From NCBI GenBank assembly GCA_016928115.1, contig JAFGLI010000022.1, positions 560 to 64,559 on the forward strand: a stretch of 64,000 bases of DNA. Direction: 5' to 3'. The position numbers and the translations under genes are program-made. This document shows positions 1 through 64,000 of the stretch, one piece after another. How positions within the stretch are numbered: the first letter of the stretch is position 1; the number at the start of each line of letters is the position of its first letter. This DNA comes from Candidatus Woesearchaeota archaeon (GTDB lineage Archaea; Nanobdellota; Nanobdellia; Woesearchaeales; UBA9642). Under the pieces are notes generated by a model that had not been told where the DNA came from, ran no database searches, and saw only the letters and a list, made by a program, of their open reading frames with translations.

Positions 1-22
1 AAAAGCACTCGGCATCGATGAA

Positions 23-2797
23 ATGCTAAATGCTTATATTATACAGGGAGGAGTGATGCCCCAGATTATGTCATTTTATGGAAAATTAAAGAAAAACAGG
101 GCAAGAATGGCAGGCATCTATAAAGGTAAAGGCAAGGACCAGGAATCTGCTGAGGATGAAGCAAGGAAATTTAAGTCACTTATTGAATCTGCAACAAAAA
201 AGAAAATAAACCGCAAAATGGTAAAAACCATAGATGAAAAGATTATCGGAACCATTAATTCAGTTCCTGAAGCAGCAAGAAGCGTTCCTCATGAAGCAGC
301 GCATTTGGTTTACAATATTCCAAGCAACATCCCAATATTCTTCCAGGAAAGCTATAATGACCGTTTCAACAAAGATGAAATTGAAGATATATTACTAAAA
401 AGATATAACCTTGCTATGAAAGAAGCAGAAAAAGCAGAAGGCCAATTGCCTGGATTAGAAGATAAATTAGCAAATGTCAAAGAAAACATAGCTCATTATT
501 CCCTGGACGTATTTATGGGAAATTATATAATCAACTATTTCAACGGAAAGAAAAGCGAGGATATCCCAAAAGGAAAAGAATTAAGAGAGTATATCAAAAA
601 TAATATCTTTCCTGAAGAAAAAGAAGAAAAAATAAAGAAATCATTTAAAAAATTATTTCTTAAGAATTTCGGAAAAGAAGATGAATTCGAAAGATGCTAT
701 GAAGAGGCTTTACTTAGATATGTTTTCAGTAACTCAATATCAAATATAGATAACATTAAAGAGCGTTTTATAAGGGATGAGCATAATAAAAAAGATAATC
801 TTGAGAAAAAACCTACCTTAGAAAACAGAATCGCAGAATATCAGAAACTTATTGAAACTATGGCTGTGGAAGAATCAGAAAGAATTGCTTGGTTTACTAA
901 AAGATATGCCCTCAATAATTCAGATGCTAAAATTATCAGCTATACTTCCAAGCAGGACTATAAGCTTAATTATACGGATATAATATTCCCAAAATTAGAA
1001 GAACTGGTCGGAAGAAAGCTTAACCTGCACCATATAAGCGACCTTGACATTTCTGTCTATATTCCTGACCCAGGCCAGTTATATGGTATGAATGAATATC
1101 CTAATTCAAAGTTATATGGAACAATAATAAGCCTGGTTCCAAGTACAAATATATTTTCTGCAAATTCCAATGAGCCTCTTCAAAATTCTTTAATTCAATT
1201 ACAGAAAAAACATGAAGGCTCAATTGCTGTAAGGATTAAAAACAACATCCAAAAGCCTAAAAAATGGGTTAATGATGAATGTAAATACAGCACAAAAGCT
1301 TTTTCTGACTTATTGATAACGAGCTGGGGTGCAGAGGGCCTGCATTTTATGCCTAAACTGGTTGTTGCACCAACAAGAATAAAGGGAGAATATAGGGATG
1401 AGATTGAAACTGCAGTTTATATGAAGCTGCCTACAAGGCATGACACTAAAAAACTAGCCATATTGTCTAAAAAAGGAAATGTTGGGACATGGGAAGTAAA
1501 AAGGCTCCATAAAGGAGGACCCACAACAGGAAATGCTTATTTTATAGAACATGCTGACAGGAGCAAGGAAGGTATTTTTGTTGATGATTGTGTATATGAA
1601 GAAATAGCAGATAAATACAGTGAAAAACTTAAAAAATATGAAGGAAAATTATCAAGAGCCAAAACAAGAAAAACAAAGAAAAAATGGAAAGACAAGATTG
1701 AGGATGTATATAAAAACATAAAGACTGAATATGGTGAATTATATAATATATTGATGAGCAATGACCATCATTTCGGTGCTTATAATTATCCGGGAAGGCC
1801 AACCAATGTGGACTGCACCAGGTCAACTCACCAGGTGGCTTTGCAAACATACGGCCTTGGACTAATAGATGTTGTTGCAGGGACAGAATTTCTGCATGGT
1901 ATTCTTGCATATGGCGGCTATGACTCTAAGATGGAAGGAAAGCTTGAAGACCCTGAAAGCTTCAGGTCAAATCTTGAAGCATTGATAAAGGGGATGGAAA
2001 ATAAGGGTTATCCCAGAACAAAAATAATAGAAACTGTTGAAAAACATGTAAATGAAAAAATGAATTCTAAAGCCACTTTTAGATTAAGTGAGCAAATAAG
2101 CATGTTTAAGACTGTTTTAAAAGACATGTTTACAGAAATGATGGATAATAATATTCCTGTAAAGATAGGCTCGGGAAACCATTGGGATCAGTCTGTTTAC
2201 GGATTGGATGAAGCAGACCTTCTTGTAGAATTATTTGATGATAAATATAAAAAAATGGGATTGATTGAAGCTATACGGGCAGATGGTGAATCCTACACAA
2301 TTGATAGTATAAAACTGCCAAGTAAAGAAGGAACTAAAATAAACGCCATACTTGGACATAAAATGTGGTCCGGAAGCACAGAAATATCCAATCTTTCCAA
2401 GCAGGCCCTTGGTAATAAAGAAAATGCAACAATCTATCTTACAGCAGACAGGCATCATCCGGGAATGGTTGTTGAAAAAGAAAAACTGTATGTGCTTGAC
2501 TGTGGAAAACAAACATTTATACCTTATGTTCTTCAGATAGGAAAAGCAAGCTCTGTAAGAGGAACTACTGTGGTTGGATATAACCCAAACAGAAAACCAA
2601 TATATTCAATGAGGTTCTTTCTGGATAGTGTTGTTGACAGAGTAATAGGATGGAAAAACAAATCAGAGATACTTGGAGGAACTCAGGGAATAATATCAGA
2701 AGAACTTATAAAGGTTTACGGGAAAAAACCAGAAGACCTTTACCACAAAAGGGGCAACGGCAACAATAACGGAAATAATATAAAAACCATGATTTAA
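23..2797 (+). CDS. Large hypothetical protein (924 aa in window; reading frame is open to the window edge, so may be 5'-truncated)
   Basis: Long uninterrupted ORF. No Walker A or recognisable family motifs. Contains an HEAAH (HExxH-like) motif near aa 90. Antisense ORFs inside are low complexity. Confidence 0.55.
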   Translation: MLNAYIIQGGVMPQIMSFYGKLKKNRARMAGIYKGKGKDQESAEDEARKFKSLIESATKKKINRKMVKTIDEKIIGTINSVPEAARSVPHEAAHLVYNIPSNIPIFFQESYNDRFNKDEIEDILLKRYNLAMKEAEKAEGQLPGLEDKLANVKENIAHYSLDVFMGNYIINYFNGKKSEDIPKGKELREYIKNNIFPEEKEEKIKKSFKKLFLKNFGKEDEFERCYEEALLRYVFSNSISNIDNIKERFIRDEHNKKDNLEKKPTLENRIAEYQKLIETMAVEESERIAWFTKRYALNNSDAKIISYTSKQDYKLNYTDIIFPKLEELVGRKLNLHHISDLDISVYIPDPGQLYGMNEYPNSKLYGTIISLVPSTNIFSANSNEPLQNSLIQLQKKHEGSIAVRIKNNIQKPKKWVNDECKYSTKAFSDLLITSWGAEGLHFMPKLVVAPTRIKGEYRDEIETAVYMKLPTRHDTKKLAILSKKGNVGTWEVKRLHKGGPTTGNAYFIEHADRSKEGIFVDDCVYEEIADKYSEKLKKYEGKLSRAKTRKTKKKWKDKIEDVYKNIKTEYGELYNILMSNDHHFGAYNYPGRPTNVDCTRSTHQVALQTYGLGLIDVVAGTEFLHGILAYGGYDSKMEGKLEDPESFRSNLEALIKGMENKGYPRTKIIETVEKHVNEKMNSKATFRLSEQISMFKTVLKDMFTEMMDNNIPVKIGSGNHWDQSVYGLDEADLLVELFDDKYKKMGLIEAIRADGESYTIDSIKLPSKEGTKINAILGHKMWSGSTEISNLSKQALGNKENATIYLTADRHHPGMVVEKEKLYVLDCGKQTFIPYVLQIGKASSVRGTTVVGYNPNRKPIYSMRFFLDSVVDRVIGWKNKSEILGGTQGIISEELIKVYGKKPEDLYHKRGNGNNNGNNIKTMI

Positions 2798-2890
2798 TTT
2801 TTCTTATTTTATTTTTATCCTAATTTAATTTTTAAAGAATATTTTGCAATATAGAAAAATATTTAAAAATTCATATTATTAAAAGAAAAA

Positions 2891-3223
2891 ATGAAAAAAA
2901 GAGGAAGGCCTCTGGGCTCGGAAATAAGGCAGAATATTATTGAGATAGTTTATTTTATGAAAAAAGCCTACGGCTATGAAATATACAAAGAATATAATCA
3001 AATATTTCCTAAAATAAGCATGAGGTCAATCTATTATAATTTAAAAAAAGGAACTGAAACAGACGAGTTCATAATCAATAAAATAAAAACAAAAAAAGGA
3101 GATTATTCATGGGGCAGGGAATCTGAGGTAATCCAGTACAAATTAGGAAAAAATGCAATGCCTAAAATCCCTGATAATGTTAAAAAGCATTTCAATAAAA
3201 AAGAGGAAAAGGAGTTGCATTGA
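2891..3223 (+). CDS. PadR-like winged-helix transcriptional regulator (110 aa)
   Basis: 'GYEIYKEYNQIFPKISMRSIYYNLKKG' resembles the PadR wHTH core. Last 3 codons and TGA stop lie inside repeat element copy 1. Confidence 0.5.
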   Translation: MKKRGRPLGSEIRQNIIEIVYFMKKAYGYEIYKEYNQIFPKISMRSIYYNLKKGTETDEFIINKIKTKKGDYSWGRESEVIQYKLGKNAMPKIPDNVKKHFNKKEEKELH

Positions 3224-3384
3224 AAAAATCCTACTACGCTCATCACAACCCCACACTTTGTATGGGAACGTGGTAAGCTAAGTCTGGCCATGCCATGATT
3301 GCCAAAAAACAATCAATGACATTCACGGCACAGACGCACTTTTTCAATGCAACTGAGGAAAAAGAAAACATTAATAAATGAAAT
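3196..3384 (+). repeat. Repeat cassette copy 1: A-rich coding tail + stop, ~140-nt structured core, conserved 3' flank 'attaataaatgaaat'
   Basis: Aligns by eye to 18905..19113 across the full length with few substitutions. Differences are concentrated in predicted loops. Confidence 0.6.
3214..3353 (+). ncRNA. Candidate structured RNA/DNA element, copy 1 (unknown family)
   Basis: 14-bp terminal stem: gttgcattgaaaaa (3214-3227) pairs with tttttcaatgcaac (3340-3353). Internal helices: cccaca/tatggg, gtctggcc/ggcacagac with a 1-nt bulge, tgattg/caatca. Visibly GC-richer than its surroundings. Coding polarity unknown; the + strand follows the upstream gene. Confidence 0.45.
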
Positions 3385-3411
3385 AAGATAACAAAAAACA
3401 GGGTATTTAAA

Positions 3412-4038
3412 ATGATTGAAAAGATAAAAAAACTGCTGAACAATCCTGATAAATTCTTCGATAAATTAGTAAAAGAAAATGATATTGTAGAGCATCTTAA
3501 ATTTTACTTAATATTGGCTGCTTTTTATACATTCTTTTTCGGCATTTATTATGCAGGAGATATAACTGAAACCACAGTTTCTATGGGATTTTTAATAATA
3601 AGTATTGTATTGATGATGGTTTTCATATATATTATGAATACTGCATGGATTTTCATAAACTCAGCCATATTTTACTTATTCCTCTTGTTATTCCAGCCCA
3701 AAGGAAACTACCAGAAAACATTCAACGTTTTTGTCTATTCATATGTCCCTGTACTGGTGTTCTTTCCGTTTATATTTATAATAGGCATTTTAACAATGTT
3801 AATCCCGCAAACCACAATAGTGATGATTATAGATATTGTTTTGGTATTAATAATGCTGGGAATATTGATATACACAATATACCTTAACCTGCTGGGGCAG
3901 AGCAAGGCGCATAAAATAGAGAAATGGAAGGTTTTTGTTGCAGGCTATGTAATACCTTTTGTTATTTTCTTTGTCCTTGCATTATTACTGACTTTTTTTA
4001 TTATAGGTCTAAGCAGCTTATTTTCAACAGCAATATAA
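3412..4038 (+). CDS. Yip1-domain family membrane protein (208 aa)
   Basis: N-terminal 'LLNNPDKFFDKL' followed by about 5 predicted TM helices, which is typical Yip1/DUF1282 architecture. Confidence 0.5.
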   Translation: MIEKIKKLLNNPDKFFDKLVKENDIVEHLKFYLILAAFYTFFFGIYYAGDITETTVSMGFLIISIVLMMVFIYIMNTAWIFINSAIFYLFLLLFQPKGNYQKTFNVFVYSYVPVLVFFPFIFIIGILTMLIPQTTIVMIIDIVLVLIMLGILIYTIYLNLLGQSKAHKIEKWKVFVAGYVIPFVIFFVLALLLTFFIIGLSSLFSTAI

Positions 4039-4051
4039 AGGTGAACTACTA

Positions 4052-5524
4052 ATGGAAGAAACAGAAAAACTCTTGCAGTTTTTGCAAAAAGAAGGTTTCA
4101 TATGGGGACCTGAGCCTGAAATCTATGGAGGAAAAGCAGGTTTTTACACCTATGCGCCCATGGGAAAATTATTGAAAAATAATGTTGAAAATTACATAAG
4201 AAAACACTTTCAGGAGGAAAATTTCTGGGAAGTGGAATGCCCAACAATAATGCCTAAAATAGTGTGGAAAGCATCAGGCCATTTAGACAGCTTCACAGAT
4301 AAAGTCGTGGAATGCAAAAACTGCAGCTCAAGCTTCAAGGCTGATGAGTTTGTGGATGAGATAAATGTAAAAGACCTTAAAAAATTCTTTAAGGAAAAAA
4401 AGATAAAATGCCCTAACTGCGGCTCTGTCTTAAGCCCTGACTTAAAAGAGCATAATCTGATGATGAAAACAACCATAGGCTTAGATGAAGAAGCATATTT
4501 CAGGCCTGAAACAGCCACAACAACATACCTTCCATTCAAAAGGTATTACGAGCATTTCAGGAAAAAATTACCATTCGGAGTATTTCAGATAGGAAAAGCC
4601 TACAGGAATGAGATAAGCCCGAGAAAATCCCTGATAAGGCTCAGAGAGTTTATACAGGCAGAAGCCCAGATGTTTATATTTGAAAAACAGAAAAACTCAT
4701 TTAAAAAATATGAGAAATACAAGAACCTTAAGATTCCTTTGCTGCCTGAAGAAGCCCAGGGCAAAAAAGAGCAGGCAAAGAAGATAACCTTAAACGAGGC
4801 TTTGAAGAAAAAACATTTCAAGAGCAAAGCCTATGCTTATGCAATAGCCTTAACCTATGAATTATTTAAAGGGTTAGGCATTGAGGAAAAGAACATAAGG
4901 TTCAGGGAGCATCCATCGGCAGAAAAGATATTCTACGCATATGAAGCATGGGATTTAGAGGTTAAGCTCAATACATTCGGATGGACAGAGATGGTGGGAG
5001 TGCATGACAGGACTGATTATGACTTAAAGCAGCACCAGAAATTCTCAAACCAGCCAATGTCTGTATTTAATATTGAAAATAATGAAAAAGAAATACCTAA
5101 TATAATTGAGATAGCATTCGGCTGCGACAGGCCCATATATGCACTGTTTGACCTGTTTTATGATGTGAAAAGCAGGGAAAAGGGTAAAACTATATTTAAG
5201 GTTCCTGTTCATCTATCACCTGTTAAAATAGCTGTCCTGCCTTTGGTAAACAAAGATAAGATTCCTGAAATGGCTGAAAGCATCTATAAAGAACTGAATG
5301 AAAACACAGACTTAACAGTAAGTTATGATGACACTGCATCAATAGGAAAAAGATATCTAAGGCAGACAATGAAAGGGACTGCCTTATGCTTAACAGTTGA
5401 TTATGACTCACTGAAAGACAAAACAGTTACTTTAAGGGAAAGAGATACAGGAAAGCAGATAAGAGTAAAAAGAAAAGATATTATTGAAAAGGTTAATTTA
5501 TTCTTAAAGAAAGGGAAGTTTTAA
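4052..5524 (+). CDS. glyS: Glycyl-tRNA synthetase (class II, archaeal/eukaryotic alpha2 type)
   Basis: N-terminal 'IWGPEPEIYGGKAGFYTYAPMG' and motif 2 'FRNEISPRKSLIRLREFIQAE' match GlyRS. C-terminal anticodon-binding domain present. Contains a CKNC...CPNC Cys4 insertion. Confidence 0.7.
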   Translation: MEETEKLLQFLQKEGFIWGPEPEIYGGKAGFYTYAPMGKLLKNNVENYIRKHFQEENFWEVECPTIMPKIVWKASGHLDSFTDKVVECKNCSSSFKADEFVDEINVKDLKKFFKEKKIKCPNCGSVLSPDLKEHNLMMKTTIGLDEEAYFRPETATTTYLPFKRYYEHFRKKLPFGVFQIGKAYRNEISPRKSLIRLREFIQAEAQMFIFEKQKNSFKKYEKYKNLKIPLLPEEAQGKKEQAKKITLNEALKKKHFKSKAYAYAIALTYELFKGLGIEEKNIRFREHPSAEKIFYAYEAWDLEVKLNTFGWTEMVGVHDRTDYDLKQHQKFSNQPMSVFNIENNEKEIPNIIEIAFGCDRPIYALFDLFYDVKSREKGKTIFKVPVHLSPVKIAVLPLVNKDKIPEMAESIYKELNENTDLTVSYDDTASIGKRYLRQTMKGTALCLTVDYDSLKDKTVTLRERDTGKQIRVKRKDIIEKVNLFLKKGKF

Positions 5525-6586
5525 TTATTTTAAATATCCTAATTTTTCTGAAGCTATTATAAACATTGAATGGCTCCAGCATAAAGGAGAAACAGATTCC
5601 TGAATATTATTATCAAATAACTGCTCTGGAATATATTTTTCAAATTTTCTAATATATTTTTCAAATATTTTTTTAGATTCTTCTTTTTGCCCTATTTCTG
5701 AAAGTGCAATTATATACCAAAAAGTTAAAATGGGCCAGCCTCCTCCTCCTTTCTTGCAATAAGACAAGTTTTCCACTCTTCCCCCGTATTCATCATTTTC
5801 ATATCTTTTTATTCCCTGCTCGGTTAAAAGTTTCTTTTTTACGATTTCTATAGAATTAAGAAGTTTTTTGTCTTTTTTTAATATATTAAAAGGCCAGACT
5901 AATCCTAAAACACTTGCATCAATTCTCTTATCTGGTATTTTTCCCCATAACCTGCAGTAGTAATCACCTTTAAATTCTTCAAGAGTTTTTTTCATTTCTT
6001 GACTAACTTTAAGCCATTTATTATCTCCTAATTTTTCATATGCTTTTTTTAAACCAAAACTACATGCTGCTAAGGTATAACTAAAGTTATCCTCTAAACT
6101 TGGAAATGTTCTTCTTTCTTCCCATAAATCATAAGTGTCTATGTTAAAATGTTTGCCCCCCCAGTTTTTACAAATACCATCTGCTAAAAGTTTAATGACT
6201 TCTTTGGTTTCTTTATTTAAATTTTCATTTGTTTTTGTTAATACCCATAACAAAGCTCCTGCCTGATCAGGTTGGTATTGACTTGCTCCCATATTTCTCC
6301 TTCCATGTGTGTCATATCTCTGAAAAAGCATGCCACTTTCTGAGAAATGTTCTGCTCTTGTTATAAGCCATTTAAGAAATAATTCTTTAATATTTTTTAT
6401 TCCTAATAATTCAGAAGCACATATTGTAAAAGATGCATCTCTCGGCCATACAAATCTATAATTAGTTACAGTTTTTGGATAATATGGTTTATCAGTATCA
6501 GCAGCTATAATAGCACCATTTTCTAAACTGCAATTTTTTATTACTTCTTTGCTTGTTTTTAATAAATTCTTTATTTTTTCTTCCAT
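5525..6586 (-). CDS. GH15-family glucoamylase/glucodextranase-like (alpha/alpha)6-barrel glycosidase
   Basis: 'NGAIIAA...YRFVWPRDAS' matches the GH15 catalytic-domain signature (Y-x-W-x-RD-A/S). Confidence 0.6.
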   Translation of the reverse strand: MEEKIKNLLKTSKEVIKNCSLENGAIIAADTDKPYYPKTVTNYRFVWPRDASFTICASELLGIKNIKELFLKWLITRAEHFSESGMLFQRYDTHGRRNMGASQYQPDQAGALLWVLTKTNENLNKETKEVIKLLADGICKNWGGKHFNIDTYDLWEERRTFPSLEDNFSYTLAACSFGLKKAYEKLGDNKWLKVSQEMKKTLEEFKGDYYCRLWGKIPDKRIDASVLGLVWPFNILKKDKKLLNSIEIVKKKLLTEQGIKRYENDEYGGRVENLSYCKKGGGGWPILTFWYIIALSEIGQKEESKKIFEKYIRKFEKYIPEQLFDNNIQESVSPLCWSHSMFIIASEKLGYLK

Positions 6587-6722
6587 TATAATTATATATT
6601 AGAAATATAACTAATATTTAAATATTAACCAATAAGAATAAAATATATTAAAAGTTTCCAACGAAAGATTTAAATAATAAATGTAAATTTCTTATATTCA
6701 TATAAAAAGAGGTTTATTTTTA

Positions 6723-8372
6723 ATGAAAATAAATATTCTTATAGGAGGAAAAGCAGGCCAAGGTGCAAATGCAGCTGCTATTCTTTTAGGGGAAATATTA
6801 ACAGAATACGGCTATTATGTCTTTAATTACAGGGACTACCCTTCTTTAATAAGGGGAGGAAATAATTTCAATATTGTTGCTGTTTCCAACAGGAAGATAA
6901 AATCCCACGACAAAAAGGTTCAGCTAATTGTGGCTCTGGATGAGAATACAATAAAAGAGCATAAGACAGGAGTAAACAAAAACACACCTGTAATAAGCAT
7001 AAAAGATGTTTATATGGATGATAAATTCAAGAAAGTCTCAAATGTTTTTATTTTAGGGTTACTTCTTAAATTTCTGGATTTGCCTTTGGATTTACTGATA
7101 AAAAAACTTGAGGAAATATTTAAAGGAAAAAAATTCCTGCCTCTGGACAAAGAAGCAGCAGAATCAGGTTATAATGCTGACATGAAAAAGCTTAAGCTCA
7201 CAAAATCAGAGATAAACAGGCTTGACATAAGGGCTAAATTAAGAAAGCCTGCTCATAAAAATCTCAGGCTTCTTTCAGGGAGCGATGCCATTGCAAAAGG
7301 TGCCATAAAATCAGGGATTGACATTTACCTTGCTTACCCAATGACTCCGGCAACACCTGTTTTACATTTACTTGCAGGAAGACAGGAAAAAGATAATATA
7401 ACTGTATTCCTGGCTGAAAACGAGATAGCTGTGGCAAATGCAGCTTTGGGCTCATCACATACAGGAGCAAGAACGATGGTAGGAACCTCAGGCGGTGGTT
7501 ATGATTTAATGACAGAAGCAATGAGCATGCAGGGAATCTCAGAGATTCCTTTGGTTGTATACTTAGCGCAAAGGCCAGGCCCTGGCTCAGGGGTACCTAC
7601 ATATACAGGACAGGGTGATTTGAATATCGCGTTAAATGCAAGCCATGGTGAATTTCCAAGAGTTGTTATTGCGCCCGGGGATGTGGAAGAATCCATAAAA
7701 TGCACAAACGAGGCCTTTTATTTTGCTGAAAAATACAGGGCTTTATCAATATTGCTTGGGGATAAGCATGTTTCAGAATCCCAGTTTACATATGAAAAAG
7801 AGCCGAAACTGATAAAAGTCAAAAGGAACATAGACCTAAAAAAAGTAAACGGGCTTTACAAAAACTATGATTTCACAAAAAACGGTAACAGCAAAAGAAG
7901 TGTTCCTTCTGTAAATATTGTTAAGTCAACAAGCTATGAGCATGATGAAAAAGGGATTACAATAGAGGATGCTAATATGGCTAAAAAGATGTATGATAAA
8001 AGGCTGAGAAAAGAAGAAACTATGAAAAAAGAAGTCAAAAAATTCCAGACATACAAGATTCACGGCAGAAAAACCAGCAAAAACCTCATTGTGGGCTGGG
8101 GCTCAACCAAGGGAGCAATAATAGATGCTATTCATGACATGGATGCAAAATTTTTACAATTAATATACATAAAGCCATTTCCAAAGGAAGTCAGAAAATA
8201 CCTGGAAAATGCAAAAAAGGTTATTCTGGTTGAGAATAATGCAACAGGTTTGCTTAGCCAGGAAATAAGAAAGGAAACAGGCTTTGAGATTAAGGATAAA
8301 ATACTAAGATATGACGGAAGGCCCTTTGAAGAAGATATTTTAAGAGAGGAAATCAAGAAAAAATTAATTTAA
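6723..8372 (+). CDS. 2-oxoacid:ferredoxin oxidoreductase, fused gamma-alpha subunit
   Basis: N-terminal 'GGKAGQGANAAAILLGE' is a gamma-subunit motif. It is followed by an alpha-subunit domain 'SGSDAIAKGAIKSGIDIYLAYPMTPATP'. Confidence 0.8.
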   Translation: MKINILIGGKAGQGANAAAILLGEILTEYGYYVFNYRDYPSLIRGGNNFNIVAVSNRKIKSHDKKVQLIVALDENTIKEHKTGVNKNTPVISIKDVYMDDKFKKVSNVFILGLLLKFLDLPLDLLIKKLEEIFKGKKFLPLDKEAAESGYNADMKKLKLTKSEINRLDIRAKLRKPAHKNLRLLSGSDAIAKGAIKSGIDIYLAYPMTPATPVLHLLAGRQEKDNITVFLAENEIAVANAALGSSHTGARTMVGTSGGGYDLMTEAMSMQGISEIPLVVYLAQRPGPGSGVPTYTGQGDLNIALNASHGEFPRVVIAPGDVEESIKCTNEAFYFAEKYRALSILLGDKHVSESQFTYEKEPKLIKVKRNIDLKKVNGLYKNYDFTKNGNSKRSVPSVNIVKSTSYEHDEKGITIEDANMAKKMYDKRLRKEETMKKEVKKFQTYKIHGRKTSKNLIVGWGSTKGAIIDAIHDMDAKFLQLIYIKPFPKEVRKYLENAKKVILVENNATGLLSQEIRKETGFEIKDKILRYDGRPFEEDILREEIKKKLI

Positions 8373-8380
8373 GGTAAAAA

Positions 8381-8902
8381 ATGAAAAGATTATTTAATTT
8401 TTGGATTTTTGTTTTAATATTGGTTTTATTAATTTATCCATCTTTTGGAGCAGTAGGACCAAAAACTATGGAAATGAGATGCAATAGCACAGGTGGCACA
8501 TATGAGTACTCAGGGAGGATGTTTGGTGAATGTATTTGTCCTGGAAATACCAATGTTTTTGCTGGTTCGTGTTGGGTAATAACTCCTGAAGAAGTGTGTG
8601 AAGGATTAAGAGGAAGAGGGGGTAGAATAGGTGAAGGAATTTTTGATATAAGAGCTGTTACTGGTCCTCAAGGATCTGATTTTGAGTGTAAGAATAATTT
8701 TAAAGACATTACTGATTTAACATGGGATAAAGCAGTTAAATATAATGAAAACATTACAAGTCCTATTCAATTAAAAGAAAATATTAAAGAAGAACTAAGA
8801 AAAGAAAGAGGAATTCCTGATTTAACATATTTTATTTATGGATTAGGAATAATTTTAGTTATAGGTTTAATAATATTTTTTATCAAAAAAAAGAAGTCGT
8901 GA
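8381..8902 (+). CDS. Small secreted/membrane-anchored Cys-containing protein (173 aa) inserted between the OFOR subunit genes
   Basis: N-terminal signal peptide/TM, 8 Cys in the predicted ectodomain, C-terminal TM helix plus a KKKKS tail. RBS-like 'aaggtaaaaaatg' upstream. Confidence 0.45.
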   Translation: MKRLFNFWIFVLILVLLIYPSFGAVGPKTMEMRCNSTGGTYEYSGRMFGECICPGNTNVFAGSCWVITPEEVCEGLRGRGGRIGEGIFDIRAVTGPQGSDFECKNNFKDITDLTWDKAVKYNENITSPIQLKENIKEELRKERGIPDLTYFIYGLGIILVIGLIIFFIKKKKS

Positions 8903-8906
8903 TAAA

Positions 8907-9761
8907 ATGGCAAAAAAACCAGAGCTTTCAACAAATGCAGCACCAACATGGTGCCCCGGATGTTATAATTTTTTCATATTAAAGGCAGTGCAGAATGTCC
9001 TTGAAAAAATGATAAAACAGGGTAAACTAAAACAGGAAAACATTGTCATGGCCACAGGAATAGGGTGCCATGCAAAGATATTTGATTACTTAAATGTGGG
9101 TGGAGTTTACTCATTACATGGAAGAACCATAGCTGCTGCCTTGGGAATGAAGCTGGGAAACCCAAACCTTACCGTCTTTGGCTTTGGAGGAGATGGTGAC
9201 ACTTATGATGAAGGTGTTTCCCATTTTGTTCATAACTGCAGGTATAATGCAGACATAAATATGATAGTACATAATAACCAGATTTTTGCTCTGACAACTG
9301 GCCAGGGAACAGCAACATCTGAAGAATATGCAGTAACAAAAGCCCAGCCCGAAGGATTAAAGATAAAACCCATGAACCCTATAGCAGTTGCTCTTGAACT
9401 AGGGGCAACATTTGTGGCAAGAGCCTTTGCCGGTGATATGGAGCATATGACAAAGATAATTGAAGAAGCTGTGAAACACAAAGGCTTTTCATTGATTGAT
9501 ATACTTCAGCCATGCCTTATTTTCCATAATAAATTAGAGTCAATGAACAAACAGTTCTATAAGCTTGAAGACAAAAAACATGACTTTAAAAACCTGGACC
9601 TGGCACTGAAAAAAGCAAGGGAATGGGATTATGAAGATGAAAAATCCGGGATTCCACTGGGCATATTCTATAAAGTAAGAGAGCCAACCCTGAATGAAAA
9701 ACTATCCAACCAGAAAAAGCTGATGGAAAAAGGCAAAGGATGGTTTCAGGTTAAGAGATAA
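8907..9761 (+). CDS. 2-oxoacid:ferredoxin oxidoreductase, beta (TPP-binding) subunit
   Basis: 'GIGCHAKIFDY' and 'GFGGDGDTYDEG' match the TPP-binding motif of the POR/OFOR beta subunit. Confidence 0.8.
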   Translation: MAKKPELSTNAAPTWCPGCYNFFILKAVQNVLEKMIKQGKLKQENIVMATGIGCHAKIFDYLNVGGVYSLHGRTIAAALGMKLGNPNLTVFGFGGDGDTYDEGVSHFVHNCRYNADINMIVHNNQIFALTTGQGTATSEEYAVTKAQPEGLKIKPMNPIAVALELGATFVARAFAGDMEHMTKIIEEAVKHKGFSLIDILQPCLIFHNKLESMNKQFYKLEDKKHDFKNLDLALKKAREWDYEDEKSGIPLGIFYKVREPTLNEKLSNQKKLMEKGKGWFQVKR

Positions 9762-9801
9762 TCGAAAGATTTAAATATTCTAAGAAATATAGTTTTTTAA
9801 T

Positions 9802-10098
9802 ATGATATTAATGGAATATCCTTTTATAGAAATAGAAATTTCAGTTGTTATTTTATTGGCTTTATTCTTTCATTTTTTTCTTACGATAAAAGATTGGAAT
9901 AAGTCTGAAAAATCTTTTAGAGTAACTAATTCTGTTATTGGGGCCATATTGTTTATATTTGGTATTTTTGGTATTGTGGGTTCTTTTATTTCAACTGAAG
10001 GTTATTTTTTAGCAATATTTGTTTTGAGTATTTTGATACCTTTTTTTGTTGCGGTTTTTATTGGTTGGTTAATTAGATGGATTGTTATTAAGAGATAA
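9802..10098 (+). CDS. Small membrane protein (98 aa)
   Basis: Three hydrophobic helices; no known motif. Confidence 0.35.
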   Translation: MILMEYPFIEIEISVVILLALFFHFFLTIKDWNKSEKSFRVTNSVIGAILFIFGIFGIVGSFISTEGYFLAIFVLSILIPFFVAVFIGWLIRWIVIKR

Positions 10099-10143
10099 TT
10101 CTTTTGAAAACATTTTTATATAACAAAATTTTAAATAATTCTT

Positions 10144-11310
10144 ATGGAAAAAAGAGTTTCAGACATATTCAGGCTGATGAGGCCTTTTAATAAAAACGAA
10201 AGAAGGACTATAAGGGAATTAAGCAAATTCCTGGATAAAAAAGAGATGGGAGATGTTAAATATCTTCTCAAGCTCAGGAAGGTTTATATAGAAATCAAAC
10301 AAATAACCATAGTAAATTTCTCGTATCCCGTTATAAAAGCCCTGGATAAAGAAAGCAAAGAAGCCAAGAAGATAGCAGAATACTACAATAATAAGATAAA
10401 TGAAACAATAAGCAGGGAATTGTTCAGTGAGTTCTCAAAAAAATCTGAAAAAATAAAGGAATACATAGCCCCCAATATTGAGGGATTCGGTGATATAAAG
10501 GAAGCTTCCATGCTGCTGCTGTTCTCAGAAAAAATGCATATATTATTATTGGGAGACCCGGGAACAGGAAAAACTGAAATACTGCGTTATGTGGATAAAT
10601 TAGCGCCAATAAGCTCTTTTGGACTAGGCTCGGGAACCTCGGGAGTGGGATTGTCTATAAATGTACAGGGAAAAGAAGTAACAAAAGGGCTGCTTCCCCT
10701 GGCAAACAACGGCGTATGCTGCATAGATGAATTGAACCTGATGAAAAAACAGGATATGGCCTCATTATACAATGCAATGGAAAAGGGTTTTGTTACATAT
10801 GACAAGGGGAAAACTCATATCAGGATGGATGCAAAAATCAAAGTCCTGGCGACAGCAAACCCGCGGGGAGATAAATTCGAGGGTAAGAAAAAAGAAAAGA
10901 TAAGGGAGCAGCTGCCATTTGACCCTGCACTGCTTACAAGATTTCATATTGTTTTCTTTATAAGAAAGCCAGATATTGAAAAATTCATGAAGATAACCAG
11001 GAAAATAGTCAGGGATGAAAAAATAAATATAAAAGAAGAGGATATACATTTTATAAAAAAGTATATAGAATATGCAAAATCAATTGATGTCGGGCTTGAG
11101 CCTGAATTCGAAGCAAAGATAATTGAATTTGTCGAGGAAATAAAAAAAGACGAGAACAGTTTTATTGTTGATATAACCCCCAGAATAGTCAAGGGCATAA
11201 TCAATATCGCCAAAGCAAATGCAAGACTGCATTTAAGAAACAAAACAAGCAGGGAGGATATTGAGAAAGCAATAAATATCTTAAAGCACAGCCTATATAA
11301 TGTTTACTAA
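10144..11310 (+). CDS. MCM-family AAA+ ATPase lacking the MCM N-terminal domain (388 aa)
   Basis: Walker A 'LLLGDPGTGKTE', Walker B 'GVCCIDELNLM', 'KVLATANP', sensor-2-like 'ALLTRFHIVFF' and pre-Walker 'IAPNIEGFGDIKEA' all match the MCM AAA+ core. Only about 110 aa precede the ATPase domain, so there is no room for the OB-fold or zinc domain. Confidence 0.7.
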   Translation: MEKRVSDIFRLMRPFNKNERRTIRELSKFLDKKEMGDVKYLLKLRKVYIEIKQITIVNFSYPVIKALDKESKEAKKIAEYYNNKINETISRELFSEFSKKSEKIKEYIAPNIEGFGDIKEASMLLLFSEKMHILLLGDPGTGKTEILRYVDKLAPISSFGLGSGTSGVGLSINVQGKEVTKGLLPLANNGVCCIDELNLMKKQDMASLYNAMEKGFVTYDKGKTHIRMDAKIKVLATANPRGDKFEGKKKEKIREQLPFDPALLTRFHIVFFIRKPDIEKFMKITRKIVRDEKINIKEEDIHFIKKYIEYAKSIDVGLEPEFEAKIIEFVEEIKKDENSFIVDITPRIVKGIINIAKANARLHLRNKTSREDIEKAINILKHSLYNVY

Positions 11311-11353
11311 TAACAGTTAATAATCATCAGAATTAATATAATTAAAATTCAAA

Positions 11354-11875
11354 ATGCAGATAAACCCTGAAATTTTAAAATACCGCGGATGGATGGAGCA
11401 TGAAATAGATGAGGTATTTAACATCCTTGAAAGAGTGGAGTCAAAAAAATCCCCTGTTGTGAGATTCACAGAGGAATTTGTCATCTGGCTCCTACTCTTC
11501 ATAGTTATTCTTGCAACAGCAATATTTGCAATCATAATAACTCCCTTTATCATAATTGCCACAGGAAAAGTCATTTATCCCCTTATAGGGCTGTTTGGCC
11601 TGACTAAAAGCATCCTCTTCGTAAATGTCCTGAAGGATATGGAAAAGGTCAAAAAACACCATCATTTTATAATCTCAATGAGCATAGTAATATTCACATT
11701 CCTCATTTTCTCAGGAGTTATATTCCTGATAAATAATTCAGGAATCCATAACCTTTCAAATGCATCAACTGATTTCAGGATAATGGGTATAGTTTATGTA
11801 ACTGCATTTTTCATACCTTATATAGCCTTCATGATGCACAACAATAAAAACAACAAAGGCAGGAGAAAACAATAA
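11354..11875 (+). CDS. Membrane protein (173 aa)
   Basis: Multiple TM helices; no known motif. Confidence 0.4.
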   Translation: MQINPEILKYRGWMEHEIDEVFNILERVESKKSPVVRFTEEFVIWLLLFIVILATAIFAIIITPFIIIATGKVIYPLIGLFGLTKSILFVNVLKDMEKVKKHHHFIISMSIVIFTFLIFSGVIFLINNSGIHNLSNASTDFRIMGIVYVTAFFIPYIAFMMHNNKNNKGRRKQ

Positions 11876-11876
11876 A

Positions 11877-12287
11877 ATGGACCTTAAGGAATGGACAAGT
11901 ATTTATGTAAAGCACAAGGACATAATTAAAAAAAACATAATCAAGGAAGAAGATAAAGGCAGCCACATAGAATACGAATATAAAAACCATATAAAGCACA
12001 GTTATTTTATAATTCCTGAACTGAATAATGCTGATATAGATAATATAAATAAAAAAGATTTCACAACTATTGTGACAAGAAACAAAAAAGAAAACCTTGA
12101 CTTTCTTATATCTGAATGGGAAAAACTAAAGGAATTCCCTAACATGACTTTTATATTTGTGAACCAGGAGCTAAACACCAAATGGGTAATAAAGCCATAT
12201 ACTCACCACAAAATAAGCGATGAGAAAAGCCTTGTAAGAGGATTAACAGCTATGTTCTACAGGTGCGAAGGAATTGAGCAGCAATAA
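11877..12287 (+). CDS. Hypothetical protein (136 aa)
   Basis: ORF start abuts the preceding gene's stop (1-nt spacing). Confidence 0.4.
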   Translation: MDLKEWTSIYVKHKDIIKKNIIKEEDKGSHIEYEYKNHIKHSYFIIPELNNADIDNINKKDFTTIVTRNKKENLDFLISEWEKLKEFPNMTFIFVNQELNTKWVIKPYTHHKISDEKSLVRGLTAMFYRCEGIEQQ

Positions 12288-12347
12288 AAAACACAGAAAT
12301 AATCAATTTAGGTAAAAAAATTAAAATAAGAATAATAGAAATAAAAA

Positions 12348-12614
12348 TTATTCTTTATCTTCTGAGAAATTAGGAACTGCTGCCCTGCTTATTATGATTA
12401 TGTCTCCTATGCTCTTGACTAACTTATGGGGAACTATAACACCTTTTGCAGAACTCAGGACATTATTCAGGAATGAATTCTTTGTAGCCTTGACTCTCCA
12501 GCCGAATACCTTGTTATCAACAAGAATGGATTCCTCAACATCGCCGAAATAATCGCCGTCATCAGTGAAAACCCTCATATCATAAGTTTCACTTATTTTT
12601 TTCATCTTTAACAT
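12348..12614 (-). CDS. PRC-barrel domain protein (88 aa)
   Basis: 'VFTDDGDYFGDVEESILVD...G' matches the PRC-barrel pattern. Confidence 0.5.
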   Translation of the reverse strand: MLKMKKISETYDMRVFTDDGDYFGDVEESILVDNKVFGWRVKATKNSFLNNVLSSAKGVIVPHKLVKSIGDIIIISRAAVPNFSEDKE

Positions 12615-12712
12615 TTTTTCATCACCACCTTGCTTTTGTTTATTAGATATATTGTTTATCTTATTTATTAAATTTTACCTATTATACAATAAAAACTCTG
12701 GTTTATATATGT

Positions 12713-12738
12713 TTCGATTTTATGAAGATAAAATCGAA
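12713..12738. promoter_or_regulatory. Perfect 11-bp inverted repeat with GAAG loop (ttcgattttat-gaag-ataaaatcgaa)
   Basis: Read directly. Lies in the intergenic region between two minus-strand genes. Could be a terminator or an operator. Confidence 0.4.
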
Positions 12739-12775
12739 TCTGCCAACAAAGTAACTATGTTTTAGATTTTATGAG

Positions 12776-13867
12776 CTAAATAAAATTAGGAAGCTCGCTT
12801 TGCCTCTTGCTGAGTTTCTTATATCTCTTAAGGTTCTGTATGCTGTTTACTATTGCAAGTATAATATCTGAAGCCTCCTCAGGAAAGAACTTGTTCATGA
12901 ATTCGCTTACCTCTATCTCAAGAACAACATTGTCCTGGCCCATTTTCAGTTCAGTTTTTGGGCCGTAGGCAGTCTCCCCCCCGAATATCTCATTCAGTGA
13001 AACATAAGGGGCAGGCGCATTTTCCATGGCATTCTTGGCTGCAAGGACAAAATTCCTGCTTGTAAAATTGTTTATAAGATTTTCTACAAACTCCTTGTCT
13101 CCGTATTTCTTGATAAAGCTAAAATCCTTTTTCAGGTTTTTCTTGTATTCTATGCCTGATTTTTTTATGGAAAAATCGCCAAAAACCTTTTTTATCCTGT
13201 ATGCCCTTCTTCTTGACTCAACAGCCGCTTCCTCTATATAAAGGTCTTTTATGCTCCTGAAAAACTCATTATTTGTCTTGTTTATTTCTGCTATTATCTT
13301 TTTCATAATCCTTGTGTTTATTCCTTTTCCCCTGAAATTCACTACATCCATTATAATCGGAAAATTCTTGGGCCTTGTGAACTTTGTATGGAGAAATATA
13401 AAAAAAACACCGCTCCTTCTTACAGTTGACCAGAATAAATCATAAATCCTTTCCCTGTAATCATGGTCCTTTTTATCAGCAGCAACCCAGGCATATTTCT
13501 TCCTGTATTTTACAAGCTCTCTCCTGTTTATATCCGCTTCGAAATTTTTATAGTATTTCAAAGCCATATCCATCTGAGGCTTCATCCTGTTAAAATCTAT
13601 CCCCCATATCCTTTTTCTTGAGATGTTGGAAAGAATAAATGTTCCCCCCACTTTCCTGAAACATAAAGAAGCAACCATATCGCTGTACTCATCCCTTGAA
13701 GTGGGGGTTTCAAGATTAGGGCCTGAATGCTGGGTAATAAACACAACTCCTGAGCCGTTTCTGTAAACAGTAAATCCCTCTTCAAAATCAGGTCTCATAT
13801 TAAATAAAAACTGATTATTTTTATTTATATATCTTTCGAAAACACTTTTAGTATAATAAAAACACAA
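12776..13867 (-). CDS. Hypothetical protein (363 aa), possibly a Zn-dependent amidohydrolase-like enzyme
   Basis: 'GVVFITQHSGPNLETP' weakly resembles the N-formylglutamate-amidohydrolase family N-terminal motif. Otherwise unassigned. Confidence 0.45.
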   Translation of the reverse strand: MCFYYTKSVFERYINKNNQFLFNMRPDFEEGFTVYRNGSGVVFITQHSGPNLETPTSRDEYSDMVASLCFRKVGGTFILSNISRKRIWGIDFNRMKPQMDMALKYYKNFEADINRRELVKYRKKYAWVAADKKDHDYRERIYDLFWSTVRRSGVFFIFLHTKFTRPKNFPIIMDVVNFRGKGINTRIMKKIIAEINKTNNEFFRSIKDLYIEEAAVESRRRAYRIKKVFGDFSIKKSGIEYKKNLKKDFSFIKKYGDKEFVENLINNFTSRNFVLAAKNAMENAPAPYVSLNEIFGGETAYGPKTELKMGQDNVVLEIEVSEFMNKFFPEEASDIILAIVNSIQNLKRYKKLSKRQSELPNFI

Positions 13868-13973
13868 AACAGAGAATAATATTTGAGAAGGATTATCGAA
13901 AACTATTTAAATATAGCCCCATAATCTAAAATTAGTTAAGCTAAAATAAATATTTAATAAAAGGGGTGAAAAA

Positions 13974-14222
13974 ATGGCAATTGCTGCAGAGCTTAGAGTT
14001 ATTCTGGCGATTATTATAGGCACTTTGGCTGCTATTGTATACAGTTTAAGGGTTCTTGTTTTAATGGAGAGAAGGATAGCAAGAATGGACTACAATATTG
14101 AAAAGCTTACCTCAAGAGTTCTGGGGGAAGAGAAGAAAATAGAAAGTGAAGAGAAGAAACTTGAAAGAATGCTTAAACTGGGTAAGAAGAGAAGAAAATC
14201 AGGGAAGAAAAAGAGAAAATAG
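13974..14222 (+). CDS. Small protein with N-terminal TM helix and highly basic coiled tail (82 aa)
   Basis: Hydrophobic N-terminus followed by a K/R/E-rich tail ending KKRRKSGKKKRK. Confidence 0.35.
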   Translation: MAIAAELRVILAIIIGTLAAIVYSLRVLVLMERRIARMDYNIEKLTSRVLGEEKKIESEEKKLERMLKLGKKRRKSGKKKRK

Positions 14223-14284
14223 TTTTTTATTCTTTAATATATTAAACTATTAAATACCAGTATATCCTAATACAGCTAAAAGAG

Positions 14285-14725
14285 GTGATTGCTGCTTTGG
14301 AAAACAAGGAAGAGGACAAAAAAGAGATATTGTTCCAGGACAAGAATCTTTTTGAGGATGAAAAGCCAAAAGAGCAGGAAACAGTATTTTCAAATCTTTC
14401 CGGGGCAATAAAGGATATGCAGAGAAGGATAACTATTCTTGAGGAAAGATACAAAAACCTGAGAAGCAAAACCCAGATTACAGACCAGAATATGCTGGAA
14501 TCAGAAAGAAACTATAACACTCAAGCAAAGGAAATAAGTGAGGATATTATGGAGATAAAACACAGCATTAATGAGTTAAACGAAAAGGTTTCCCTTTTTA
14601 ACGCTGAATTTGAGAATGTTGCCAGAAAAAATGATTTAAGGGTCATTGAGAAATATGTTGAATTATGGGACCCTACACAATTTGTAAGGAAAAAAAATAA
14701 AGAAAAGCTCAAAAATAATGATTAA
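14285..14725 (+). CDS. Coiled-coil protein (146 aa; probable GTG start)
   Basis: Heptad-rich sequence. 'aagaggtg' RBS-like motif overlaps the GTG. Confidence 0.4.
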   Translation: MIAALENKEEDKKEILFQDKNLFEDEKPKEQETVFSNLSGAIKDMQRRITILEERYKNLRSKTQITDQNMLESERNYNTQAKEISEDIMEIKHSINELNEKVSLFNAEFENVARKNDLRVIEKYVELWDPTQFVRKKNKEKLKNND

Positions 14726-14749
14726 ATTTTTCCGTGAAAAAGAGGTGAT

Positions 14750-14787
14750 GAGGGTTTATTTTTTAAAAACCCTCTTTTCCTATTTTT
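14750..14787 (+). terminator. Intrinsic-terminator-like hairpin plus T-run
   Basis: gagggttt (14750-14757) pairs with aaaccctc (14767-14774). The A/T loop is followed by 'ttttcctattttt'. Confidence 0.4.
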
Positions 14788-14813
14788 AAATTAAACAAAG
14801 AGGTAAAAGCAGG

Positions 14814-17234
14814 ATGGATAGAAATAAAGAATTCATTTTATGGTTTGACCAGATATCTATTAATGATGTCCCTTTGGTCGGAGGTAAAAATGCTTCCCTT
14901 GGTGAAATGTACCGGGAGCTGTCGGGTGTGGGCATAAATGTACCTAACGGATTTGCAATAACTGCGCATTCATACAGGTATGTTCTTGAAAAAGCAGGGG
15001 TTATGGAAAAAATAAAAAAAACCCTGAAAGACATTGATACAAAAGATATGGAAGACCTGAAAGAAAAAGGCCATGCTGTAAGGAATATAATACTTAACAT
15101 TGAATTTCCTGAAGAAATTAAAAAACCCATTATTGAAGCCTATAGAAACCTGTGCGGGGCTTATTTCAATGATAAAAGGGATATAGATGTTGCTGTAAGA
15201 AGCTCTGCAACAGCAGAGGACCTTGCTGATGCAAGCTTTGCAGGTCAGCAGGAGACATACCTTAATGTTAAAGGGGAAGCCCAACTGCTCCAAGCATGCA
15301 AAAGATGCCTTGCCTCATTATTCACAAACAGGGCAATAAGCTACAGGGAAGAAAAGGGTTTTGACCATTTTTCAGCTGCCCTGAGCATAGGGATTCAGAA
15401 AATGGTGAGAAGCGACCTGGCATCTTCAGGAGTCATGTTCTCAATAGACACAGAAACAGGCTTCAGGAATGTTGTTTTCATCACAGCAGGCTATGGTTTA
15501 GGGGAAAACATTGTCCAGGGAGCCATAAACCCTGATGAATATTATGTCTTCAAGCCAACCCTCAAGCAGGGATATAATTCCATCATCAGCAAAAACCCCG
15601 GCTCAAAGGAAATAAAGATGGTTTATGACCAGTCAGGCAGCAAACACACAAAAAATGTCAAAGTGGAGCTGAAAGACAGGAAAAGATTCGTGCTTGATGA
15701 AGAAAAAATAATCAAGCTGGCAAAATGGGCATGCATTATAGAAGACCACTACAGTTGGAAAAAAGGCAGATATATGCCTATGGACATAGAATGGGCTGAG
15801 GACGGAAAAACAGGAGAATTATTTATTGTTCAGGCAAGGCCTGAGACAGTACAGTCCCAGAAAAATAAGGCTATTCTGGAGGAATACATATTAAAAGAAA
15901 AAGGCAATGTATTGTCAAAAGGAAAAAGCGTAGGGCAGAAAATAGGAAAAGGAAAGGCAAATGTTATAAAGGATGTCCACAACATCGACAAGTTCAATGA
16001 AAACGAAATACTGGTCACGGAAATGACAGACCCTGACTGGGAGCCCATAATGAAAAAGGCTGCTGCTATTGTAACAAACAGAGGGGGCAGAACATGCCAT
16101 GCCGCCATTATCTCAAGAGAGCTTGGTATACCCTGCGTTGTAGGCACAGAGGATGCAACAGATGTAATAAAAAAAGGGAATGAGATAACTGTAAGCTGTG
16201 CTGAAGGGGAAGAAGGGTTTGTATATAAAGGGCTTCTTGACTTTGAAGTCAAAAAATATAACCTTGAAAGCATACCTAAAACAAAGACAAAAATTATGAT
16301 AAACATCGGAAATCCTGAAGAGGCTTTTGAGCTGAGCTTTCTGCCCAATTCAGGCGTAGGATTAGCCAGGGAGGAGTTTATTATAAACTCATACATCAAA
16401 ATACACCCCAAAGCACTGCTGGATTTTGAAAATATAAAAGACAAGAAAGCAAAGAAAAAAATAGAGAAACTGACATACTCTTATGAAGACAAAACCCTGT
16501 TTTTTATTGATAAATTAGCCCAGGGAATAGGGATGATTGCCGCTGCTTTTTACCCTAAAGATGTAATTGTAAGGCTGTCTGACTTTAAGTCAAATGAATA
16601 CGCCAACCTTATAGGGGGAAAGGAATTTGAGCCGGAAGAGGATAACCCCATGATAGGATGGCGGGGGGCTTCCAGGTATTATAATGAGAAATATAAAGAG
16701 GCATTTGCTTTGGAATGCAGAGCTTTGAAAAAGGTGAGGGAGGAATTCGGCCTGAATAATGTCAAGGTGATGGTGCCTTTCTGCAGGACAACAAAAGAAG
16801 GAAAAAAAGTCCTGAGGGAAATGGAAAAAAACGGTTTAAGGCAGGGTGAAAAAGGTTTAGAGGTATATGTGATGTGCGAGATACCAAGCAATGTCCTGCT
16901 GGGGGAGGAGTTTTCTGAAATATTTGACGGATTTTCAATAGGAACGAATGATTTAACGCAGCTGACACTGGGTCTGGACAGGGACTCTGAACTGGTATCT
17001 GATATATTTGATGAAAGGAATGATGCAGTTAAGAATATGGTAAGAAAGATAATAAACACAGCCCACAGGAACAACAGAAAAGTCGGCATCTGCGGCGATG
17101 CGCCATCTACATTCAAGGAGTTCGCGCAGTTTCTGGTTGAATGCGGAATTGACTCAATAAGCCTGAGCCCTGATGCAGTCATAAGGACAACCTTAAGCAT
17201 TGCTGAAGAAGAGAAAAAACTTTCAGGAGGATAA
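14814..17234 (+). CDS. ppsA: Phosphoenolpyruvate synthase
   Basis: N-terminal ATP-grasp 'VPLVGGKNASLGEM', phosphohistidine region 'GGRTCHAAIISRELGIPCVVG' and C-terminal PEP-utilising TIM-barrel domain. Confidence 0.9.
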   Translation: MDRNKEFILWFDQISINDVPLVGGKNASLGEMYRELSGVGINVPNGFAITAHSYRYVLEKAGVMEKIKKTLKDIDTKDMEDLKEKGHAVRNIILNIEFPEEIKKPIIEAYRNLCGAYFNDKRDIDVAVRSSATAEDLADASFAGQQETYLNVKGEAQLLQACKRCLASLFTNRAISYREEKGFDHFSAALSIGIQKMVRSDLASSGVMFSIDTETGFRNVVFITAGYGLGENIVQGAINPDEYYVFKPTLKQGYNSIISKNPGSKEIKMVYDQSGSKHTKNVKVELKDRKRFVLDEEKIIKLAKWACIIEDHYSWKKGRYMPMDIEWAEDGKTGELFIVQARPETVQSQKNKAILEEYILKEKGNVLSKGKSVGQKIGKGKANVIKDVHNIDKFNENEILVTEMTDPDWEPIMKKAAAIVTNRGGRTCHAAIISRELGIPCVVGTEDATDVIKKGNEITVSCAEGEEGFVYKGLLDFEVKKYNLESIPKTKTKIMINIGNPEEAFELSFLPNSGVGLAREEFIINSYIKIHPKALLDFENIKDKKAKKKIEKLTYSYEDKTLFFIDKLAQGIGMIAAAFYPKDVIVRLSDFKSNEYANLIGGKEFEPEEDNPMIGWRGASRYYNEKYKEAFALECRALKKVREEFGLNNVKVMVPFCRTTKEGKKVLREMEKNGLRQGEKGLEVYVMCEIPSNVLLGEEFSEIFDGFSIGTNDLTQLTLGLDRDSELVSDIFDERNDAVKNMVRKIINTAHRNNRKVGICGDAPSTFKEFAQFLVECGIDSISLSPDAVIRTTLSIAEEEKKLSGG

Positions 17235-17300
17235 TGAAAATTAAATATTTGAAAAATTATATTTAAAAATAATATCATATGATATTTAAAAGGTGCAAAA

Positions 17301-18308
17301 ATGGTAAAAGTCGCAATTAATGGTTTCGGAAGGATAGGAAGGATGGTTTTCAGGGCAGGCATTGATAACCCTAACATTGAATGGGTAGCTATAAATGACT
17401 TAATGGATGCAGAGCAGCTTGCTTATCTGCTGAAAAAAGATTCTGTACACAAAAGCCTGAACAAACAAATAAAAACAGGCCATGATGCTCTTATAATAGA
17501 CAACAAAAGAGTTGAGCTGTTTAATGAAAAAGACCCTAAAAACCTGCCCTGGGATGAACTGAATATTGATGTTGTAATTGAATCCACAGGCCTTTTTACA
17601 AAAAAAGAACTTGCTGCAAAACACCTGAAGGCAGGAGCTAAAAAGGTTTTTATCTCTGCACCCAGTGACGACTGTGACTTTATGATTGTAAAAGGGGTAA
17701 ATGAGCATGACTATGACAGGGAAAAACATCATATCATAAGCAATGCATCATGCACAACCAACTGCATGGCTCCTGTTGCAAAGGTCATTAATGATAATTA
17801 CAGGATAAAAAGAGGGTTTATGACAACCATACATGCAGCAACCTCAACACAGAATCCAGTGGATGGTCCTAATAAAAAGGACATGAGACGAGGAAGGTCA
17901 TGCATGGTTAACATGGTTCCGACAAGTACAGGAGCAGCAAAAGCTGTTGTCAGGGTTATACCTGAATTAAAGGGAAAACTGGATGCAATGGCAATAAGAG
18001 TGCCTATAGTGAACGGCTCCATAATCGACCTTGTTGCTGAAACAGAAAAAAATGTCTCTGCTGAAGAGGTAAATAAATTGTTTGAAAATGTTGCAGAGCA
18101 TCACCTGAAAAATGTAATCGAATACACTGAAGAGCCCATAGTTTCAACAGATATAATAGGGAATTCCCATTCTGCAGTATTTGATGCATCACTTACAAAA
18201 ACAATTAATATTGAATATGGGACGATTATAAAAGTATTGGCATGGTATGACAATGAATGGGGATACAGCTGCAGGATGATTGACTTGATTCCCCTTCTTG
18301 TAAGATAA
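17301..18308 (+). CDS. gap: Glyceraldehyde-3-phosphate dehydrogenase, class I (bacterial/eukaryotic type)
   Basis: 'VAINGFGRIGR' Rossmann motif and the active-site 'ASCTTNC' signature. Confidence 0.9.
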   Translation: MVKVAINGFGRIGRMVFRAGIDNPNIEWVAINDLMDAEQLAYLLKKDSVHKSLNKQIKTGHDALIIDNKRVELFNEKDPKNLPWDELNIDVVIESTGLFTKKELAAKHLKAGAKKVFISAPSDDCDFMIVKGVNEHDYDREKHHIISNASCTTNCMAPVAKVINDNYRIKRGFMTTIHAATSTQNPVDGPNKKDMRRGRSCMVNMVPTSTGAAKAVVRVIPELKGKLDAMAIRVPIVNGSIIDLVAETEKNVSAEEVNKLFENVAEHHLKNVIEYTEEPIVSTDIIGNSHSAVFDASLTKTINIEYGTIIKVLAWYDNEWGYSCRMIDLIPLLVR

Positions 18309-18316
18309 CTGATAAA

Positions 18317-18931
18317 ATGGAAAAAAACAGGAAATCGAACTCAGAATCAGCATATTTCGGATTTGTTCTTCTGATTATTATTATAATGGCATTTCTGTTC
18401 TTCACTGCGCTGGGCAAAGATATAGAAAGGTCAGAAAAAACAGGGGAAAGGAACATTGACAGCAATGAAGTAATGTCTCTGGCAGGAATAATAATATTAT
18501 CACTTTCTGTTTTTGTTTTGATAATTCTGGTTGTATTCAGGTTCAACAAAGAAACCATGCCCCTCATAGGAAAATCCGGATTTACTCATGTAACCGGGCA
18601 TAAAAGAGAGCACCATCCCTCAAATTATAACCTGCTGAAAAGCAGGGTTGCAAGATATATGAAGAAAAAACTATCCCGGGAAGAGATCGAGGAAAAGATG
18701 GAAAAAGATGGATGGGAAAGGATAATAACAGACCTGGCAATATATGACATAAAGACAAAAGGAAAGACAAAAGGAAAAGACCTTGAAGGGTTCATAAAAA
18801 AACACCTTGGCAAAGGGTTAAAGAGTTCAAGGATAAGAAGCATTTTAGTTAATGCAGGGTGGAGTTCAAAAGAGATAAACAAGGTTATAATAGAGATGCA
18901 TGAAAAAAGAGCAAAAAAGGGGCTGCGTTGA
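18317..18931 (+). CDS. Membrane protein with basic C-terminal domain (204 aa)
   Basis: Two TM helices followed by a K-rich soluble domain. Last codons and TGA stop lie inside repeat element copy 2. Confidence 0.45.
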   Translation: MEKNRKSNSESAYFGFVLLIIIIMAFLFFTALGKDIERSEKTGERNIDSNEVMSLAGIIILSLSVFVLIILVVFRFNKETMPLIGKSGFTHVTGHKREHHPSNYNLLKSRVARYMKKKLSREEIEEKMEKDGWERIITDLAIYDIKTKGKTKGKDLEGFIKKHLGKGLKSSRIRSILVNAGWSSKEINKVIIEMHEKRAKKGLR

Positions 18932-19113
18932 AAAAGTCCTACTACGCTTACCACAACCCCACACTAAACTATGGGAACATGGTAAGCTCCGTCTGGCCAT
19001 GCCATGATTGTCAAAAACAATCAATGACATTCACGGCACAGACGAACTTTTTCAACGCAGCCCAGAAACAATAATTTTTTAAACTTCTTTTTAATATTAT
19101 TAATAAATGAAAT
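18905..19113 (+). repeat. Repeat cassette copy 2
   Basis: Aligns to 3196..3384. The 3' flank 'attaataaatgaaat' (19099-19113) contains the pgk ATG at 19107. Confidence 0.6.
18920..19063 (+). ncRNA. Candidate structured RNA/DNA element, copy 2
   Basis: 17-bp perfect terminal stem: gggctgcgttgaaaaag (18920-18936) pairs with ctttttcaacgcagccc (19047-19063). Internal helices are identical to copy 1, with variable loops (cttt g vs ctaaac; ccaaaaaa vs tcaaaaa). Confidence 0.45.
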
Positions 19114-20267
19114 TCATTGATGAGATTGATTCTGAAAAATACATAAAAAACAAGAGAGTACTTCTCAGGGTTGACTTTAATGTCCCGATAGATTACAGGG
19201 GATTGATTGCTGATGACTCAAGGATTAAGGAAGCTCTGCCTACGATAAATTATATTCTGGGAAAAAAGCCCGGGCAGCTCATAATAATTTCCCATCTGGG
19301 AAGGCCTGGCGGTGAAAAGATTCAGAAATACGGAATGGAAAAAGTGGCCAAGGCTCTTGAAAAGATTATGAATAAAAGTGTTTATTTTGTTGATGACTGC
19401 TTAAAAGAAATTCCTGAAGATAAAAATATTGTTCTTCTTGAAAACCTGAGGTTTTACAAAGAGGAGGAAAATAATAATAAGGATTTTGCAAAGAAACTGG
19501 CTGAAAAAGCAGACCTGTATGTGAATGACGGCTTTGCTGTCTGCCACAGGAAACATGCTTCTGTCCATTCTGTGACTAAATTCATTCCGGGCACTGCAGG
19601 CCTGCTTGTGAAAAAGGAATTAACTGTCTTAAATGAAAAATGGGAAAATCCTGTTGTCATGATAATAGGAGGAAGCAAACTATCGACAAAACTCAGGCTG
19701 ATAAGGAATATAATAAACAAATATGACAATGTTTTGCTGGGCGGGGCAATGATATTCACTTTTTACCGGGCAATGAACATGGAAATCGGAAAAAGCTTGT
19801 GTGAAAATGAGTATTTAATGGATGCAAAGCTGATGAAAAACAACCCAAAGCTGATACTGCCCGGGGATGTTGTAATTTGCGAAGACAGTGAAGGAAAAGG
19901 TAATATTAAAACTGTTCCGGTTGAGAATATACCTGAAGGATGGATTGGTTTGGATTTAGGGGAAAAAACCATTAAGGATTACAGGAAAAAGCTGAAAAAC
20001 GCACAAACAGTAATATGGAACGGGCCTCTGGGAAAATTCGAGATTGAGAAATTCAATAACTCAAGTTTAAAGATTGCTGAATTTTTAGTTAAAAATAAGA
20101 AAAAAGTAATTATCGGCGGTGGGGACACTCTGAAAGCACTTGAAAAATACAAAAACAAATTTTATTATGCCTCAACAGGAGGAGGCTCTTTCCTGAGTTA
20201 TTTGTCCGGAGAAGAGATGCCTGCATTAAAAGCACTTGATGAGAATGAGGTTGAGTTCTTTCTTTGA
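19107..20267 (+). CDS. pgk: Phosphoglycerate kinase
   Basis: 'RVDFNVP', 'ISHLGRPGG' and the C-terminal 'GGGD' motif are typical of PGK. Confidence 0.9.
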   Translation: MKFIDEIDSEKYIKNKRVLLRVDFNVPIDYRGLIADDSRIKEALPTINYILGKKPGQLIIISHLGRPGGEKIQKYGMEKVAKALEKIMNKSVYFVDDCLKEIPEDKNIVLLENLRFYKEEENNNKDFAKKLAEKADLYVNDGFAVCHRKHASVHSVTKFIPGTAGLLVKKELTVLNEKWENPVVMIIGGSKLSTKLRLIRNIINKYDNVLLGGAMIFTFYRAMNMEIGKSLCENEYLMDAKLMKNNPKLILPGDVVICEDSEGKGNIKTVPVENIPEGWIGLDLGEKTIKDYRKKLKNAQTVIWNGPLGKFEIEKFNNSSLKIAEFLVKNKKKVIIGGGDTLKALEKYKNKFYYASTGGGSFLSYLSGEEMPALKALDENEVEFFL

Positions 20268-20270
20268 TGC

Positions 20271-21512
20271 TTATTCTTCCTTAATATTAACCTTAATTTC
20301 GGACAACTCATTCAGAATATTTTTTATTTTGTAGATGTTAAGCATGGGATTTATTGAATCATGCTTGTCTTTAGCATAATTAATTTCTTTTTCCTTGTCT
20401 TTTATCTCACCGTTTATCCTTGCGAGGTTTGCATCAAACTCCCTGATTTTCCAGAAGCTGCTGCTGGCTTTTATCTTCTGGCTTATCTTTTCTGAGCTGT
20501 TTTTTATTTCATTTAGTTCCTTCTGCAAGTCCTTTAATAATTCTGATGTTTTCCCAATCGCACTTATTGTCTTTTCCCTGTCTTTGTTCTTCAGGCTGAT
20601 TTTTCCTGTATCAATCTGTTTCTTTAAGTCATTGAGAACCTTTTTTATCTCAAGGTGTTTATCCTCTGATAATGCCTCGCCAGGATTTTCTATGTATTTA
20701 TTTACCAGTTTATCATTAATCGCATGATTGTATTTTTTAAGTGCTTTTTTTAGTTTTGAGAAATTCTTGCTTATCTGGTCATTTTTCTCTTTTAGTTCAT
20801 TATCTGTTTTTTCTTTTTCTTTTTCAAATTCCCCTAATGAACTGAAATCAGTTGTCTTTTTTAATTTATTCAGCTCTTTCTCTGTTTTTTCTTTCTTCTC
20901 TTTTATTTTGTTTATCTCATCCTTATGCTCATTTATTTCCTTTTCAATCTCTTTTCTTGAGCTTATCTCATCCTCTCTTTTTTTCAGCAATCCTTTTATT
21001 TCATCTATCTTATCAAGGTTTAAATCCTGTAAATTAGAGCTTATTCTTGTTACTATCTTTTCTATCTGGCTTAGTTTTTCAGCCACAAGATTAACCTCGT
21101 GCGCCATGAATTCCTTTAATATGAAATAATTCTTCTGGGTTTTTTCATTCAGTATGTCTATGCTTTCAAAAAATGTCTGGCAGAATTCCTCCAGCTCAGT
21201 ATATTTTTTTGTAGGGTTTAAAGAATGCAGGAAATTTTTTGTATATTCAATGTAATTCTTCCTGTTGCCTTCCATTATCTGAATGTGCCTTGAAGGTATG
21301 TTCTTGTTCTGAAGCTCTGTTGTTTCTAATTGCTCAAGTGCATTTAATGCGTCTTTTTTTAATTCTATTATTTGTTTTACTGCATGGTGCATGTCTATGT
21401 TTATGCTTTCTGACTTTTTGTATAATACATCATTAAGAAAATCCTCTATCTCACTAATCTTTATGGTTTTTTCTTCCTCTTTTTTAGGTTTTTTCCATCC
21501 AAATAATCCCAT
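20271..21512 (-). CDS. Long coiled-coil protein (start placed at internal Met 'MGLFGW' to avoid 5'-5' overlap with Rpp21)
   Basis: K/E-rich heptad repeats throughout. The ORF track's upstream start at 21602 overlaps the divergent Rpp21 gene. Confidence 0.45.
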   Translation of the reverse strand: MGLFGWKKPKKEEEKTIKISEIEDFLNDVLYKKSESINIDMHHAVKQIIELKKDALNALEQLETTELQNKNIPSRHIQIMEGNRKNYIEYTKNFLHSLNPTKKYTELEEFCQTFFESIDILNEKTQKNYFILKEFMAHEVNLVAEKLSQIEKIVTRISSNLQDLNLDKIDEIKGLLKKREDEISSRKEIEKEINEHKDEINKIKEKKEKTEKELNKLKKTTDFSSLGEFEKEKEKTDNELKEKNDQISKNFSKLKKALKKYNHAINDKLVNKYIENPGEALSEDKHLEIKKVLNDLKKQIDTGKISLKNKDREKTISAIGKTSELLKDLQKELNEIKNSSEKISQKIKASSSFWKIREFDANLARINGEIKDKEKEINYAKDKHDSINPMLNIYKIKNILNELSEIKVNIKEE

Positions 21513-21575
21513 TTTAAGCCCTTTATGATTAAAATATCCGTCATTTTTATATATTTTATTGTTTTTTAATACAAT

Positions 21576-21896
21576 ATGAACAAGAAAAGAATATTTAAGC
21601 AAAGGCAGGAAAAGAGGAAAAAGATTGCTGCTGAAAGAATAAAGGAATTGTTTAAGCAGGCTGATGAGGTTTTTGATGAAAGCCCTGAATTAAGCAATAA
21701 ATATGTTAATCTTGCAAGGAAAATGGCCATGAAATACAGGGTGAAGATTCCAACTAACTTAAAAAGAAGATTCTGCAAACATTGTTATAGTTATTTTAAA
21801 CAGGGAAAAACCTGCAGAGTAAGGTTAAATAAGGGGAAGATGGTTTATTATTGTTTAAACTGCAAAAAATATACAAGGATTCCTTATAAGAAATGA
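21576..21896 (+). CDS. rnp4: RNase P protein subunit Rpp21/Rpr2 (RNP4)
   Basis: N-terminal helical 'AAERIKELF...LARKMAMKYRVKIP' followed by a zinc ribbon CKHC...CLNC. Confidence 0.65.
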   Translation: MNKKRIFKQRQEKRKKIAAERIKELFKQADEVFDESPELSNKYVNLARKMAMKYRVKIPTNLKRRFCKHCYSYFKQGKTCRVRLNKGKMVYYCLNCKKYTRIPYKK

Positions 21897-21982
21897 TTTC
21901 TGGAAGTTTAATTGTTAAGAAAAATAATATTTACTATTCAGTAATAAAAAAACTTATAAATAATAAAATATTCTGACCATTT

Positions 21983-23362
21983 ATGAACAAAGAAAATAAA
22001 TCAATAAAAACAATTAACGAGAAGAGGGAATATGAAATATTATCTTCTATTGTAAATAATAATTTCCCAAAATATATAGTTGATATAGGATCTAATGATG
22101 GCATTAACTTATCTAATTCATTCCCTTTTGTTAAAGAAGGATGGCAGGCTTTATTAGTTGAAGCAAATCCTTTTGTCTTTGATAAATTAAAAGAAAACCT
22201 GAAAAATTATCAAAATGTTACTACTTTAAATTGTACATGCTCAAATAATAATGGATATGGTCATTTATATCTAGGAAATGATGGAGAACTGGGACTGCTC
22301 TCTAGTCTATGCACCGATTCAAACCCCTGGTTTGAATATGCAAGATCTGATAAAAAGGTTCAAGTTAAAGTTAAAAAATTAGAAAGTATTCTGGATGATG
22401 CTAAATTCCCTTCTGATTTCGGAATTCTCCTAGTTGATGCAGAAGGAATGGACTTTGAGGTTTTGGAAGGCTTAAATTTTGACAGATATAGGCCAGGCAT
22501 AATTGTTACAGAAGAATATCGTCATAATCTTACAAAACATAAAAAGAAATATCAACTATTAAAAAACAAAGGATATTTATTAAAACACAAAATAAAATGT
22601 AACACAATCTGGGTTAATAAAAAACACAGTAATTCAGATTCTATTTTCAAACATTTAAATGATATGGAAAGAATTCTTCAAAAATACTTGATTCCGAAAT
22701 CATCAAGTCTTATAAAATTCGAGGATATTAAAGGTCTGTTTAACCATAAAAAATATTCTGTTGAATTAATAAAAAAACCAAAATGGGAAGATGACGCATT
22801 GATATTCAAGATTGAACCACTAACCACTGAGTTAACTTATAAGTGGTCCGTAAAGATTCATGAAGATAAATATCCTTTAGCTTCACATGTATGTGATAAT
22901 GAAGAACTTTTAAACAGAATAATCTGCTCAGACAATGCTGCAGAGATAATAAATACTTCCTGTGTAAAAGGTAAAGATATGCAATTCAGGATAACAACAT
23001 ATGATTATTTGAAAGGTAAATCCTTAGACAGTTTATTACCAGATGCATCAGACGAGACTATATTAAAACTTCGTAATGGGCTAAAAAAATGCGTAGAATC
23101 TTTATTAAAATCCGGCGTTAATGTTTTTGTCAGGGACTTAAGCGATTTCATTGTTGTTCCCAAAGGGGATGAATATAAAGTGATTCTTACAGATTTTAAC
23201 GCAATTATGGACTGTTCCAACGCAAATAAATATAGTAGAGAAAAGGTTATGGAAATTATTGGTTGTATTATAAATAAACTCGTAACTGGGGAATATAAAC
23301 CTTTTATTTCACAGAGACCTACAATGATAGACCTTGAGAGTAAAAATGATTTCAGAATTTAG
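21983..23362 (+). CDS. FkbM-family SAM-dependent methyltransferase fused to a ~270-aa C-terminal domain of unknown function
   Basis: 'VDIGSNDG' and 'LLVDAEGMDFEVLEG' match Methyltransf_21 (FkbM) motifs. The C-terminal half has 'VRDLSDFIVV' and 'LTDFNAI', which are faintly kinase-like. Confidence 0.55.
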   Translation: MNKENKSIKTINEKREYEILSSIVNNNFPKYIVDIGSNDGINLSNSFPFVKEGWQALLVEANPFVFDKLKENLKNYQNVTTLNCTCSNNNGYGHLYLGNDGELGLLSSLCTDSNPWFEYARSDKKVQVKVKKLESILDDAKFPSDFGILLVDAEGMDFEVLEGLNFDRYRPGIIVTEEYRHNLTKHKKKYQLLKNKGYLLKHKIKCNTIWVNKKHSNSDSIFKHLNDMERILQKYLIPKSSSLIKFEDIKGLFNHKKYSVELIKKPKWEDDALIFKIEPLTTELTYKWSVKIHEDKYPLASHVCDNEELLNRIICSDNAAEIINTSCVKGKDMQFRITTYDYLKGKSLDSLLPDASDETILKLRNGLKKCVESLLKSGVNVFVRDLSDFIVVPKGDEYKVILTDFNAIMDCSNANKYSREKVMEIIGCIINKLVTGEYKPFISQRPTMIDLESKNDFRI

Positions 23363-23412
23363 AAAATTTAAAATTTCGAAGAATTTATATATCTTCTATT
23401 TTTAATCAATAT

Positions 23413-24216
23413 ATGAAACTAACAATTTTGGGCTCTGCAGGAAATATACCTATACCGAGGCCTTTTTGTAATTGCGAAATTTGTAAAAAAGCAAGAAAAC
23501 AGGGCGAGCCGTATAAGCGATGCCTTTCTTCATTGTTTATTGATGATATTAAAACACTGATTGACTGCCCTGAGGACATTGCAGAATCATTAACCAGAAG
23601 GAATGTAAAAGATGTTGATAATCTTTTCATAACACACTGGCATCCGGACCATTGCTTCGGCCTAAGGCTGATTGTTCAGGCACATTATGATTTCGCATTA
23701 GATAAGCCAAACAAACAGATTAATGTTTATATCCCGAAAAGGGTTTATAAAATATTGGAAGAGAAATATTTTGTCATAAAACATTTTTTAGAAGAGAAAA
23801 AGATGGGCAGACTGGTTTTAATTGAGCACGGCGATAAAATCAAATTTAATGATATTACAATAGAAGTTGCAGGCTATAACGGAAAGAATTCCACCCATTA
23901 TGCTTATTTGATAAAGGAGAAGGGAAAGAAGGTTTTATATGCACCGTGCGACACAATAGACTTAAAACAAACATTTACTGATTTGGATTTATTGATTAAT
24001 GAACAGGGCTATTTCTCCCCTGAAATAAAATGGGAAATCTCTTTTGGAAGCCTGATAAAACGATTGAATAAATGGAAGCCTGAAAAGACTATATTAACCC
24101 ATATCTCGGAAAATGAAATCAGAAGATTTGGATGGGAACATTTTGAGAAAATGCAGAAAAAATATCCTGATTTAAATATAGAATTCGCATATGACGGAAT
24201 GGTTATAAATATATAA
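23413..24216 (+). CDS. Metallo-beta-lactamase-fold hydrolase
   Basis: 'ITHWHPDHCFGL' H-x-H-x-D-H motif; N-terminal 'LGSAGNIP'. Confidence 0.65.
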   Translation: MKLTILGSAGNIPIPRPFCNCEICKKARKQGEPYKRCLSSLFIDDIKTLIDCPEDIAESLTRRNVKDVDNLFITHWHPDHCFGLRLIVQAHYDFALDKPNKQINVYIPKRVYKILEEKYFVIKHFLEEKKMGRLVLIEHGDKIKFNDITIEVAGYNGKNSTHYAYLIKEKGKKVLYAPCDTIDLKQTFTDLDLLINEQGYFSPEIKWEISFGSLIKRLNKWKPEKTILTHISENEIRRFGWEHFEKMQKKYPDLNIEFAYDGMVINI

Positions 24217-24298
24217 AATAGTTAAAATAATATATTTCTCACTTATTAGTAGTAAATAATCGAAACATTTATATATTAGTTTTGCCATATATAGTAAT

Positions 24299-25939
24299 AT
24301 GACAATAAATAATAATCTTGAGGATGAAGTCAAAGAAGGTTTTATGGGAAAAATAGGCAGGAAAGCAGGCAAAATTACGGGCTTCTTAGGTTTATTAACA
24401 GCTTTAAGTCCATTGGGTTTGAAAGCATATTCTATTAATGGCAATGTTAAAGATATTCATGAACACAAAAACATGGCAGATAGAGAGGTTGTAATCAAAG
24501 ATGTTAATGATCCTTCCAGAATAAAAACTGCTTATACAGATGCAAATGGTGATTTTTCTGTTGACTGGTCATTTAACCAGGCTCCTGTAGTTTATAATAT
24601 TTCTCCTGAAAATGGTGCAACAGGGGTTTCAACAAGTCCTGAATTAAAGGTTGTTGGAACAGATGGAGATGATGATCCTTTAAGCATAGAATTCTATAAA
24701 GCTTCAAATGACTCTTTAATAGGCTCGGATAATATTCAAAGCGGCGATACTGCTTCTATTGTGTGGAATAACTTAGATGAATCTACATTATATGAATGGT
24801 ATGTTAAAGCTGCAGATGGAGAAGATACAACCACAAGCAATAAATGTAATTTCACAACTGAATCTAGTGGAGGAATAACTGAGGAAGAGAAAAACAAGAT
24901 AGATATATTCGGAGAAGATAATATTTTAAAGGTTATTGGGGATTATGATGATAAATTTGAAGGAGACATTCTTGATGCTAATGGAAGGAAAGTCGGAGAA
25001 TTAGAAGAAATCATGGGCTCAGAATATGGCTTTTCTGTTTCAAAAGTTCCTCAGGGAGTTTACTTTATGATTTTAAAAAGAAATGGAGAGAATATTGCCC
25101 AAGTTAAGTTTTTAGATGTGGAAAATAAGGTTTTTGGAGTCAGCCCGAAATGGAATATTGAAGAAGATAATGTTTCTTCATCTGATTCATATAAAAAGGA
25201 AACTAACTCTTCAAATGAAAGAACAGAAAGTTTAAAATTAAGAAGTACTAAATTAGACAGTCTGGAATTCCTTATAAAAGGAGATTCAGGAACATGGGAA
25301 AGAGTTACATACAGAACAGCCAATCCTGATGAAACCAATAATTATGATTTTAGTGTTATAGATAAAACTATTTTTGACAGCACCATGATGGATTTTTATA
25401 ATGAAATTACTGGAAGGGGAACGGAATTTGGCACAGCAAGATGGGTTTTGGACACAATACAATATATGGTTGATACAACAGATATGTCACAGGCAATGAT
25501 TAATACTATTGTCTCAATAATTAATGATGAGGTTATTTATATGACTAACAACCAAATAACACCTGTAATTAATTTTACAAACACCCACCCTGAACACTAC
25601 TACGGCGCTGATACAATCAATATTTATGTAGATAATGATATACCTGGAATGGGAGAACATAGTGAAGAATCAATAGAAGGCTATGATAACAATGATTACA
25701 CACTGGAAACAGCTTATGTTAAATTAGTATGTGGTGACTATCTTTACAGGGGAGTAATCTTACAGGAAATACTTCAGACCTTAGGCTGGGTATGTGACTC
25801 TGACCTTGAAAACAGTGTTTTTAATGGAAGTTCTGCCTCACATTATTTAACAGAAGCAGATTCATTATCAAGAATTCTATATTTGAGAAATCCCAAAAAC
25901 ATATATCCGGATGAAGATTCCAAGCCAGAAGGATGGTAA
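24299..25939 (+). CDS. Secreted multidomain surface protein (546 aa; true start probably the internal Met at 24344 before the signal peptide)
   Basis: Signal-peptide-like 'MGKIGRKAGKITGFLGLLTALSPLGLKAYS'. Carboxypeptidase-regulatory-like domain 'VVIKDVNDPS...TDANGDFSV'. FN3/Ig-like segment. A beta-sandwich resembling T9SS-type sorting domains, 'GVYFMILKRNGENIAQVKFL', sits mid-protein. C-terminal ~250 aa are unknown. Confidence 0.5.
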   Translation: MTINNNLEDEVKEGFMGKIGRKAGKITGFLGLLTALSPLGLKAYSINGNVKDIHEHKNMADREVVIKDVNDPSRIKTAYTDANGDFSVDWSFNQAPVVYNISPENGATGVSTSPELKVVGTDGDDDPLSIEFYKASNDSLIGSDNIQSGDTASIVWNNLDESTLYEWYVKAADGEDTTTSNKCNFTTESSGGITEEEKNKIDIFGEDNILKVIGDYDDKFEGDILDANGRKVGELEEIMGSEYGFSVSKVPQGVYFMILKRNGENIAQVKFLDVENKVFGVSPKWNIEEDNVSSSDSYKKETNSSNERTESLKLRSTKLDSLEFLIKGDSGTWERVTYRTANPDETNNYDFSVIDKTIFDSTMMDFYNEITGRGTEFGTARWVLDTIQYMVDTTDMSQAMINTIVSIINDEVIYMTNNQITPVINFTNTHPEHYYGADTINIYVDNDIPGMGEHSEESIEGYDNNDYTLETAYVKLVCGDYLYRGVILQEILQTLGWVCDSDLENSVFNGSSASHYLTEADSLSRILYLRNPKNIYPDEDSKPEGW

Positions 25940-25953
25940 TCTAATTCTTATTT

Positions 25954-28812
25954 TTAAATTATTTTAACAGGGAATTTGTGATACTCATCATCACCAAAAA
26001 AATCTGTTGGATGACAGCTATATGTTATTTTCCCTCCGCTATAAGTGAAACAATCATTATCCGCCCACCATGCTGTTGTAAAAGGAGTTCTATCACAACC
26101 TTGGCATTCAGCAGCATCTACACATTTAACGCCATTCCAATATTGGCCACTTGGACAGCATCTTCCATAAGTGTCTGGGTCAAGAGGGTTATCTCCCTGG
26201 GAGCAGTAGGCTTCATCATCAGGAGAGGAATATGAAGTATCTCTGACAGCTCTGTTTACACCAGGAGGTTGTTTACCACATACTGCAGATTTCTTGTTTG
26301 TAGAAGTTACTTTTTTATAACAATCCTCATCTCCACAATCTATCTTACCATCATTATCATCATCTATGCCGTTGTTACAGTTTTCTCTAGGGAACCATAC
26401 AGGGTCTGATGAATCATACATATCATACCATTCACTAAATCCTTCAGTCATGGTCTGGACTCTTACAGTCATGGCTAATGCCTTATTATAAAAATCATCA
26501 TTAATGTTTGAAAGAGTAAAGGTTTTTGTACATCTATAAGTATATCTTCCTCCACTAGTGCCTGTGCTTATACAGGGCATTTTATCAGGAGTATCAGTAT
26601 CATAATAGCCATTGAAATAAACAGTATCTGCAGTAGTACTGGTTTCCCATGCCCTTGTTGCTTCACAATTTCCAAAATTACATTCACCTGCCCATATAAA
26701 GGCAGATATATAATCTAAAGTATTCATGGTTGAACTTATATCACATCTTAATGTTACACTTTCACCCGGAGCAAAGAATCCATTAGTAATTGAACAGGAT
26801 TCAATAATTGGTGTCCTATCACAATAACTACCACTATAATCCTTAATCCATCTCCATCTGCCCCCTTCATAAACACAAGTGTAATCATCCAATACATTAC
26901 ATTCTGTTCCACTGTAACATCTTTCTTCACATCCCCTGGTACTATCACAATCTAAATAATCAATATCACACCTGAATGTACATGAGGACCTTGATAATAT
27001 ACATCCTGGGGGAGTAGAGCTTTCACACTGGTCATAATAATCAGGCCAACACATTGGTTGGTCATAAAGCCCTTCACATCCGGACCCGCCGGAAGGGGAG
27101 CCTGTACATCTGCAAGTGCCATCAACACATGAGCAGGAATTTGCAGAATACAAGGAATATTCACAATAATTATTGTAAGGGTTTGCATGAGAATAATGAG
27201 GATTTTTTACATCCGGAACATTTATTTCACAACTGGCACAATCCGTATTCCCTGTACATGGGCCTTCAACAGGAACACCATATATAGGATATATATCCCC
27301 GTAACAAAAACCCTCAAAAGAGTTTTCACAACAGGCAGTTCTGGGAGCTGAAAAGGTTTGCCTGCATGTAATATCACAAGGACTAATGCCATCACAGTCA
27401 GGATCATCACAATCATATAAATTATCACAGTCATTATCTATTCCGTCTGAACAACAATTACCATAATATGAACAAAAATCATTTTCAGTTTCAGTTCCAC
27501 ATCTTCTATCTGAAGTTAAATCACATTCATTCCAGGGTGGACCACCAGCATTAGGCCTTGTGCCTCCACAACCATCTGTAGTGTCACATTCATTATAATA
27601 CTCACAGGAAACACAAGGACTAATGCCATCACAGTCAGGGTCATCACAATCATATAAGCCGTCGCAATCATTATCAGCACCATCATCGCAATTGGTTTCT
27701 GTGGAAGGAACACTTGTTGTCCACTTCCAATCACCACTGTTGGGCTTTACACAAGTATAACCATCTTTATTATTACATTCTGTTCCACTGTAACATCTTT
27801 CTTCACAACCATCATCATAATTATAATTACATTCAAGATAATTATCATTGCAACTGAACTGGCAGTTCCCGCTGTCTAAGTCACAAGTAGGTTTTGTTCC
27901 CCCCCTACAGTCGGGATCCCAATCTCCATCACATCTACATTTTCCACCTTCACACATACATGTTCCAACACGGCCTTGTTCATAATAACAACTGCTTGAA
28001 ACTAAATCAGTATTAGGAAAACCAGGATCTGAACCAGAGCGGCTACCACATGAATAACAGTCATAAGTATTATAACAATTATTATCAGATGCTGAATTAT
28101 AGCAAGAGGTACTGTAAGAATCAGCACAACACACATCATCAACTACAAAGTCTTGCCTGCATCCGCAATTACAATCAGGATCTTCAATACCTGGTTTACA
28201 ATCTATTCTGCCGTCGCAGTCATTATCTACGCCATCACCACAATTGGTTTCAGGGTCTCCCTCCCTATGTTCACAGCCATTATCCCAATTATCATCACAG
28301 TTTTGCCAGCCGGATTGACATTTAACATTTACAACTAAACATCTAAGAGGATCTGCTCCTAAGAGAGGATCAGGCCAATGCCATAATCTATATCTTGTAT
28401 AGCCCTCAGGTAAATGATTAATTACATCATCAGAACACGGACCAGTAAGCACATCGTAACTAACATGAACACCAGATTTTGCAAACGCTTTAGTGCATCT
28501 TGCAGTATTGCCCCCACCAATACAATTACCAATATCACAAGTAAGCAAACTGATTCCTAAGTCTGGGGAAGAAAGTGAATTACACTCGCTCCTATCATCA
28601 TAAAAATAATATCCGGATGGGGTTGTAATCTGGCTCAGACAATCAGATTCTGAACATACCCCACAATCACTCCAACCAGTATAGATTTTAAACAAAGCAG
28701 AATCTCTGCATAACTCTGATCCTGCCGCACTAACAAAACCAATTGAAAACATAAACATAATTATTACAATTATAAAAAACAACATCTTTCCTTTTATTTT
28801 ATTTAATTTCAT
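25954..28812 (-). CDS. Giant secreted cysteine-rich protein with MopE-like putative metal-binding repeats (952 aa)
   Basis: Signal peptide 'MLFFIIVIIMFMFSIGFVSAAGS'. More than 100 Cys residues. Repeated 'G(A/I)DNDCDG(L/R)xDCDDPDCDGISPC' and 'NCNNGIDDDNDGKIDCGDEDC' motifs. Internal duplicated modules 'GCEERCYSGTECN'. Confidence 0.65.
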   Translation of the reverse strand: MKLNKIKGKMLFFIIVIIMFMFSIGFVSAAGSELCRDSALFKIYTGWSDCGVCSESDCLSQITTPSGYYFYDDRSECNSLSSPDLGISLLTCDIGNCIGGGNTARCTKAFAKSGVHVSYDVLTGPCSDDVINHLPEGYTRYRLWHWPDPLLGADPLRCLVVNVKCQSGWQNCDDNWDNGCEHREGDPETNCGDGVDNDCDGRIDCKPGIEDPDCNCGCRQDFVVDDVCCADSYSTSCYNSASDNNCYNTYDCYSCGSRSGSDPGFPNTDLVSSSCYYEQGRVGTCMCEGGKCRCDGDWDPDCRGGTKPTCDLDSGNCQFSCNDNYLECNYNYDDGCEERCYSGTECNNKDGYTCVKPNSGDWKWTTSVPSTETNCDDGADNDCDGLYDCDDPDCDGISPCVSCEYYNECDTTDGCGGTRPNAGGPPWNECDLTSDRRCGTETENDFCSYYGNCCSDGIDNDCDNLYDCDDPDCDGISPCDITCRQTFSAPRTACCENSFEGFCYGDIYPIYGVPVEGPCTGNTDCASCEINVPDVKNPHYSHANPYNNYCEYSLYSANSCSCVDGTCRCTGSPSGGSGCEGLYDQPMCWPDYYDQCESSTPPGCILSRSSCTFRCDIDYLDCDSTRGCEERCYSGTECNVLDDYTCVYEGGRWRWIKDYSGSYCDRTPIIESCSITNGFFAPGESVTLRCDISSTMNTLDYISAFIWAGECNFGNCEATRAWETSTTADTVYFNGYYDTDTPDKMPCISTGTSGGRYTYRCTKTFTLSNINDDFYNKALAMTVRVQTMTEGFSEWYDMYDSSDPVWFPRENCNNGIDDDNDGKIDCGDEDCYKKVTSTNKKSAVCGKQPPGVNRAVRDTSYSSPDDEAYCSQGDNPLDPDTYGRCCPSGQYWNGVKCVDAAECQGCDRTPFTTAWWADNDCFTYSGGKITYSCHPTDFFGDDEYHKFPVKII
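26897..27817 (-). repeat. Intragenic repeat: 35-nt identical cores at 26897-26931 and 27783-27817
   Basis: Both encode the duplicated 'EERCYSGTECN' module of the Cys-rich protein. Confidence 0.6.
27375..27657 (-). repeat. In-frame duplicated module: ~46-nt near-identical cores at 27375-27420 and 27612-27657, 237 nt apart
   Basis: Both encode 'YDCDDPDCDGISPC'. The 79-codon spacing indicates tandem domain duplication. Confidence 0.6.
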
Positions 28813-28818
28813 TTTTTA

Positions 28819-29703
28819 TTATTCCCACACAGCCACTATTAACTTAACGGGCTGCTCATCCAGTTTAACCAGTCTTTTGTATTGTATTAGATTTTTTATA
28901 TTTGATGATGAAAGTTCAACCATGAAATAAGGCTTTATATAAGGAGTGCCTTCACAGCAGTCTAAGTATATGGCATGAGTATCATTGCCAGGAATATTTA
29001 TTATGACAGTAGAGCCTTCTTTCCGGTTCATACATAATTCACTTGCATTTATATAAACTCCCTCATATGTTTCATCAAAGAAATCACAGTCTCCATCATC
29101 AAAACTCAAACCCTGGCAGTCAGGGTTGCACCTGTTCTGTGAATTTGTGCAGTCAGCATGGCATGTTCCATTTGTCAATATAAAATTTTCTGTATTTGTT
29201 CCTCCTGTATTTATCAGAACCTGTTTTATGACAGTATCATAGCCTTCCTTAACAGCCCTTACATAATGGTTCCCGCTTGGCGCTGTAAGCGAATAAACCC
29301 CCCCGCCGTCGCTGTAAGTTTTGTATTCTGAACTGCCTGCAAACAAGGATATTTCTGCTCCTATTATAGCTATGCCCGGGTCAGAATCATCAGAAACAAC
29401 CCCGCTCAATAATCCCATACAATCCGGGTCAGGGCAATTTGAGCAGTCTGCTGCCTTTCCTGTAGATGCGTCCTTTATTTTCTCAGGACAGACACCATCA
29501 TTTTCACCGCAAAATATATAATTATAACTATTGACAGTTTTCCTGTATATTCCGCTGGGATTTGTTACATTTACACATCCGCACCCTGCATCATTATCAG
29601 CCTCAACACCGTAAATGGGGTTCGTAAGTGCGAAAACATAATAAAGAGATGAACATAATACTAAGAATGCGAATATTCCTAAAAAAACCCTCTTTTTTCC
29701 CAT
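28819..29703 (-). CDS. Secreted cysteine-rich protein with carboxypeptidase-regulatory-like domain (294 aa)
   Basis: Signal peptide 'VFLGIFAFLVLCSSLYYVFA'. 'ISLFAGSSEYKTYSDGGGVYSL...HYVRAVKEGY' matches the CarbopepD_reg pattern. About 24 Cys residues. Confidence 0.55.
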   Translation of the reverse strand: MGKKRVFLGIFAFLVLCSSLYYVFALTNPIYGVEADNDAGCGCVNVTNPSGIYRKTVNSYNYIFCGENDGVCPEKIKDASTGKAADCSNCPDPDCMGLLSGVVSDDSDPGIAIIGAEISLFAGSSEYKTYSDGGGVYSLTAPSGNHYVRAVKEGYDTVIKQVLINTGGTNTENFILTNGTCHADCTNSQNRCNPDCQGLSFDDGDCDFFDETYEGVYINASELCMNRKEGSTVIINIPGNDTHAIYLDCCEGTPYIKPYFMVELSSSNIKNLIQYKRLVKLDEQPVKLIVAVWE

Positions 29704-29754
29704 TGTTTCAAAATATGAATGTTATTATTTATAAATTTTTCTTATTAAAATAAT

Positions 29755-30777
29755 TCATTTATCAGGATAAGCTTTTTTGACCAGGTCTTTTTTATTTTCA
29801 AGCCTTTTTCTTACGGGCTTAATTATATCATTTATTTCTTTTGAAACTGCTTTCTTTAAATCAAGCGGGTGTAATTTATGATTCTTAAAATCTTTCTCAA
29901 GTTCAGCATAATCCTTATATATCAAATCCCCACCAAATTTTTTATCCCTTTTTACAATAAACTCATCATTAACCATAAACAGGACATTCTTTACAAACAA
30001 AAGAATCCCGTTATCCTTTGTTTCGCCTGCCTTGCAGTATGACCTGTTTATTTTTTCATCAACCTCTTTTTCTGAATCCAAAAGCCCGATCTTTGAGCCT
30101 GTATCAGAAGCACTCATCTTCCCGCCTTTTAAGCCGGGCAATAAAGGCGTGAAAACGCATGTCGGCTTATTATAGTTCAGTTTAGGCAATATCTCTCTTC
30201 CAAGCATATATATCCCTCTCTGGTCAATGCCTGAAAAACAGACATCGGCCTTCAGGTAAACAGGATCCAGCACCTGCATCAAAGGATATACATAACCTCC
30301 TAATTTAGGGTCATCCTTGAACCTCACAACTTCAGCTGCTGCCCTTCTTGCCCTTTTTAATGTAACCTCTCCCATAAGGTGCAATAAATCCATCTGGTAC
30401 TTCTTATCAAGCTGAAAATCAGAGCCCCTTACAAACTCAAGTTTTTCAGTTTTTATATTCAATGACTCAAGCAAAGCCTTTACTGTTTCCTTATAATACT
30501 CTGCCCTCAGCTTCAACAGCTCCCACGGGCTTTTCATGTCATCCAGAAAAGCATGCAGGTCAGCTATTAAAAACTTAACATTAAACCCTGCTTTAAGAAA
30601 ATCCCCTATCTTAATTATGGGGAATATGTGGCCTACATGTAATTTACCTGTGGGGGCATAGCCTATATAAGCAGAGGGAATTTTCTTTTTCAGAATATCT
30701 TTTAATTCATCATCCTGAACAGTTTCCTCAGTATTCCTTTTTATTAATTCAAACTTTTCATTTAAATCCATATTCAA
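29755..30777 (-). CDS. tyrS: Tyrosyl-tRNA synthetase (archaeal type)
   Basis: 'AYIGYAPTGKLHVGH' (HIGH) and 'KMSAS'. Near-collinear with the M. jannaschii TyrRS as recalled from memory. Confidence 0.88.
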   Translation of the reverse strand: MNMDLNEKFELIKRNTEETVQDDELKDILKKKIPSAYIGYAPTGKLHVGHIFPIIKIGDFLKAGFNVKFLIADLHAFLDDMKSPWELLKLRAEYYKETVKALLESLNIKTEKLEFVRGSDFQLDKKYQMDLLHLMGEVTLKRARRAAAEVVRFKDDPKLGGYVYPLMQVLDPVYLKADVCFSGIDQRGIYMLGREILPKLNYNKPTCVFTPLLPGLKGGKMSASDTGSKIGLLDSEKEVDEKINRSYCKAGETKDNGILLFVKNVLFMVNDEFIVKRDKKFGGDLIYKDYAELEKDFKNHKLHPLDLKKAVSKEINDIIKPVRKRLENKKDLVKKAYPDK

Positions 30778-30968
30778 TAAACCCTCAATAGTGTATTTTA
30801 CTATTTATTATTTAAATATTTTTATTTACCAGCAACCAATAAAACAAAAAATTTAAATATTAGGGATAATAAACAATATTGCTGAAATAAACATTCATTC
30901 AAAAATGACAAATTTCAGGAGGGTTTATTATAAAAAATTAGACTGAATAATAAATATGGTGATAAAAA

Positions 30969-31229
30969 ATGGAAGAAGAGAAAAAATTTTCTAAAAAACT
31001 AATGGGAAGGACTATTGTCAGCAAAACAGGAAAAAGATTCGGTGAAGTCGGGGACATTATATTTGAAACACGTTCCGGAGAACTGATACATCTTGTTGTG
31101 GACAAGCCAACCACATACACTGAAAAACTTCAGCTTGAAAAAAACAAAAACGGAGAGATACTCATACCTTTTTCAGCAGTTATTGCAGTGGGTGACTTTA
31201 TTGTTGTTGCTGAAGAAGAAATTATTTAA
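30969..31229 (+). CDS. PRC-barrel domain protein (86 aa)
   Basis: 'VSKTGKRFGEVGDIIFETRSGELIHLVV' matches the PRC-barrel pattern. Confidence 0.5.
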   Translation: MEEEKKFSKKLMGRTIVSKTGKRFGEVGDIIFETRSGELIHLVVDKPTTYTEKLQLEKNKNGEILIPFSAVIAVGDFIVVAEEEII

Positions 31230-31236
31230 TTTTTTA

Positions 31237-31911
31237 TTATTTGCTTAATATTTCTTTGACATAGTCAAAGTTTTCTTCATATATGTGCGCGGAAGAGGAT
31301 ATAGTTGTAATCTTTCCTTTCTTAAGGCTTTCATCATATTTTTCCCCGTCTATTAGCTTGTCTGCTACATATTCATACAAACACACTAACTGAAATATAT
31401 TTGCGGGCCAGCCTATAAAAAACTCATTGCTTCTTATGAATAATGTAAGATTTAATTTTTTATCCCTTATCATGAAATGAAGATTCATAAGGCTGGGCAC
31501 TGAATCTTTGGACATATCCAGATCAGTTAAGGGATTGAAAAGAGAAATCACGGCTCTTCTTGAGTGAAGGGATTTTTTTAAAAGAGGTATTACCCATGAA
31601 TGTATCTGGTCTTTCCTGTTCTCAAAATTAAATATTCTCGGGCCATATGTAAAGCCGTAAATGCCTGCAGGCTCTTTTTCAATGATTAAATTTTTAAGCT
31701 CTTTTTTATTAGGATAAACCCATTTTTTAAAACTATTTAATATATCTATTGGCTTGTCAGGGTCTTTCAGGGGATTATTTATCTCAACAACCATATTAAT
31801 CAGTTCCTTGAATATCCTGCCGTCATTGTCAGGCAAAGAACTCCCTTTATTAAGAATCTGCTTAAGCCCTTCTCTCCATCCATCCATTATTGTTTCTGAT
31901 TTTATTTCCAT
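31237..31911 (-). CDS. Thymidylate-synthase-like protein (ThyA fold, 224 aa), apparently lacking the canonical catalytic Cys
   Basis: 'SRRAVISLFNP' aligns to ThyA 'RRxIxSAWNP'. 'SNEFFIGWPANIFQLVCLYEYVA' aligns to 'RSxDxxLGxPFNIASY'. At the expected P-C-H position the sequence reads 'VPSLMNLHF'. Confidence 0.5.
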   Translation of the reverse strand: MEIKSETIMDGWREGLKQILNKGSSLPDNDGRIFKELINMVVEINNPLKDPDKPIDILNSFKKWVYPNKKELKNLIIEKEPAGIYGFTYGPRIFNFENRKDQIHSWVIPLLKKSLHSRRAVISLFNPLTDLDMSKDSVPSLMNLHFMIRDKKLNLTLFIRSNEFFIGWPANIFQLVCLYEYVADKLIDGEKYDESLKKGKITTISSSAHIYEENFDYVKEILSK

Positions 31912-31915
31912 TTTA

Positions 31916-33508
31916 TCATTTAATAAAATTTTTTAGTGTTAAATTGGACTCCCTTTTGCTGAAATCATAGCAAAAGAAAGGTATGTTATAGCTTTTGAGT
32001 ATGAAGCTTAATTCATGGATTATCTCTTTAGGATAAATATTCCCTGCCCTGAAAAACCTTATCCTGTCACCCCCGTCAAAAACATTCAGTATTTTTTCCC
32101 TTGTCTTTATGAAATCATTGAACTCCGGCTTCTGAAAATCATTTATGTTGTGCAAGGTTGTTTTTGCGTATGTCCTTTTGCTCAAAAATTCATCGCCGTA
32201 GTTATTAAATATGCTTGAAAATGCAATCCTGAACCTTATTGGTATGCCGCAGCTTTTGAATACAGCTTCCTCATCATAACAGAACTCATTTATTTTCTCC
32301 TTGCAGCTTTTAATTAAATCTATCATAAGTTCCTTCTGCTCTTTCCAGTCATAATTCCAGAACCTTATGTAATTCCTGTTGTACTGGTAAAAGCCCCGAA
32401 TATTGGACTTGTTGAGCTTGTTTATGTCACCGAAAAACTCAATAAATTTTCTTCTCTGGATGGTATTCGCTGAAACCAGCGACCTTGCTATTGACATAAT
32501 GAAATCCCTGAACTCATTATTGGTTTTGTATTTCTGGAAAAACCTGTATACATCAGCAGCAACAATGCATTGTGCACATGCTAATCCAATAAGGGAATCA
32601 TCCTTTTCCTGAGCATATTTCTCCCATTCTTCCCTGTCAAAAACATAAACCCCTGTCTGTCCAAAAAAACAGGGTGAAGGGGATATTCCAGTATTATTTA
32701 TATTTAATTTTATATTTTTTTCATGAAATAGTTCGATTGTTTTTTCAAAAAAATCAGAATAACTATGCAAACTTTTATCATCTATATTAAATATAACTTC
32801 CAGATTATCGCTCCTGAACCTTGAAAATATATCGAGAAAAGCCAAAACCTTGTTTTTGTCATGAATATTATTGAAATTTATTATTATATTAATGCATCTC
32901 CCATAATCCTCTGCATCTATTGCAATCCTCTTTATGAAATCAGTTATTTTTTCTTCAGGATTATTGAAAATAAAATACTCAAAATTATTAAATGCGATTG
33001 CATCATTAATATTTGAGATTGTTTCCTGCATAGCAGAATACAATAAAGAAAGACTCTCAAAATTCTCGCATTCTATTAAAACAGCATTCAGCTTGCTTAT
33101 CCAGGAATCCCCTCCGAACCTCAACAATATATTCTGGCTTTCATATTTTTCCATGGGCATAGAAGGCAAAGAAGTCTTCTTTATAAACACCCTTTTCCTG
33201 TTTTTTTCAATGACATATTCTCCTTCATCAATATTAAGAGAAAAAACCTTCTCTCCCTTGCCCTGGATGCTGGTTACTTTAAGAATATTATCATCAACAA
33301 GTTTGTTTAAATGATAAAGAATCATTCTGTGCAATCCTGCTTTTTGCTTTTTGGCTTTGGCTTTTTCTTCCCTGTCAGTGCTTTTTAATTTTTTTTCTAT
33401 GCTGGCATAATCAGAAGAGAATAATCTGGATATGATTTCATGGGTGGAAATATTCATATTGGGTTCTTTCTTAAAAAGTTCAAGGATTGAATGTTGAATA
33501 TCCCCCAT
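31916..33508 (-). CDS. Large hypothetical protein with N-terminal winged-helix DNA-binding domain (530 aa)
   Basis: N-terminal 'ISTHEIISRLFS...LHRMILYHLNKLVDDNILK' is wHTH-like. The rest is unassigned. Confidence 0.45.
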   Translation of the reverse strand: MGDIQHSILELFKKEPNMNISTHEIISRLFSSDYASIEKKLKSTDREEKAKAKKQKAGLHRMILYHLNKLVDDNILKVTSIQGKGEKVFSLNIDEGEYVIEKNRKRVFIKKTSLPSMPMEKYESQNILLRFGGDSWISKLNAVLIECENFESLSLLYSAMQETISNINDAIAFNNFEYFIFNNPEEKITDFIKRIAIDAEDYGRCINIIINFNNIHDKNKVLAFLDIFSRFRSDNLEVIFNIDDKSLHSYSDFFEKTIELFHEKNIKLNINNTGISPSPCFFGQTGVYVFDREEWEKYAQEKDDSLIGLACAQCIVAADVYRFFQKYKTNNEFRDFIMSIARSLVSANTIQRRKFIEFFGDINKLNKSNIRGFYQYNRNYIRFWNYDWKEQKELMIDLIKSCKEKINEFCYDEEAVFKSCGIPIRFRIAFSSIFNNYGDEFLSKRTYAKTTLHNINDFQKPEFNDFIKTREKILNVFDGGDRIRFFRAGNIYPKEIIHELSFILKSYNIPFFCYDFSKRESNLTLKNFIK

Positions 33509-33546
33509 TTTATTATTGGAGAGTAGTATTAATTTAAAAATGTTTT

Positions 33547-33565
33547 GTTTCAGGACTGTTTCAGG
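33547..33565. promoter_or_regulatory. Direct repeat gtttcagg x2 (33547-33554 and 33558-33565), same half-site as the palindrome at 33660
   Basis: Read directly. Lies in the divergent promoter region between the wHTH gene and the lrp gene. Confidence 0.35.
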
Positions 33566-33659
33566 AAAAATATTGCTTATAATTAAAAAAATAAAGAAAA
33601 TTAACTAAAAAACCGGAAATACTGCGAAAAATCTTATTTCATTATAAAAAATAAGGTTT

Positions 33660-33680
33660 GTTTCAGGAATTTCCTGAAAC
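33660..33680. promoter_or_regulatory. Palindromic candidate operator gtttcagg-aattt-cctgaaac
   Basis: 8-bp perfect arms with a 5-nt spacer, about 80 bp upstream of the Lrp/AsnC gene start. Confidence 0.45.
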
Positions 33681-33761
33681 ATTCAGAAAAAAATAGTAAA
33701 AAAAGTTTTAATATTTTTAAAATAATTATAGAAAAAATAAAAAAAGTTCGGGGGAATAAAA

Positions 33762-34232
33762 ATGGATAAAACAAAAGAATTACTTTTATTGAGCTACTTT
33801 AGAAGGAATGCCAGGGAAACATTGACAAAGATAAGCAAGAAAACAAAGATTCCGGTATCAACAATATTTGATAAGCTTAAAAAATATGAAGGAAATATAA
33901 TAAATAAGCACACATGTCTGATAAATTTTAAAAAATTAGGATTTAATCTTAAAGTGAATATTCTTTTTAAGCTTAAAAAAGACAACAGGGAAGACTTCCA
34001 GGAATTCCTGAAAAAGCATTCAAAGGTAAACAGTGTGTTCAGGATAAACAACGGCTTTGATTATCTTGTTGAAGGAATTTTCAGGGACATAAAAGAGCTT
34101 CAGGATTTCGGGGATGAAACTGAGAAATTTGATATTGCAGACAGAAAGGATTTTTTCATACTTGATGACATTAAAAGGGAAGACTTTTTATCAAAAGAGA
34201 TTCATCTTGAATTGATTGGCCTTAACAGCTAA
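33762..34232 (+). CDS. Lrp/AsnC-family transcriptional regulator
   Basis: HTH 'TLTKISKKTKIPVSTIFDKLKK' followed by a RAM-like C-terminal domain. Confidence 0.75.
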   Translation: MDKTKELLLLSYFRRNARETLTKISKKTKIPVSTIFDKLKKYEGNIINKHTCLINFKKLGFNLKVNILFKLKKDNREDFQEFLKKHSKVNSVFRINNGFDYLVEGIFRDIKELQDFGDETEKFDIADRKDFFILDDIKREDFLSKEIHLELIGLNS

Positions 34233-34265
34233 AAATTTATAAACCTGAAAAAGTTTTGATTATTT

Positions 34266-34994
34266 ATGGAAATAATTAGGGGAATTGATATAATAGACTC
34301 AGGATTATATATTAAGGAAGAAAAAACCCTGATTATTGGAGATATGCATATCGGGTATGAGGAATGCCTGCGTGAAAACGGGTTCTTGTTGCCGAAATTT
34401 AATTTCGGGGAAATGAAAAAAAGAGCGGGAAAGATTATTGATTTAATTGATGTAAAAAAGATAATTATAAACGGGGACTTGAAGCATGAGTTCGGGAAGA
34501 TAAACAAAGATGAATGGAGCAAGATTAAGGATATGATTGATTTTATCAGGAAAAAAGGCAAAGTTATTTTGATAAAAGGAAACCATGATGTGCTATTGGA
34601 TAAGATAGCAAAGAAAAAAGGTTTGAAGATTAATAATTATATCAAAACAGGAGATATATTGATAACCCATGGTGATAAAATTCCCGGTTTGCTGAAAAAG
34701 AAAAACCATATTAAAACAATAATAATAAGCCATGAGCATCCTGCTGTTGTATTGAAGCATGGGATAAGAAAGGAAAAATTCAGGTGCTTTTTAAAAGGAA
34801 AATGGAAAAGCAAGAACCTCATAATTATGCCGGCATTCAACTGGCTTTTTCCCGGAGCAAATCTGCTTGAAGGCAAATTCTTATCTCCTTTTCTCAAAGA
34901 AACAGGCCTGAAAAACTTTAATTTTTATATTGCAGAAAACAAATTCAACAGTGTTTATGATTTTGGCAAGTTGGGGGATTCTGATATTGTATGA
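34266..34994 (+). CDS. Calcineurin-like metallophosphoesterase
   Basis: 'IGDMHIG', 'INGDLKHEFG' and 'IKGNHD' motifs. Confidence 0.65.
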   Translation: MEIIRGIDIIDSGLYIKEEKTLIIGDMHIGYEECLRENGFLLPKFNFGEMKKRAGKIIDLIDVKKIIINGDLKHEFGKINKDEWSKIKDMIDFIRKKGKVILIKGNHDVLLDKIAKKKGLKINNYIKTGDILITHGDKIPGLLKKKNHIKTIIISHEHPAVVLKHGIRKEKFRCFLKGKWKSKNLIIMPAFNWLFPGANLLEGKFLSPFLKETGLKNFNFYIAENKFNSVYDFGKLGDSDIV

Positions 34995-34998
34995 TAAA

Positions 34999-35634
34999 TT
35001 ATTTCTTCTCCTTCTTATATTCAAAAAAAGAATATAAAACAGCAAAAATAACCAATGAAAGAACAGGAATCATAATCAGAAGAACAGAATAATCAGGGAA
35101 GAAAAAGCCAAGAAAAGCTATTAAAGCAGCAATCTTGAAAAGCTTTCCTCCAAGCCTGTTTGTCTTGTTCCATACTTTCTCACTGCTTAAGGTCCAGGGA
35201 GTCCTTATGCCCACAAACCAGTTCATCTTTGCATTCTCTGTTAATACACCTGCATAAAAAAACAAAAGGCCCATGGCAGGTATTAAAAGCCTGTTCATGT
35301 CAAATAAAACATTGAAATTCCATAATATTATAAGAAAATAAATATAAAGCATAAATATAACCATGAAAAGAATAAACAAATCATAATATCTCCTGAATTT
35401 TTTTATATTCCCTTTCAAAGGGTCTATTTTTGGAATTAATAAAAACAATAAAAATAATCCCAAAATAATCAAAGGCAGTAAAAATAATCCCCAGAACTTA
35501 GGCATGTAACCATCCACTTGGCCTTGTGCATTCCAGTGGGAAGCCATCTGCCCAGGCATCCTTGGGTATAAATAAACAGCACTAATAAAAGAGATCAATA
35601 TCAACAGAATTGTGATTATATTTGTTTTTTTCAT
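34999..35634 (-). CDS. SdpI/DUF1648-family membrane protein
   Basis: 'PRMPGQMASHWNAQGQVDGYMPK' matches the DUF1648 N-terminal motif; 4-5 TM helices follow. Confidence 0.5.
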   Translation of the reverse strand: MKKTNIITILLILISFISAVYLYPRMPGQMASHWNAQGQVDGYMPKFWGLFLLPLIILGLFLLFLLIPKIDPLKGNIKKFRRYYDLFILFMVIFMLYIYFLIILWNFNVLFDMNRLLIPAMGLLFFYAGVLTENAKMNWFVGIRTPWTLSSEKVWNKTNRLGGKLFKIAALIAFLGFFFPDYSVLLIMIPVLSLVIFAVLYSFFEYKKEKK

Positions 35635-35722
35635 TATTATTTATCTTATTTCCTGTGTTTATTAATATTTCTGATTTCAACCAAAAAGAATATAAATAAC
35701 AAAAACTATAGAGAAACTGAAA

Positions 35723-35965
35723 ATGGAAAAAAACCTGATTGCAGTCATCACTGAAATGAACCCTCAGGTGGAAAAAGGAAAAATAGGAATAATCGTAAAC
35801 ACACCTGAACCCTATGGGAAATTTGGTGCATTGATAGATAAGGAATACATAAAAAAACACTCTTTAGGAATAGCCTGTATTCTTGAAGCTAAATTAGATG
35901 CTGATAAAGGATATTTTGCTTTGAATATTCCTGAAGGGGAAACAATATATGAGTATCAGGAATAA
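35723..35965 (+). CDS. Hypothetical small protein (80 aa)
   Basis: ORF with 'aaaatggaaaaaa' start context; unassigned. Confidence 0.35.
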   Translation: MEKNLIAVITEMNPQVEKGKIGIIVNTPEPYGKFGALIDKEYIKKHSLGIACILEAKLDADKGYFALNIPEGETIYEYQE

Positions 35966-35975
35966 TTGTTAATGA

Positions 35976-36557
35976 TTGTTTTACTACTATAAAATAGAAA
36001 AGTTTATATATTCTTTTTATTTTTCTCTGTTAAATATATGGAGGGATATTTTGGCAGATATTGAAGAAGTTAAAAACAGCATTCTGAAATGGCATTATGG
36101 TATTCTTATTTATGATGTGGAAAATATTAAAGAAATTCAGGACATAAGAAATAAAAGAATGCAGTTTCAAAAATTTACCAATTTTCTTTATGATAAAATA
36201 GGGGATAAAAAAGAAAACGGAAGTATAGAAACATTGCTGATAGTGGATTTCATGAATGGGCAAAATCGTCATTTACTGACAAGTTACAGTGATAATGAAA
36301 ACATAATTAATCATATCCTTGTTTTGGAAACCAGCATAATAGATTACTGCAAGAATAACAAAAGCTTCATTGAAATGTTCAAAAGAAACATCTTGCCTGA
36401 AGATTATGAATTGTTCCAGCCAGTTATCATAAAAAATAATGAAGGAAAAGAAGGATGCAGGATGGATATGGTAATAACCGGCGACTATTCAAGAATAAAC
36501 GACAGCCTTAAAAAATGCTACAATGAAGCTAAAGAAATTTATACTCATTCAGCATAA
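35976..36557 (+). CDS. Hypothetical protein (193 aa; start uncertain)
   Basis: ORF only. Confidence 0.35.
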   Translation: MFYYYKIEKFIYSFYFSLLNIWRDILADIEEVKNSILKWHYGILIYDVENIKEIQDIRNKRMQFQKFTNFLYDKIGDKKENGSIETLLIVDFMNGQNRHLLTSYSDNENIINHILVLETSIIDYCKNNKSFIEMFKRNILPEDYELFQPVIIKNNEGKEGCRMDMVITGDYSRINDSLKKCYNEAKEIYTHSA

Positions 36558-36559
36558 TA

Positions 36560-37090
36560 TTATTTTCTTAAAATCACAGAATTGCCTGTGGGGTCTTCTA
36601 TTGTTATCTGCAAAGAATCCCTGCCCCAGAGAATCCTACCTATCTTCTTTATCTTGTTCTTTATCTTTTTCCTTTCTGCATCATCCTCTTCCCCTTCTTT
36701 AAGTTCCTCAAGCTTTTTCTTTTCTGCGTTCAGTAACCCTTTTACTGTGGTTATGTAGCCGTTTGAAGAGTCAGTTGGTATTATCTCGCTTATTCTCTGG
36801 AATTTGATTGTTGCATCTGCTGATTTTATTATTTTTATGTCCAAGTCATTTTCATTCTCAATTTTTATTGTTTCCTTAAAAGGCTTTCTTTCCTCATCTG
36901 CCTCAATATCTGACTTGTAATAGCCGCATTTAGTGCAGCTCATTGAAAGAAAATGCGCTATGCCGAATCCATTTATATCTCTAACTTCTTCTTTCATTGT
37001 CAGAGAGTTTTCATGACATACAGGACATTCCTGATCGGTTATCTCCATTGAAAGGTCATCCTGTTTTATCTCCTGATTTTCAGCATCCAT
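36560..37090 (-). CDS. ZPR1-type zinc-finger protein
   Basis: 'CPVCHEN...CTKCGY' C4 finger followed by a ZPR1-like beta domain. Size is typical of archaeal ZPR1-related proteins. Confidence 0.6.
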   Translation of the reverse strand: MDAENQEIKQDDLSMEITDQECPVCHENSLTMKEEVRDINGFGIAHFLSMSCTKCGYYKSDIEADEERKPFKETIKIENENDLDIKIIKSADATIKFQRISEIIPTDSSNGYITTVKGLLNAEKKKLEELKEGEEDDAERKKIKNKIKKIGRILWGRDSLQITIEDPTGNSVILRK

Positions 37091-37220
37091 GTTTCACCAC
37101 TTATAATTATGCCAAAAACCTTTTAAATAGTTTATTAAACCAGAAAAAATATAATGTAAAACCTATAATTTAAAATATATTCCAAGAAATAAAAAAATTT
37201 AAAAACATATTCACTGAAAA

Positions 37221-37631
37221 TTATTCTTCTTCCAGCTCTTCCAATTCTGTTGTGTTCTTCTTAACTATCTGTGCAAAAGAAGGAACTGCAACAATATGGT
37301 CCTCGCTGAATCCTGCTATATCCCCGTCAATAGCATCAGTTGTCTTCTTAAGCTTGTTTATTGCCCGTTTCAGCTCAACAAGGTCCTTGTCTTTTAAGTC
37401 CTTTATGTCAATAAGGGCAATGGTGTTGTCTTCCCTCAGAGCATGCAATATTGGCTTGATATCAGAAAAGTCCTCAATCTTGAAAGTCTTTACCAAAACC
37501 TCAGATTCCTCTCGTTTATGGCCTTCAGTGTCTAATTCAACATAATCCTGCTCCATCTCATCAAAATCCTCCTCATCAGATGCTCCTTTTTTTGAAATTT
37601 TATGCCTCATTTTTGATAAAAAACCTGTCAT
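37221..37631 (-). CDS. sepF: Cell division protein SepF-like
   Basis: C-terminal 'IALIDIKDLKDKDL...AIDGDIAGFSEDHIVAVP' matches the SepF/DUF552 pattern. Acidic N-terminus. Confidence 0.55.
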   Translation of the reverse strand: MTGFLSKMRHKISKKGASDEEDFDEMEQDYVELDTEGHKREESEVLVKTFKIEDFSDIKPILHALREDNTIALIDIKDLKDKDLVELKRAINKLKKTTDAIDGDIAGFSEDHIVAVPSFAQIVKKNTTELEELEEE

Positions 37632-37766
37632 AATACTCCCTCCGTTTTTGAGTTTTATCCTATAATATTAGTTTATAGTTTAAATTATATTAAAACTTAT
37701 AATTCTTCTTATTTATAAATTTTACTCTATTGAAGTATTTATTTGTTGCTAAAAAGATGAAATTAC

Positions 37767-39038
37767 TTAGCCGTTATTCACAACAATTAATGGAACGTAC
37801 ATCTCTTCTTTTGTAATTCCTGCATGATTTCCAATAAGGTGCTCTTTTTTTTCATTCAATAATTCATCTTTAAATATATAATTTTCCTTCATAATCAGTG
37901 CATAATCTCCTATCCTGTTAAAAAGCTCTGGATTTGGCTTGTATATACCAAAATAATTCTTTTTTATTAAATCTTCTGATTTGTATAGATAACAATAATC
38001 CTTTAACCTGGTTTTAACATATTTTTCAAACTGCCTGGCCTTGGAAGGCTTTACATAACAATAAGCAACCCTTCCTTCGCCGCATAAAGGCAGTGTTAAG
38101 CACTCTTTTAATTCAGGATGGTCTTTCAATTCAATCCTCCTTTTTTCAGGCGTATCTATGAATCCGTGGTCGGAAGTTATAATTAAAGTCGTGTTTGTAT
38201 TTTTGATTTTTTCAGCAAACTTTTTTATTTCATTATCTATTTTTTCAAAATGTTTGTCTGTTTTCTTTGCATTTACACCAAAATCATGTGCCAATGAATC
38301 AAACTCAAGCCAATAAGCATAAATATATTTTCTTCTTTTATTTGAAGTTATGGCTTTTCTTATATCTGTGAACATTCCGTTCATACTATTAAAACCTATT
38401 CTCTTTGCTTTTTTTGCAAGAGCTTTTGTGAAAACTGAATCTTTAATTTTATTTGGCTGTACGATAAATGAATCCACATTTATCCTCTCAGAAAAACATT
38501 TTTCATTCAGGAGGTCTTTAATTTTTAATTTTTCAGGAATTGGGATTTCTCCTGCCCGTGCTGTAAAAGGCAAAATCTTCACAACCATCCCTAATTCCTT
38601 TAAATAAACATTCCATCCTGTGATGCCGTGCTGCTGAGGAGCATCTCCTGTTAGAAAGGTTGTAATTGCTGCTGCTGTAGTAGCTGGAAAAACAGAAGTC
38701 ATTTTGCCGATAACATGTTTTTTCAGAAATGAATTTTTCTTGTTTTGTAAATAATGAAAACCTAATCCATCTATGACTAATAAAACTATATTTTTTGAAT
38801 CCTTTAATCTTTCGGGAGGCAATAATTTAAGAAATTTGTATTGTGATTTAGTTCCAAATGATTTTCCAATAGAACTCATCAGATTAACTATGCTCCCGTC
38901 TTCGTATTTTGGCAATATCATTAACACTGGTTTAGGTAGTATATTAATAAATATTTCGAAACAATGAAAATATTTAATAAACCCCGAAACATCCTTTGAA
39001 AAATGATAACTAAATTCAGGGAAAAAATCAAAAAGCAT
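37767..39038 (-). CDS. Alkaline-phosphatase-superfamily type I phosphodiesterase/nucleotide pyrophosphatase-like enzyme (start probably internal)
   Basis: 'IVLLVIDGLGFHYL', 'FPATTAAAITTFLTGDAPQQHGITGWN' and 'LIITSDHGF' are the PF01663-type metal-site motifs. Confidence 0.6.
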   Translation of the reverse strand: MLFDFFPEFSYHFSKDVSGFIKYFHCFEIFINILPKPVLMILPKYEDGSIVNLMSSIGKSFGTKSQYKFLKLLPPERLKDSKNIVLLVIDGLGFHYLQNKKNSFLKKHVIGKMTSVFPATTAAAITTFLTGDAPQQHGITGWNVYLKELGMVVKILPFTARAGEIPIPEKLKIKDLLNEKCFSERINVDSFIVQPNKIKDSVFTKALAKKAKRIGFNSMNGMFTDIRKAITSNKRRKYIYAYWLEFDSLAHDFGVNAKKTDKHFEKIDNEIKKFAEKIKNTNTTLIITSDHGFIDTPEKRRIELKDHPELKECLTLPLCGEGRVAYCYVKPSKARQFEKYVKTRLKDYCYLYKSEDLIKKNYFGIYKPNPELFNRIGDYALIMKENYIFKDELLNEKKEHLIGNHAGITKEEMYVPLIVVNNG

Positions 39039-39434
39039 TTTGAAGAGGTAATTAAATTAAAAACCAGCCCGCATTCAATAGCCCTTGGCTTTGCAATAGG
39101 GACATTTGTTGCTATTTTTCCAACACCGGGATTCAGCGTCTGGCTGGGCTTATTAATAGTCTTAATTTATGAAAAAATCAATAAGCTGTCTTTATTCGGG
39201 GCAATCGCATTCTGGAATCCTTTATTCATAACACCGATTTTTGCCTGGGGTTATAAAATAGGGGATTATATTCTAAGAACAAAACCCTTAATGGAATATC
39301 CTATTGTTCTCATAGATAGGATATACTATATAACCTTGAGATTAGTGATCGGCAACACAATCCTGGGGATTATTATTGCAGTTATGTCTTATTTCATAGT
39401 CAGGAAAATAGCAGTTGAATACCAGAAGAAATAA
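39003..39434 (+). CDS. DUF2062-family membrane protein
   Basis: 'TSPHSIALGFAIGTFVAIFPTPGF' is the DUF2062 signature. Confidence 0.5.
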   Translation: MITKFREKIKKHFEEVIKLKTSPHSIALGFAIGTFVAIFPTPGFSVWLGLLIVLIYEKINKLSLFGAIAFWNPLFITPIFAWGYKIGDYILRTKPLMEYPIVLIDRIYYITLRLVIGNTILGIIIAVMSYFIVRKIAVEYQKK

Positions 39435-39469
39435 AAATCTTTAAATAAAACAATTACTTCTGTAATAAT

Positions 39470-39823
39470 ATGGGCAAAGAAAAAAGGCTTGTGAAATATA
39501 TTGTTTCAGTTAAAACAAAAGAAGAAAGTCTTCCTTCTAAATTAACTGAATGTATAACAACCCTGTTTGGCTCTCTTTATATAGTTTATGATAAATATGA
39601 TGAGCAAAATAATGATTTCAGCAAATTATACATGATGCCAAAACCAACAGATAAACCCTTAACTGATGAAGAAATAGAAATAATAAAGAATTCAATAGTT
39701 GAAGAAAACTTAGATATGAGCTTTTATGAGCTTAATGAAATAAATGGTCTTATTAAAGGGGTTAAAGAAATAAGCGAAATGATGGATGGGGGTAAAAATA
39801 CAATATTAAGTTATTTTAAATAA
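39470..39823 (+). CDS. Hypothetical protein (117 aa)
   Basis: ORF only. Confidence 0.35.
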   Translation: MGKEKRLVKYIVSVKTKEESLPSKLTECITTLFGSLYIVYDKYDEQNNDFSKLYMMPKPTDKPLTDEEIEIIKNSIVEENLDMSFYELNEINGLIKGVKEISEMMDGGKNTILSYFK

Positions 39824-39877
39824 TCATATTTATCTTAAAAAATAATTTTTATAAACTAAACTCACTTTCTTGTTAAT

Positions 39878-40444
39878 ATGAGGGAAGAAATAAGGTTTCT
39901 GGGGATAGATGACGGCCCATTTGATAAATTCAATGAAAAAGATAAAGAGGTTCTGGTAATAGGCTCTGTTTACAGGGGGAATAAGTTTCTGGACGGCTTG
40001 ATTTCCTGTCATGTTGAAAAAGACGGCGAAGACAGCACAGAAAAGATAATCAAGATGATAAACAATTCCAAGTTTAAAGAGCAGATAAGGTGTGTTTTTC
40101 TTGACGGGATTGCTGTTGGCGGCTTTAATATAGTAAACCCTGAAAAATTGGGTAAAAAAACAAATATTCCTGTTATTGTGATAATAAGAAAATATCCTGA
40201 TTTTGAGGAATTATTTAATGCAATGAAAAAAGCAGGAAAGGAAAAATACATTGAATTCATAAAAAAACTTCCTGAGCCGAAAAAACATGAAGATATATGG
40301 TTCCAGAACTTTAATATTGAAGATAAAAAAGCAGAAGAATTCATAGAAATGAGCAGGAACTTTTCCAACATCCCCGAATGCCTGAGAGCATCCCATTTGA
40401 TTGCTTCCGGCATTAAGAAAGGCGAGAGTAAGGGGCAGGCCTAA
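39878..40444 (+). CDS. DUF99/UPF0215-family protein (archaeal, endonuclease-V-like fold proposed)
   Basis: 'FLGIDDGPF', 'VDGEDSTEKI' and 'VFLDGIAVGGFNIV' match DUF99. Confidence 0.6.
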   Translation: MREEIRFLGIDDGPFDKFNEKDKEVLVIGSVYRGNKFLDGLISCHVEKDGEDSTEKIIKMINNSKFKEQIRCVFLDGIAVGGFNIVNPEKLGKKTNIPVIVIIRKYPDFEELFNAMKKAGKEKYIEFIKKLPEPKKHEDIWFQNFNIEDKKAEEFIEMSRNFSNIPECLRASHLIASGIKKGESKGQA

Positions 40445-40483
40445 GAAAAGTTTTATATAATAGTTATACTTAAGAATAATAAA

Positions 40484-40987
40484 ATGATTGGAAATGAAAT
40501 GACTAGATCAGATGAAACTTTTGATAAACTTGAAAGAGAAAAAGAAAGTTTTTATTTAAAAACAATGGAAACTGCTTGGAAATTTCTAGAAAAAGGAGAA
40601 AAAATAGCAAAAACACTTGAAGGAGACTTTGAAGAAAATTTAAGAAATAGAGATAAAATAAGAGAAACTAATATAAGAAACTTAACAAATGAGTTACAAT
40701 TATTACTGGCTAAAGCGTATCCTCATATTTGTACACAGCCTTTAGGAGAAGCAGCAGGAGATGCAGAAAGAACTATAAAAATAAACGTAGAAAAGGCTTT
40801 ACATTATATTGTAACCATTGGAGAAAGAATCTTAAAAGAAGGATATCATATGATTTCTGAAGGAAAAAAGACATCGGATGTAATGGAAAGGGAAAATATG
40901 ATTAAAGAAAATAAAGTATTAAGAGAATTAAAATCAAGAATACTGATACTAAGACCAATATTGGCAAAGCTAAGAAGTACTAATTAA
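40484..40987 (+). CDS. All-helical hypothetical protein with HEPN-like R-x6-H motif
   Basis: 'ERILKEGYH' lies in the C-terminal third of a helical protein. Confidence 0.35.
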   Translation: MIGNEMTRSDETFDKLEREKESFYLKTMETAWKFLEKGEKIAKTLEGDFEENLRNRDKIRETNIRNLTNELQLLLAKAYPHICTQPLGEAAGDAERTIKINVEKALHYIVTIGERILKEGYHMISEGKKTSDVMERENMIKENKVLRELKSRILILRPILAKLRSTN

Positions 40988-41669
40988 TTTTATACTCTAA
41001 AGTTTCTCTGTCTTTTTTTACACTACAAACTTCTTTTAAAGGAGGTATCATACGTGGATCATCCTTAATATAAACAATAGAAGGATATTTTTTATTAATT
41101 AATTTTTGAAATGACCTATAACCAACCAAATGCTTAAGACCAAGAACAAAAACCATAATTTTATTATTCAAACCTTCATCAAAGTTAAGTATTCTTTCAT
41201 ACATACGTTTATTTTGATCCCATACATTTCCTTGGTGATCATTAAAAACAAAAACGTCAATATCATTTTCTAAAAAATCTTTACCCATTTCAATATATCT
41301 TAGAATACAATCAGAAAAACCAGAATTTTTTTTATTAAATTCTTCTTTATTAACTAACTCAGAAAAAGATACTGGTTTTTTTATTGTAGTATCATTATTT
41401 AAAAAAGGAAGAAGTTCAAGAAAAACATTTACTCCAAAAAAATCTTTCAAAGCATAAATATCTCTTTCTATACTTTCACAAATAAAATCGTCCATATGTT
41501 TTCTTTCACCAAAAATTACAGAAAAATTTTCTTTTTTATAAAATCTTCTAACCTCTCTTTTTAGTTTATCTGAATCATGTTTTTGTAAAGAAAAATCATC
41601 AAAAATATATGTTAAATCTAAATCATTCATACTTTCTTTATGTCTATTTTTTTTGGATGTTAATAACAT
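40980..41669 (-). CDS. Hypothetical protein (229 aa)
   Basis: ORF only. 'GKDFLENDIDVFVF' is weakly nucleotidyltransferase-like. Confidence 0.35.
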   Translation of the reverse strand: MLLTSKKNRHKESMNDLDLTYIFDDFSLQKHDSDKLKREVRRFYKKENFSVIFGERKHMDDFICESIERDIYALKDFFGVNVFLELLPFLNNDTTIKKPVSFSELVNKEEFNKKNSGFSDCILRYIEMGKDFLENDIDVFVFNDHQGNVWDQNKRMYERILNFDEGLNNKIMVFVLGLKHLVGYRSFQKLINKKYPSIVYIKDDPRMIPPLKEVCSVKKDRETLEYKIN

Positions 41670-41708
41670 ATTCGAATGAGAATAGATCTAAGTTTATAAA
41701 TATTACTA

Positions 41709-42356
41709 TTATTTACTTCTGTTTAATAGTAAAATAACTAAAAATAACATTAAAACAGCAGAAACAACAAAACTAATCCCTAAAATCAAAAAGCCAAAAC
41801 TTATGAAAAAGGATTCAGGAAATAGTGTTATTAATAAAGAATCTTCAGGAAACAAATAATTGCCTGTGAATAATATTTTATGCAATAACATCCAAAAACC
41901 TGAAAAATTAATCCTGGATAATAGAAATAATAAAATTATGAAGAAAATAACAAAACCTGAAGAATACATGAAGGCTTTTGAAATTTTTGCCTTTAGTTCT
42001 TTTAGATTATTCCTGTACAAAAAATATAAGCCAAAAGAGCTTATTAAAAACAAAAACATGCTCATTGCATAAACAAGCCTTAATTTAAAAAACAAGTTTT
42101 TCACATCAATTAAATGGGATTGTTCTTTTTCATTAAAATAATTTAATTCTTCTTTGTCCTGAAAAAAACCAAACAAGTTTCCCGTAATATTTTTGGTTTT
42201 CTCTTCACCCAATTCATTAAAAGCATTGTTTTTTTCATACTGCCGATAATAAAAATTATTATTATAAAGATTACAGAACAAAGGGCCTAATAAAATCATA
42301 ATCACTAAAGAAAATCCAAAAATAAATAATATAAAATTTTCATTATTGAATTTCAT
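41709..42356 (-). CDS. Membrane protein (215 aa), 4-nt overlap with the ABCE1 stop
   Basis: Four TM helices; translationally coupled downstream of ABCE1. Confidence 0.45.
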   Translation of the reverse strand: MKFNNENFILFIFGFSLVIMILLGPLFCNLYNNNFYYRQYEKNNAFNELGEEKTKNITGNLFGFFQDKEELNYFNEKEQSHLIDVKNLFFKLRLVYAMSMFLFLISSFGLYFLYRNNLKELKAKISKAFMYSSGFVIFFIILLFLLSRINFSGFWMLLHKILFTGNYLFPEDSLLITLFPESFFISFGFLILGISFVVSAVLMLFLVILLLNRSK

Positions 42357-44137
42357 TGTGTGTAATAAAGATTGCCTGTTTTCTTCTGCTCCCTGTCTTT
42401 AACAGAGTTTTCCTTATTGGCTCTTGGTCTGTGGGTATGCTCATCCCTCCTGAAAGTAATCCCTAAATCCTTTAGAAAATTATTCATGCCCTCTTCCATT
42501 GCCATTGGCTTGTTTGCAGAGCCTTTTTTTGCAGGCTCTCCCTCAAAAATCATCAATCTATGTGATAAATAATCAATAAAAAGTAAATCATGGTCAACCA
42601 CCAAAGCAGATTTTCCCTTTTCCTCAATAAGGTTCCTTATGACTTTTGAAACAGCAAGCCTCTGCTCAACATCAAGATAGGCAGACGGCTCATCTATTAA
42701 AAACATATCAACGTTTTGAGATAAACAATAAGCTATTGCAACCCTCTGAAGCTCCCCTCCGGATAACTCATCAAGCCTTTTCTTCATTAAAATATCCAGA
42801 TTTAAAGGCCTTATCAGCTGAGCCTTATAATCAGCCAGTGCTTTTTTCAGGACTTCTGCAACAAATTTTTCAGAGCTTAAGCTTATATACTGCGGCTTAT
42901 AAGCCACTTTTATGCCTTTCAACTCCTCCTGTCTATCATCAGCCTTCATCTCTCCTGCCAGAACCTTTACAAAAGTAGTCTTACCAATTGCATTTTCTCC
43001 AAGGATGCCTATTATCTCATTCCTGCAAATCTCCCCATCTTCAGCATTCAGCTCAAACTTATCCTTGCCGAATTTCTTTGTAAATTTTTTCCATTGGGTC
43101 AGAAAAGAGCTTTTCTGCTTTTCTTCAGGTGCTCTTGCAAAAAACTCTATCTTTGAATCCCTGAACCTTATGTTTTCTTCTTTTAAATAACCTTCAAGAT
43201 ATGTGTTTATGCCTTCTTTTGTTGATTTCACGCCAGAAGCAACACCATAAACAGACTCTTTCCCATACATAAGATGTATCAAATCAGTTAAATAATCCAG
43301 AATTATCAAATCATGCTCAATAATCATAACAGCAGTATTCTCATCTGCCAGATTCCTTATGAACCTGCTGACTTTAAGCCTTTGCTTTATATCAAGATAT
43401 GAAGTAGGCTCATCGAAAAAATAGACATTTGCCTTTTTCAGAACTGCTGCGGCAATAGCTATTCTTTGTAATTCCCCTCCTGAAACATCCTTTACATCAT
43501 GGTCCATTATAAAGGACAAATCCAATAGTTTTACAATATCATTAAATTCCTTTTCAGATTTCTCATTTACTTTTTTCAACAGATCTTCAACTTTTCCCTC
43601 ATAGTTTTTAGGAATCAGGTCAACCTGCTGGGGCTTGTATGAAACCCTGATTTTTTTATCAAACAATTTCTGGAAATAAGCCTGTGCTTCAGTGCCCTTG
43701 AAATATTCAATAATGTCTTTTTGCGACGCCCGAAAATCCTTTTCCTCGACTTTTCCCAGATTAGGGTTTAGCAATCCTGCGAGTATCTTAAGTGCAGTTG
43801 TCTTGCCTATGCCGTTTCTTCCAATTATACCCACAACCCTGCCGAATATAGGCACAGGAAGATTATAAAGCGAAAAGCCATTCTGCCCATACCTGTGAAT
43901 TGGCTCTTTATTCAGGGCTTCAGGCAGGTTTACAATAGATGTGGCTTCAAAAGGGTCTTTTTTTACGCATATGCCGCAGCCTATGCATAAAGACTCGTCT
44001 ATCCCGATGTTTCCATTATCCATGTAAACACAATCTTCGCCTGTTCTGTTTATTGGGCATGCTTTGGAAACTAACCTGAACCATTCATCCTTGTCTTCTA
44101 TTTTTTCCCTGTCTATAACAGCTATTCTTTTTGACAT
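42353..44137 (-). CDS. abcE1: ABCE1 (RNase L inhibitor homologue; ribosome-recycling ABC ATPase)
   Basis: N-terminal double 4Fe-4S ferredoxin 'CIGCGICVKKDPF'. Two ABC cassettes with Walker A 'GIIGRNGIGKTT' and 'GILGENAIGKTT', and LSGGE signatures. Confidence 0.9.
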   Translation of the reverse strand: MSKRIAVIDREKIEDKDEWFRLVSKACPINRTGEDCVYMDNGNIGIDESLCIGCGICVKKDPFEATSIVNLPEALNKEPIHRYGQNGFSLYNLPVPIFGRVVGIIGRNGIGKTTALKILAGLLNPNLGKVEEKDFRASQKDIIEYFKGTEAQAYFQKLFDKKIRVSYKPQQVDLIPKNYEGKVEDLLKKVNEKSEKEFNDIVKLLDLSFIMDHDVKDVSGGELQRIAIAAAVLKKANVYFFDEPTSYLDIKQRLKVSRFIRNLADENTAVMIIEHDLIILDYLTDLIHLMYGKESVYGVASGVKSTKEGINTYLEGYLKEENIRFRDSKIEFFARAPEEKQKSSFLTQWKKFTKKFGKDKFELNAEDGEICRNEIIGILGENAIGKTTFVKVLAGEMKADDRQEELKGIKVAYKPQYISLSSEKFVAEVLKKALADYKAQLIRPLNLDILMKKRLDELSGGELQRVAIAYCLSQNVDMFLIDEPSAYLDVEQRLAVSKVIRNLIEEKGKSALVVDHDLLFIDYLSHRLMIFEGEPAKKGSANKPMAMEEGMNNFLKDLGITFRRDEHTHRPRANKENSVKDREQKKTGNLYYTQ

Positions 44138-44194
44138 AATAGAAATAAACTTTCAGTTTTTATAAATGTTTTTTAATTATCAATAGAAAAACAA

Positions 44195-44740
44195 TCATAC
44201 CAATCCAAAAGCCTCTTTGGTCTTTTTTCTTGCAAGGAAATACATAAATATGACTGATATGGGTATGCCTGCTATTGTCAACATGTAAATTACTGAAAAA
44301 ACCAAAGCCATGATTCTTGCCCAGTTCTTTAGTTTTAATAAGCCCCAGCCAATCAAAATATCAATAACTCCCAGAATTACTAACAAAGCAACTAAATAAA
44401 TAATAAAATTAGAAACAACTATGGTTAGACCAGGTATTGAACTTAAAATATTCTGAATCGTATAGAAACTGGTTGAAAATGCTAAAATGATAAAAATTCC
44501 TTCAAGAATAAACAATATTGCTATAACTATTATTGAAACAGGAGTTTCTTTTTTAGAAACTTCTTTTTTTACATCCTTTTTTGGAAAATTATAAATGCCT
44601 TCTTTATTTACATATTTAATTGCTTCATCAACTGTTTTAACATCCCATCCTTTTTCAAGAAGAACTTCCTTCAATTTCCCGGGGGAATAACCCTGATTCT
44701 CAGCTTTTCCTATAAAATCAACCAGCTCCTGGTTTGCCAT
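44195..44740 (-). CDS. Membrane protein with N-terminal soluble domain (181 aa)
   Basis: Soluble ~50 aa followed by 4 TM helices. Confidence 0.4.
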   Translation of the reverse strand: MANQELVDFIGKAENQGYSPGKLKEVLLEKGWDVKTVDEAIKYVNKEGIYNFPKKDVKKEVSKKETPVSIIVIAILFILEGIFIILAFSTSFYTIQNILSSIPGLTIVVSNFIIYLVALLVILGVIDILIGWGLLKLKNWARIMALVFSVIYMLTIAGIPISVIFMYFLARKKTKEAFGLV

Positions 44741-44828
44741 AATATATTTTCTTGAAAAACTGGTTTAAATAATTTTCTTTTTTAAAAATTATAAACATTT
44801 AAAAATCTCAATTAATTATATAACTAAA

Positions 44829-47162
44829 ATGAAAGGCTATATTGTTGATTCTAACTACAAATATGAAAAAGATAAAAATATAATCCATTTATACGGCAGG
44901 CTGGAAAATGGAGAATCCTTCTTAGTAAAAAAAGAATACGGGCCTTATTTTTACATTAAAAAAAATGACAAAAACAAATTAGAAAAATTAAAAATAGAAG
45001 ATGAAATTGAAACAGAAGAAACAGACATGAAAAACTTCAATGATGAAGAAGTTGTTAGAATAATCACAACAAAACCAAAATATGTAAAAGAAATAAGAGA
45101 AAAACTGAAAGAAAATGATATTGCAACTTATGAAGCAGATATAAGATTTACCCAAAGATATTTCATCGACAATGACATAAAAAGAACAATAGAAATCAAG
45201 GGTGAATATGTAAATGGTGAATATGTAAGCCGCGTATACGATGAGCCGGATATAAAGCCTGCTGAATGGAGAGAGCCGAATCTTAAATTATTATCTGTCG
45301 ATATTGAAACAAGTAAAGACACAAAAAACCTTTATTCAATTTCTTTATACACTGAAAACTATAAAAAATGCTTTATCAATTACAACGGCAATAAAAAACT
45401 AAGAAATGCTGTAAAATGCGAAAATGAAAAAGAGCTTATTGAAAAATTCAAGAAAGAAGTTCAAAAACTGGATCCTGATATAATAACCGGATGGAATTTT
45501 GTTGATTTTGATTTAAACCAATTAAGAAAATTCTTTGAAAAACACAATATAAAATTTTCCATTGGCAGAGGCACTAAGGAAACATATCTGAGAATATATA
45601 ATGACTTCATGAGAAGCTCTGTAGCAAATATAGAAGGAAGAATGGTTTTGGACGGAATAGAGATGCTCAGGAAATCCTTTATCAGTGTAAGGGACTATAA
45701 GCTGGAAACTGTTTCAAGGCAATTTTTAAGTGAGGGAAAAACCATTACCTCTGAAGGAAAAAACAAGGGGGAAGAAATAAACAGGGCATATAAGGAAAAC
45801 CAGGAAAAACTGGTCGAATATAATCTCAAAGATGCTGAACTGGTTTACAGAATACTGAATATTTCAGGAGCATTAAAACTATCTATGGAAAGGTCATTAT
45901 TGACAGGAATGCCCCTGGACAGGATTTCAGCAACTGTTTCAAGTTTTGATTCACTTTACTTAAGAAAGCTGAAAGAAAAAGGCTATGTGGCTGAAAACCG
46001 TGAATTCCATGTAAAAGAAAAGCCTTTGACAGGGGGCTTTGTCCTTGAATCAAATCCGGGCATATATGATTATGTTATTCTTGTGGATTTCAAAAGCCTG
46101 TACCCAAGCATAATAAGAACTTTTAATATTGACCCTTTGATGTTTGTTGAAAAGCCCGGAAAAAAAGAAAAAAACGAGCTGATTGAAACCCCGAACAAGG
46201 CGTATTATAAAAAGGAAAAAGGGATACTGCCTGAGATAATAGGGGAGATATGGGATGAAAGGGAAAAAGCAAAGAAAAGAAAAGACAATTTAGCAAACTA
46301 TGCATTAAAGATACAGATGAACTCATTTTACGGTGCTTTGGGCAATCCAACATGCAGGTTCTTCAATCCTATGATAGGAAACTCCATAACTTTTTTTGGC
46401 CAGAAAATCATAAAACTAACTATGGAAAAAATAAAAGAGATGGGTCATGAGGTAATATATGGAGACACAGACAGTGTTTTTGTGAATGTAATTACAAAAG
46501 ATGAAAAAGAGGCTGAAAAAACAGGCAGAGAGATTGAAAAAAATATAAATGAATTCTATAAAAAATGGGTGAAGGAAAAATACGGCATGGAAAGCTTTTT
46601 GCACCTTGAATTTGAAAAAACATTCATAAGGTTTTTCATACCAAAAATAAGGCATTCTGTGAAAGGGGCAAAGAAAAGATATGCCGGCCTTATAAAAGAA
46701 AAAGGCAAGGAAAAAATAAGCATTACAGGTTTGGAATTTGTAAGAGGAGACTGGACAGAATTATCAAAAAAATTCCAGTACGGGTTACTGGATAAGGTTT
46801 TCCATAAGAAAGAGGTCGGTGATTACATAAGGAATTTTGTTAAGAAGCTGAAAAAAGGGGAGTTTGATGATGAGCTTGTATATGAAAAAAGAATCACTAA
46901 GCCTTTAAATGAATATATAAAAACAACACCTCCCCACGTAAAGGCAGCAAGGAAAATGAAATCACTGCAGACAAACCTCATAAAGTATATTATGACAGTG
47001 GACGGGCCTGAGCCTGTAACAGAGATAAAACATTCTATTGATTATGAACATTATGCTGAAAAACAGCTCAAGCCGATAGCTGACACAATACTTACATTCT
47101 ACAACACCAATTTTGATGATGTTTTAAAAGAAAGTAAACAAAGCAATCTCTTCAGATTTTAG
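44829..47162 (+). CDS. polB: DNA polymerase, family B
   Basis: Exo I 'VDIETS', Exo II 'NFVDFDL', Exo III 'YNLKDAELVY', motif A 'DFKSLYPSII', motif B 'KIQMNSFYGALG', motif C 'YGDTDS'. Confidence 0.9.
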   Translation: MKGYIVDSNYKYEKDKNIIHLYGRLENGESFLVKKEYGPYFYIKKNDKNKLEKLKIEDEIETEETDMKNFNDEEVVRIITTKPKYVKEIREKLKENDIATYEADIRFTQRYFIDNDIKRTIEIKGEYVNGEYVSRVYDEPDIKPAEWREPNLKLLSVDIETSKDTKNLYSISLYTENYKKCFINYNGNKKLRNAVKCENEKELIEKFKKEVQKLDPDIITGWNFVDFDLNQLRKFFEKHNIKFSIGRGTKETYLRIYNDFMRSSVANIEGRMVLDGIEMLRKSFISVRDYKLETVSRQFLSEGKTITSEGKNKGEEINRAYKENQEKLVEYNLKDAELVYRILNISGALKLSMERSLLTGMPLDRISATVSSFDSLYLRKLKEKGYVAENREFHVKEKPLTGGFVLESNPGIYDYVILVDFKSLYPSIIRTFNIDPLMFVEKPGKKEKNELIETPNKAYYKKEKGILPEIIGEIWDEREKAKKRKDNLANYALKIQMNSFYGALGNPTCRFFNPMIGNSITFFGQKIIKLTMEKIKEMGHEVIYGDTDSVFVNVITKDEKEAEKTGREIEKNINEFYKKWVKEKYGMESFLHLEFEKTFIRFFIPKIRHSVKGAKKRYAGLIKEKGKEKISITGLEFVRGDWTELSKKFQYGLLDKVFHKKEVGDYIRNFVKKLKKGEFDDELVYEKRITKPLNEYIKTTPPHVKAARKMKSLQTNLIKYIMTVDGPEPVTEIKHSIDYEHYAEKQLKPIADTILTFYNTNFDDVLKESKQSNLFRF

Positions 47163-47548
47163 ATTTGAAGAATAAACTTGTCATTCTCAAAATAAAATTC
47201 CTTGTCTTTTTTGAAATATTTATCAAATATTTCTCTGTATTTTGGATCAAAGAGATTATAATGCAGAGGCACTTTTCCGTTTAATCCGTCTTCAGTCAGT
47301 TTTATCCTGAAAATCTCTTCCTCAGAAGGTCCTACCTGACCATAAAAAGAAGGCCTTTGTACTCTCATTATTTTCCAGAGCAAGCCCTTCCTGTCAATCA
47401 GTTCAGCAATTCCCCTGCAGTTTTCAGATATCTCACATTTAATCCTATTCAGGATTGACCTTAAGTCATCTTTTTTATATTCAATCGGCTCTTTTTTTGT
47501 TTTATAAAACACACTCAATATATTAAATCCCATTTTAATCACCATCAT
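47159..47548 (-). CDS. Hypothetical protein (129 aa)
   Basis: ORF; 4-nt overlap with the polB stop on the opposite strand. Confidence 0.35.
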   Translation of the reverse strand: MMVIKMGFNILSVFYKTKKEPIEYKKDDLRSILNRIKCEISENCRGIAELIDRKGLLWKIMRVQRPSFYGQVGPSEEEIFRIKLTEDGLNGKVPLHYNLFDPKYREIFDKYFKKDKEFYFENDKFILQI

Positions 47549-47551
47549 AGA

Positions 47552-47836
47552 TTAAGCCTTTGCTATATAGCCTGTCCCGACTTCCTGAAATATGCCGTCA
47601 TTTATCAGTTCATCTATCAAAGACATAATCTCGGTTTCCCCCATACCCTCTTCTTGCAAAGAAATTATTAATTCCTCTTTCTGTATCTTATTGGTATTCC
47701 TGCCTTCCACAAGATTGTCATAAACAGAAATAATCTTTATCTTGTCATCTGTCTTTGTTTCATTTGCCAGTCTTGCAGCCATGTTTTCCTGCATCTGCCT
47801 GATTGCTTCAAAGCCAGAACCATCAAATATAGCCAT
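47552..47836 (-). CDS. Hypothetical small protein, possibly winged-helix (94 aa)
   Basis: ORF only. Confidence 0.35.
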   Translation of the reverse strand: MAIFDGSGFEAIRQMQENMAARLANETKTDDKIKIISVYDNLVEGRNTNKIQKEELIISLQEEGMGETEIMSLIDELINDGIFQEVGTGYIAKA

Positions 47837-47935
47837 ATTTTATTTAACCCCCAATAAATATAAAGAAGCCTGACTTTAAAAATTTAACGGCATTAGTATG
47901 GTTTTTTGTATATTTTTTGTATAAATTCAGTAAAA

Positions 47936-48145
47936 TTAATATTTATTGTTTTTAAGCTCAAAGCCGGAATCATTCTTTTCCCTGTTCATAAAATGTTCCA
48001 GGGTTTTAAGAAATTTATCTATCTCTTTTATTGCGCCATATATCTGGTGCTGTTTTCCAAGTTCCAGTTCATTTCTTTCCTCTTCCAGCAGCCTTATAAG
48101 ACTGTTTCTCCTTTTTTGGTATAATTTGTATATCTCAGCCAGCAT
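47936..48145 (-). CDS. Small coiled-coil protein (69 aa)
   Basis: ORF adjacent to and co-directional with the 48147..48479 gene. Confidence 0.3.
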   Translation of the reverse strand: MLAEIYKLYQKRRNSLIRLLEEERNELELGKQHQIYGAIKEIDKFLKTLEHFMNREKNDSGFELKNNKY

Positions 48146-48146
48146 T

Positions 48147-48479
48147 TTAATTACCTGTTTTGTTTCTTAATCTCTTTTTGCGCTGCTCATTTAACTGTGT
48201 GACAAAATAATCCAGGCAGTCAAGGGCACAGAAATGAGCCTTTTTTCTTAAGCCTTTTGGACCAAAATAAAGAACAAAAGACTCTTCAGCATTAAGCTCA
48301 GAATGGCAGACTGGGCATATTTTCCTGTGTGATTCATATTCTTCAATTCTGGATTCCACAATCTTCATAAAACTCCCTTTTTCAACCATATCTTTTAAAA
48401 ATTTCAATTCTTCAAAATCTGAATAATTAATAATCTCTTTTATTTTATCCGCAGTTTTTTCATTAATTATTTTTACCAC
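48147..48479 (-). CDS. Zinc-ribbon protein (110 aa)
   Basis: 'CPVCHSEL...FCALDC'. Confidence 0.4.
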   Translation of the reverse strand: MVKIINEKTADKIKEIINYSDFEELKFLKDMVEKGSFMKIVESRIEEYESHRKICPVCHSELNAEESFVLYFGPKGLRKKAHFCALDCLDYFVTQLNEQRKKRLRNKTGN

Positions 48480-49128
48480 CTTTTATTTTGTTTATTATCT
48501 GATTAGGGTCATAAAGAATAAAATTATTTTTCAGTATATCCAGAAAATATTTTTCGTTTTTACTCAATCCTTCAACCAGCTCATTTTCTGAATGGGTCCA
48601 GCATGCTATCTTATGGTCCTTATCATGCTCGTCTTTTATGTGCACATTGCTGTATTTTCCCCTTATCTCGTCCACTTTTTTCGTGATTATCAGAAAATCA
48701 AGGTCTGCATCACTTTTATCTTTTATTAATGCTACAGCATCGCATTTATCAAAAAGCTCATAATTATCCAGAAAGAATTTCAATACAAGATATTGTTTTG
48801 ATATTTCATCAAAAAAGAAAACAGTGAAAATCAATTCCCTTATTCCTGAAAGAGATAATATCTTGCTTGCAGAAAAACCTTCTTTCATTATAAGCAGATA
48901 TACTGATTTATTTTTTAAGGAATATATTGTCCTGGGCTTTCCTGATTTATTTGTATGTAAGGTTTCCCCCTTCACTATGCCGTAGGCTTCAAGGATTTTT
49001 AACTGGTAAGTTATATTGGCAACAGAGCTTTTTGTTATCTGGGCTAATTCTGTAGGAGATAATGGTTTTTCAGTTATCTTTTCAATCAGTTTCCACCGTG
49101 CAGGCGTAAACCAGGAGTTTAATTCCAT
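48463..49128 (-). CDS. ArsR-like wHTH regulator with C-terminal unknown domain (221 aa)
   Basis: 'LSPTELAQITKSSVANITYQLKILEAYGIVK'. Confidence 0.5.
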   Translation of the reverse strand: MELNSWFTPARWKLIEKITEKPLSPTELAQITKSSVANITYQLKILEAYGIVKGETLHTNKSGKPRTIYSLKNKSVYLLIMKEGFSASKILSLSGIRELIFTVFFFDEISKQYLVLKFFLDNYELFDKCDAVALIKDKSDADLDFLIITKKVDEIRGKYSNVHIKDEHDKDHKIACWTHSENELVEGLSKNEKYFLDILKNNFILYDPNQIINKIKGGKNN

Positions 49129-49310
49129 TTTGTTATTGAGGATAAAGAAGTTTATAAATTTTTCTATTATTTAATATATTTATATAAATATATAAATTAA
49201 ATAATTATTTTAATTATTAATACACCAAATAAAAAATTTTATCTTGCAAAAAATATGATAAAAAACAAAATATTTAAATAAGATGTATTGTTAATTATTT
49301 AATAATATTA

Positions 49311-49326
49311 ATAACCTTAAGGTTAT
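49311..49326. promoter_or_regulatory. 16-bp perfect palindrome ataaccttaaggttat upstream of the glycogen operon
   Basis: Read directly; about 105 bp upstream of the 49431 start. Confidence 0.4.
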
Positions 49327-49332
49327 AAATAA

Positions 49333-49353
49333 AACAAGATAAATAATCTTGTT
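49333..49353. promoter_or_regulatory. Inverted repeat aacaagat-aaata-atcttgtt
   Basis: 8-bp arms, adjacent to the palindrome above. Confidence 0.35.
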
Positions 49354-49430
49354 AGTTTGGGAATTAAAAAAGAGGGAGTTTTTTCATTAATTTAGTTTAA
49401 TTGAAAATCCTTCCCTGGAGGATTAATTAG

Positions 49431-50663
49431 ATGAAAATATTCATGCTGGGGTGGGAGTTTCCTCCTTTTTTCGCAGGAGGAGTAGGAGTTGTATGCTATC
49501 AGCTTAGCAAATATCTCAGTAAAAGAGGGATTGAAGTTAATTTTGTAATGCCTTCTGGCCCTAAAGAAGCAGAATCTGATTTTGTAAACCTGATTATTGC
49601 AAATAACCTGGTTTCAGATAAAAACATACATATAAAGAAAATTGACTCTCTGCTGATGCCTTATATAACATCCGAAGGTTATTTGAATTTGCTGAAAAAC
49701 AAACTAATGTTCAAGGATTTTGGTTCAACAGGAGAAATTTACGGGGAAAATCTTTTTGCAGAGATTGAAAGGTTCAAGGAAAAGCTTTTAATAATAGGAA
49801 AAAATATGGAGTTTGATGTAATTCATGCCCATGACTGGGTAACTTTTCCTGCTGCTGTTGCATTAAAGGAAGCAACAGGAAAGCCTTTGATTGTTCATAT
49901 ACACATAACTGAATTTGACAAGACAGGAGGCGTGCATGCAGACCCCGGGGTATACCGGATTGAAAAAACAGGAATGGATAAAGCTGATGTTATTATTGCA
50001 ATAAGCAACTTCATCAAAAACAGGCTGACTGATAAATATTATGTTGACCCGGCAAAAATAAAGGTAATACATAATGCCGCAGAAATACCTGAAAAAGATT
50101 ACAAAACAAGCCATAAAATTAATGAAAATGACAAGGTTGTTTTATTCGTAGGAAGAATAACTTTGCAGAAAGGCCCTGATTATTTTGTTGAGGCTGCAAA
50201 AAAGATAGTTGAAAAAGAGCCTAATGTAAAATTTGTGATGACTGGCTCAGGAGACATGTTTCCGCAGATAATCAACAAAGTTGCAGAACTGGGATTGACA
50301 AACAAATTCATATTTCCTGGTTTTTTAAACAGGGAGCAGGTTTTCAGGCTGTACAGCATGGCAGATGTGTTCATTATGCCTTCTGTATCAGAGCCTTTTG
50401 GTTTGGTGCCTCTGGAGGCAATGGCCTCGAAAACACCTGCAATAATATCAAAACAATCAGGAGTAAGCGAAATAGTGGGCCATGTAATCAAGGTTGATTT
50501 TTGGGATGTCAATGATATTGCTGCAAAAACACTGGCAATCCTGAAATACCAGACACTGAACAATGAACTGAAAAAACACGGGAGCATGGAAGTAAAAATG
50601 CTTAATTGGGATATCCCTGCACAAAAATGTATTGAGCTTTACAATCAGTTAGTATATCATTAA
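49431..50663 (+). CDS. glgA: Glycogen/alpha-glucan synthase, archaeal GT5-like (GT-B fold)
   Basis: N-terminal 'MKIFMLGWEFPPFFAGGVGVV' resembles archaeal GlgA 'K-x-GGL'. C-terminal 'SEPFGLVPLEAM' E-x7-E motif. Confidence 0.65.
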   Translation: MKIFMLGWEFPPFFAGGVGVVCYQLSKYLSKRGIEVNFVMPSGPKEAESDFVNLIIANNLVSDKNIHIKKIDSLLMPYITSEGYLNLLKNKLMFKDFGSTGEIYGENLFAEIERFKEKLLIIGKNMEFDVIHAHDWVTFPAAVALKEATGKPLIVHIHITEFDKTGGVHADPGVYRIEKTGMDKADVIIAISNFIKNRLTDKYYVDPAKIKVIHNAAEIPEKDYKTSHKINENDKVVLFVGRITLQKGPDYFVEAAKKIVEKEPNVKFVMTGSGDMFPQIINKVAELGLTNKFIFPGFLNREQVFRLYSMADVFIMPSVSEPFGLVPLEAMASKTPAIISKQSGVSEIVGHVIKVDFWDVNDIAAKTLAILKYQTLNNELKKHGSMEVKMLNWDIPAQKCIELYNQLVYH

Positions 50664-50715
50664 ATTCAAAACGGAATTAAAAAAATTTAAAAGAAAAGAA
50701 TAAAAAAGGTAAAAA

Positions 50716-51987
50716 ATGGTAAGTGTGTGCTTTTATTTCCAAGTTCATCAGCCAAACAGGCTGAGAGAATACAGTATATTTGACATTGGAAATAATTCAG
50801 ATTATTTTGATGAAAAAAAGAATGAGGAAATAATGAAAAAAGTGGCAGGAAAATGCTACCTTCCCACAAACAATCTAATGCTCTCCCTTATTGAGAAATA
50901 CAAAGGAAAATTCAGGATAAATTATTCAATATCAGGAACCGCCATAGAGCAGTTTGAAAAATATGCACCCGAGGTCCTTGAAAGCTTTAAAAAATTAAAT
51001 AAAACAGGCTGTGTTGAATTCCTTAATGAAACATACCATCATTCACTGGCATTTATTTATTCAAAAGAGGAATTCAGGAAACAGGTAAAAATGCACAGGA
51101 AAAAGATAAAAGAGCTTTTCGGCCAGGAGCCCGATGTGTTCAGGAATACTGAACTAATACTGAATAACGAGCTTGCAAGAGAGGCTGAGAAAATGGGATT
51201 CAGGAGCATTCTGGGAGAAGGAGCAGACCATATACTAAAAGGAAGAAGCCCTAATTTTGTTTATAAGCCAAAAACAAGCCAGAAGATAAAACTATTGCTG
51301 AAAAATTACAAATTAAGTGATGACATTGCATTCAGGTTTTCAAATAAAGGCTGGAAGGAATATCCCCTGACAGCCGAGAAATATGCGCAGTGGATAAGCT
51401 CAATAAACGGCAACGGCAATGTTGTGAACTTATTCATGGATTATGAGACATTCGGAGAGCACCAGTGGGAAGATACAGGCATATTCAAATTCATGAGAAA
51501 ACTTCCTGAGGAAATATTAAAACATCCTGATAATGAATTTGTGAATATCAGCGAGATAATAAAAAAATATGAGCCTGTTGGGGAACTTGACATACACAGT
51601 TTTGTCTCATGGGCGGATATAGAAAGGGATTTGAGTGCATGGATGGGAAATAAACTGCAGGAAAGCTCTCTCAATGAATTATACCGGATTGAAAAATACA
51701 TTAAAGCCACAAAAGACAAAAAACTTATTGAAGAATGGAGAAAAATGACAACAAGCGACCATTTTTATTATATGTGCACCAAGTGGTTCAATGACGGCGA
51801 TGTCCACAAATATTTTAATCCCTATGACAGCCCCTATAATGGGTTTATAACATTTACCAACATACTTAATGATATGGTTTTAAGGATTAAAGAAATAATT
51901 CCTGAAATCAAAAACCAGGATAATGAAAAAAATATGCTGAACATAAATGACAATCCTTCAGAGAAGCTAAAAAATATAGAGATATGA
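50716..51987 (+). CDS. GH57-family alpha-glucan-active enzyme (amylase, branching enzyme or glucanotransferase type)
   Basis: N-terminal 'FYFQVHQP', 'NYSISGTAIEQFE' and 'ETFGEHQWE' match GH57 conserved regions. Confidence 0.7.
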   Translation: MVSVCFYFQVHQPNRLREYSIFDIGNNSDYFDEKKNEEIMKKVAGKCYLPTNNLMLSLIEKYKGKFRINYSISGTAIEQFEKYAPEVLESFKKLNKTGCVEFLNETYHHSLAFIYSKEEFRKQVKMHRKKIKELFGQEPDVFRNTELILNNELAREAEKMGFRSILGEGADHILKGRSPNFVYKPKTSQKIKLLLKNYKLSDDIAFRFSNKGWKEYPLTAEKYAQWISSINGNGNVVNLFMDYETFGEHQWEDTGIFKFMRKLPEEILKHPDNEFVNISEIIKKYEPVGELDIHSFVSWADIERDLSAWMGNKLQESSLNELYRIEKYIKATKDKKLIEEWRKMTTSDHFYYMCTKWFNDGDVHKYFNPYDSPYNGFITFTNILNDMVLRIKEIIPEIKNQDNEKNMLNINDNPSEKLKNIEI

Positions 51988-52042
51988 GTTTTAAAAAAAA
52001 TAAAGAATAGAATAAAACATAAAAAAGGTTTTAAAAAAAGAG

Positions 52043-52390
52043 GTGTGTAATATGGCTAAAAAAAAGAAAAAAACAAGCAAAACAAAGGGAAAAAAGAAAA
52101 CAAAAGCTACAAAAAAAAGCAGCATACTGAATAAAGAAATATCTCCTGAAAAATATTTTATATTAAATTCAGGAAAAGCAATTGCCACAGTAAGGGAACT
52201 GGTTGAAGAACTGCAGATAATGAATGATGAATTATTCAGGCACCATGTGAATGACGAAAGAAATGACTTTGCAAACTGGATTCAGGATGTATTTGAAGAT
52301 AAAAAACTGGCAAAGAAATTAAGGGAAATCAAAGACAGGGAAAAAACAAGAACAGCTATTTATAAGCACATAGCAGAGTTATTTTATTAA
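52043..52390 (+). CDS. Small Lys-rich protein, paralogue A (115 aa) with 'HHVNDERNDFANWI' motif
   Basis: Shares a ~45-aa conserved domain with the next gene; the two contain a nucleotide-identical 38-mer. Confidence 0.5.
   Translation: MCNMAKKKKKTSKTKGKKKTKATKKSSILNKEISPEKYFILNSGKAIATVRELVEELQIMNDELFRHHVNDERNDFANWIQDVFEDKKLAKKLREIKDREKTRTAIYKHIAELFY
52244..52281 (+). repeat. 38-nt segment identical to 52583..52620
   Basis: 'catgtgaatgacgaaagaaatgactttgcaaactggat' occurs in both paralogues while the flanking codons have diverged. Confidence 0.8.
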
Positions 52391-52462
52391 TAATAAAGAA
52401 ATGACAAGCTGCTTGGTAATTGATTGAGGTAATAATATAAAAAATATAAAAGGGGTGAGATA

Positions 52463-52972
52463 ATGCTAGGTAAAAATGTTGCTCAGGGACATGAATTTAT
52501 TTTCTGCAATAATGAAAAAGCCCATAATCTGGATGAATTCAAAAAAATAGTTGAAAATCTGGAAGAAAACGAATTTCAGCATCATGTGAATGACGAAAGA
52601 AATGACTTTGCAAACTGGATAACATGGGCATTAGGGAATGAAACTCTTGGGAATGAGGTTAATGAACTGAAAACAAAAGAGGAGATAATTGAATCTTTAA
52701 ACAATGCAATACAGAAAAAAAAACAGGATAAAATAAAAGAAAAAACAGAAGACAATGAACAAAAACAGAAAGAAGAGCTGATAAAAGAAAAAGATAATTC
52801 TGAAAAGGAAATTAAACCTGAAATTAAGAACAAACCGGCCAAGGTTATTAAAAATCTCATTAACAAGGAAAAAGAAAAAACAAAGGCTAAAGAATTCCTG
52901 ATTATTGAATTTGTAATAGGGCTTATAGCTGGTTTGGTTATAGGGATTATCTTGGGTATATTTGTATTTTAA
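52463..52972 (+). CDS. Paralogue B (169 aa): shared domain + K/E-rich linker + C-terminal TM helix
   Basis: 'EFQHHVNDERNDFANWI'; C-terminal 'FLIIEFVIGLIAGLVIGIILGIFVF'. Confidence 0.5.
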   Translation: MLGKNVAQGHEFIFCNNEKAHNLDEFKKIVENLEENEFQHHVNDERNDFANWITWALGNETLGNEVNELKTKEEIIESLNNAIQKKKQDKIKEKTEDNEQKQKEELIKEKDNSEKEIKPEIKNKPAKVIKNLINKEKEKTKAKEFLIIEFVIGLIAGLVIGIILGIFVF

Positions 52973-53005
52973 TGATGAATGAAAAATAAACTGAAAAGGT
53001 AAAAA

Positions 53006-54784
53006 ATGACAGAAACAAAACCTGACTTAGTTTTTGAGTCATCATGGGAAGTATGCAACAAGGTGGGGGGCATACATACTGTTATTACAAGCAAGGCTCC
53101 CTTAATGGATGAAAACTACAAGAGATATTTCCTTATAGGGCCTTATTTTGATGAAAAAGCCAAAAGGGACTTCTCAGCATCGAAAATACCTGACGGGTGG
53201 GGAGATGTATTCAAAAAACTTGAAGAAAAAGGAATAAAGGCATATTTCGGAAAATGGGAAATAAAAGGTGAGCCTAAAGTTATTCTTATTGATTATAAAA
53301 ACCTCATAGACAAAAGAAATGAAATGAAAAAAAAATTGTGGGAAAATTTCAAGATAGACACATTATTCTCAAAAATGGAATTTGATGAGCCCATGGTCTG
53401 GAGCTATTGTGTTTCTGAATTGCTCAGCCTGATAGAGCAAAAAGAGAAAAACAACAAAATAGTGGGGCATTTTCATGAATGGATGGCCGGCCTGACATCA
53501 TTATTCCTTAAAATAAAAAAATCCAATATAAAAACTGTATTTACAACCCATGCAACAATGCTGGGAAGAACACTTGCAGGCTCAGGATTTGACCTTTATA
53601 ACAATTTACAAAATATAGATCCTGAAAAAGAAGCAAGGCAAAGAGGCCTGATTGAAAAGTTTACCACAGAAAAGGCATGTGCTAATGAAAGTGATGTTTT
53701 TACCACAATATCTGAAATAACAAAAAAAGAAGCCAAGCATTTCCTGGGCAAGGATGCTGACATATTGCTCCCAAACGGGCTGGATATGGAAAGATTCCCT
53801 ACAATGGAAGAAAACTCAATTAAACACATAACCTGCAGGAAAATACTAAGGGAATTCATAAGTTATTATTTCTTCCCATACAACACTTTCCAGCTTGACC
53901 ATAATCTGATCTATTATTTTCTCGGTAGAAATGAATTCAAGAATAAGGGAGCTGATATAACCATAAAAGCCCTTGGAAAATTAAATGACCAGTTAAAAAA
54001 GGATAAATCAAAAAGAACAGTAACTTTCTTTTTCTGGATACCTTTGGAGAATAAAGGAATAAAAAGTGAAATAAGGGAGAACAAGGACTATTATTATCAT
54101 ATTAAAAGAAATGTTGAAACAAACTCAGAAGACATATTGAAAAGGATAATCTATGATTTTGTATCCCAAAGGGACTTTGGAAATGAGAGTTTGTTCACAA
54201 AAGATTTTCTTATGGGCATAAAAAAAGACATAATAGCATTCAAAAGAAAGGGAAATCCCCCATTATGTACACACATAATAGAAAATGAGGACAATAATGA
54301 AATAATAAAATTACTAAGGGAAGTCGGGCTGGATAATAAAGAAGATGACAAAGTAAAAGTAATCCTTAACCCAGTTTACCTGAACGGCAATGACGGGCTT
54401 TTCGACCTTGAGTATTATGATGCAATGGCCGGATGCCACCTGGGGCTATTCCCCAGCTATTATGAGCCGTGGGGCTATACGCCGCTGGAAAGCATTTCAA
54501 TGTCTGTCCCTGCAGTAACATCTGACCTAGCAGGTTTCGGGAAATTCATTGAAGACAAGGCATCTGGAAAAACACCGGGAATTTATGTATTGAAAAGGGA
54601 AAAAAAGGAAGAAAAGGACATGATTATGGAGTTGTTTAAGATTATGTATAAATATGCAATAATAAGCCATCCTGAAAGGGTCGATAATAAAATGAATGCA
54701 AAAAAGGTTTCTATGCTGGCTGACTGGAATGAAATGGTAAAATATTATTTCGCAGCACATGCCCTTGCTGTTAAAAAAAGGTGA
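53006..54784 (+). CDS. Glycogen synthase, GT3 (eukaryote-like) family
   Basis: 'VFESSWEVCNKVGGIHTVITSKAP' and 'LGLFPSYYEPWGYTPLESISMSVPAVTSDLAGFG' closely match eukaryotic Gsy signatures. Confidence 0.75.
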   Translation: MTETKPDLVFESSWEVCNKVGGIHTVITSKAPLMDENYKRYFLIGPYFDEKAKRDFSASKIPDGWGDVFKKLEEKGIKAYFGKWEIKGEPKVILIDYKNLIDKRNEMKKKLWENFKIDTLFSKMEFDEPMVWSYCVSELLSLIEQKEKNNKIVGHFHEWMAGLTSLFLKIKKSNIKTVFTTHATMLGRTLAGSGFDLYNNLQNIDPEKEARQRGLIEKFTTEKACANESDVFTTISEITKKEAKHFLGKDADILLPNGLDMERFPTMEENSIKHITCRKILREFISYYFFPYNTFQLDHNLIYYFLGRNEFKNKGADITIKALGKLNDQLKKDKSKRTVTFFFWIPLENKGIKSEIRENKDYYYHIKRNVETNSEDILKRIIYDFVSQRDFGNESLFTKDFLMGIKKDIIAFKRKGNPPLCTHIIENEDNNEIIKLLREVGLDNKEDDKVKVILNPVYLNGNDGLFDLEYYDAMAGCHLGLFPSYYEPWGYTPLESISMSVPAVTSDLAGFGKFIEDKASGKTPGIYVLKREKKEEKDMIMELFKIMYKYAIISHPERVDNKMNAKKVSMLADWNEMVKYYFAAHALAVKKR

Positions 54785-54788
54785 GAAT

Positions 54789-55784
54789 ATGCCTGAAATA
54801 AGAAAAGACTATCTTATGGACAGATATGTGATAATTGCCTCAGAAAGAAGCAAAAGGCCTGTGCTTTTCAAAAAAACCAAAGCAGCTAAAAAAAAGAGCA
54901 ATTATGATAAGCAGTGCCCCTTCTGTAAAGGAAATGAAGCAATGCTTCCGGGCATTAATAAAGAGTATAATGTAAAAAAAGGAAAATCAAGTGACATAAT
55001 AAGGATAGTGCCCAATAAATACGAAGCTGCTATGCAAAAAGGAAATCCTGAATTAAAGAATGATAATGTATTTTACACATATTCTTCTTCATACGGCATT
55101 CACGAGGTTATTATAGAAACGCTTGAGCACGGCGTTGATTTTGAGGAACTGCCGCTGAACCAGTTAAAAAAAATCATTGAAGTTTATATTGAAAGCACAA
55201 AGGAATTAATAGGAAAACCAAATATAAAATATGTCTCTTTGTTCAAGAACCAGGGAAAAGAGGCAGGGGCATCAATCAACCATACCCATTCACAGATAAT
55301 AGGTTATAATATTGTTCCTGAATTGGTGAAAAAAAAGAATAAAAAAGCTAAGGAATTCTTTGAAAAAAACAATAGATGCGCTTATTGTGAAATAATTGAA
55401 AGGGAAAAAAACTCTTACAGGAGGGTTTTTGAAAACAACTCATTTATATCATTCTGCCCTTATGCATCAAGGTTTCAGTTTGAAGTGCTGTTAATTCCTA
55501 AAAGGCATTTTGCCTCTTTAATAGATATGGACAAAAAAGAAATAAAAGACCTTGCCGAAGCCCTGAAAAAAATATTAACAACTCTTGAAAAAATGGGACC
55601 TACGCCGTTTAATATAATGTTTTTCAACACCCACAATGTTGAGGACAACAAGGATTATTTCCACTTCCATATTGAGATTGCTCCAAGGATAAGCAACTTT
55701 GCAGGGTTTGAGATAGAAACAGAAACAATAATCAACACAACAACACCAGAAGATGCTGCTTCTTTTTACAGGGAAAACCTGTAA
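54789..55784 (+). CDS. galT: GalT-family (HIT superfamily) hexose-1-phosphate nucleotidyltransferase / NDP-glucose phosphorylase
   Basis: 'INHTHSQII' H-x-H-x-Q motif and N-terminal Zn-binding 'CPFCKGNE'. Start placed at 'MPEIRK' after the upstream stop. Confidence 0.7.
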   Translation: MPEIRKDYLMDRYVIIASERSKRPVLFKKTKAAKKKSNYDKQCPFCKGNEAMLPGINKEYNVKKGKSSDIIRIVPNKYEAAMQKGNPELKNDNVFYTYSSSYGIHEVIIETLEHGVDFEELPLNQLKKIIEVYIESTKELIGKPNIKYVSLFKNQGKEAGASINHTHSQIIGYNIVPELVKKKNKKAKEFFEKNNRCAYCEIIEREKNSYRRVFENNSFISFCPYASRFQFEVLLIPKRHFASLIDMDKKEIKDLAEALKKILTTLEKMGPTPFNIMFFNTHNVEDNKDYFHFHIEIAPRISNFAGFEIETETIINTTTPEDAASFYRENL

Positions 55785-55828
55785 AAAACATAAATATATA
55801 AAAGAGCAGGTTATCATATTAATAAAAA

Positions 55829-56824
55829 ATGAAAGTTATTATGCCTGTGGCTGGAAAAGGAACAAGGCTAAGGCCCCATACACACACAACAGCAAAACCC
55901 TTAGTCGAAGTTGCCGGGAAAGCTGTTTTAGGCCATATACTGGACAGATTAGAAGGATTAGACATAAATGAACTTATTTTTATTACAGGAAAGGATTATG
56001 AAAAAGATATTATTGATTATGTAAAAAAGAATTATTCCCAATATAAAGTTTCTTATGAAAGGCAAAAAGAAAAACTTGGAACTGCACATGCAATTTACCA
56101 GGCAAAAAAACACATAGATGAAGATGTTTTAATAGTCTATTGTGACAGCATAATTGAAGGTGATTTTGATATAATAAAAAAAACCAAAGCTGACGGCATA
56201 ATGTGGGCTAAAGAGGTTGAAGACCCTTCAGCTTATGGTGTTCTGGTTCTGGATGAAAATAATTACATAAAAAAAATGGTTGAAAAACCAGAGGAATTTA
56301 TCAGCAATCTGGCCAATGTTGGCATTTATTATATAAAAAATTATGAATTGTTGTTCAGGGAAATTGAGTATATTATAAAAAAAGACATTAAAAGAAAAGG
56401 AGAATATTATGTAACTTCTGCTTTCCAGAGAATGTTTGAAAAAGGGGAAAAAATGATTATAGGAAAAGTGGATAAATGGCTTGACTGCGGTAATATTGAT
56501 TCATTGCTTGAAACCAACCAGTACTTACTATCTAAAAAAAATAAAATAGAGGAAAAAGGGAAAAACTGCAAAATCATAAAGCCTGTTTATATTGAAAAAG
56601 GCGCAAAACTGGAAAATTCAACAATAGGCCCGTTTGTTTCAATAGGAAAAGGCACAGAAATCAAAGACAGCTTTATTGAAAACAGTATTATCGGCCTGGA
56701 AAACATCATATCAAATGTCAGAATAAACTCCTCAGTCATAGGAAGCTATACAAAAGTCTCTGGTGGAGAATTTAAAAAATTAAACATAGGAGACCATTCT
56801 CATATTGAAATACGTTTTGAGTAA
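55829..56824 (+). CDS. Sugar-1-phosphate nucleotidyltransferase (glucose-1-P adenylyl/uridylyl-transferase-like) with C-terminal left-handed beta-helix
   Basis: 'MPVAGKGTRLRPHTHTTAKPLVEVAGK' NTP_transferase signature. C-terminal hexapeptide-like repeats. Confidence 0.75.
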   Translation: MKVIMPVAGKGTRLRPHTHTTAKPLVEVAGKAVLGHILDRLEGLDINELIFITGKDYEKDIIDYVKKNYSQYKVSYERQKEKLGTAHAIYQAKKHIDEDVLIVYCDSIIEGDFDIIKKTKADGIMWAKEVEDPSAYGVLVLDENNYIKKMVEKPEEFISNLANVGIYYIKNYELLFREIEYIIKKDIKRKGEYYVTSAFQRMFEKGEKMIIGKVDKWLDCGNIDSLLETNQYLLSKKNKIEEKGKNCKIIKPVYIEKGAKLENSTIGPFVSIGKGTEIKDSFIENSIIGLENIISNVRINSSVIGSYTKVSGGEFKKLNIGDHSHIEIRFE

Positions 56825-56840
56825 AAAAGAACTTTTTCTT

Positions 56841-57683
56841 TTATTTCTTATCTTTTGGCATAAATACTGTCATATCATATTTATAGGGATTTTTCAGCAT
56901 ATCTAAGAAAGAAACTTCTTTATCAGTAATCAGCTCTGAGTTTGCGATTATTCCATACATATTGTTTTCAGAACACCTGAAGCAGGTCTTAACCTTTGTG
57001 GTTATCCCGCCTCTTCCAAGAGGGGAATTGTCTCTCCCTTCAATCATTCTGATTATTTCCTCATTCTTTTTTTCATTGAAATAAACCTCATTTATCAGTC
57101 TATCTTTATCATCATAAAGCCCGCCGTTGGGGTTGAACATTATATCTATACTTGAATTTGAATATTTTGCTATTAAATATGAAAGAGTATCATTGTCATC
57201 AAAATAATATTCCTCATCTTTTATCTTTTCCTTAAATTCCTCATCACTTACTGGGTCATTTTCATTTATTACAGGTATTGTGTTTTCATCTTCTGCATAA
57301 CACATATCTATTATTTTTATTATATTTTTCCTGTTTTCCCCGTTCTCAAGGTTTTTATGGGTTATGAGAAACTGAAATGGCTTAAACCCTTTCTTGCGAA
57401 ATTCATTTGCATACATATTAATTAGGTTGGTTTGCCCTAAACCTGAAAGATACTGAAGCTTGATTATTTTCTCAGGCCTTTCTTTTATGCCTTTTATCTC
57501 CATTCCCTTGAATACAGCGCCTGAAGTTACAATCTTTGGCTTATAGCCCTGCGTATATAATTCGGCTGTCTTGGCACAAAGACATTTAATTACTTTGGTG
57601 TCTATTTTATTCTTTCTTTTTTCCTTTAATGCTTCGGTCCCTATTTTGAGGACTATGCTATCCCCTGAATTCAGATTTATCAT
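56841..57683 (-). CDS. Amino-acid-kinase-family protein (glutamate-5-kinase-like)
   Basis: 'IVLKIGTEAL', 'IVTSGAV' and 'FDDNDTLSYLIA' resemble ProB motifs. No PUA domain. Confidence 0.5.
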   Translation of the reverse strand: MINLNSGDSIVLKIGTEALKEKRKNKIDTKVIKCLCAKTAELYTQGYKPKIVTSGAVFKGMEIKGIKERPEKIIKLQYLSGLGQTNLINMYANEFRKKGFKPFQFLITHKNLENGENRKNIIKIIDMCYAEDENTIPVINENDPVSDEEFKEKIKDEEYYFDDNDTLSYLIAKYSNSSIDIMFNPNGGLYDDKDRLINEVYFNEKKNEEIIRMIEGRDNSPLGRGGITTKVKTCFRCSENNMYGIIANSELITDKEVSFLDMLKNPYKYDMTVFMPKDKK

Positions 57684-57841
57684 TTTTTAACGATGTTACA
57701 AGTTTAAACCTGAAATAAATAAATACTTATAAACCTTTTGATAGTTTTACTTCTTTTTTGTAATAAAATATTTCTATGTTAATTTCAATTAAATTTATAA
57801 ACTGCTTTTGTTTCATTAATAAAAAAGGGTTGGGGACTCTC

Positions 57842-59578
57842 ATGATAAAACATTCTATTCTGAGAAAAGAGGTGAACGGTGAAGAGAAAAATAAAGAGAT
57901 TACAGGCTTTCTTCTGTCAAACCAGAATATTTTCTTTTCCCTTTCTTTTGGCGAAAATTTCACAAATTACAATGGATTATTTTCTTTTTATGACAATATG
58001 CCTTACAAAACAATAGAGAATATTTATTTGGATGAAAAAGAAAATGGAAAAATAATAGTAAATAAGATAAATTCTGCTGAAAGAATAAAAGGAAAAGCAA
58101 AAGAGATTTTTTCCCTGGAAAACAACTGCCTGAACTATGAAGTCAACGATTACAATGGATGGATAAATATTGAGCTTGACTTCAGAAGCATATTCTCAAA
58201 GCCGAGGTTCGGAAGGATATACAGCATTTACAAAGACAAAATCAAGAATAAAAAACACATTATTATTGAATATACTAATGAGGAAAACAAGGAAAAGCAT
58301 TTTATAGTTCTTTGCGGGGCAGAAAAATATAAATTAACTAACAACTGGGTAAGGAAGGAATATATATATGATAAAAAAAGAAGCAGTAATTTTGAATTCT
58401 ATGTTTATCAGGCCCTGAAAATAAAATGTGAGGAAAAAATAAAAATTATAATCAGTACGGGCAGGACAAAAGAGGAAGCCATATTAAATATTAATGAGAA
58501 CAACAGCCAAGGATTCCTGAAAAAGATTCCTGAAAAAGATGTGGATTTTGCATACATATGCGCTTTAAATTCATTATCCGGCTTAATGAAGGATGAAAGA
58601 AATATAAGGGCAGGGCTGCCCTGGTTTTTCCAGATATGGTCAAGGGATGAGCTGATTTCACTGAATGCATTCATACAGGAAGGAAAATATGATATAACTA
58701 AAAAAATATTGTGGAAATATCTTGAAAAAATAAATGAAAAAGGTAGGATTCCCAATATTCTTGATAATGATGAAAGCACTAATGCTGATTCAACAGGATG
58801 GCTATTTATGAGGATTAAGGATTTTATCGGAAAGTTCAATAAAAAAACAGACAGGAAAGACGGGGATTACATAAGTGAAAAACTCAGGGAAACTATTGAA
58901 AAAAATGAGAAAAATTACATGGAAAACAGCCTCATACATAATTACGCCCAGGAAACATGGATGGACAGCATATCAAGAGAGGGATTCTGCATTGAAAACC
59001 AGGCTTTTTATCTCAATATGCTTAAGCTGATGCAAAAATTCGATAATAGCCAAAAATGGAGGAAAAAAGAAAAAGATTTCAGAAAAACTGTAAAAGAAAG
59101 ATTTTTTGAAAACGGAATCCTTAAAGACAACCTTAAAGACAATGAGATAAGGCCTAATGCCTTTATTGCATATTATATATACCCTGAATTGCTTACTAAA
59201 AAAGAATGGGAGAGCGTATTTGACAATTTATTAGAAAGCCTGTGGCTTGACTGGGGGGGAATCAGCACAGTTGACAAAAAAAGCAAAGATTTTCATGAAT
59301 ATTATACGGGGGAAAATGACTTCAGCTACCACCAGGGCGACTCATGGTTCTGGCTTAATAATCTGGCTGCTGTAAGTATGATTAAGCTGAATAAGAAGAA
59401 GTACAAAAAATATATTGAGAAAATAAAAGAAGCTTCAACAAAGGAAATATTATTCGGGGGACTTATAGGCCATGCCTCTGAGTTATCTGATGCTAAAGAA
59501 TTAAATCCCGGCGGAACCTTCTGCCAGGCCTGGAGCAGCGCCATATTCATAGAACTCTGCAGAATTATTTGTAGTTGA
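57842..59578 (+). CDS. Glycogen debranching enzyme (amylo-alpha-1,6-glucosidase, GDE C-domain type)
   Basis: 'GLPWFFQIWSRDELISLNAF' and 'HQGDSWFW' match the GDE_C signatures. Start taken at the internal Met after a 'ggggac' RBS-like motif. Confidence 0.7.
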   Translation: MIKHSILRKEVNGEEKNKEITGFLLSNQNIFFSLSFGENFTNYNGLFSFYDNMPYKTIENIYLDEKENGKIIVNKINSAERIKGKAKEIFSLENNCLNYEVNDYNGWINIELDFRSIFSKPRFGRIYSIYKDKIKNKKHIIIEYTNEENKEKHFIVLCGAEKYKLTNNWVRKEYIYDKKRSSNFEFYVYQALKIKCEEKIKIIISTGRTKEEAILNINENNSQGFLKKIPEKDVDFAYICALNSLSGLMKDERNIRAGLPWFFQIWSRDELISLNAFIQEGKYDITKKILWKYLEKINEKGRIPNILDNDESTNADSTGWLFMRIKDFIGKFNKKTDRKDGDYISEKLRETIEKNEKNYMENSLIHNYAQETWMDSISREGFCIENQAFYLNMLKLMQKFDNSQKWRKKEKDFRKTVKERFFENGILKDNLKDNEIRPNAFIAYYIYPELLTKKEWESVFDNLLESLWLDWGGISTVDKKSKDFHEYYTGENDFSYHQGDSWFWLNNLAAVSMIKLNKKKYKKYIEKIKEASTKEILFGGLIGHASELSDAKELNPGGTFCQAWSSAIFIELCRIICS

Positions 59579-60031
59579 ATGATTTTCTAAACAAGCCATA
59601 TAATCTAAAGGAGCTATTTTAAATTTACTAATTATTTTTTCTTTATTATAAAATATTAAAAGAACATCATCTAAATTTACATGATTCCCGTTATTAGTCT
59701 TGATTTCTCCTTTTTTAAATTTATACAAACGATTCAAACTTATAATATTACTCTCCCAAGAAGAGTTTTTTCCATCCAAAAATAAAGTATATTTTTCTGT
59801 ATTCAACTCACCATCATAAAAAGGAAATATATAATTCAGTTGGGTTATTATATTTGGCTTTTTTGATAAATTTTCTGCAAAAGATATGGCTTTTTCTATA
59901 TCCTCTTTTTTAATAGAACACAACATAAACTTCTTTAACAATACTTCTAAGTCATCTTTAACTAACTTTATCTCTATATTATAAGAAGGTCTACCATAAC
60001 AAATAGAATATTCAAGAGAAATTCTAATCAC
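59501..60031 (-). CDS. Hypothetical protein (176 aa); 3' end overlaps the GDE gene by 78 nt
   Basis: ORF only; the overlap makes the C-terminus doubtful. Confidence 0.3.
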   Translation of the reverse strand: MIRISLEYSICYGRPSYNIEIKLVKDDLEVLLKKFMLCSIKKEDIEKAISFAENLSKKPNIITQLNYIFPFYDGELNTEKYTLFLDGKNSSWESNIISLNRLYKFKKGEIKTNNGNHVNLDDVLLIFYNKEKIISKFKIAPLDYMACLENHSTTNNSAEFYEYGAAPGLAEGSAGI

Positions 60032-60212
60032 CTCTTATAATTTTGGTTTCATTATTATCCATATATATTTTCATATAAATACCTCGTACTATATATTACC
60101 ATTTATGTATACTAGTATATATAAATTTTTCGGTTTTTTCATTACTTTGTAAAGGTTAATTCATAGTAAAAACATTAGTTTTTTAAATAATTTACTTATT
60201 TTTATTTTAAAG

Positions 60213-61232
60213 ATGGTTTCAGAAATAATTGAAAAAGCAGATAAAATTTACAGAAAAAACTTTCCTATGGAAACATGGTTTGAAAGGGCTATATTCTTTA
60301 GCTGGTATTGTGCAATAAGAAACTGTAAATTCTGCTATATGAGCACACAGCCCAGAAAAAAAGATCCTGTTAAGGCGAGGAGAAAAGAATCATCCCTGCT
60401 CGCGGAGTTGATATTATGCAAAAAACTCGGCTGGAGGCTTGGCTTTATATCAGGGGGTTTAGGAGCTTTTGAGACTATTGAGTTTGAAAAGATACTTAAA
60501 GACATGCATAAAATAACCAATGAAAAGATGTGGCTTAATATTGGCGCTGTTGATGAGGAAAAGATAAAAAAATTCCTGCCCTACGTAAAAGGCCTTGTAG
60601 GTTCAATAGAAACCATTAACAAAAAAATACATAACTTTATATGCCCTTCAAAGCCCATTGAAAAATATGAAATGATGTTTGAAATAGCTGGGAAATACGG
60701 GCTGAAAAAAGCCATGACAATAATAATAGGCTTAGGAGAAACAATAAAAGATTATTCTAAATTAAAAGAATTCATTGAGAAACACAATATAGAAAAAATA
60801 CATTTTTACGGCCTGAACCCTCAGAAAGGAACTATATTTGAAAATGCTGATCCTCCTTCAGTTGAATATCAGGCAGAATGGATAGCAAGGACAAGGATTG
60901 ATTTCCCTAAAATAGACATTCAATGCGGAATATGGAAGGACAGGACAGACTATATTCCTTTATTATTGAAAGCAGGAGCCAATTCAATAAGCAAATATCC
61001 AATTACAAGATATTTTGCCTCAAAATCAGCACATGAAATTGAAGATTATTCTAAAAAAGCAGGAAGAGCATTCAAAGGAACATTAACAAAAATACCTGAA
61101 AACATAAACTGGGACAAGGAAGTTAATAATCTGGATTTAGATAAAGAAATTAAAGAGAAAGTAAGGAAAAAATTAAAACAGTATCTGAAGAAAATGAAAA
61201 ATAATGTAAAGGAATGGGAAAACAAAAAATGA
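60213..61232 (+). CDS. Radical SAM protein (BioB/ThiH/HydE-like) with non-canonical CX4CX2C cluster motif
   Basis: 'SWYCAIRNCKFCYM'. Downstream 'IIIGLGETIKDYSKLKEFIEKHNIEKIHFYGLNPQKGT' is BioB-like. Confidence 0.6.
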   Translation: MVSEIIEKADKIYRKNFPMETWFERAIFFSWYCAIRNCKFCYMSTQPRKKDPVKARRKESSLLAELILCKKLGWRLGFISGGLGAFETIEFEKILKDMHKITNEKMWLNIGAVDEEKIKKFLPYVKGLVGSIETINKKIHNFICPSKPIEKYEMMFEIAGKYGLKKAMTIIIGLGETIKDYSKLKEFIEKHNIEKIHFYGLNPQKGTIFENADPPSVEYQAEWIARTRIDFPKIDIQCGIWKDRTDYIPLLLKAGANSISKYPITRYFASKSAHEIEDYSKKAGRAFKGTLTKIPENINWDKEVNNLDLDKEIKEKVRKKLKQYLKKMKNNVKEWENKK

Positions 61233-61244
61233 TTGATTATTTCT

Positions 61245-62237
61245 CTAAGAAAATTCCTTCATATAAACATCTAATGAAACTGTTAAAACAGACATTATCA
61301 GAGGCCCCAGTATAAAGCCTATAAACCCAAACATATAAATCCCGCCTATGACACCCAATAAAGCAAGCAAGGGATGCAGTTTTGTTTTTGAAGACACCAA
61401 TCTTGGCCTTAATATATAGTCAAAGCCGTTTATTACCAGAGCACCATATATCAGAATAAAAGAGCCCAATAATGTTGAACTCTGGGCCAGATAAAACACA
61501 CCTAATGGAAACCACACCAGGGGAGGACCTATCAAAGGAATAAAAGATACTATGGCTATAAGGAAACTCCAGAATACAAAATTCGGAACACCTATGAGCC
61601 AGAATCCTATTCCTGCAAGAAGTCCCTGAATAATTGCTATGAGCAACTGACCGTATATTACATTTCTTGTGACTTTTTCCATTTCCTTGACAAAATAACT
61701 CCTGTGCCCTTCTTTCATAGGAAGAATTTTCTTAAATCCCTCGCTGAGTTTATCACCGTCTTTAAACATATAATAAATCACGAAAAACATCACAAATAGC
61801 CCTATAAAAACAAAAAGCATTGAAGTCACCAAACTCGGAATTGCATTAACAAGCCATGACCTGAACTGATTAATGCTGTTCTCAAAATAATGCCTTGAAG
61901 TTTCACCGAACAGATTTGCAATCCTGTCTGAAAAAGTGCCCAGAAAGGTTTGACCTGCTGTATTGTAAACCTGGATTGTCTGCTTAACTAAAAGATTGCC
62001 TAAAAAAATTGTAGGCACAACCAGAAGAGCCAATATTAGCAGGACTATAAGAACGGCTATAAGGCTTTTGAATTTTTTCTTATCTGATAGTTTTTTATAT
62101 ATGGGAAGAAAAGCATATCCTAATATTATGCCTAACAATATATAAGTCAAGAAAGGCCTTATGATGAAAAAAGAAAGTACTATTATAGACAGCATCATTA
62201 TTACAAAGAAATATTTTGAAATCTTTTCTTTATCCAT
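61245..62237 (-). CDS. AI-2E family transporter (PerM/YhhT-like permease)
   Basis: 8 TM topology with 'GFWLIGVPNFVFWSFLIAIVSFIPLIGPPLVWFP'. Confidence 0.65.
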   Translation of the reverse strand: MDKEKISKYFFVIMMLSIIVLSFFIIRPFLTYILLGIILGYAFLPIYKKLSDKKKFKSLIAVLIVLLILALLVVPTIFLGNLLVKQTIQVYNTAGQTFLGTFSDRIANLFGETSRHYFENSINQFRSWLVNAIPSLVTSMLFVFIGLFVMFFVIYYMFKDGDKLSEGFKKILPMKEGHRSYFVKEMEKVTRNVIYGQLLIAIIQGLLAGIGFWLIGVPNFVFWSFLIAIVSFIPLIGPPLVWFPLGVFYLAQSSTLLGSFILIYGALVINGFDYILRPRLVSSKTKLHPLLALLGVIGGIYMFGFIGFILGPLIMSVLTVSLDVYMKEFS

Positions 62238-62322
62238 CTGGTATACTCCCCCTTTTTGTATAATTTATAATTATATAAAAAATTAATATTAATAAATGTT
62301 TTGACTTTTGAAAATCAGGGAT

Positions 62323-63612
62323 TTATCTTATTTTCTTCCCTATTTTCTTATTTCCGTTCATATAAGGTATTAAGACTTTAGGAATATTGACTGTGCCGTC
62401 CTTGTTCTGGTTATTCTCTAATATTGGCACTAAAGCTCTTGGCGGAGGTATTAATGTTGCATTCAGGGTGTGAACATATTTAGTTCCTTCCTCTTTTTCC
62501 TTTGAATACCTTATATTGCTCCTCACAGCCTGGTAGGAAGTGCAGTTGCTGCATGAGACCATTTCCCTGTATTTGTTTTGTTTAGGAACCCATGCCTCCA
62601 AGTCATACTTCTTGGCTGCAACAATACCCATTTCACCCGTACATATTAAAACCTGCCTGAATGGGATATTTAATGATTTCCAGAAATCTATGCTGTTTTT
62701 GATTAATTCCTCATGAAGCTTCCATGAGTCCTCCGGCTTTGAGATTATTATCTGCTCTACTTTATCAAACTGATGAACCCTGAATATCCCTTTTGTATCT
62801 TTTCCATGTGAGCCTGCTTCTTTTCTGAAATTAGTACTAAAACCAACTATTTTTATTGGAAGATCATCTTCTTTTAAAATCTCATTTTTATACATTGATA
62901 TCAAAGGATGCTCTGAAGTTCCAATCATATAAAGGTCCTCATCCTGTATTTTATAAATCATTTCCTCGAAATCAGCCATAGATATTACTCCATCATATGA
63001 GTCCCTGTTTATTGCAAAAGGCGGAATAACAAGATTATATCCTTTTTTCAGCATAAAATCAATTCCATAACTTGAAACTGCCCTATGTAATAATGCTAAT
63101 TCCCCTTTAAGAAAATACCATCTTGCCCCGCTTGTCTTTGCTGCCCTTTCAATGTCTGCCCATCCCTGCTTTTTCATAAGTTCAGAATGGCCCATAACAT
63201 CAAAATTGAACTTGGGCTTTTTACCGAATTTTTTTATTTCTTTATTATCCTCTTCATCCTTGCCTTTAGGAACAGACTTATGCAGAACATTGGGGATTTT
63301 TAACAAATAATCAATCATTATTTCTTTTAATTTTGAACTCTTTTCCTCTAGTTTTTTTATCTTTTCAGGTATGGATTTTACCTCTTTTATTATAGGTTTT
63401 ATATCTTTTCCTTCTTTTTTATATTGGTTTATTTTCTCAGAAAGAATATTTCTTTTATGCCTTAGCTCATCTATCTTTTGCTTTATTTCTCTCCATTCCC
63501 TGTCTTTTTTAAGCAAATCATCCAGCCATTTAATCTTTTCCTTCTGGTTTCTTTTCTCAAGGTCTTTTTTTATTACATCAGGGTTTTCCCTTATGAAATG
63601 GATGTCTAGCAT
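62323..63612 (-). CDS. serS: Seryl-tRNA synthetase
   Basis: N-terminal coiled-coil arm and a class II core with 'FRKEAGSHGKDTKGIFRVHQFDKVEQ'. Confidence 0.88.
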   Translation of the reverse strand: MLDIHFIRENPDVIKKDLEKRNQKEKIKWLDDLLKKDREWREIKQKIDELRHKRNILSEKINQYKKEGKDIKPIIKEVKSIPEKIKKLEEKSSKLKEIMIDYLLKIPNVLHKSVPKGKDEEDNKEIKKFGKKPKFNFDVMGHSELMKKQGWADIERAAKTSGARWYFLKGELALLHRAVSSYGIDFMLKKGYNLVIPPFAINRDSYDGVISMADFEEMIYKIQDEDLYMIGTSEHPLISMYKNEILKEDDLPIKIVGFSTNFRKEAGSHGKDTKGIFRVHQFDKVEQIIISKPEDSWKLHEELIKNSIDFWKSLNIPFRQVLICTGEMGIVAAKKYDLEAWVPKQNKYREMVSCSNCTSYQAVRSNIRYSKEKEEGTKYVHTLNATLIPPPRALVPILENNQNKDGTVNIPKVLIPYMNGNKKIGKKIR

Positions 63613-63650
63613 GTTAATAAAAAATGAGGGATAGAAGTTTATAAAATTTA

Positions 63651-63917
63651 TTATTTTTCAAAAAATTCCCCTAAATCACCATCTTTTTCTTCATCTTCTT
63701 TATTTTTAATTTTACTCTTTTTCTTTAATCCTTCATCATAAAGAGAAATATTGTTCTTTTTAGCCCATTCATAAGCCTCTTTGGCTTTTTCTGTGTATTC
63801 TTTTGTTCCCTTATCAGGCTCTATCTTTGCGCCTTCATTATAGAAAAAATCCATGCCTCTGTTCATTTTCTTGCCCCTTATTGTATGGCTGTCTAATGCA
63901 TAATCAGGTATCTGCAT
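63651..63917 (-). CDS. Hypothetical small protein (88 aa)
   Basis: ORF only. Confidence 0.3.
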   Translation of the reverse strand: MQIPDYALDSHTIRGKKMNRGMDFFYNEGAKIEPDKGTKEYTEKAKEAYEWAKKNNISLYDEGLKKKSKIKNKEDEEKDGDLGEFFEK

Positions 63918-64000
63918 TTTCTCATTTTTTCTTCTTTTGTAATAGAGCCATGCGGGCAGTGTGCAGGTGTCTCTTGACTTATCAGCCCGGCATAAAGCCA

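Follow-up and report, generated by a model that had tools for sequence, protein, structure and literature searches.

The stretch of DNA analysed here (hereafter the window), 64,000 nucleotides of a Candidatus Woesearchaeota genome, holds only housekeeping genes among its large ORFs, as judged by a Pfam scan. An earlier sequence-only reading had described a repeat with two copies amid these genes, and nhmmer bore this out: two element cores, at 3214–3353 and 18920–19063, are ~93% identical (E = 2e-49 and 3e-50) and spaced 15.7 kb apart, with no third copy within the 64-kb window. The cores are richer in G+C than the DNA around them (0.44–0.46 vs about 0.32), as had been noticed. The left stem arm of each copy supplies the TGA at which the upstream ORF now stops, also as first read: ORF 2891–3223 ends at the TGA of copy 1 and ORF 18317–18931 at that of copy 2, each truncated ORF gaining 3–4 new codons before it reaches the element's own stop. 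The label of PadR-like regulator once given to an upstream ORF has no Pfam support. The parts of the two copies and the host features beside them are the following, with P1 denoting the terminal stem and P2 and P3 the two internal arms.

3203–3211, no strand: copy 1, left member of a candidate target-site duplication, GAGGAAAAG; ambiguous against the relative's sequence
3211–3354, minus: copy 1 inserted segment, 144 bp; absent from the matching locus in two relatives, whose empty sites are L055 and L056
3212–3228, minus: copy 1 P1 arm, 3' strand of the terminal stem in folded orientation; holds the TGA at 3221–3223
3230–3238, minus: copy 1 conserved junction strand; CCTACTACG on the plus strand, CGUAGUAGG on the folded strand
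3239–3277, minus: copy 1 variable arm P2; all 7 basal pairs covary family-wide
3281–3337, minus: copy 1 arm P3; lower helix nearly invariant, upper helix with two registers
3339–3354, minus: copy 1 P1 arm, 5' strand of the terminal stem in folded orientation
3355–3364, no strand: copy 1, right member of the candidate target-site duplication, GAGGAAAAAG, from flank comparison; ambiguous against the relative
3371–3378, no strand: host TATA-like box TTAATAAA, 16 nt from copy 1, inside the 15-mer at 3370–3384; native
18914–19062, minus: copy 2 inserted segment, 149 bp; a relative lacks it between the membrane-protein gene and pgk
18920–18937, minus: copy 2 P1 arm; holds the TGA at 18929–18931
18938–18946, minus: copy 2 conserved junction strand (CCTACTACG / CGUAGUAGG)
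18947–18986, minus: copy 2 arm P2, from the family structure alignment
18990–19045, minus: copy 2 arm P3, from the family structure alignment
19046–19063, minus: copy 2 opposite P1 arm, from the stem comparison of the copies
19076–19083, no strand: host TATA-like box TTTTTAAA of pgk, 12–13 nt from the copy 2 insertion point; native
19099–19113, plus: 15-mer ATTAATAAATGAAAT with the pgk start codon; native, found also in the element-free relative

In the closest relative (GCA_964594025.1) both window sites are empty, and a third relative shows filled spacing at a window locus; by this comparison of genomes, both window copies are lineage-specific insertions. The same comparison redraws the borders of the element. 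An A-rich 5' tail and the 15-mer ATTAATAAATGAAAT, which had been counted into a cassette of 190 bp, occur in an element-free related genome and are therefore native insertion-site DNA outside the element, leaving only 144 bp and 149 bp as inserted DNA. At the copy 1 locus the relative's 15-mer carries the original stop of the upstream ORF (CAT TAA), and the ATG-AAA-TAA once read there as a decayed mini-ORF falls away. The related idea that the element brings its own stop and start context holds for the stop, which it supplies to two ORFs; it fails for the start, since the 15-mer and the pgk start codon are native. An mRNA intron restoring the original frame was rejected, as we found no bulge-helix-bulge motif and excising copy 1 leaves the relative's frame unrestored.

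Beyond the window, pattern scans recovered 37 copies, from metagenomes and from MAGs of Woesearchaeota and Nanoarchaeota; 5 genome-scan loci and 29 metagenome-scan loci are real, and six bacterial genome-scan matches and one metagenome locus (L026) were discarded as chance matches inside G+C-rich genes. A covariance model, which the sequence-only reading had proposed building, was then searched with cmsearch against 314 kb and gave 39 family matches, each with E ≤ 4e-12 and none weaker. Both window copies match on the minus strand, copy 1 with 94.1 bits (E = 1.7e-20, model match 3350->3217) and copy 2 with 113 bits (E = 2.9e-25, model match 19058->18925). Across the family, units are 105–160 bp long and have no coding capacity, with only chance ORFs crossing them. 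The family had not been recognised at first sight, and the Rfam run agreed: no match to Rfam 15 reached the gathering score across the window, and the searches at relaxed thresholds gave nothing relevant for copy 1 at E ≤ 10 and nothing for 9 diverse loci at E ≤ 1. A tRNA/tmRNA search of the window found none, plasmid and phage collections contained no BLAST match, and viral contigs scanned for an 18-mer and for the family pattern showed chance matches at most. The literature on the host organisms, on MITEs and on strings of the element's sequence yielded no description of it.

We aligned the family with a hand-set structure and a covariance model, as MAFFT alone misaligned P1. The alignment supports a model in which the body folds as a three-way junction of P1, the variable arm P2 and the nearly invariant arm P3. 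In this alignment 92.7% of cells are paired, vs 72.7% after shuffling and about 40% when the partners are slid, and 26 of 41 pairs show changes on both sides, including 14/14 in P1 and 7/7 in P2; in these two stems the sequence varies and the pairing is kept. P2 ranges from 16 to more than 45 nt in length, with several types per genome, and the AGUAG of the junction strand is invariant family-wide. The upper helix of P3 can pair in either of two registers, A with a GUGA bulge and B with a UGGC bulge, and both are supported; P3 as a whole consists of two tandem 9-nt units and one inverted copy, which change in concert. Fold energies lie far below those of shuffled sequence (z = -5 to -11), on the plus strand as well.

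The strong covariation seen in 31 distinct sequences supports the view that the fold is under selection. Selection for pairing had been proposed from two compensated differences between the terminal stems of the window copies. The stem is as described, with three paired differences rather than two, all of them matched (AGTTGCATTG vs GGCTGCGTTG); such changes alone cannot show selection for an RNA stem, and the choice between an RNA stem and co-varying inverted repeats is decided instead by the internal arms and the wider family. Two of the internal helices first described, gtctggcc/ggcacagac with its 1-nt bulge and tgattg/caatca, were found again. The third, cccaca/tatggg, contains a C-A mismatch on the plus strand; only when read on the minus strand does it pair cleanly, with U-G in place of the mismatch.

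In the structural model it is the window's minus strand that folds, which runs antisense to the genes on either side. This orientation folds better in all 30 of 30 elements (mean -54.4 vs -41.7 kcal/mol), and the fold z-scores differ between the strands too (p = 1e-4). G-U cells outnumber A-C cells by 64 to 9, likewise favouring the minus strand, in an alignment that was itself fitted to that strand and in which many cells are inherited rather than independent. The suggestion that an RNA is processed from the sense transcripts of the upstream genes is thus contradicted, as the selected structure lies on the opposite strand. G-T pairs are tolerated in single-stranded DNA too, so these counts fall short of proving that the folded molecule is RNA, which is nevertheless the probable reading. 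We found no promoter inside the element or travelling with the unit.

The suspicion that the element is mobile was upheld: a close relative has empty sites at both window loci, and many copies elsewhere have unrelated flanks and flanking direct repeats. It has several of the features by which MITEs are known, namely small size without coding capacity, terminal inverted repeats, and unrelated flanks with empty sites. Every copy has P1 arms of 14–19 bp as a terminal inverted repeat. Many subfamilies end in GGCTYT...ARAGCC, and we take the termini to resemble IS6-family repeats, while the terminal sequence is not conserved between subfamilies. The outermost P1 bases differ among subfamilies and between both window copies, always matched on the opposite arm, which is unlike the usual behaviour of transposase-bound inverted repeats. 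One subfamily consists of 154-bp units nested in an outer inverted repeat, TAGTTWGCGACA (hereafter TAGTT-type); at least 9 near-identical copies of it, with unrelated flanks, occur in one pair of metagenomes, and 3-bp direct repeats border the unit at 6 of 9 loci. Direct repeats of roughly 9 bp, in some cases with a single mismatch or indel, flank at least 7 other loci: L020 matches at 9/9 positions, L041 and L044 at 8/9, and further cases are L019 and window copy 1, the latter ambiguous against the relative. The mean exact flank repeat is 3.52, vs 2.26 ± 0.30 in permuted flank pairs. Comparison of window copy 2 with the relative's empty site revealed no recognisable target duplication; this copy has 5–7 extra bases (AAAAAGG) beyond the stem, including five A's at 18914–18918. 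The Pfam scan of large ORFs detected no gene for a transposase, integrase or reverse transcriptase in the window, none lies among the genes next to the copies, and neither place yielded an autonomous partner whose ends match.

The neighbours of the copies are functionally unrelated (pgk, Yip1, TPR/pilus ATPase, UDP-glucose dehydrogenase, NUDIX), and no gene type recurs beside them, save TPR proteins and a T2SSE ATPase cluster at two loci. The geometry of insertion is regular. In 28/30 cases the 5' neighbour is a divergent gene, and in tandem gene regions 10 elements are antisense and 0 sense. Copies sit upstream of a TATA-like box at a short, fixed distance: the centre of the box lies at a median of -19 from the P1 end (the box being exactly 13 nt off in 7/9 TAGTT-type units and about 14–16 nt in others), and the next start codon follows 45–60 nt past the element. 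Selection alone could yield similar TATA spacing in tiny intergenic spacers, an argument that does not apply to the TAGTT-type units, which sit in spacers of 200–300 nt. The RNA module faces the neighbouring promoter in most members and faces away from it in TAGTT-type units; the orientation rule may therefore reflect the mechanism of integration rather than expression. Fixed promoter distance and orientation are also known from yeast Ty3, which inserts at Pol III start sites, and from Dictyostelium TRE5-A, which inserts about 48 bp upstream of tRNA genes; these are eukaryotic retroelements tethered by known protein contacts, whereas here the mechanism is deduced from spacing only. Rickettsia palindromic elements are likewise small palindromic mobile repeats that alter the end or middle of a protein, but they insert in frame and are translated, whereas the element here truncates the ORF through its own TGA and is placed by the next promoter.

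We lean towards the interpretation, which we consider somewhat better than an even bet, that the repeat is a MITE-like non-autonomous element of DPANN archaea with a selected single-strand, probably RNA, fold. A transposase acting in trans would make staggered cuts of about 9 bp beside promoter DNA, and cuts at that position would explain both the clipped last codons of the upstream ORF and the distance of 45–60 nt to the start. The conserved fold would act single-stranded, most likely as RNA from the strand antisense to the flanking genes, with the invariant P3 as a putative binding site for a conserved partner; our preferred guess is a cargo or cofactor RNA serving the element itself. A bolder form of this proposal, which we regard as possible though doubtful, is that the conserved module is a functional RNA spread as mobile-element cargo, or is itself the transposition intermediate, that P3 is a switch or a docking site for a conserved archaeal protein, and that integration takes place at a measured distance from promoters bound by TBP/TFB.

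The alternative that fares best, though we think it unlikely, is that the repeat is a selfish palindromic MITE acting as DNA only, its pairing produced by template switching in quasi-palindromes and by co-evolving protein-binding motifs. The main MITE hallmarks are present, and the concerted 9-nt units of P3 fit iterated sites of one DNA-binding protein, which would explain the support for both registers. The bulges, a 4-nt asymmetric loop and specific G-U positions, however, persist family-wide and have not been evened out into perfect palindromes. P2 is free in length and sequence and yet always paired, with 7/7 pairs covarying, and the strand asymmetry described above (64 G-U against 9 A-C cells, 30/30 elements folding better on one strand) also tells against this alternative. 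The known elements closest to the family are prokaryotic MITEs that fold as RNA: Correia/NEMIS of Neisseria, the enterobacterial ERIC and SMAG of Stenotrophomonas. These too are small and ORF-less, with inverted termini, many intergenic copies, presence/absence among strains and a strong predicted hairpin when transcribed; their target duplications have a likely counterpart in the direct repeats that flank many copies here. Each is, however, essentially one long imperfect palindrome whose interior is not conserved between distant subfamilies. In the family described here it is the termini that diverge and the internal junction that is kept by covariation across distant lineages, and the junction recurs within inverted repeats of a second type, whose duplication length is different.

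A second alternative is a retro-mobile small RNA of SINE-like kind, in which an RNA with its ends at the base of P1 is reverse-transcribed and inserted at staggered nicks, and the termini retain their pairing rather than their sequence. The element does end within 0–2 nt of the P1 ends, its terminal sequences vary and covary, and its fold is strand-specific. The 7 extra bases of copy 2 (CCUUUUU in folded orientation) resemble the 3' flank of copy 1 (CCUUUUC), and a read-through transcript would produce them. SINEs and other retro-copies of small RNAs (tRNA-, 5S- and 7SL-derived) are likewise folded RNAs with paired ends, a conserved core and direct repeats. Unlike them, the element has no internal promoter, an A- or U-tail is missing from most copies, and no reverse transcriptase was identified in the window or beside any copy. 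The flanking repeats cluster at about 9 bp without wide variation, so that the duplication length looks fixed, and the TAGTT-type units show classical inverted termini and a 3-bp duplication. We judge this origin distinctly improbable. The absence of an adjacent reverse transcriptase and the housekeeping nature of the neighbours also led us to reject a retron non-coding RNA.

We consider it very unlikely that the copies are paralogues of an ordinary trans-acting non-coding RNA, gained and lost by rearrangement rather than transposition. A cellular RNA bound by protein would typically show strong covariation and an invariant arm, as the family does, and copies are few, just 2 in 64 kb and 3 detected in the relative. 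Against this, genomes with 81–86% identical proteins have no element positions in common, flanking direct repeats exist, at least 9 near-identical copies with unrelated flanks occur in one population, the insertions fall within the last codons of ORFs, and the unit carries no promoter along. Among known RNAs, 5S rRNA, marked by conserved loops C and E and a single type per genome, shares the three-way topology and the arm sizes; we rejected it because RF00001 gave no match even at E ≤ 10, P2 spans 16 to >45 nt and a genome holds several types. H/ACA and C/D guide RNAs, the K-turn, the hammerhead, group II domain 5 and the bulge-helix-bulge intron did not fit on inspection against their consensus sequences.

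A site of single-stranded-DNA recombination, like attC or the HUH hairpins of IS200/IS605, REP/RAYT and rolling-circle replicons, would also conserve terminal structure over sequence and favour one strand, and DNA hairpins tolerate G-T pairs. The plus-strand junction reads TACTACG, probably the sequence at which replicons of the pMV158 family are nicked. Integron attC sites, which archaea are reported to have as well, likewise lie at the 3' ends of ORFs, conserve structure more than sequence, fold better on one strand and may have a branched centre. The element differs from attC in having probable target duplications and in being without R'/R'' core sites, a cassette array or a nearby integrase: the termini of its copies differ from one another and misfit the RYYYAAC / GTTRRRY cores, and the window copies stand alone among housekeeping genes. 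No HUH gene lies near any copy either, and such systems are not known to leave duplications of the kinds seen here, about 9 bp and 3 bp long. The folded strand is moreover the template of the co-oriented genes, not the expected lagging-strand exposure if positive GC skew marks the leading strand. We give this alternative very little credence. A PATE derived from IS200/IS605 was rejected as well, since direct repeats flank many copies, a single stem closes the structure and the targets share no common tetranucleotide.

The least credible alternative, a sense-strand cis element in mRNA (a 3'-UTR stabiliser or terminator for the upstream gene, or a leader or riboswitch for the downstream one), would suit the position between a stop codon and the following start and a plus strand that also beats shuffles (z = -5 to -11), but the closest relative keeps the same genes without the element, the opposite strand is the selected one and the adjacent genes are functionally unrelated. 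A riboswitch or cis-regulatory leader in particular was rejected on the antisense fold in 10/10 tandem contexts, the unrelated neighbours and the relative's orthologous leaders, which have no element.

DPANN genomes are tiny and tightly packed, yet the reported density of MITEs is high in some, and the nature of these repeats is little known. One Woesearchaea genome was reported to carry MITEs in bulk, at 105 per Mb (PMC11602168). In the family described here, an RNA-like internal fold is conserved more deeply than the element's ends, with two registers kept by co-evolving repeats; the position of a neighbouring TATA-like box appears to set the insertion point, and the C-terminal codons of the upstream gene are rewritten. 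If the fold is that of an expressed RNA, it would represent a new class of structured RNA with a built-in means of spreading, and if tethering to the transcription machinery underlies the spacing, this would open a way to learn how mobile elements in archaea select safe sites. Should the bolder form hold, with an RNA cargo or intermediate and a set distance from TBP/TFB promoters, this would be the first promoter-tethered mobile element in archaea and possibly the first SINE-like RNA element there. The element also breaks assemblies, and a model of it is thus useful to annotators of DPANN MAGs.

The two copies proposed from the sequence exist where they were placed, with an identity of ~93% between their cores, and neither an exhaustive nhmmer search nor a later covariance-model search found a third copy in the 64 kb. 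The surrounding window is housekeeping DNA of a Candidatus Woesearchaeota MAG, with genes for PEP synthase/PPDK, GAPDH, PGK, Rpr2, a family B DNA polymerase, MCM, aminoacyl-tRNA synthetases and glycogen enzymes, and it encodes no transposase, integrase or reverse transcriptase. The finding holds up, and it is of greater interest than a two-copy repeat. The element is best classed among MITE-like mobile elements, as a family of DPANN archaea whose body is unusual: as judged from the aligned members, this is a single-strand three-way junction kept by covariation, one arm of which is nearly invariant and has two registers. As a side observation, the MCM homologue (10144-11310) has just 388 aa; its P-loop and lid domains are present, and its N-terminal domain was not detected by Pfam.

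Features of the window
3214-3353, plus strand: core of copy 1
18920-19063, plus strand: core of copy 2
3211-3354 (144 bp): extra segment at locus 1 relative to empty sites
18914-19062 (149 bp): segment at locus 2 absent from the closest relative
2891-3223 (stop 3221-3223): ORF upstream of copy 1
18317-18931 (stop 18929-18931): ORF upstream of copy 2
3196-3211 and 3370-3384: counterparts of AAAAGAGCA and ATTAATAAATGAAAT at locus 1
18903-18913 and 19099-19113: counterparts of AAAAGAGCA and ATTAATAAATGAAAT at locus 2
3205-3212: GAAAAGG adjoining copy 1
18914-18920: AAAAAGG outside the stem of copy 2
3281-3337 and 18990-19045, minus strand: two-register P3 arm

Both window copies are insertions. 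In GCA_964594025.1, the closest available relative (same gene order; PGK 86% and Yip1 81% identical to the window proteins), the membrane-protein gene is followed by pgk after 32 nt, the copy 2 segment is missing, and on both sides of it the relative matches the window base for base. At locus 1, a 112-aa ORF and Yip1 stand 36 nt apart in the same genome and in one JGI contig. The long spacing in a third relative (Yip1 87% identical) suggests that its site is filled. GCA_964594025.1, which supplied L012, L014, L015, L019 and L055 (L handles denote filled or empty loci in other genomes and metagenomes), carries the title 'uncultured Methanosarcinales archaeon'; this label looks wrong because its gene order and 81-86% protein identity match the Woesearchaeota window.

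The empty sites also redraw the element's limits. The sequence-only reading had proposed a 190-bp cassette that included an A-rich 'coding tail' and the 15-mer ATTAATAAATGAAAT and brought its own start context. Both sequences occur in the empty sites and are therefore native DNA; at locus 1 of the relative the 15-mer carries the stop that the ORF had before insertion (CAT TAA), and at locus 2 it carries the pgk start, so that the start context belongs to the insertion site. The TGA within the left stem arm does terminate both upstream ORFs, one of which had been called PadR-like, a description that finds no support in Pfam. At each insertion the ORF lost its last codons and received 3-4 new codons and the element's TGA instead. 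Of the three frames through each insertion, the truncated ORF uses the only one that reaches a stop 3-4 codons into the element; the remaining two stay open for ~20 codons or more. The two unrelated target sites have AAAAGAGCA followed by the 15-mer in common, already in the empty alleles (L055:~2150-2200; L012:~2860-2920), which by a rough estimate is unlikely to be chance. The AAAAAGG of copy 2 is absent from the empty site and resembles the GAAAAGG adjoining copy 1, as though a donor locus had contributed a few of its flanking bases.

A genome scan, for which a two-anchor pattern was set on the P3 arm, yielded three copies in GCA_964594025.1, at places other than the window loci, and one copy each in a Woesearchaeota MAG and a Nanoarchaeota MAG; six bacterial matches were dismissed as chance. 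A metagenome scan with a second pattern gave 30 loci, 29 of them real. The covariance model, built from 21 members with the structure set by hand, then matched 39 sites (E <= 4e-12) in 314 kb, with no further matches. None of the members corresponds to an Rfam family, nothing similar occurs in viral, plasmid or phage collections, and we found no description of the three-way-junction module in the literature. High MITE density has already been reported for a Woesearchaea genome in a bulk census (PMC11602168). The repeat breaks assemblies: contigs L001, L020, L025, L028, L037, L045 and L049 stop at the element or within it; L001, a Logan SRR13394437 contig, carries the window's pgk and begins within copy 2. 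An ordinary RNA gene family is one of the main rival readings.

The fold comprises a terminal closing stem (P1), a variable arm (P2) and the nearly invariant arm (P3). The terminal stem stands in both copies, but the paired differences between them number three rather than two (AGTTGCATTG vs GGCTGCGTTG), each compensated on the opposite arm. Across the model alignment (31 distinct sequences), standard pairs fill 92.7% of cells, compared with 72.7% for column shuffles and ~40% for slid partners, and both sides vary in 26 of 41 pairs: all 14 in P1, all 7 in basal P2 and 5 of 11 in the upper half of P3. The lower nine pairs of P3 are unchanged save for G-U, and the junction strand CGnAGUAGG is conserved in the family. 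P2 can be as short as a 16-nt hairpin or as long as a 45-nt arm, and one member has extra hairpins; these two (L054:806-963) lie between the junction strand and P3, making a five-way junction, so the P2 position tolerates insertions. The short P2 form (L029, L032, L033, L038, L040) ends in a conserved loop, C-GAAyAAAGUGA-G, in which tandem sheared G-A pairs might join GAA and AGUGA, like a loop-E or K-loop. The junction likewise contains AGUA opposite GAAG/GGAG.

Our main correction concerns the strand, as the fold had been read on the plus strand. The window-minus orientation is more stable in 30 of 30 distinct elements (means -54.4 vs -41.7 kcal/mol, Wilcoxon p = 2e-9), the strands likewise differ in their z-scores against dinucleotide shuffles (p = 1e-4), and the alignment holds 64 G-U cells vs 9 A-C. 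At the base of P3 an invariant A faces a T/C-variable position; read on the minus strand the two form U-A/U-G, whereas the plus strand would have a C-A mismatch there. All flanking genes of the window are thus antisense to the selected fold. The strand preference counts against two further main rivals, a sense-strand cis element and a palindromic repeat acting only as DNA. This preference is valid for RNA or single-stranded DNA and favours neither. A single-stranded-DNA recombination site is also a main rival; the plus-strand junction TACTACG resembles the pMV158 nick site. That the MITE-like element's fold is RNA rather than DNA is an inference, as would be any function ascribed to it.

On its 5' side, P3 is made of two 9-nt units in tandem, which vary together from one subfamily to the next, as in GUGGAUGC/AUGGAUGC and AUUGUUUGC/AUUGUUUAC; its 3' strand contains GGC twice and can therefore pair in two registers. 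Register A leaves a 4-nt GUGA bulge on the 5' side, and register B a UGGC bulge on the 3' side. Each is 93-95% paired with five covarying pairs, each exceeds 500 of 500 shuffles in covariation score, and their predicted energies differ by <= 2.8 kcal/mol in 20 of 31 members. The registers, available to both window copies and all family members, are mutually exclusive and nearly isoenergetic, maintained by concerted change of the two units and their single complement. They may serve as a switch or may instead reflect repeated binding motifs.

A 154-bp subfamily from metagenomes Ga0209541/Ga0209542 (L027:4557-4710; also L030, L031, L035, L039, L042, L050, L051, L053) encloses the module in a further inverted repeat, TAGTTWGCGACA, and has nine different flank pairs, with 3-bp direct repeats at six of nine. 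In the other members the base of P1 marks the ends of the element, and direct repeats of ~9 bp lie on either side; window copy 2 lacks such a repeat. The exact flanking repeat averages 3.52 nt vs 2.26 +/- 0.30 for permuted flank pairs.

Flanking direct repeats
L020: AAAAACAAT, 9/9
L041: GAGAATGGA/GAGAATGAA
L044: TATATAAAC/CATATAAAC
window copy 1: GAGGAAAAG/GAGGAAAAAG
L019: TGATGGTACA/TGATGTACA

The outermost bases GGCTYT...ARAGCC are common to many subfamilies, while others differ. Termini such as GGCTCTTGTGAAA and GGCTGCGTTGAAAA (L025:~150-170; window 18921-18935) resemble the IS6-family inverted repeat GGCTCTGTTGCAAA. Genes for a mobilising enzyme are absent from the neighbourhood of every copy. 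The MITE-like element would be moved by a transposase; a retro-mobile RNA is the remaining main rival.

Insertion sites are tied to promoters. Viewed in the folded orientation, 28 of 30 loci have their 5'-side gene on the opposite strand. Of the copies between tandem genes, 10 are antisense and 0 sense, and no copies lie between convergent genes. The best upstream TATA-like box is centred at a median of -19 from the P1 end (12 of 22 within -16 to -25), and the empty alleles of the two window sites put the point of insertion 12-16 nt away from a box of this kind. Among the 154-bp (TAGTT-type) units, 7 of 9 loci have a strong TATA-like box at exactly 13 nt from one end, and three of these loci also have an outward ATG at 43 nt. 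In the spacers of 200-300 nt found there, selection for compactness cannot account for this. For most members, an RNA riding on divergent transcription from the neighbour's TATA box is possible; however, the TAGTT-type subfamily does not support this idea. Module orientation relative to the promoter is opposite between these units and the other element type, so the orientation rule may belong to integration rather than to expression of the fold. At one TAGTT-type locus (L039), a box stands at 13 nt on either side.

Follow-up and report, generated by a model that had tools for sequence, protein, structure and literature searches.

The gene for a secreted, cysteine-rich protein of 952 amino acids (aa) in a Woesearchaeota (DPANN) archaeon raises the question of which metal its acidic motifs bind and what the protein does at the cell surface. 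The original prediction, made from a 64,000-nucleotide stretch of this AT-rich genome (here called the window), saw in it a chain of MopE-like modules with recent internal duplications. The open reading frame (ORF) described there was recovered with the same limits, strand and length (Table 1), and its product is identical in sequence to an NCBI entry from a Candidatus Woesearchaeota archaeon MAG. The anticipated Cys content of about 11% after the signal peptide agrees with the 10.6% that we computed (98 Cys, 10.3%, over the entire protein). Asp is also abundant (113 residues, 11.9%) and there are 8 His in total. The signal-like N-terminus, the Cys content and the NCBI assignment are consistent with the proposed exported, Cys-rich modular protein of an AT-rich archaeon. 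In a single-sequence AF2 model of the whole protein, unusable overall at a pLDDT of 33.6, the hydrophobic N-terminal helix is the sole segment predicted with some confidence (pLDDT up to 79). Neither a membrane anchor nor a sorting motif that would tie the protein to the cell surface was found at the C-terminus. A Pfam scan of the whole protein gave no match, and scans of eight sub-fragments returned just a sub-threshold match to PF11617.

The reading that we favour, with moderate confidence, is that the product is a modular surface protein of the Woesearchaeota archaeon, exported and rich in disulfides, whose acidic modules chelate Ca2+ and which acts as a scaffold or adhesin, and not a copper protein of the MopE type. 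The analysis shows the ORF, its motif copies and their family, the retained ligands, the match of the predicted fold, the persistence of the gene in relatives and its rapid divergence; we infer export, disulfide formation, Ca2+ binding, a connector role and adhesion, the last being the least certain step. The scaffold or adhesin role is suggested by composition, export signal and evolutionary rate, since more than 85% of the protein is without a homologue or a usable model.

Table 1. Features of the 952-aa gene and of its upstream neighbour; positions are those of the window.
Feature	Residues	Position	Strand	Remarks
TATA-box-like TTTATAAATA		29726..29735	minus	some 23-32 nt ahead of the start codon of the 294-aa gene; read from sequence
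Upstream 294-aa exported protein, CarboxypepD_reg (transthyretin-like)		28819..29703	minus	16 Cys (5.4%)
Whole CDS		25954..28812	minus	952 aa and stop; MBN1377518.1, hypothetical protein JW949_04285
Signal peptide or N-terminal anchor	1-29	28726..28812	minus	Lys-rich n-region, hydrophobic helix 7-25; putative cleavage between VSA and AG
N-terminal Cys-rich domain	30-164	28321..28725	minus	no Pfam match, no family detected
Acidic Ca2+-type motif copy 1	188-214	28171..28251	minus	ETNCGDGVDNDCDGRIDC-KPGI-EDPDC; 4-residue insertion
Cys-rich module A	215-366	27715..28170	minus	ends CEERCYSGTECN...W.W; internal duplicate of module B
Acidic motif copy 2	372-400	27613..27699	minus	ETNCDDGADNDCDGLYDCDDPDCDGISPC; phmmer match to 7PLP
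Acidic motif copy 3	451-479	27376..27462	minus	GNCCSDGIDNDCDNLYDCDDPDCDGISPC
Cys-rich module B	480-657	26842..27375	minus	paralogue of module A
Predicted beta-rich region	658-808	26389..26841	minus	low-confidence AF2 strands; no Pfam match
Acidic motif copy 4	809-831	26320..26388	minus	RENCNNGIDDDNDGKIDCGDEDC; three-Cys subtype, as in teneurins and diatoms
C-terminal Cys-rich domain	832-952	25957..26319	minus	59% identity in fragment P0062 over aa 738-952
DNA repeat D3		27375..27438 and 27612..27675		64 nt, 89% identity, spacing 237 nt
DNA repeat D4		26873..26934 and 27749..27810		62 nt, 85% identity, spacing 876 nt

The several D-x-D-C-D-G copies seen at first correspond to four D-x-D-x-D-G cysteine motifs of the form E-x-x-C-x-[DN]-G-x-D-[DN]-D-x-D-G-x-x-D-C-x-D-x-D-C. 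They contain neither His nor Trp, and the exact string DCDDPDCDGISPC occurs in two of the four. Copy 1 is recovered by a motif profile built without it (profile A2; 21.7 bits, iE 3e-6), and the motif profile found nothing beyond these four copies in any ORF of the window. The protein belongs to the NCBIfam family NF033662 (acidic double-disulfide repeat), where it scores 51.5 bits (E 6.1e-14, four stretches) against a curated cut-off of 41 bits, the best stretch (810-833) being that of copy 4. All four copies match the family and share with it the spacing C-x-[DN]-G-x-D-[DN]-D-x-D-G-x-x-D-C-x-D-x-D-C, and their invariant D and C columns match those of 1044 instances in 211 collected proteins. 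A unit of NF033662 is defined by four Cys in two disulfides; the Cys stand here at the columns expected, with an additional Cys in copies 1-3 and with the fourth Cys of copy 4 displaced to 14 residues downstream. The 952-aa protein is a further instance of an already curated repeat family and not a new system.

Its architecture nevertheless differs from the family norm. Typical NF033662 members carry 5-35 tandem copies, whereas here four single copies are scattered between private Cys-rich modules. The members whose organism is named by the source are bacterial (Myxococcota/Deltaproteobacteria, Pseudomonadota, Brocadiales), while the present protein is archaeal. Domains of adhesin or protease type, among them Big_1, Invasin_D3 and trypsin, occur in other repeat-bearing proteins. 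A motif private to this protein, C..G[WYL]..C[DN]...GCE, is absent from the 210 other collected proteins, and literature searches on the NCBIfam repeat name and on DPANN Cys-rich surface proteins returned nothing relevant.

The comparison with MopE stands in part. The motif does belong to a family of short "putative metal-binding" modules which Pfam names Cu-binding_MopE (PF11617), and motifs of this type had already been aligned with PF11617 (Tucker et al. 2012, PMC3278476). The HMM search that had been suggested as a check did not confirm formal membership: at E up to 1 PF11617 had no match in the complete sequence, and the best individual copy, copy 1, reached 18.5 bits (E 0.0024; other copies, no match) against a gathering cut-off of 27 bits. 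This match covers positions 12-29 of the 30 in the profile, that is its second half (E-x-C-D-G-x-D-N-D-C-D-G), the first half remaining unmatched. The Pfam name, the weak match of copy 1 and the presence of PF11617 on many database proteins that share the motif are what would speak for a MopE-like capture protein, in which the D/C motifs bind extracellular copper or another transition metal. We regard such a protein as very improbable. The copper site of MopE/CorA is formed by two His and a kynurenine derived from Trp, in a beta-sandwich (PMC3912023); neither this site nor the fold of the methanotroph proteins has a counterpart in the 952-aa protein with its few His. No MopE/CorA chain was matched among all PDB sequences at E up to 1, either by phmmer with the protein or by the motif profile, and PF11617 itself is unspecific and spans just a limited part of MopE (PMC6189053). 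The candidate ligands, moreover, are all oxygen donors, as is typical of Ca2+. The copper chemistry implied by the original prediction finds no support here, the only structural relatives of the motif being Ca2+-binding C-rich domains of teneurins.

These relatives emerged from two sequence comparisons with the PDB. With the whole protein as query, phmmer returned the teneurin-4 C-rich domain (7PLP) as sole match, confined to a 30-residue motif, and a profile of 80 motif instances retrieved teneurins alone (7PLP at E 1.1e-9, together with 12 further teneurin sequences). The teneurin-4 domain binds three Ca2+ through E835, D840, D843, N844, D845, D847, D851, D854 and D856 (PMC9058538). Copies 1 and 2 retain all nine of these ligand positions and copy 3 eight of the nine, while copy 4 shows D/N swaps and a Glu displaced by one residue. 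Tucker et al. 2012 (PMC3278476) give the core consensus of the teneurin C-rich domain as E-x-x-C-x-(D/N)-x-x-D-x-(D/E)-x-D-x-x-x-D-C-x-x-x-(D/E)-C; copy 2 fits it exactly and copy 1 with its insertion, whereas the leading Glu is missing from copy 3 and displaced, as just stated, in copy 4. Structure prediction of a single module, another of the proposed checks, points in the same direction: the AF2 model of copy 2 (pLDDT 85.8) superposes on 7PLP, 7BAM and 7BAN, its sole PDB matches, with an rmsd of 0.7 Å over 29 columns and a TM of 0.85, a prediction being compared here with solved structures. By Foldseek E-value (0.7-0.9) these matches do not reach significance, owing to the shortness of the domain.

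The likeness extends to the spacing of Cys 394 and Cys 400, which is that of C857 and C863 in the human teneurin-4 C-rich domain (residues 834-871), and to the three-Cys form of copy 4. It has limits. In teneurins a single copy, which has a CC doublet and in which six Cys are paired 1-3, 2-5 and 4-6, precedes a linker and a TTR domain; here no CC follows D-x-D-C, and the additional Cys of copies 1-3 (C199, C383 and C462) stands in the place of teneurin G846, so that their disulfide map may differ from that of teneurin. Nor does the resemblance concern whole teneurins: EGF repeats and TTR, NHL and YD-shell domains are absent from the 952-aa protein, as the Pfam result indicates, and a type II membrane topology was not found.

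In the C-rich domain, Ca sites I and II are coordinated as in thrombospondin type 3 (T3) repeats and site III as in LDL-receptor class A (LA) modules (PMC9058538). The acidic copies resemble both as short, disulfide-stapled, Asp-rich extracellular Ca2+ knots, the likeness being one of coordination chemistry; TSP_3 and Ldl_recept_a gave no Pfam match in the protein at E up to 10. By analogy with this one 49-residue structural homologue, the metal of the acidic motifs is most likely calcium and not copper, since the ligands of the teneurin C-rich domain are kept and the His and kynurenine of MopE/CorA are missing. Although the Pfam name evokes copper, the sole structural evidence on modules of this kind favours calcium, a reading which would alter the metal annotation of the 952-aa protein and of many proteins sharing the motif.

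We propose the following working model. Each acidic copy of about 25-30 residues, a module of the teneurin C-rich type, would be stapled by disulfides and would most likely chelate Ca2+, by analogy up to three ions, through Glu, Asp and Asn side chains. Such small calcium-locked knots, placed between lineage-specific Cys-rich modules, might provide a calcium-dependent stiffening and stabilisation of the extracellular chain. The whole protein could then serve as a cell-surface scaffold or adhesin, and the upstream 294-aa protein, Cys-rich and transthyretin-like, would be produced along with it.

Woesearchaeota are largely anaerobic, and the formation of about 49 extracellular disulfides in such a lineage is uncertain. 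This habit of life, together with the Cys content and the frequency of CxC and CC pairs, would suit a different chemistry, in which the 98 Cys are reduced in an anoxic habitat and hold Zn, Fe, Ni or Fe-S, the protein being a metallothionein-like store or a redox or electron-transfer protein of the surface. We consider this decidedly unlikely: no metallothionein, ferredoxin or multihaem motif was matched in the protein (Pfam, NCBIfam), the Cys of the module in the structural homologue are in disulfides, and the Cys of the 952-aa protein, all of them in the mature part, are even in number, with a long, module-like spacing instead of CxxC clusters.

Between the acidic copies, modules A and B are related to each other (34% identity between aa 191-365 and 454-655, E 5e-40). 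The near-identical DNA repeats on which the idea of a recent in-frame domain duplication was based both exist; D3 includes the 46-nt core at 237 nt (with one mismatch), whereas the spacing of the second pair is 876 nt and not 886. D4 has a 36-nt exact core which encodes CEERCYSGTECN. Recent domain duplication is nevertheless an overstatement. Where modules A and B have identical residues, identical codons were observed 49 times against 44.4 expected from codon bias, and just two short tracts stand out: in the first, 14 codons out of 15 are identical (P about 0.0015), and in the second, 12 in a row (P about 0.05 after scanning). Modules A and B go back to an old duplication; near-identical DNA is limited to these two tracts, and this near-identity is due in part to strong codon bias.

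Relatives of the gene are few. A word search found no homologue of the N-terminal domain. When aa 484-952 were searched exhaustively with HMMER, the best 150 of 189 matches concern copy 4 alone, save for the protein itself and the 207-aa fragment P0062, in which copy 4 is kept; among these listed matches there is no homologue of module B outside its own protein. Relatives of the C-terminal part were also sought in genomic and metagenomic contig collections, and in four such scans none was confirmed. All sequence outside the motif is, on these comparisons, lineage-specific. A teneurin-type C-rich module is placed in a DPANN archaeon, inside an otherwise orphan and rapidly diverging secreted protein.

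That the protein forms a singleton cluster in a database of 5.8 billion proteins might suggest an ORF without function or in decay, or an artefact of annotation. So might its sole distant relative, on contig L001, where just the last ~245 codons are present; conservation begins abruptly at about the equivalent of aa 707, with neither start codon nor signal peptide. This explanation is hardly credible. An open frame of 2.9 kb within a sequence of about 33% GC is not due to chance, the ligand residues are kept in four motif copies, and over aa 707-952 the dN/dS is 0.27 with 16 of 16 Cys kept. Absence or decay of the gene in close relatives, which would have counted against the original prediction, was not observed, since a syntenic relative (L002) retains the gene, with 69% identity and 13 of 13 Cys in the N-terminal domain.

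In this syntenic block the neighbours are 81-99% identical and the 952-aa gene is the fastest evolving. Rapid evolution and the C-terminus without a membrane anchor would also be in keeping with a secreted effector, for example an array of toxins or inhibitors resembling knottins or defensins, which acts on host or competitor cells and is not cell-bound. The 294-aa neighbour does have a weak Defensin-like match (E 0.007), but this belongs to the neighbour and not to the 952-aa protein, which is large for such a role and has no recognised processing site or enzymatic domain. The genes around it are housekeeping genes, with no toxin or immunity gene among them, and an effector appears unlikely.

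The original prediction counted three secreted Cys-rich proteins in this cluster. The upstream 294-aa product is indeed rich in Cys, but the 546-aa product of 24299-25939 has 3 Cys and is not. The stop codon of the 294-aa gene lies 6 nt ahead of the start codon of the 952-aa gene and the two are probably co-transcribed. We infer from sequence a candidate promoter for this pair in TTTATAAATA. Rfam and tRNA scans of the window found nothing. A half-motif, DCSNCPDPDC, precedes the transthyretin-like domain of the 294-aa protein in an echo of the teneurin C-rich and TTR arrangement; it was dropped as evidence because the motif profile gives no match there.

Returning to the calcium-dependent scaffold or adhesin, orphan and fast-diverging secreted proteins deserve to be tested for a part in the host contact of episymbiotic archaea. 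More specifically, the 952-aa protein might be a fast-evolving, calcium-dependent host-attachment factor of a DPANN archaeon, made with the upstream transthyretin-like protein, a role that we put forward as possible though doubtful. If true, a calcium knot reported to date from animals, algae and bacteria would also serve archaeal cell-cell contact.

The base composition of the gene is a further particularity, its GC content being 0.39 in surroundings of about 33%. Horizontal transfer was considered as a source and rejected: GC3 is 0.23, inside the range of the genome, and there is therefore no sign of recent transfer. The excess lies wholly at codon position 2, because of the content in Cys, Gly, Ser and Pro.

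The 952-codon reading frame identified in the original prediction is confirmed (25954–28812, minus strand), as is the high cysteine content, about 11%, claimed for its product: the protein contains 98 Cys (10.3% of its length and 10.6% of the mature part) together with 113 Asp (11.9%). The N-terminus (MKLNKIKGKMLFFIIVIIMFMFSIGFVSA/AG) resembles a Sec signal, and the protein is probably exported from the cell. In an AF2 model of the whole protein obtained without an alignment, which is unusable overall (pLDDT 33.6), a helix at residues 7–25 is the only segment with any confidence. The identical sequence is present at NCBI as MBN1377518.1 (hypothetical protein JW949_04285, Candidatus Woesearchaeota archaeon) and forms a 90% cluster by itself. 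The gene is surrounded by housekeeping genes (GAPDH, PGK, TyrRS and a thymidylate-synthase-like gene). Its GC3 of 0.23 falls towards the bottom of the genome's range, and its entire GC excess lies at codon position 2 (0.50). The excess therefore reflects amino acid composition and not recent transfer.

The protein includes four copies of an acidic Cys motif, c1 to c4, and three copies of a second motif, C..G[WYL]..C[DN]...GCE, which appears private since it is missing from all 210 other collected proteins (see table). Among all ORFs of the window, c1 to c4 were the only matches to the acidic motif, by regular expression as well as by profile HMM.

Motif copies in the 952-aa protein
Feature	Window position	Strand	Residues	Sequence
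c1			188–214	ETNCGDGVDNDCDGRIDC-KPGI-EDPDC
c2			372–400	ETNCDDGADNDCDGLYDCDDPDCDGISPC
c3			451–479	GNCCSDGIDNDCDNLYDCDDPDCDGISPC
c4			809–831	RENCNNGIDDDNDGKIDCGDEDC
Private motif	28270–28320	−	165–181	
Private motif	27802–27852	−	321–337	
Private motif	26926–26970	−	615–629	

The acidic motif had been assigned to the MopE type, represented by PF11617 (Cu-binding_MopE). This assignment was not sustained by the HMM: the whole protein has no Pfam match, and c1 alone, when scanned in isolation, matches at 18.5 bits (cut-off 27) and only over profile positions 12–29. PF11617 itself is an unspecific model that spans no more than a small part of MopE (PMC6189053), and the teneurin and diatom core was earlier aligned with it by Tucker et al. 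(PMC3278476). The NCBIfam model NF033662, "acidic double-disulfide repeat", accepts the protein (51.5 bits, cut-off 41) in four stretches and is very strong on all eight database matches scanned, with 5–22 stretches each. Alignments of whole-protein database matches are confined to the motif positions. A census of 1044 instances from 211 collected proteins gave the consensus E-E-x-C-x-[ND]-G-[IVL]-D-[DN]-D-[G/C]-D-G-x-x-D-C-x-D-[PS]-D-C, in which position 12 is Gly in 50% and Cys in 18% of instances; c1 to c3 thus represent a "DNDCDG" subtype and c4, with Asn at this position, a subtype without that Cys. The repeat family of the motif has thus been curated before, and a eukaryotic counterpart of it has been solved; the protein adds to this family an archaeal member of orphan architecture.

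This counterpart is the C-rich domain of teneurin-4. In a phmmer comparison of the protein with every PDB sequence, a 49-residue domain of this type (7PLP) was the only match, and a profile of 80 motif instances, 3 of them from the protein itself, retrieved teneurins only: 7PLP (E 1.1e-9) and 12 further teneurin-2, -3, -4 and -m sequences, with no MopE or CorA chain up to E 1. At 1.5 Å, 7PLP contains three fully coordinated Ca2+ ions, whose ligands are E835, D840, D843, N844, D845, D847, D851, D854, D856 and three carbonyls of the backbone; thrombospondin type 3 repeats are the closest parallel to sites I and II, LDL-receptor A modules to site III, and the teneurin-4 ectodomain is stabilised by calcium (PMC9058538). 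Mapped residue by residue, the nine side-chain ligand positions are all kept in c1 and c2 and eight are kept in c3, although the Cys pattern of c1 to c3 differs from that of the teneurin domain. In c4 there are D/N exchanges and the Glu is shifted by one position, which is the commonest state among bacterial copies. An AF2 model of c2 built on the 80-sequence motif alignment (pLDDT 85.8) matched only 7BAM, 7BAN and 7PLP in a Foldseek search of the PDB (rmsd 0.7 Å over 29 columns, TM 0.85), with E-values of 0.7–0.9 that are uninformative at such a short length. The copper site of MopE/CorA consists of a pair of histidines, a single water and a kynurenine, and the acidic site of these proteins is occupied by a structural Ca2+ (PMC3912023). 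The motif examined here includes neither His nor Trp, leaving the histidine and kynurenine ligands of a MopE-type copper site without counterpart. We therefore consider that, while the original observation was largely correct, the motif is most likely a calcium knot rather than a copper site, an assignment drawn from one structural homologue.

The original prediction also erred in considering the internal duplications as recent. Both of the DNA repeats on which this was based exist, one of 64 nt (89% identity) at the predicted spacing of 237 nt and the other of 62 nt (85% identity) at 876 rather than 886 nt. The duplicated regions, two large Cys-rich modules A and B, are only 34% identical (E 5e-40; A with c1, aa 191–365, and B with c3, aa 454–655), and the same codon is used at 49 of the 72 residues identical between them, close to the 44.4 predicted from the strong codon bias of the gene (TGT 84%, GAT 81%, GAA 81%, TAT 86%). 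Only two short tracts stand out, LYDCDDPDCDGISPC, with 14 of 15 codons identical (P about 0.0015), and CEERCYSGTECN, with 12 of 12 (P 8e-4 for the stretch, about 0.05 allowing for scanning), and similarity falls to noise directly beyond them. The most plausible reading is that they are short patches resembling gene conversion, or that strict conservation and codon bias act together; they are no sign that whole domains were duplicated recently, and the module duplication itself is old.

The remainder of the protein has few relatives. Pfam gave no match to the N-terminal domain (aa 30–164), the two paralogous modules, a predicted beta-rich region (aa 658–808) or the C-terminal domain (aa 832–952), and a word search found no homologue of the N-terminal domain. 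An exhaustive HMMER search with aa 484–952 against 1.84 billion representatives yielded 189 matches; among the best 150, all cover c4 only, except the protein itself and a 207-aa fragment (P0062). This fragment, the one distant relative found, is 59% identical across aa 738–952 and, over aa 707–952, keeps 16 of 16 Cys with a dN/dS of 0.27. It is encoded by a 924-nt contig (L001:1–924, JGI 3300031355) which includes only the final ~245 codons: the similarity sets in sharply at the position matching aa 706–707, with neither start codon nor signal peptide, and is preceded by a spacer rich in AT and by a divergent HTH gene. The copy may be 5′-truncated or differ in architecture, or the contig may be chimeric.

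A closer relative, reached via a neighbouring gene, is a contig of GCA_964594025.1 (L002:1–7118) syntenic with window positions 25954–34994 over eight genes in the same order: Metallophos, AsnC, a 562-aa gene, ThyA-like, PRC, TyrRS, a 292-aa gene and the orthologue, of which only the start is present as the contig ends within the gene. Retention of this orthologue speaks against the original refuting case, in which close relatives would lack the gene or carry it as a pseudogene. The orthologue shows 69% identity over the N-terminal 180 aa, with indels, and keeps 13 of 13 Cys. In the rest of the block identity is 81–99% (housekeeping genes 82–99%, the 292/294-aa protein 81%), making this the fastest-diverging gene of the block, and such divergence around a conserved Cys framework is what an exposed surface protein would be expected to show.

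We propose that each of the four acidic modules, stapled by disulfides, would chelate Ca2+ (by analogy, up to three ions per module) and would form a rigid, calcium-dependent joint between the private disulfide-rich modules. The organism is probably anaerobic and disulfide formation there is uncertain. The whole assembly would constitute an extracellular scaffold or, most tentatively, an adhesin; the protein has no anchor and no sorting signal, which counts against this reading.

The gene had been placed in a cluster of three encoding secreted Cys-rich proteins. The upstream product (294 aa; 28819–29703, minus strand) has 16 Cys and a CarboxypepD_reg domain (PF13620, 37.6 bits), and the convergent product (546 aa; 24299–25939, plus strand) has only 3 Cys and thus falls outside any Cys-rich cluster. 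The latter has a hydrophobic N-terminal segment, only weak sub-threshold matches (Por_Secre_tail, Big_5, DUF2927, CarboxypepD_reg) and may be another exported protein. The 294-aa gene, which encodes a signal peptide, ends 6 nt before the ATG of the 952-aa gene and is preceded, ~23–32 nt upstream of its own ATG, by a TATA-like TTTATAAATA; the two genes are probably transcribed as a unit. The 294-aa protein has distant homologues (33–36% identity; L003:8001–16886, L004, L005, L008) that head type IV pilus-like clusters. Besides a T2SSE ATPase and a pair of T2SSF proteins, these clusters contain a pilin-like protein that begins MDNKRGQAAIEFL; a homologue of the 952-aa protein is absent from them. 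In the window and in L002, the family member lies directly ahead of the 952-aa gene rather than of pilus-like genes. A link of this family to cell-surface structures is weakly suggested. In the 294-aa protein, "DCSNCPDPDC" (aa 86–95; "NCGSCPDPDC" in a 33%-identical homologue) directly precedes the transthyretin-like domain, recalling the C-rich and TTR arrangement of teneurins; the motif profile gave no match to it. Elsewhere in the window, a gene at 21983–23362 (plus strand) encodes an FkbM-type methyltransferase domain (aa 34–199) followed by ~250 C-terminal aa with no Pfam match, and a run at 49431–59578 (plus strand) is devoted to glycogen and sugar-nucleotide metabolism (GT4 glycosyltransferase, GH57, glycogen synthase, GalT-like, nucleotidyl transferase and amylo-1,6-glucosidase-like genes).

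Follow-up and report, generated by a model that had tools for sequence, protein, structure and literature searches.

A split, single-repeat DUF5752 gene pair in a DPANN alpha-glucan cluster and a probable short gene conversion at its conserved motif

OrfY of Thermoproteus tenax (PDB 4CSO) is a soluble chain of two repeats and the only solved relative of the proteins described here. The label 'transcription factor' that OrfY bears in its PDB entry is the depositors' own. Its gene reportedly lies upstream of treT, which encodes a sugar-nucleotide glycosyltransferase. Small non-catalytic proteins are also encoded beside the synthases of storage polymers. In PhaF and PhaM of polyhydroxyalkanoate granules, a domain that binds the cargo is joined to a lysine/alanine-rich, histone-H1-like tail, and this tail binds the nucleoid and helps to position the granules. 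In eukaryotic glycogen targeting, one small module is common to a membrane-anchored tether, enzymes and regulators, and Stbd1 and other glycogen-targeting proteins carry CBM20/21/48. Archaeal glycogen metabolism is largely uncharacterised, above all that of the eukaryote-like GT3 synthases of DPANN archaea. Neither a glycogenin nor a regulatory partner has been described for these synthases (PMC11046441). Here, we describe two adjacent small genes, denoted as A and B, in a window of 64 kb, which is the whole stretch of DNA that was analysed. The explanation that we favour overall, with slightly better than even confidence, holds A and B to be accessory genes conserved as a pair, traces the 38-mer they share to gene conversion and proposes for them a role in targeting or scaffolding.

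Both genes are on the forward strand, between GH57 and GT3 genes, where a preliminary description of this DNA had placed them. The first gene of the cluster encodes a glycogen (starch) synthase-like glycosyltransferase of the GT5/GT4 type (49431..50663; Pfam Glyco_transf_5 and Glycos_transf_1) and is a conserved upstream partner. It is followed on the same strand by a GH57 alpha-glucan-active enzyme (50716..51987; Pfam E 9e-83), by A and B and, after a gap of 33 nt, by a eukaryote-type GT3 glycogen synthase (53006..54784; Pfam Glycogen_syn, E 3.5e-147). Pfam matches further downstream, again on the forward strand, correspond to a GalT/HIT-like nucleotidyl-transferase or phosphorylase (54759-55784), a sugar-1-phosphate nucleotidyltransferase (55829-56824) and a GDE_C amylo-alpha-1,6-glucosidase, or debranching enzyme (57776..59578), which recurs in related loci. 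Upstream of the cluster, a conventional divergent winged-HTH gene (48463-49128, minus strand), accompanied by a small partner gene, is conserved in 21 of 80 related loci.

The order GT5/GT4, GH57, small DUF5752 gene or genes and GT3 recurs in DPANN genomes, with syntenic loci in L001, L004/L005 and L006. Glucan genes were present in 61 of the 80 related loci, a linkage that is inflated because the loci were selected as top hits of a profile that was itself derived from glycogen-linked members. GH57 was directly upstream in 55 of them, GT3 directly downstream in 37, and both were in place in 33; in about a quarter, the DUF5752 domain stands in a non-glucan context. The informative DUF5752 proteins with two repeats were all found beside alpha-glucan enzymes (4/4), where they adjoin GT3 (L089, L091), lie between GH57 and GH15 (L090) or follow a GH13 amylase (L093). 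This conserved gene order, two-repeat members included, strongly supports the tie to glucan metabolism that the preliminary description had offered as speculation. The pair itself is present in orthologous operons, with 42 pairs of a soluble followed by an anchored protein among the related loci, and its family is not a well-characterised one unrelated to glucans. In DPANN archaea, A and B accompany the alpha-glucan cluster (GT5/GT4, GH57, A, B, GT3) as a conserved pair of accessory genes. The most constant neighbour of DUF5752 genes is GT5/GH57 and not GT3, a point that the preliminary description had missed.

A protein primer was among the roles that had been suggested for the pair. According to this idea, A or B would be glucosylated, for example by GT5/GT4, and would then prime GT3 in the manner of glycogenin. 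DPANN GT3 enzymes are close to the eukaryotic ones while an archaeal glycogenin is unfound (PMC11046441), the genes directly precede GT3 in the 37 loci mentioned above, and A-type proteins have a conserved Tyr (IYKHI). However, this Tyr lies in a confidently predicted helix and is missing from B, and no GT8 or other catalytic family was matched by A or B at E values up to 10. The linkage is tightest with GT5/GH57, many loci are without an adjacent GT3, and family members are also found beside purely degradative enzymes (GH15, GH13). A role as primer is unsupported and seems extremely improbable.

Gene A (NCBI JW949_04435; 52052..52390, forward strand) encodes a soluble single-repeat DUF5752 protein of 112 aa, which is a 100% match to a 112-aa NCBI/JGI protein. 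The two open reading frames had been given as 115 and 169 aa; both exist on the forward strand and the length of B holds, whereas A has 112 aa when read from its ATG at 52052 and reaches 115 aa only if translation begins at the alternative GTG at 52043. This GTG falls within a Shine-Dalgarno-like GAGGTG (52040-45) located 6 nt 5' of the ATG. The N-terminal tail of A (residues 1-32; 52052..52147), described earlier as poly-Lys, is polycationic, with 14 K/R and a near absence of acidic residues, and is predicted to be disordered, with AF2 pLDDT values of 47-54 over residues 1-20. Nearly all A-type orthologues possess such a tail, with medians of 40 residues, 14 K+R and 3 D+E. The DUF5752-repeat domain occupies residues 33-112 (52148..52387), with pLDDT values of 92-96 over residues 31-110 and 84 for the whole model, and its elements are ordered as strand, strand, helix, helix, bridge, bridge, helix, helix, helix. 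Against Pfam PF19027 (cut-off 23 bits), gene A scored 27.0 bits and the domain alone 28.1 bits, and the domain matched a family HMM built in this analysis with an E value of 2e-36.

Gene B (NCBI JW949_04440; 52463..52972, forward strand) is preceded by GGGGTGA 4 nt 5' of its ATG and encodes a 169-aa protein, a 100% match to the NCBI entry, with a single DUF5752 repeat and a predicted tail anchor. Its score against PF19027, 22.7 bits, is slightly below the 23-bit cut-off; against our family HMM, the E value was 1e-33. The domain (residues 9-86; 52487..52720) was delimited by the profile match and modeled with pLDDT values of 95-98 (88 for the whole protein), and its elements follow the same order as those of the A domain. 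The K/E-rich charged linker (52721..52894) extends a long helix (residues 72-113), after which the AF2 model contains a low-confidence break. The C-terminal segment FLIIEFVIGLIAGLVIGIILGIFVF (52895..52969) is a predicted transmembrane anchor. Its mean Kyte-Doolittle hydropathy is 2.99 in the 19-residue window from residue 150 of 169, it falls within an AF2 helix of residues 126-168, and it is preceded by the basic stretch KEKTKAK. Both the linker and the anchor had been noticed before, and these values bear them out. No N-terminal signal was found in B, the anchor is kept in 42 B-type orthologues, and total length among B types ranges from 124 to 346 aa. By hydropathy and the AF2 model, B has the features of a tail-anchored membrane protein. 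Since the charged helical spacer is followed by a C-terminal anchor, the domain of B probably faces the cytoplasm.

A and B have in common one domain of about 78 aa. The preliminary description had centred it on F/Q-HHVNDERNDFANWI, and BLASTP aligned 19 identical residues of 37 around this motif (E 2e-12). It had also proposed an HMM search with the domain, and this search led to Pfam DUF5752 (PF19027), to which both proteins match; the family, already in Pfam with a solved structure, had been overlooked. PF19027 was the sole family match for all eight domain sequences tested, B types included, and these sequences align to either half of the 208-position profile, A covering positions 17-84 or 128-198 and B positions 18-113. 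Judged from these profile matches, the domain of A and B is one repeat of DUF5752. While the family norm is two tandem repeats in a chain of about 200 aa, A and B are single-repeat, split variants. At the sequence level, two stretches aligned to OrfY (E 1.4e-5). With the A model, Foldseek also placed 4cso at the top with a probability of 0.92, but with an E value of 0.22 and a TM score of 0.45 over 82 columns; 4CSO was not retrieved with the B model, where the long helices dominate the search. NCBIfam contained no family for A or B, a PHROGs search with both gave insignificant matches only, and an HMM search of the 64-kb window found no DUF5752 copies beyond A and B. Literature searches on DUF5752, on OrfY with T. 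tenax or trehalose and on 4CSO returned nothing relevant, and two genomics papers on Woesearchaeota mention GH57 and glycogen genes but not the A/B proteins.

DUF5752 is a promiscuous module, which had likewise gone unnoticed. The domain is also fused to a transketolase C-terminal subunit, a KaiC-like ATPase, HerA/DUF87 and coiled coils, and is found in surface-protein-plus-TM proteins. Its conserved motif is (H)HV-x4-NDF-x2-W, and 4 columns of the domain are invariant and 7 near-invariant. The conserved polar H, N and D residues and the aromatic W would suit a metabolite sensor, in which the motif, written as HH-x5-ND-F-x2-W, would be the binding site for a sugar, a sugar phosphate or an NDP-sugar and the domain would act allosterically on enzymes attached to it or encoded nearby, analogous to stand-alone ACT or CBS domains. 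Fusion to metabolic enzymes and ATPases and proximity to enzymes that use NDP-glucose or glucans are consistent with this. The motif may nevertheless be structural, as N-D-F starts helix 3 and F/W/I/F show a core-facing spacing in the AF2 model. A simple allosteric sensor would also not be expected to come with membrane anchors, polycationic tails or long coiled coils, and we regard such a function as quite unlikely.

In Pfam/NCBIfam and fold searches, neither A nor B contained an HTH, RHH, zinc ribbon or other known DNA-binding domain, and the fold matched OrfY alone. Both results weigh against a transcriptional regulator, in which DUF5752 and the basic tail of A would bind DNA and membrane-bound B would titrate A by heterodimerisation, as in the membrane sequestration of Mlc/PtsG or anti-sigma systems. 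Such a regulator would agree with the label given to OrfY in the PDB entry and with the conserved polycationic tail of A. Regulatory genes of this kind often lie inside the operons under their control, and a family adjoining synthetic and degradative glucan genes alike is what would be expected of one. However, the fusion partners of the domain, among them transketolase, ATPases and long coiled coils, as well as its place at the cytoplasmic end of surface proteins, are atypical for a DNA-binding domain, and the upstream winged-HTH gene is already a candidate regulator. The regulator reading seems rather unlikely to us.

To place the two types relative to each other, we compared the soluble-then-TM adjacent pairs. 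In these 42 genomes, the nearest neighbour of a protein shared its type 77 times out of 84, and identity outside the motif was 0.40 between A types versus 0.27 between A and B. On these comparisons, A and B are ancient paralogues of one repeat each. A permutation test over the 42 pairs for A/B co-evolution or general concerted evolution was negative (p 0.28-0.37). Since the similarity of A and B within genomes was not above that between genomes, and was slightly lower in the C-terminal part, the pairs gave no co-evolution signal for a heterodimer. Some genomes, for example L004, L013 and L015, have the A-type gene alone, which makes B dispensable.

Against this divergence stands a 38-mer, CATGTGAATGACGAAAGAAATGACTTTGCAAACTGGAT, which occurs in exactly two copies in the 64-kb window and in none of 100 shuffles. 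One copy is in A (52244..52281, forward strand), where it encodes H-V-N-D-E-R-N-D-F-A-N-W-I(partial), and the other in B (52583..52620, forward strand). As had been reported, the two copies are exactly identical and the proteins are otherwise diverged, with 44% DNA and 16% protein identity outside the motif; the search for further copies that had been recommended found no others within the window. With one mismatch allowed, the match grows to 42 nt (52240-52281 vs 52579-52620). Granting identical amino acids, the chance of 12 identical codons is 4e-4 under the codon usage of the window, and at the four variable positions of the motif the amino acids are identical in only 18-45% of other pairs.

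The origin of the 38-mer was read from the syntenic sister genome L001, the one close outgroup with which the conversion was polarised. In L001, the tract of A has remained A-type apart from two synonymous changes, while B reads QHVNENKNDFANWI with different codons and differs from the tract at 7 of 16 nt and at 4 residues. Because the A of L001 keeps the A-type tract and its B differs, the B of the window appears to have acquired the sequence of A. The comparison supports a recent micro gene conversion in the lineage of the window, with A as the inferred donor and B as the recipient. According to the informative sites, the minimal tract is 52588-52603 (16 nt) and the maximal tract 52583-52620; it could reach 52579-52620 only if the mismatch at 52582 arose after the conversion. 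The conversion is sited at the sole stretch where A and B have enough DNA similarity for recombination. Two further genomes, L025 and L077, have runs of 38 and 43 nt shared by A and B at this motif; the median over 55 pairs is 11 nt. These runs differ in sequence from the 38-mer of the window. A 101-nt A/B identity in L058 was rejected as an artefact of overlapping ORF calls. Considering the negative permutation test for concerted evolution, such conversions are sporadic, and they are not a selected feature.

Gene conversion and a nucleotide-level constraint had been left side by side in the preliminary description, and only the former is supported. A function at the nucleotide level, such as RNA structure, an sRNA or protein site, or recoding, could account for an identity that is exact across 38 nt and for the long shared stretches that two further genomes show at this motif, and chance or ancestral retention might be invoked as well. 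In contrast, the tract is not conserved in the B of L001, the runs in the other genomes carry different sequences, and the types A and B diverged anciently. The 38-mer region had no match in Rfam, RNA folding of the two copies gave no structure excess (z-scores -0.23 and +0.54), and the low probability of the shared codons applies even with identical residues granted. A reading by nucleotide-level function, chance or retention is largely refuted, and we assign it next to no probability. A scan with bacterial-type promoter and terminator models yielded nothing interpretable, the host being an archaeon.

Returning to function, we tentatively propose, as an idea that is plausible but short of probable, that A and B act as a non-catalytic heterodimer for targeting or scaffolding. 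The two proteins probably pair via their DUF5752 domains, since fused two-repeat members also adjoin glucan enzymes, and the paired domains would amount to an OrfY divided between two chains. A common cargo, either a glucan particle or a glucan-active enzyme, would be bound by the domain that they share, and the appendages would fix this cargo, B at the membrane and the polycationic tail of A on a polyanion such as the nucleoid. Other carriers of the domain, including transketolase, KaiC-like ATPases and coiled-coil proteins, might be recruited to the same place. As about a quarter of the related loci are in non-glucan contexts, the cargo need not be glucan. A point against targeting is the small size and mainly helical fold of the domain, which set it apart from known carbohydrate-binding modules; no CBM family was matched by A or B. 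The depositors' label of OrfY points in the same direction, and the polycationic tail equally suits DNA binding by a regulator. In a broader version, to which we give a low probability, DUF5752 would be to archaea, and especially to DPANN, what glycogen-targeting modules are to eukaryotes, with A as a tether to the nucleoid, B as a tether to the membrane and tagged enzymes such as transketolase recruited to them. If this were true, DUF5752 would label its carriers for delivery to the glycogen particle or to the complex of its enzymes, and very small cells would contain a positioned storage-carbohydrate metabolon.

Located mid-cluster in dozens of DPANN genomes, the A/B pair is a candidate for the missing accessory or regulatory component of glycogen synthesis by the eukaryote-like GT3 enzymes. 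Its family follows alpha-glucan enzymes more widely, which puts a Pfam DUF that has an orphan crystal structure into a functional context. The 38-mer carries little weight in itself and is a clean, small case of micro gene conversion that has struck a conserved motif more than once. While the DUF5752 family is known, the split single-repeat pair with a tail and an anchor is a novel variant.

In comparison with known systems, OrfY is closest, as 4CSO and PF19027 show the same repeat of about 78 aa with the motif and 4CSO is the only match in the PDB by sequence and, with the A model and the scores given above, by fold. In OrfY, as in the Pfam model, a single soluble chain contains both repeats, whereas A and B have one repeat each and differ by their appendages, the polycationic tail and the C-terminal membrane anchor. 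The neighbours also differ, being glycogen enzymes (GT5, GH57, GT3) for A and B and TreT for OrfY. As with PhaF and PhaM, the gene of A has a storage-polymer synthase as a neighbour, and its small non-catalytic product consists of a domain, which would bind the cargo, and a basic tail; however, they have no kinship in sequence or fold, and the polymer is another one. The architecture pattern of the DUF5752 module is that of Stbd1-type glycogen-targeting proteins, and B resembles Stbd1 in combining a membrane anchor, a spacer and the module. In contrast, Stbd1 is anchored N-terminally and B C-terminally, and the helical DUF5752 matches no CBM. The probable conversion resembles micro gene conversion in tandem paralogues, with a bounded perfect tract, its absence in the pair of the sister genome and an identifiable donor. 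At 16 nt minimum and 38-42 nt maximum the tract is very short, and it lies on the most conserved motif of the family, a spot where at least two further genomes were struck independently.

Genes A (52052-52390) and B (52463-52972, 169 aa, start preceded by GGGGTGA) were both present on the plus strand in the ORF listing of the window, and their products matched NCBI entries JW949_04435 and JW949_04440, from a Candidatus Woesearchaeota MAG contig, at 100%. The length of 115 aa initially given for A is obtained only with the GTG start at 52043 taken by the ORF lister. This GTG sits within GAGGTG, the ribosome-binding-like site of A, and the ATG at 52052 gives 112 aa, as in the database record. 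The single Pfam family for both proteins was DUF5752 (PF19027), with 27 bits for A and 22.7 bits for B at a cut-off of 23 bits. Since isolated A/B-type domains align to one half or the other of the 208-position profile, the PF19027 model is a tandem duplication of a ~78-aa unit, of which A and B have one copy each. The profile search with the shared domain, proposed in the preliminary description, led to this DUF5752/OrfY family: among solved structures, a profile of eight domain sequences matched only OrfY of Thermoproteus tenax (4CSO), with the NDFxxW motif present in both of the two matching stretches. The AF2 models of A (pLDDT 84 overall, 92-96 in the domain) and B (pLDDT 88) share an order of two short strands, two helices, a two-residue bridge pair flanking a variable loop, and three helices. 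Tail residues 1-30 of A were disordered, while the last domain helix of B extends to residue 113, followed by a low-confidence break and a second helix spanning the C-terminal hydrophobic segment. When the models were compared with the PDB using Foldseek, 4CSO was the sole plausible match for A (probability 0.92, E 0.22), and no match was returned for B.

The two genes lie in a glucan cluster ordered as GT5/GT4 synthase-like (49431-50663), GH57 (50716-51987), A, B, GT3 glycogen synthase (53006-54784), a GalT/HIT-like gene and an NDP-sugar pyrophosphorylase-like gene, with a GDE_C debranching enzyme further on. All cluster genes are on the plus strand and are spaced by 33-72 nt or overlap. Two different glycogen-synthase-type enzymes, one GT5/GT4-like and one eukaryote-type GT3, occur in one cluster and might divide the labour, for example with GT5 making primers for GT3. 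The 64-nt GH57-A spacer holds an exact 12-nt direct repeat, GTTTTAAAAAAA, at 51988-51999 and 52028-52039, 40 nt apart, which may act as a promoter element internal to the archaeal cluster or be just AT-rich spacer.

A genome scan returned 80 loci, almost all from DPANN MAGs, selected as top-scoring against a profile of glycogen-linked members. In the syntenic sister genome (L001), the gene order was kept, with 86% full-length identity for A and 62% identity for B; the near-identical homologue P0002 was 91% identical to A over 77% of the query. Loci L004 and L005 keep the order with A only, and L006 keeps it with an A of 49% identity followed by a 132-aa domain protein with a C-terminal TM segment. 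Glucan genes were found in 61/80 loci, a fraction biased upward because the loci were picked by a glycogen-linked profile. The small DUF5752 gene(s) came straight after the end of GH57 in 55/80 loci and straight before the start of GT3 in 37/80, with both in 33/80. The constant core was GT5, GH57 and DUF5752, with GT3 sometimes divergent or absent. In 42/80 loci the canonical pair recurred, with the gene for a soluble product preceding one with a C-terminal TM segment; A-type tails are basic (median 40 residues, 14 K+R, 3 D+E) and B-type lengths range from 124 to 346 aa. As an independent sample, we took two-repeat family members from an exhaustive search, and in 4/4 informative contigs these adjoin alpha-glucan enzymes, following GT3 in L089 and L091 and a GH13 amylase in L093, and lying in L090 between GH57 and a GH15 glucoamylase. 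These members independently support the glucan association, which had first been proposed from position alone. In T. tenax, orfY reportedly lies upstream of treT. A and B form a conserved and non-catalytic pair of split OrfY type, each with its own, different anchoring appendage. A glycogenin-like primer role is highly improbable, as neither protein has a catalytic domain and such a role fits poorly with the association with degradative enzymes.

L008 and about 25 other loci of the scan are titled 'uncultured Methanosarcinales archaeon' (TPA_asm MAGs) and are clearly DPANN/Woesearchaeota-like, with L008 proteins 86-94% identical to those of the window, so the taxonomy of these records looks unreliable; one locus is labeled Saccharibacteria and one Alphaproteobacteria. 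In many related genomes, a family-B DNA polymerase gene precedes the glycogen cluster by a few kb; this long-range synteny was seen in the window (44829-47162) and in L008, L015, L026, L027, L029, L048, L054, L055 and L077.

The preliminary description attributed a 38-nt stretch common to A (52244-52281) and B (52583-52620) to either gene conversion or a nucleotide-level constraint. The match is exact, stretches to 42 nt with one mismatch, has no third copy in the window and was absent from 100/100 shuffles. BLASTP aligned A and B only in the motif region (19/37 residues, E 2e-12), and beyond the 14-codon motif identity was 44% in DNA and 16% in protein. Across 42 genomes, identity beyond the motif was 0.40 for A-A, 0.28 for B-B and 0.27 for A-B, and the nearest neighbour was of the same type in 77/84 cases. 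A and B are old paralogues. The motif of L001 A (CAC CAT GTG AAT GAT GAA AGA AAT GAT TTT GCA AAC TGG ATT) encodes the A-type peptide with two synonymous changes from window A, whereas that of L001 B (CAG CAT GTA AAT GAA AAC AAG AAC GAC TTT GCA AAC TGG ATA) encodes QHVNENKNDFANWI. Window B has A's codons over the motif and encodes HHVNDERNDFANWI; its Asp36 codon (motif numbering) is GAC, compared with GAT in L001 A and GAA in L001 B. Informative sites gave a minimal conversion tract of 52588-52603 (7 differences), the bounds being 52582 and 52621. Given identical residues, the probability of 12 identical codons is 4e-4 under window codon usage, and the four variable motif residues are identical in just 18-45% of other pairs. 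The differing L001 B, this codon identity and the age of the paralogues argue for gene conversion. Against a constraint, an Rfam search of the region gave no match, folding revealed no excess RNA structure at the 38-mer (z -0.23 and +0.54), and outlier runs at the same motif differ in sequence: 38 nt in the window, 38 nt in L025, 43 nt in L077 and then 22 nt in L036, with a median longest shared run of 11 nt over 55 adjacent pairs. A long run in L058 was an ORF-overlap artefact. A permutation test of A/B similarity within genomes indicated no general excess (p about 0.3). We conclude that such runs are sporadic, independent micro-conversions and not selected constraint, their seed being NDFANW, the one stretch staying alike at the DNA level. 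The 38-mer is in itself a neat but ordinary footprint of gene conversion.

Other repeats occur in the window. An intergenic direct repeat of ~165 nt (3197-3366 and 18905-19074, about 88% identical) lies just downstream of a plus-strand gene in each case. Relative to shuffles, folding is much stronger on both strands (z -6.5 to -11.4). The fold has a long closing stem built from terminal inverted repeats, in which the copies differ by at least one compensatory change (CAUUG/CAAUG vs CGUUG/CAACG). No Rfam family matched; a MITE-like element and a structured RNA lacking annotation are the candidates. A 952-aa ORF (25954-28812, minus strand) contains internal DNA repeats at 85-89% identity (27375-27438 vs 27612-27675; 26873-26934 vs 27749-27810).

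The exhaustive DUF5752-repeat profile search (E<=1e-3) yielded 4,899 50%-identity clusters, many being ~100-140-aa A-like proteins, labeled mostly Woesearchaeota or Nanoarchaeota, and many having two or three repeats per chain. In P0124 (174 aa, two repeats), the repeats are nearly identical over their whole length, a sign that elsewhere in the family internal duplication or homogenisation has been recent. In some clusters the fusion partner is a KaiC-like ATPase, a HerA/DUF87 ATPase that has CarboxypepD_reg repeats, the transketolase C-terminal subunit or a long coiled coil, and in a TM-containing surface protein the repeat is at the cytoplasmic end. Given these varied fusions, the repeat is a promiscuous module and not a glucan-specific enzyme part. 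The transketolase subunit with a C-terminal repeat occurs in several Woesearchaeota (L012, 13680-14936; L066, 7002-8225), with similar genes in L017, L020, L023, L070, L072, L073 and L082, and often follows the GT5-GH57-DUF5752 cluster at a distance of 4-5 kb.

Upstream of the glycogen cluster, a divergent 221-aa winged-HTH protein (48463-49128, minus strand) with weak ArsR/Lrs14-type matches forms a pair (48147-49128, minus strand) with an overlapping 110-aa Cys-containing protein. Both are kept at this position, in 21/80 and 20/80 related loci, respectively, and the cluster has in this pair a candidate regulator of conventional type. The main rival to a targeting role, that A and B themselves act as a regulator, draws on the PDB label of OrfY and the basic tail of A, but is unlikely in view of the DUF5752 fusions to other proteins and the conserved winged-HTH already in place.

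The uncharacterised DUF5752 family and a structure are already known, and no papers mentioning A, B or DUF5752/OrfY proteins were found in the accessible literature. The single-repeat split architecture with tail and anchor, the conservation of the split pair inside DPANN glycogen clusters, and the family-wide association with alpha-glucan genes appear undescribed so far. In archaeal GT3/GT5 glycogen synthesis, where a gap is acknowledged (PMC11046441), the pair offers a candidate accessory factor that can be tested. The domains of A and B may pair in the manner of OrfY's two repeats, and the pair would position or regulate glucan metabolism. That it senses a metabolite seems rather doubtful. 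We tentatively favour a targeting or scaffold role, because one domain is shared by proteins whose other part is a membrane anchor, polycationic tail, coiled coil or enzyme. The DUF5752 domain would then be a cargo-binding tag with different anchors, a logic comparable to that of PhaF/PhaM, which act on PHA granules, and of Stbd1 and other CBM-tagged proteins on eukaryotic glycogen.
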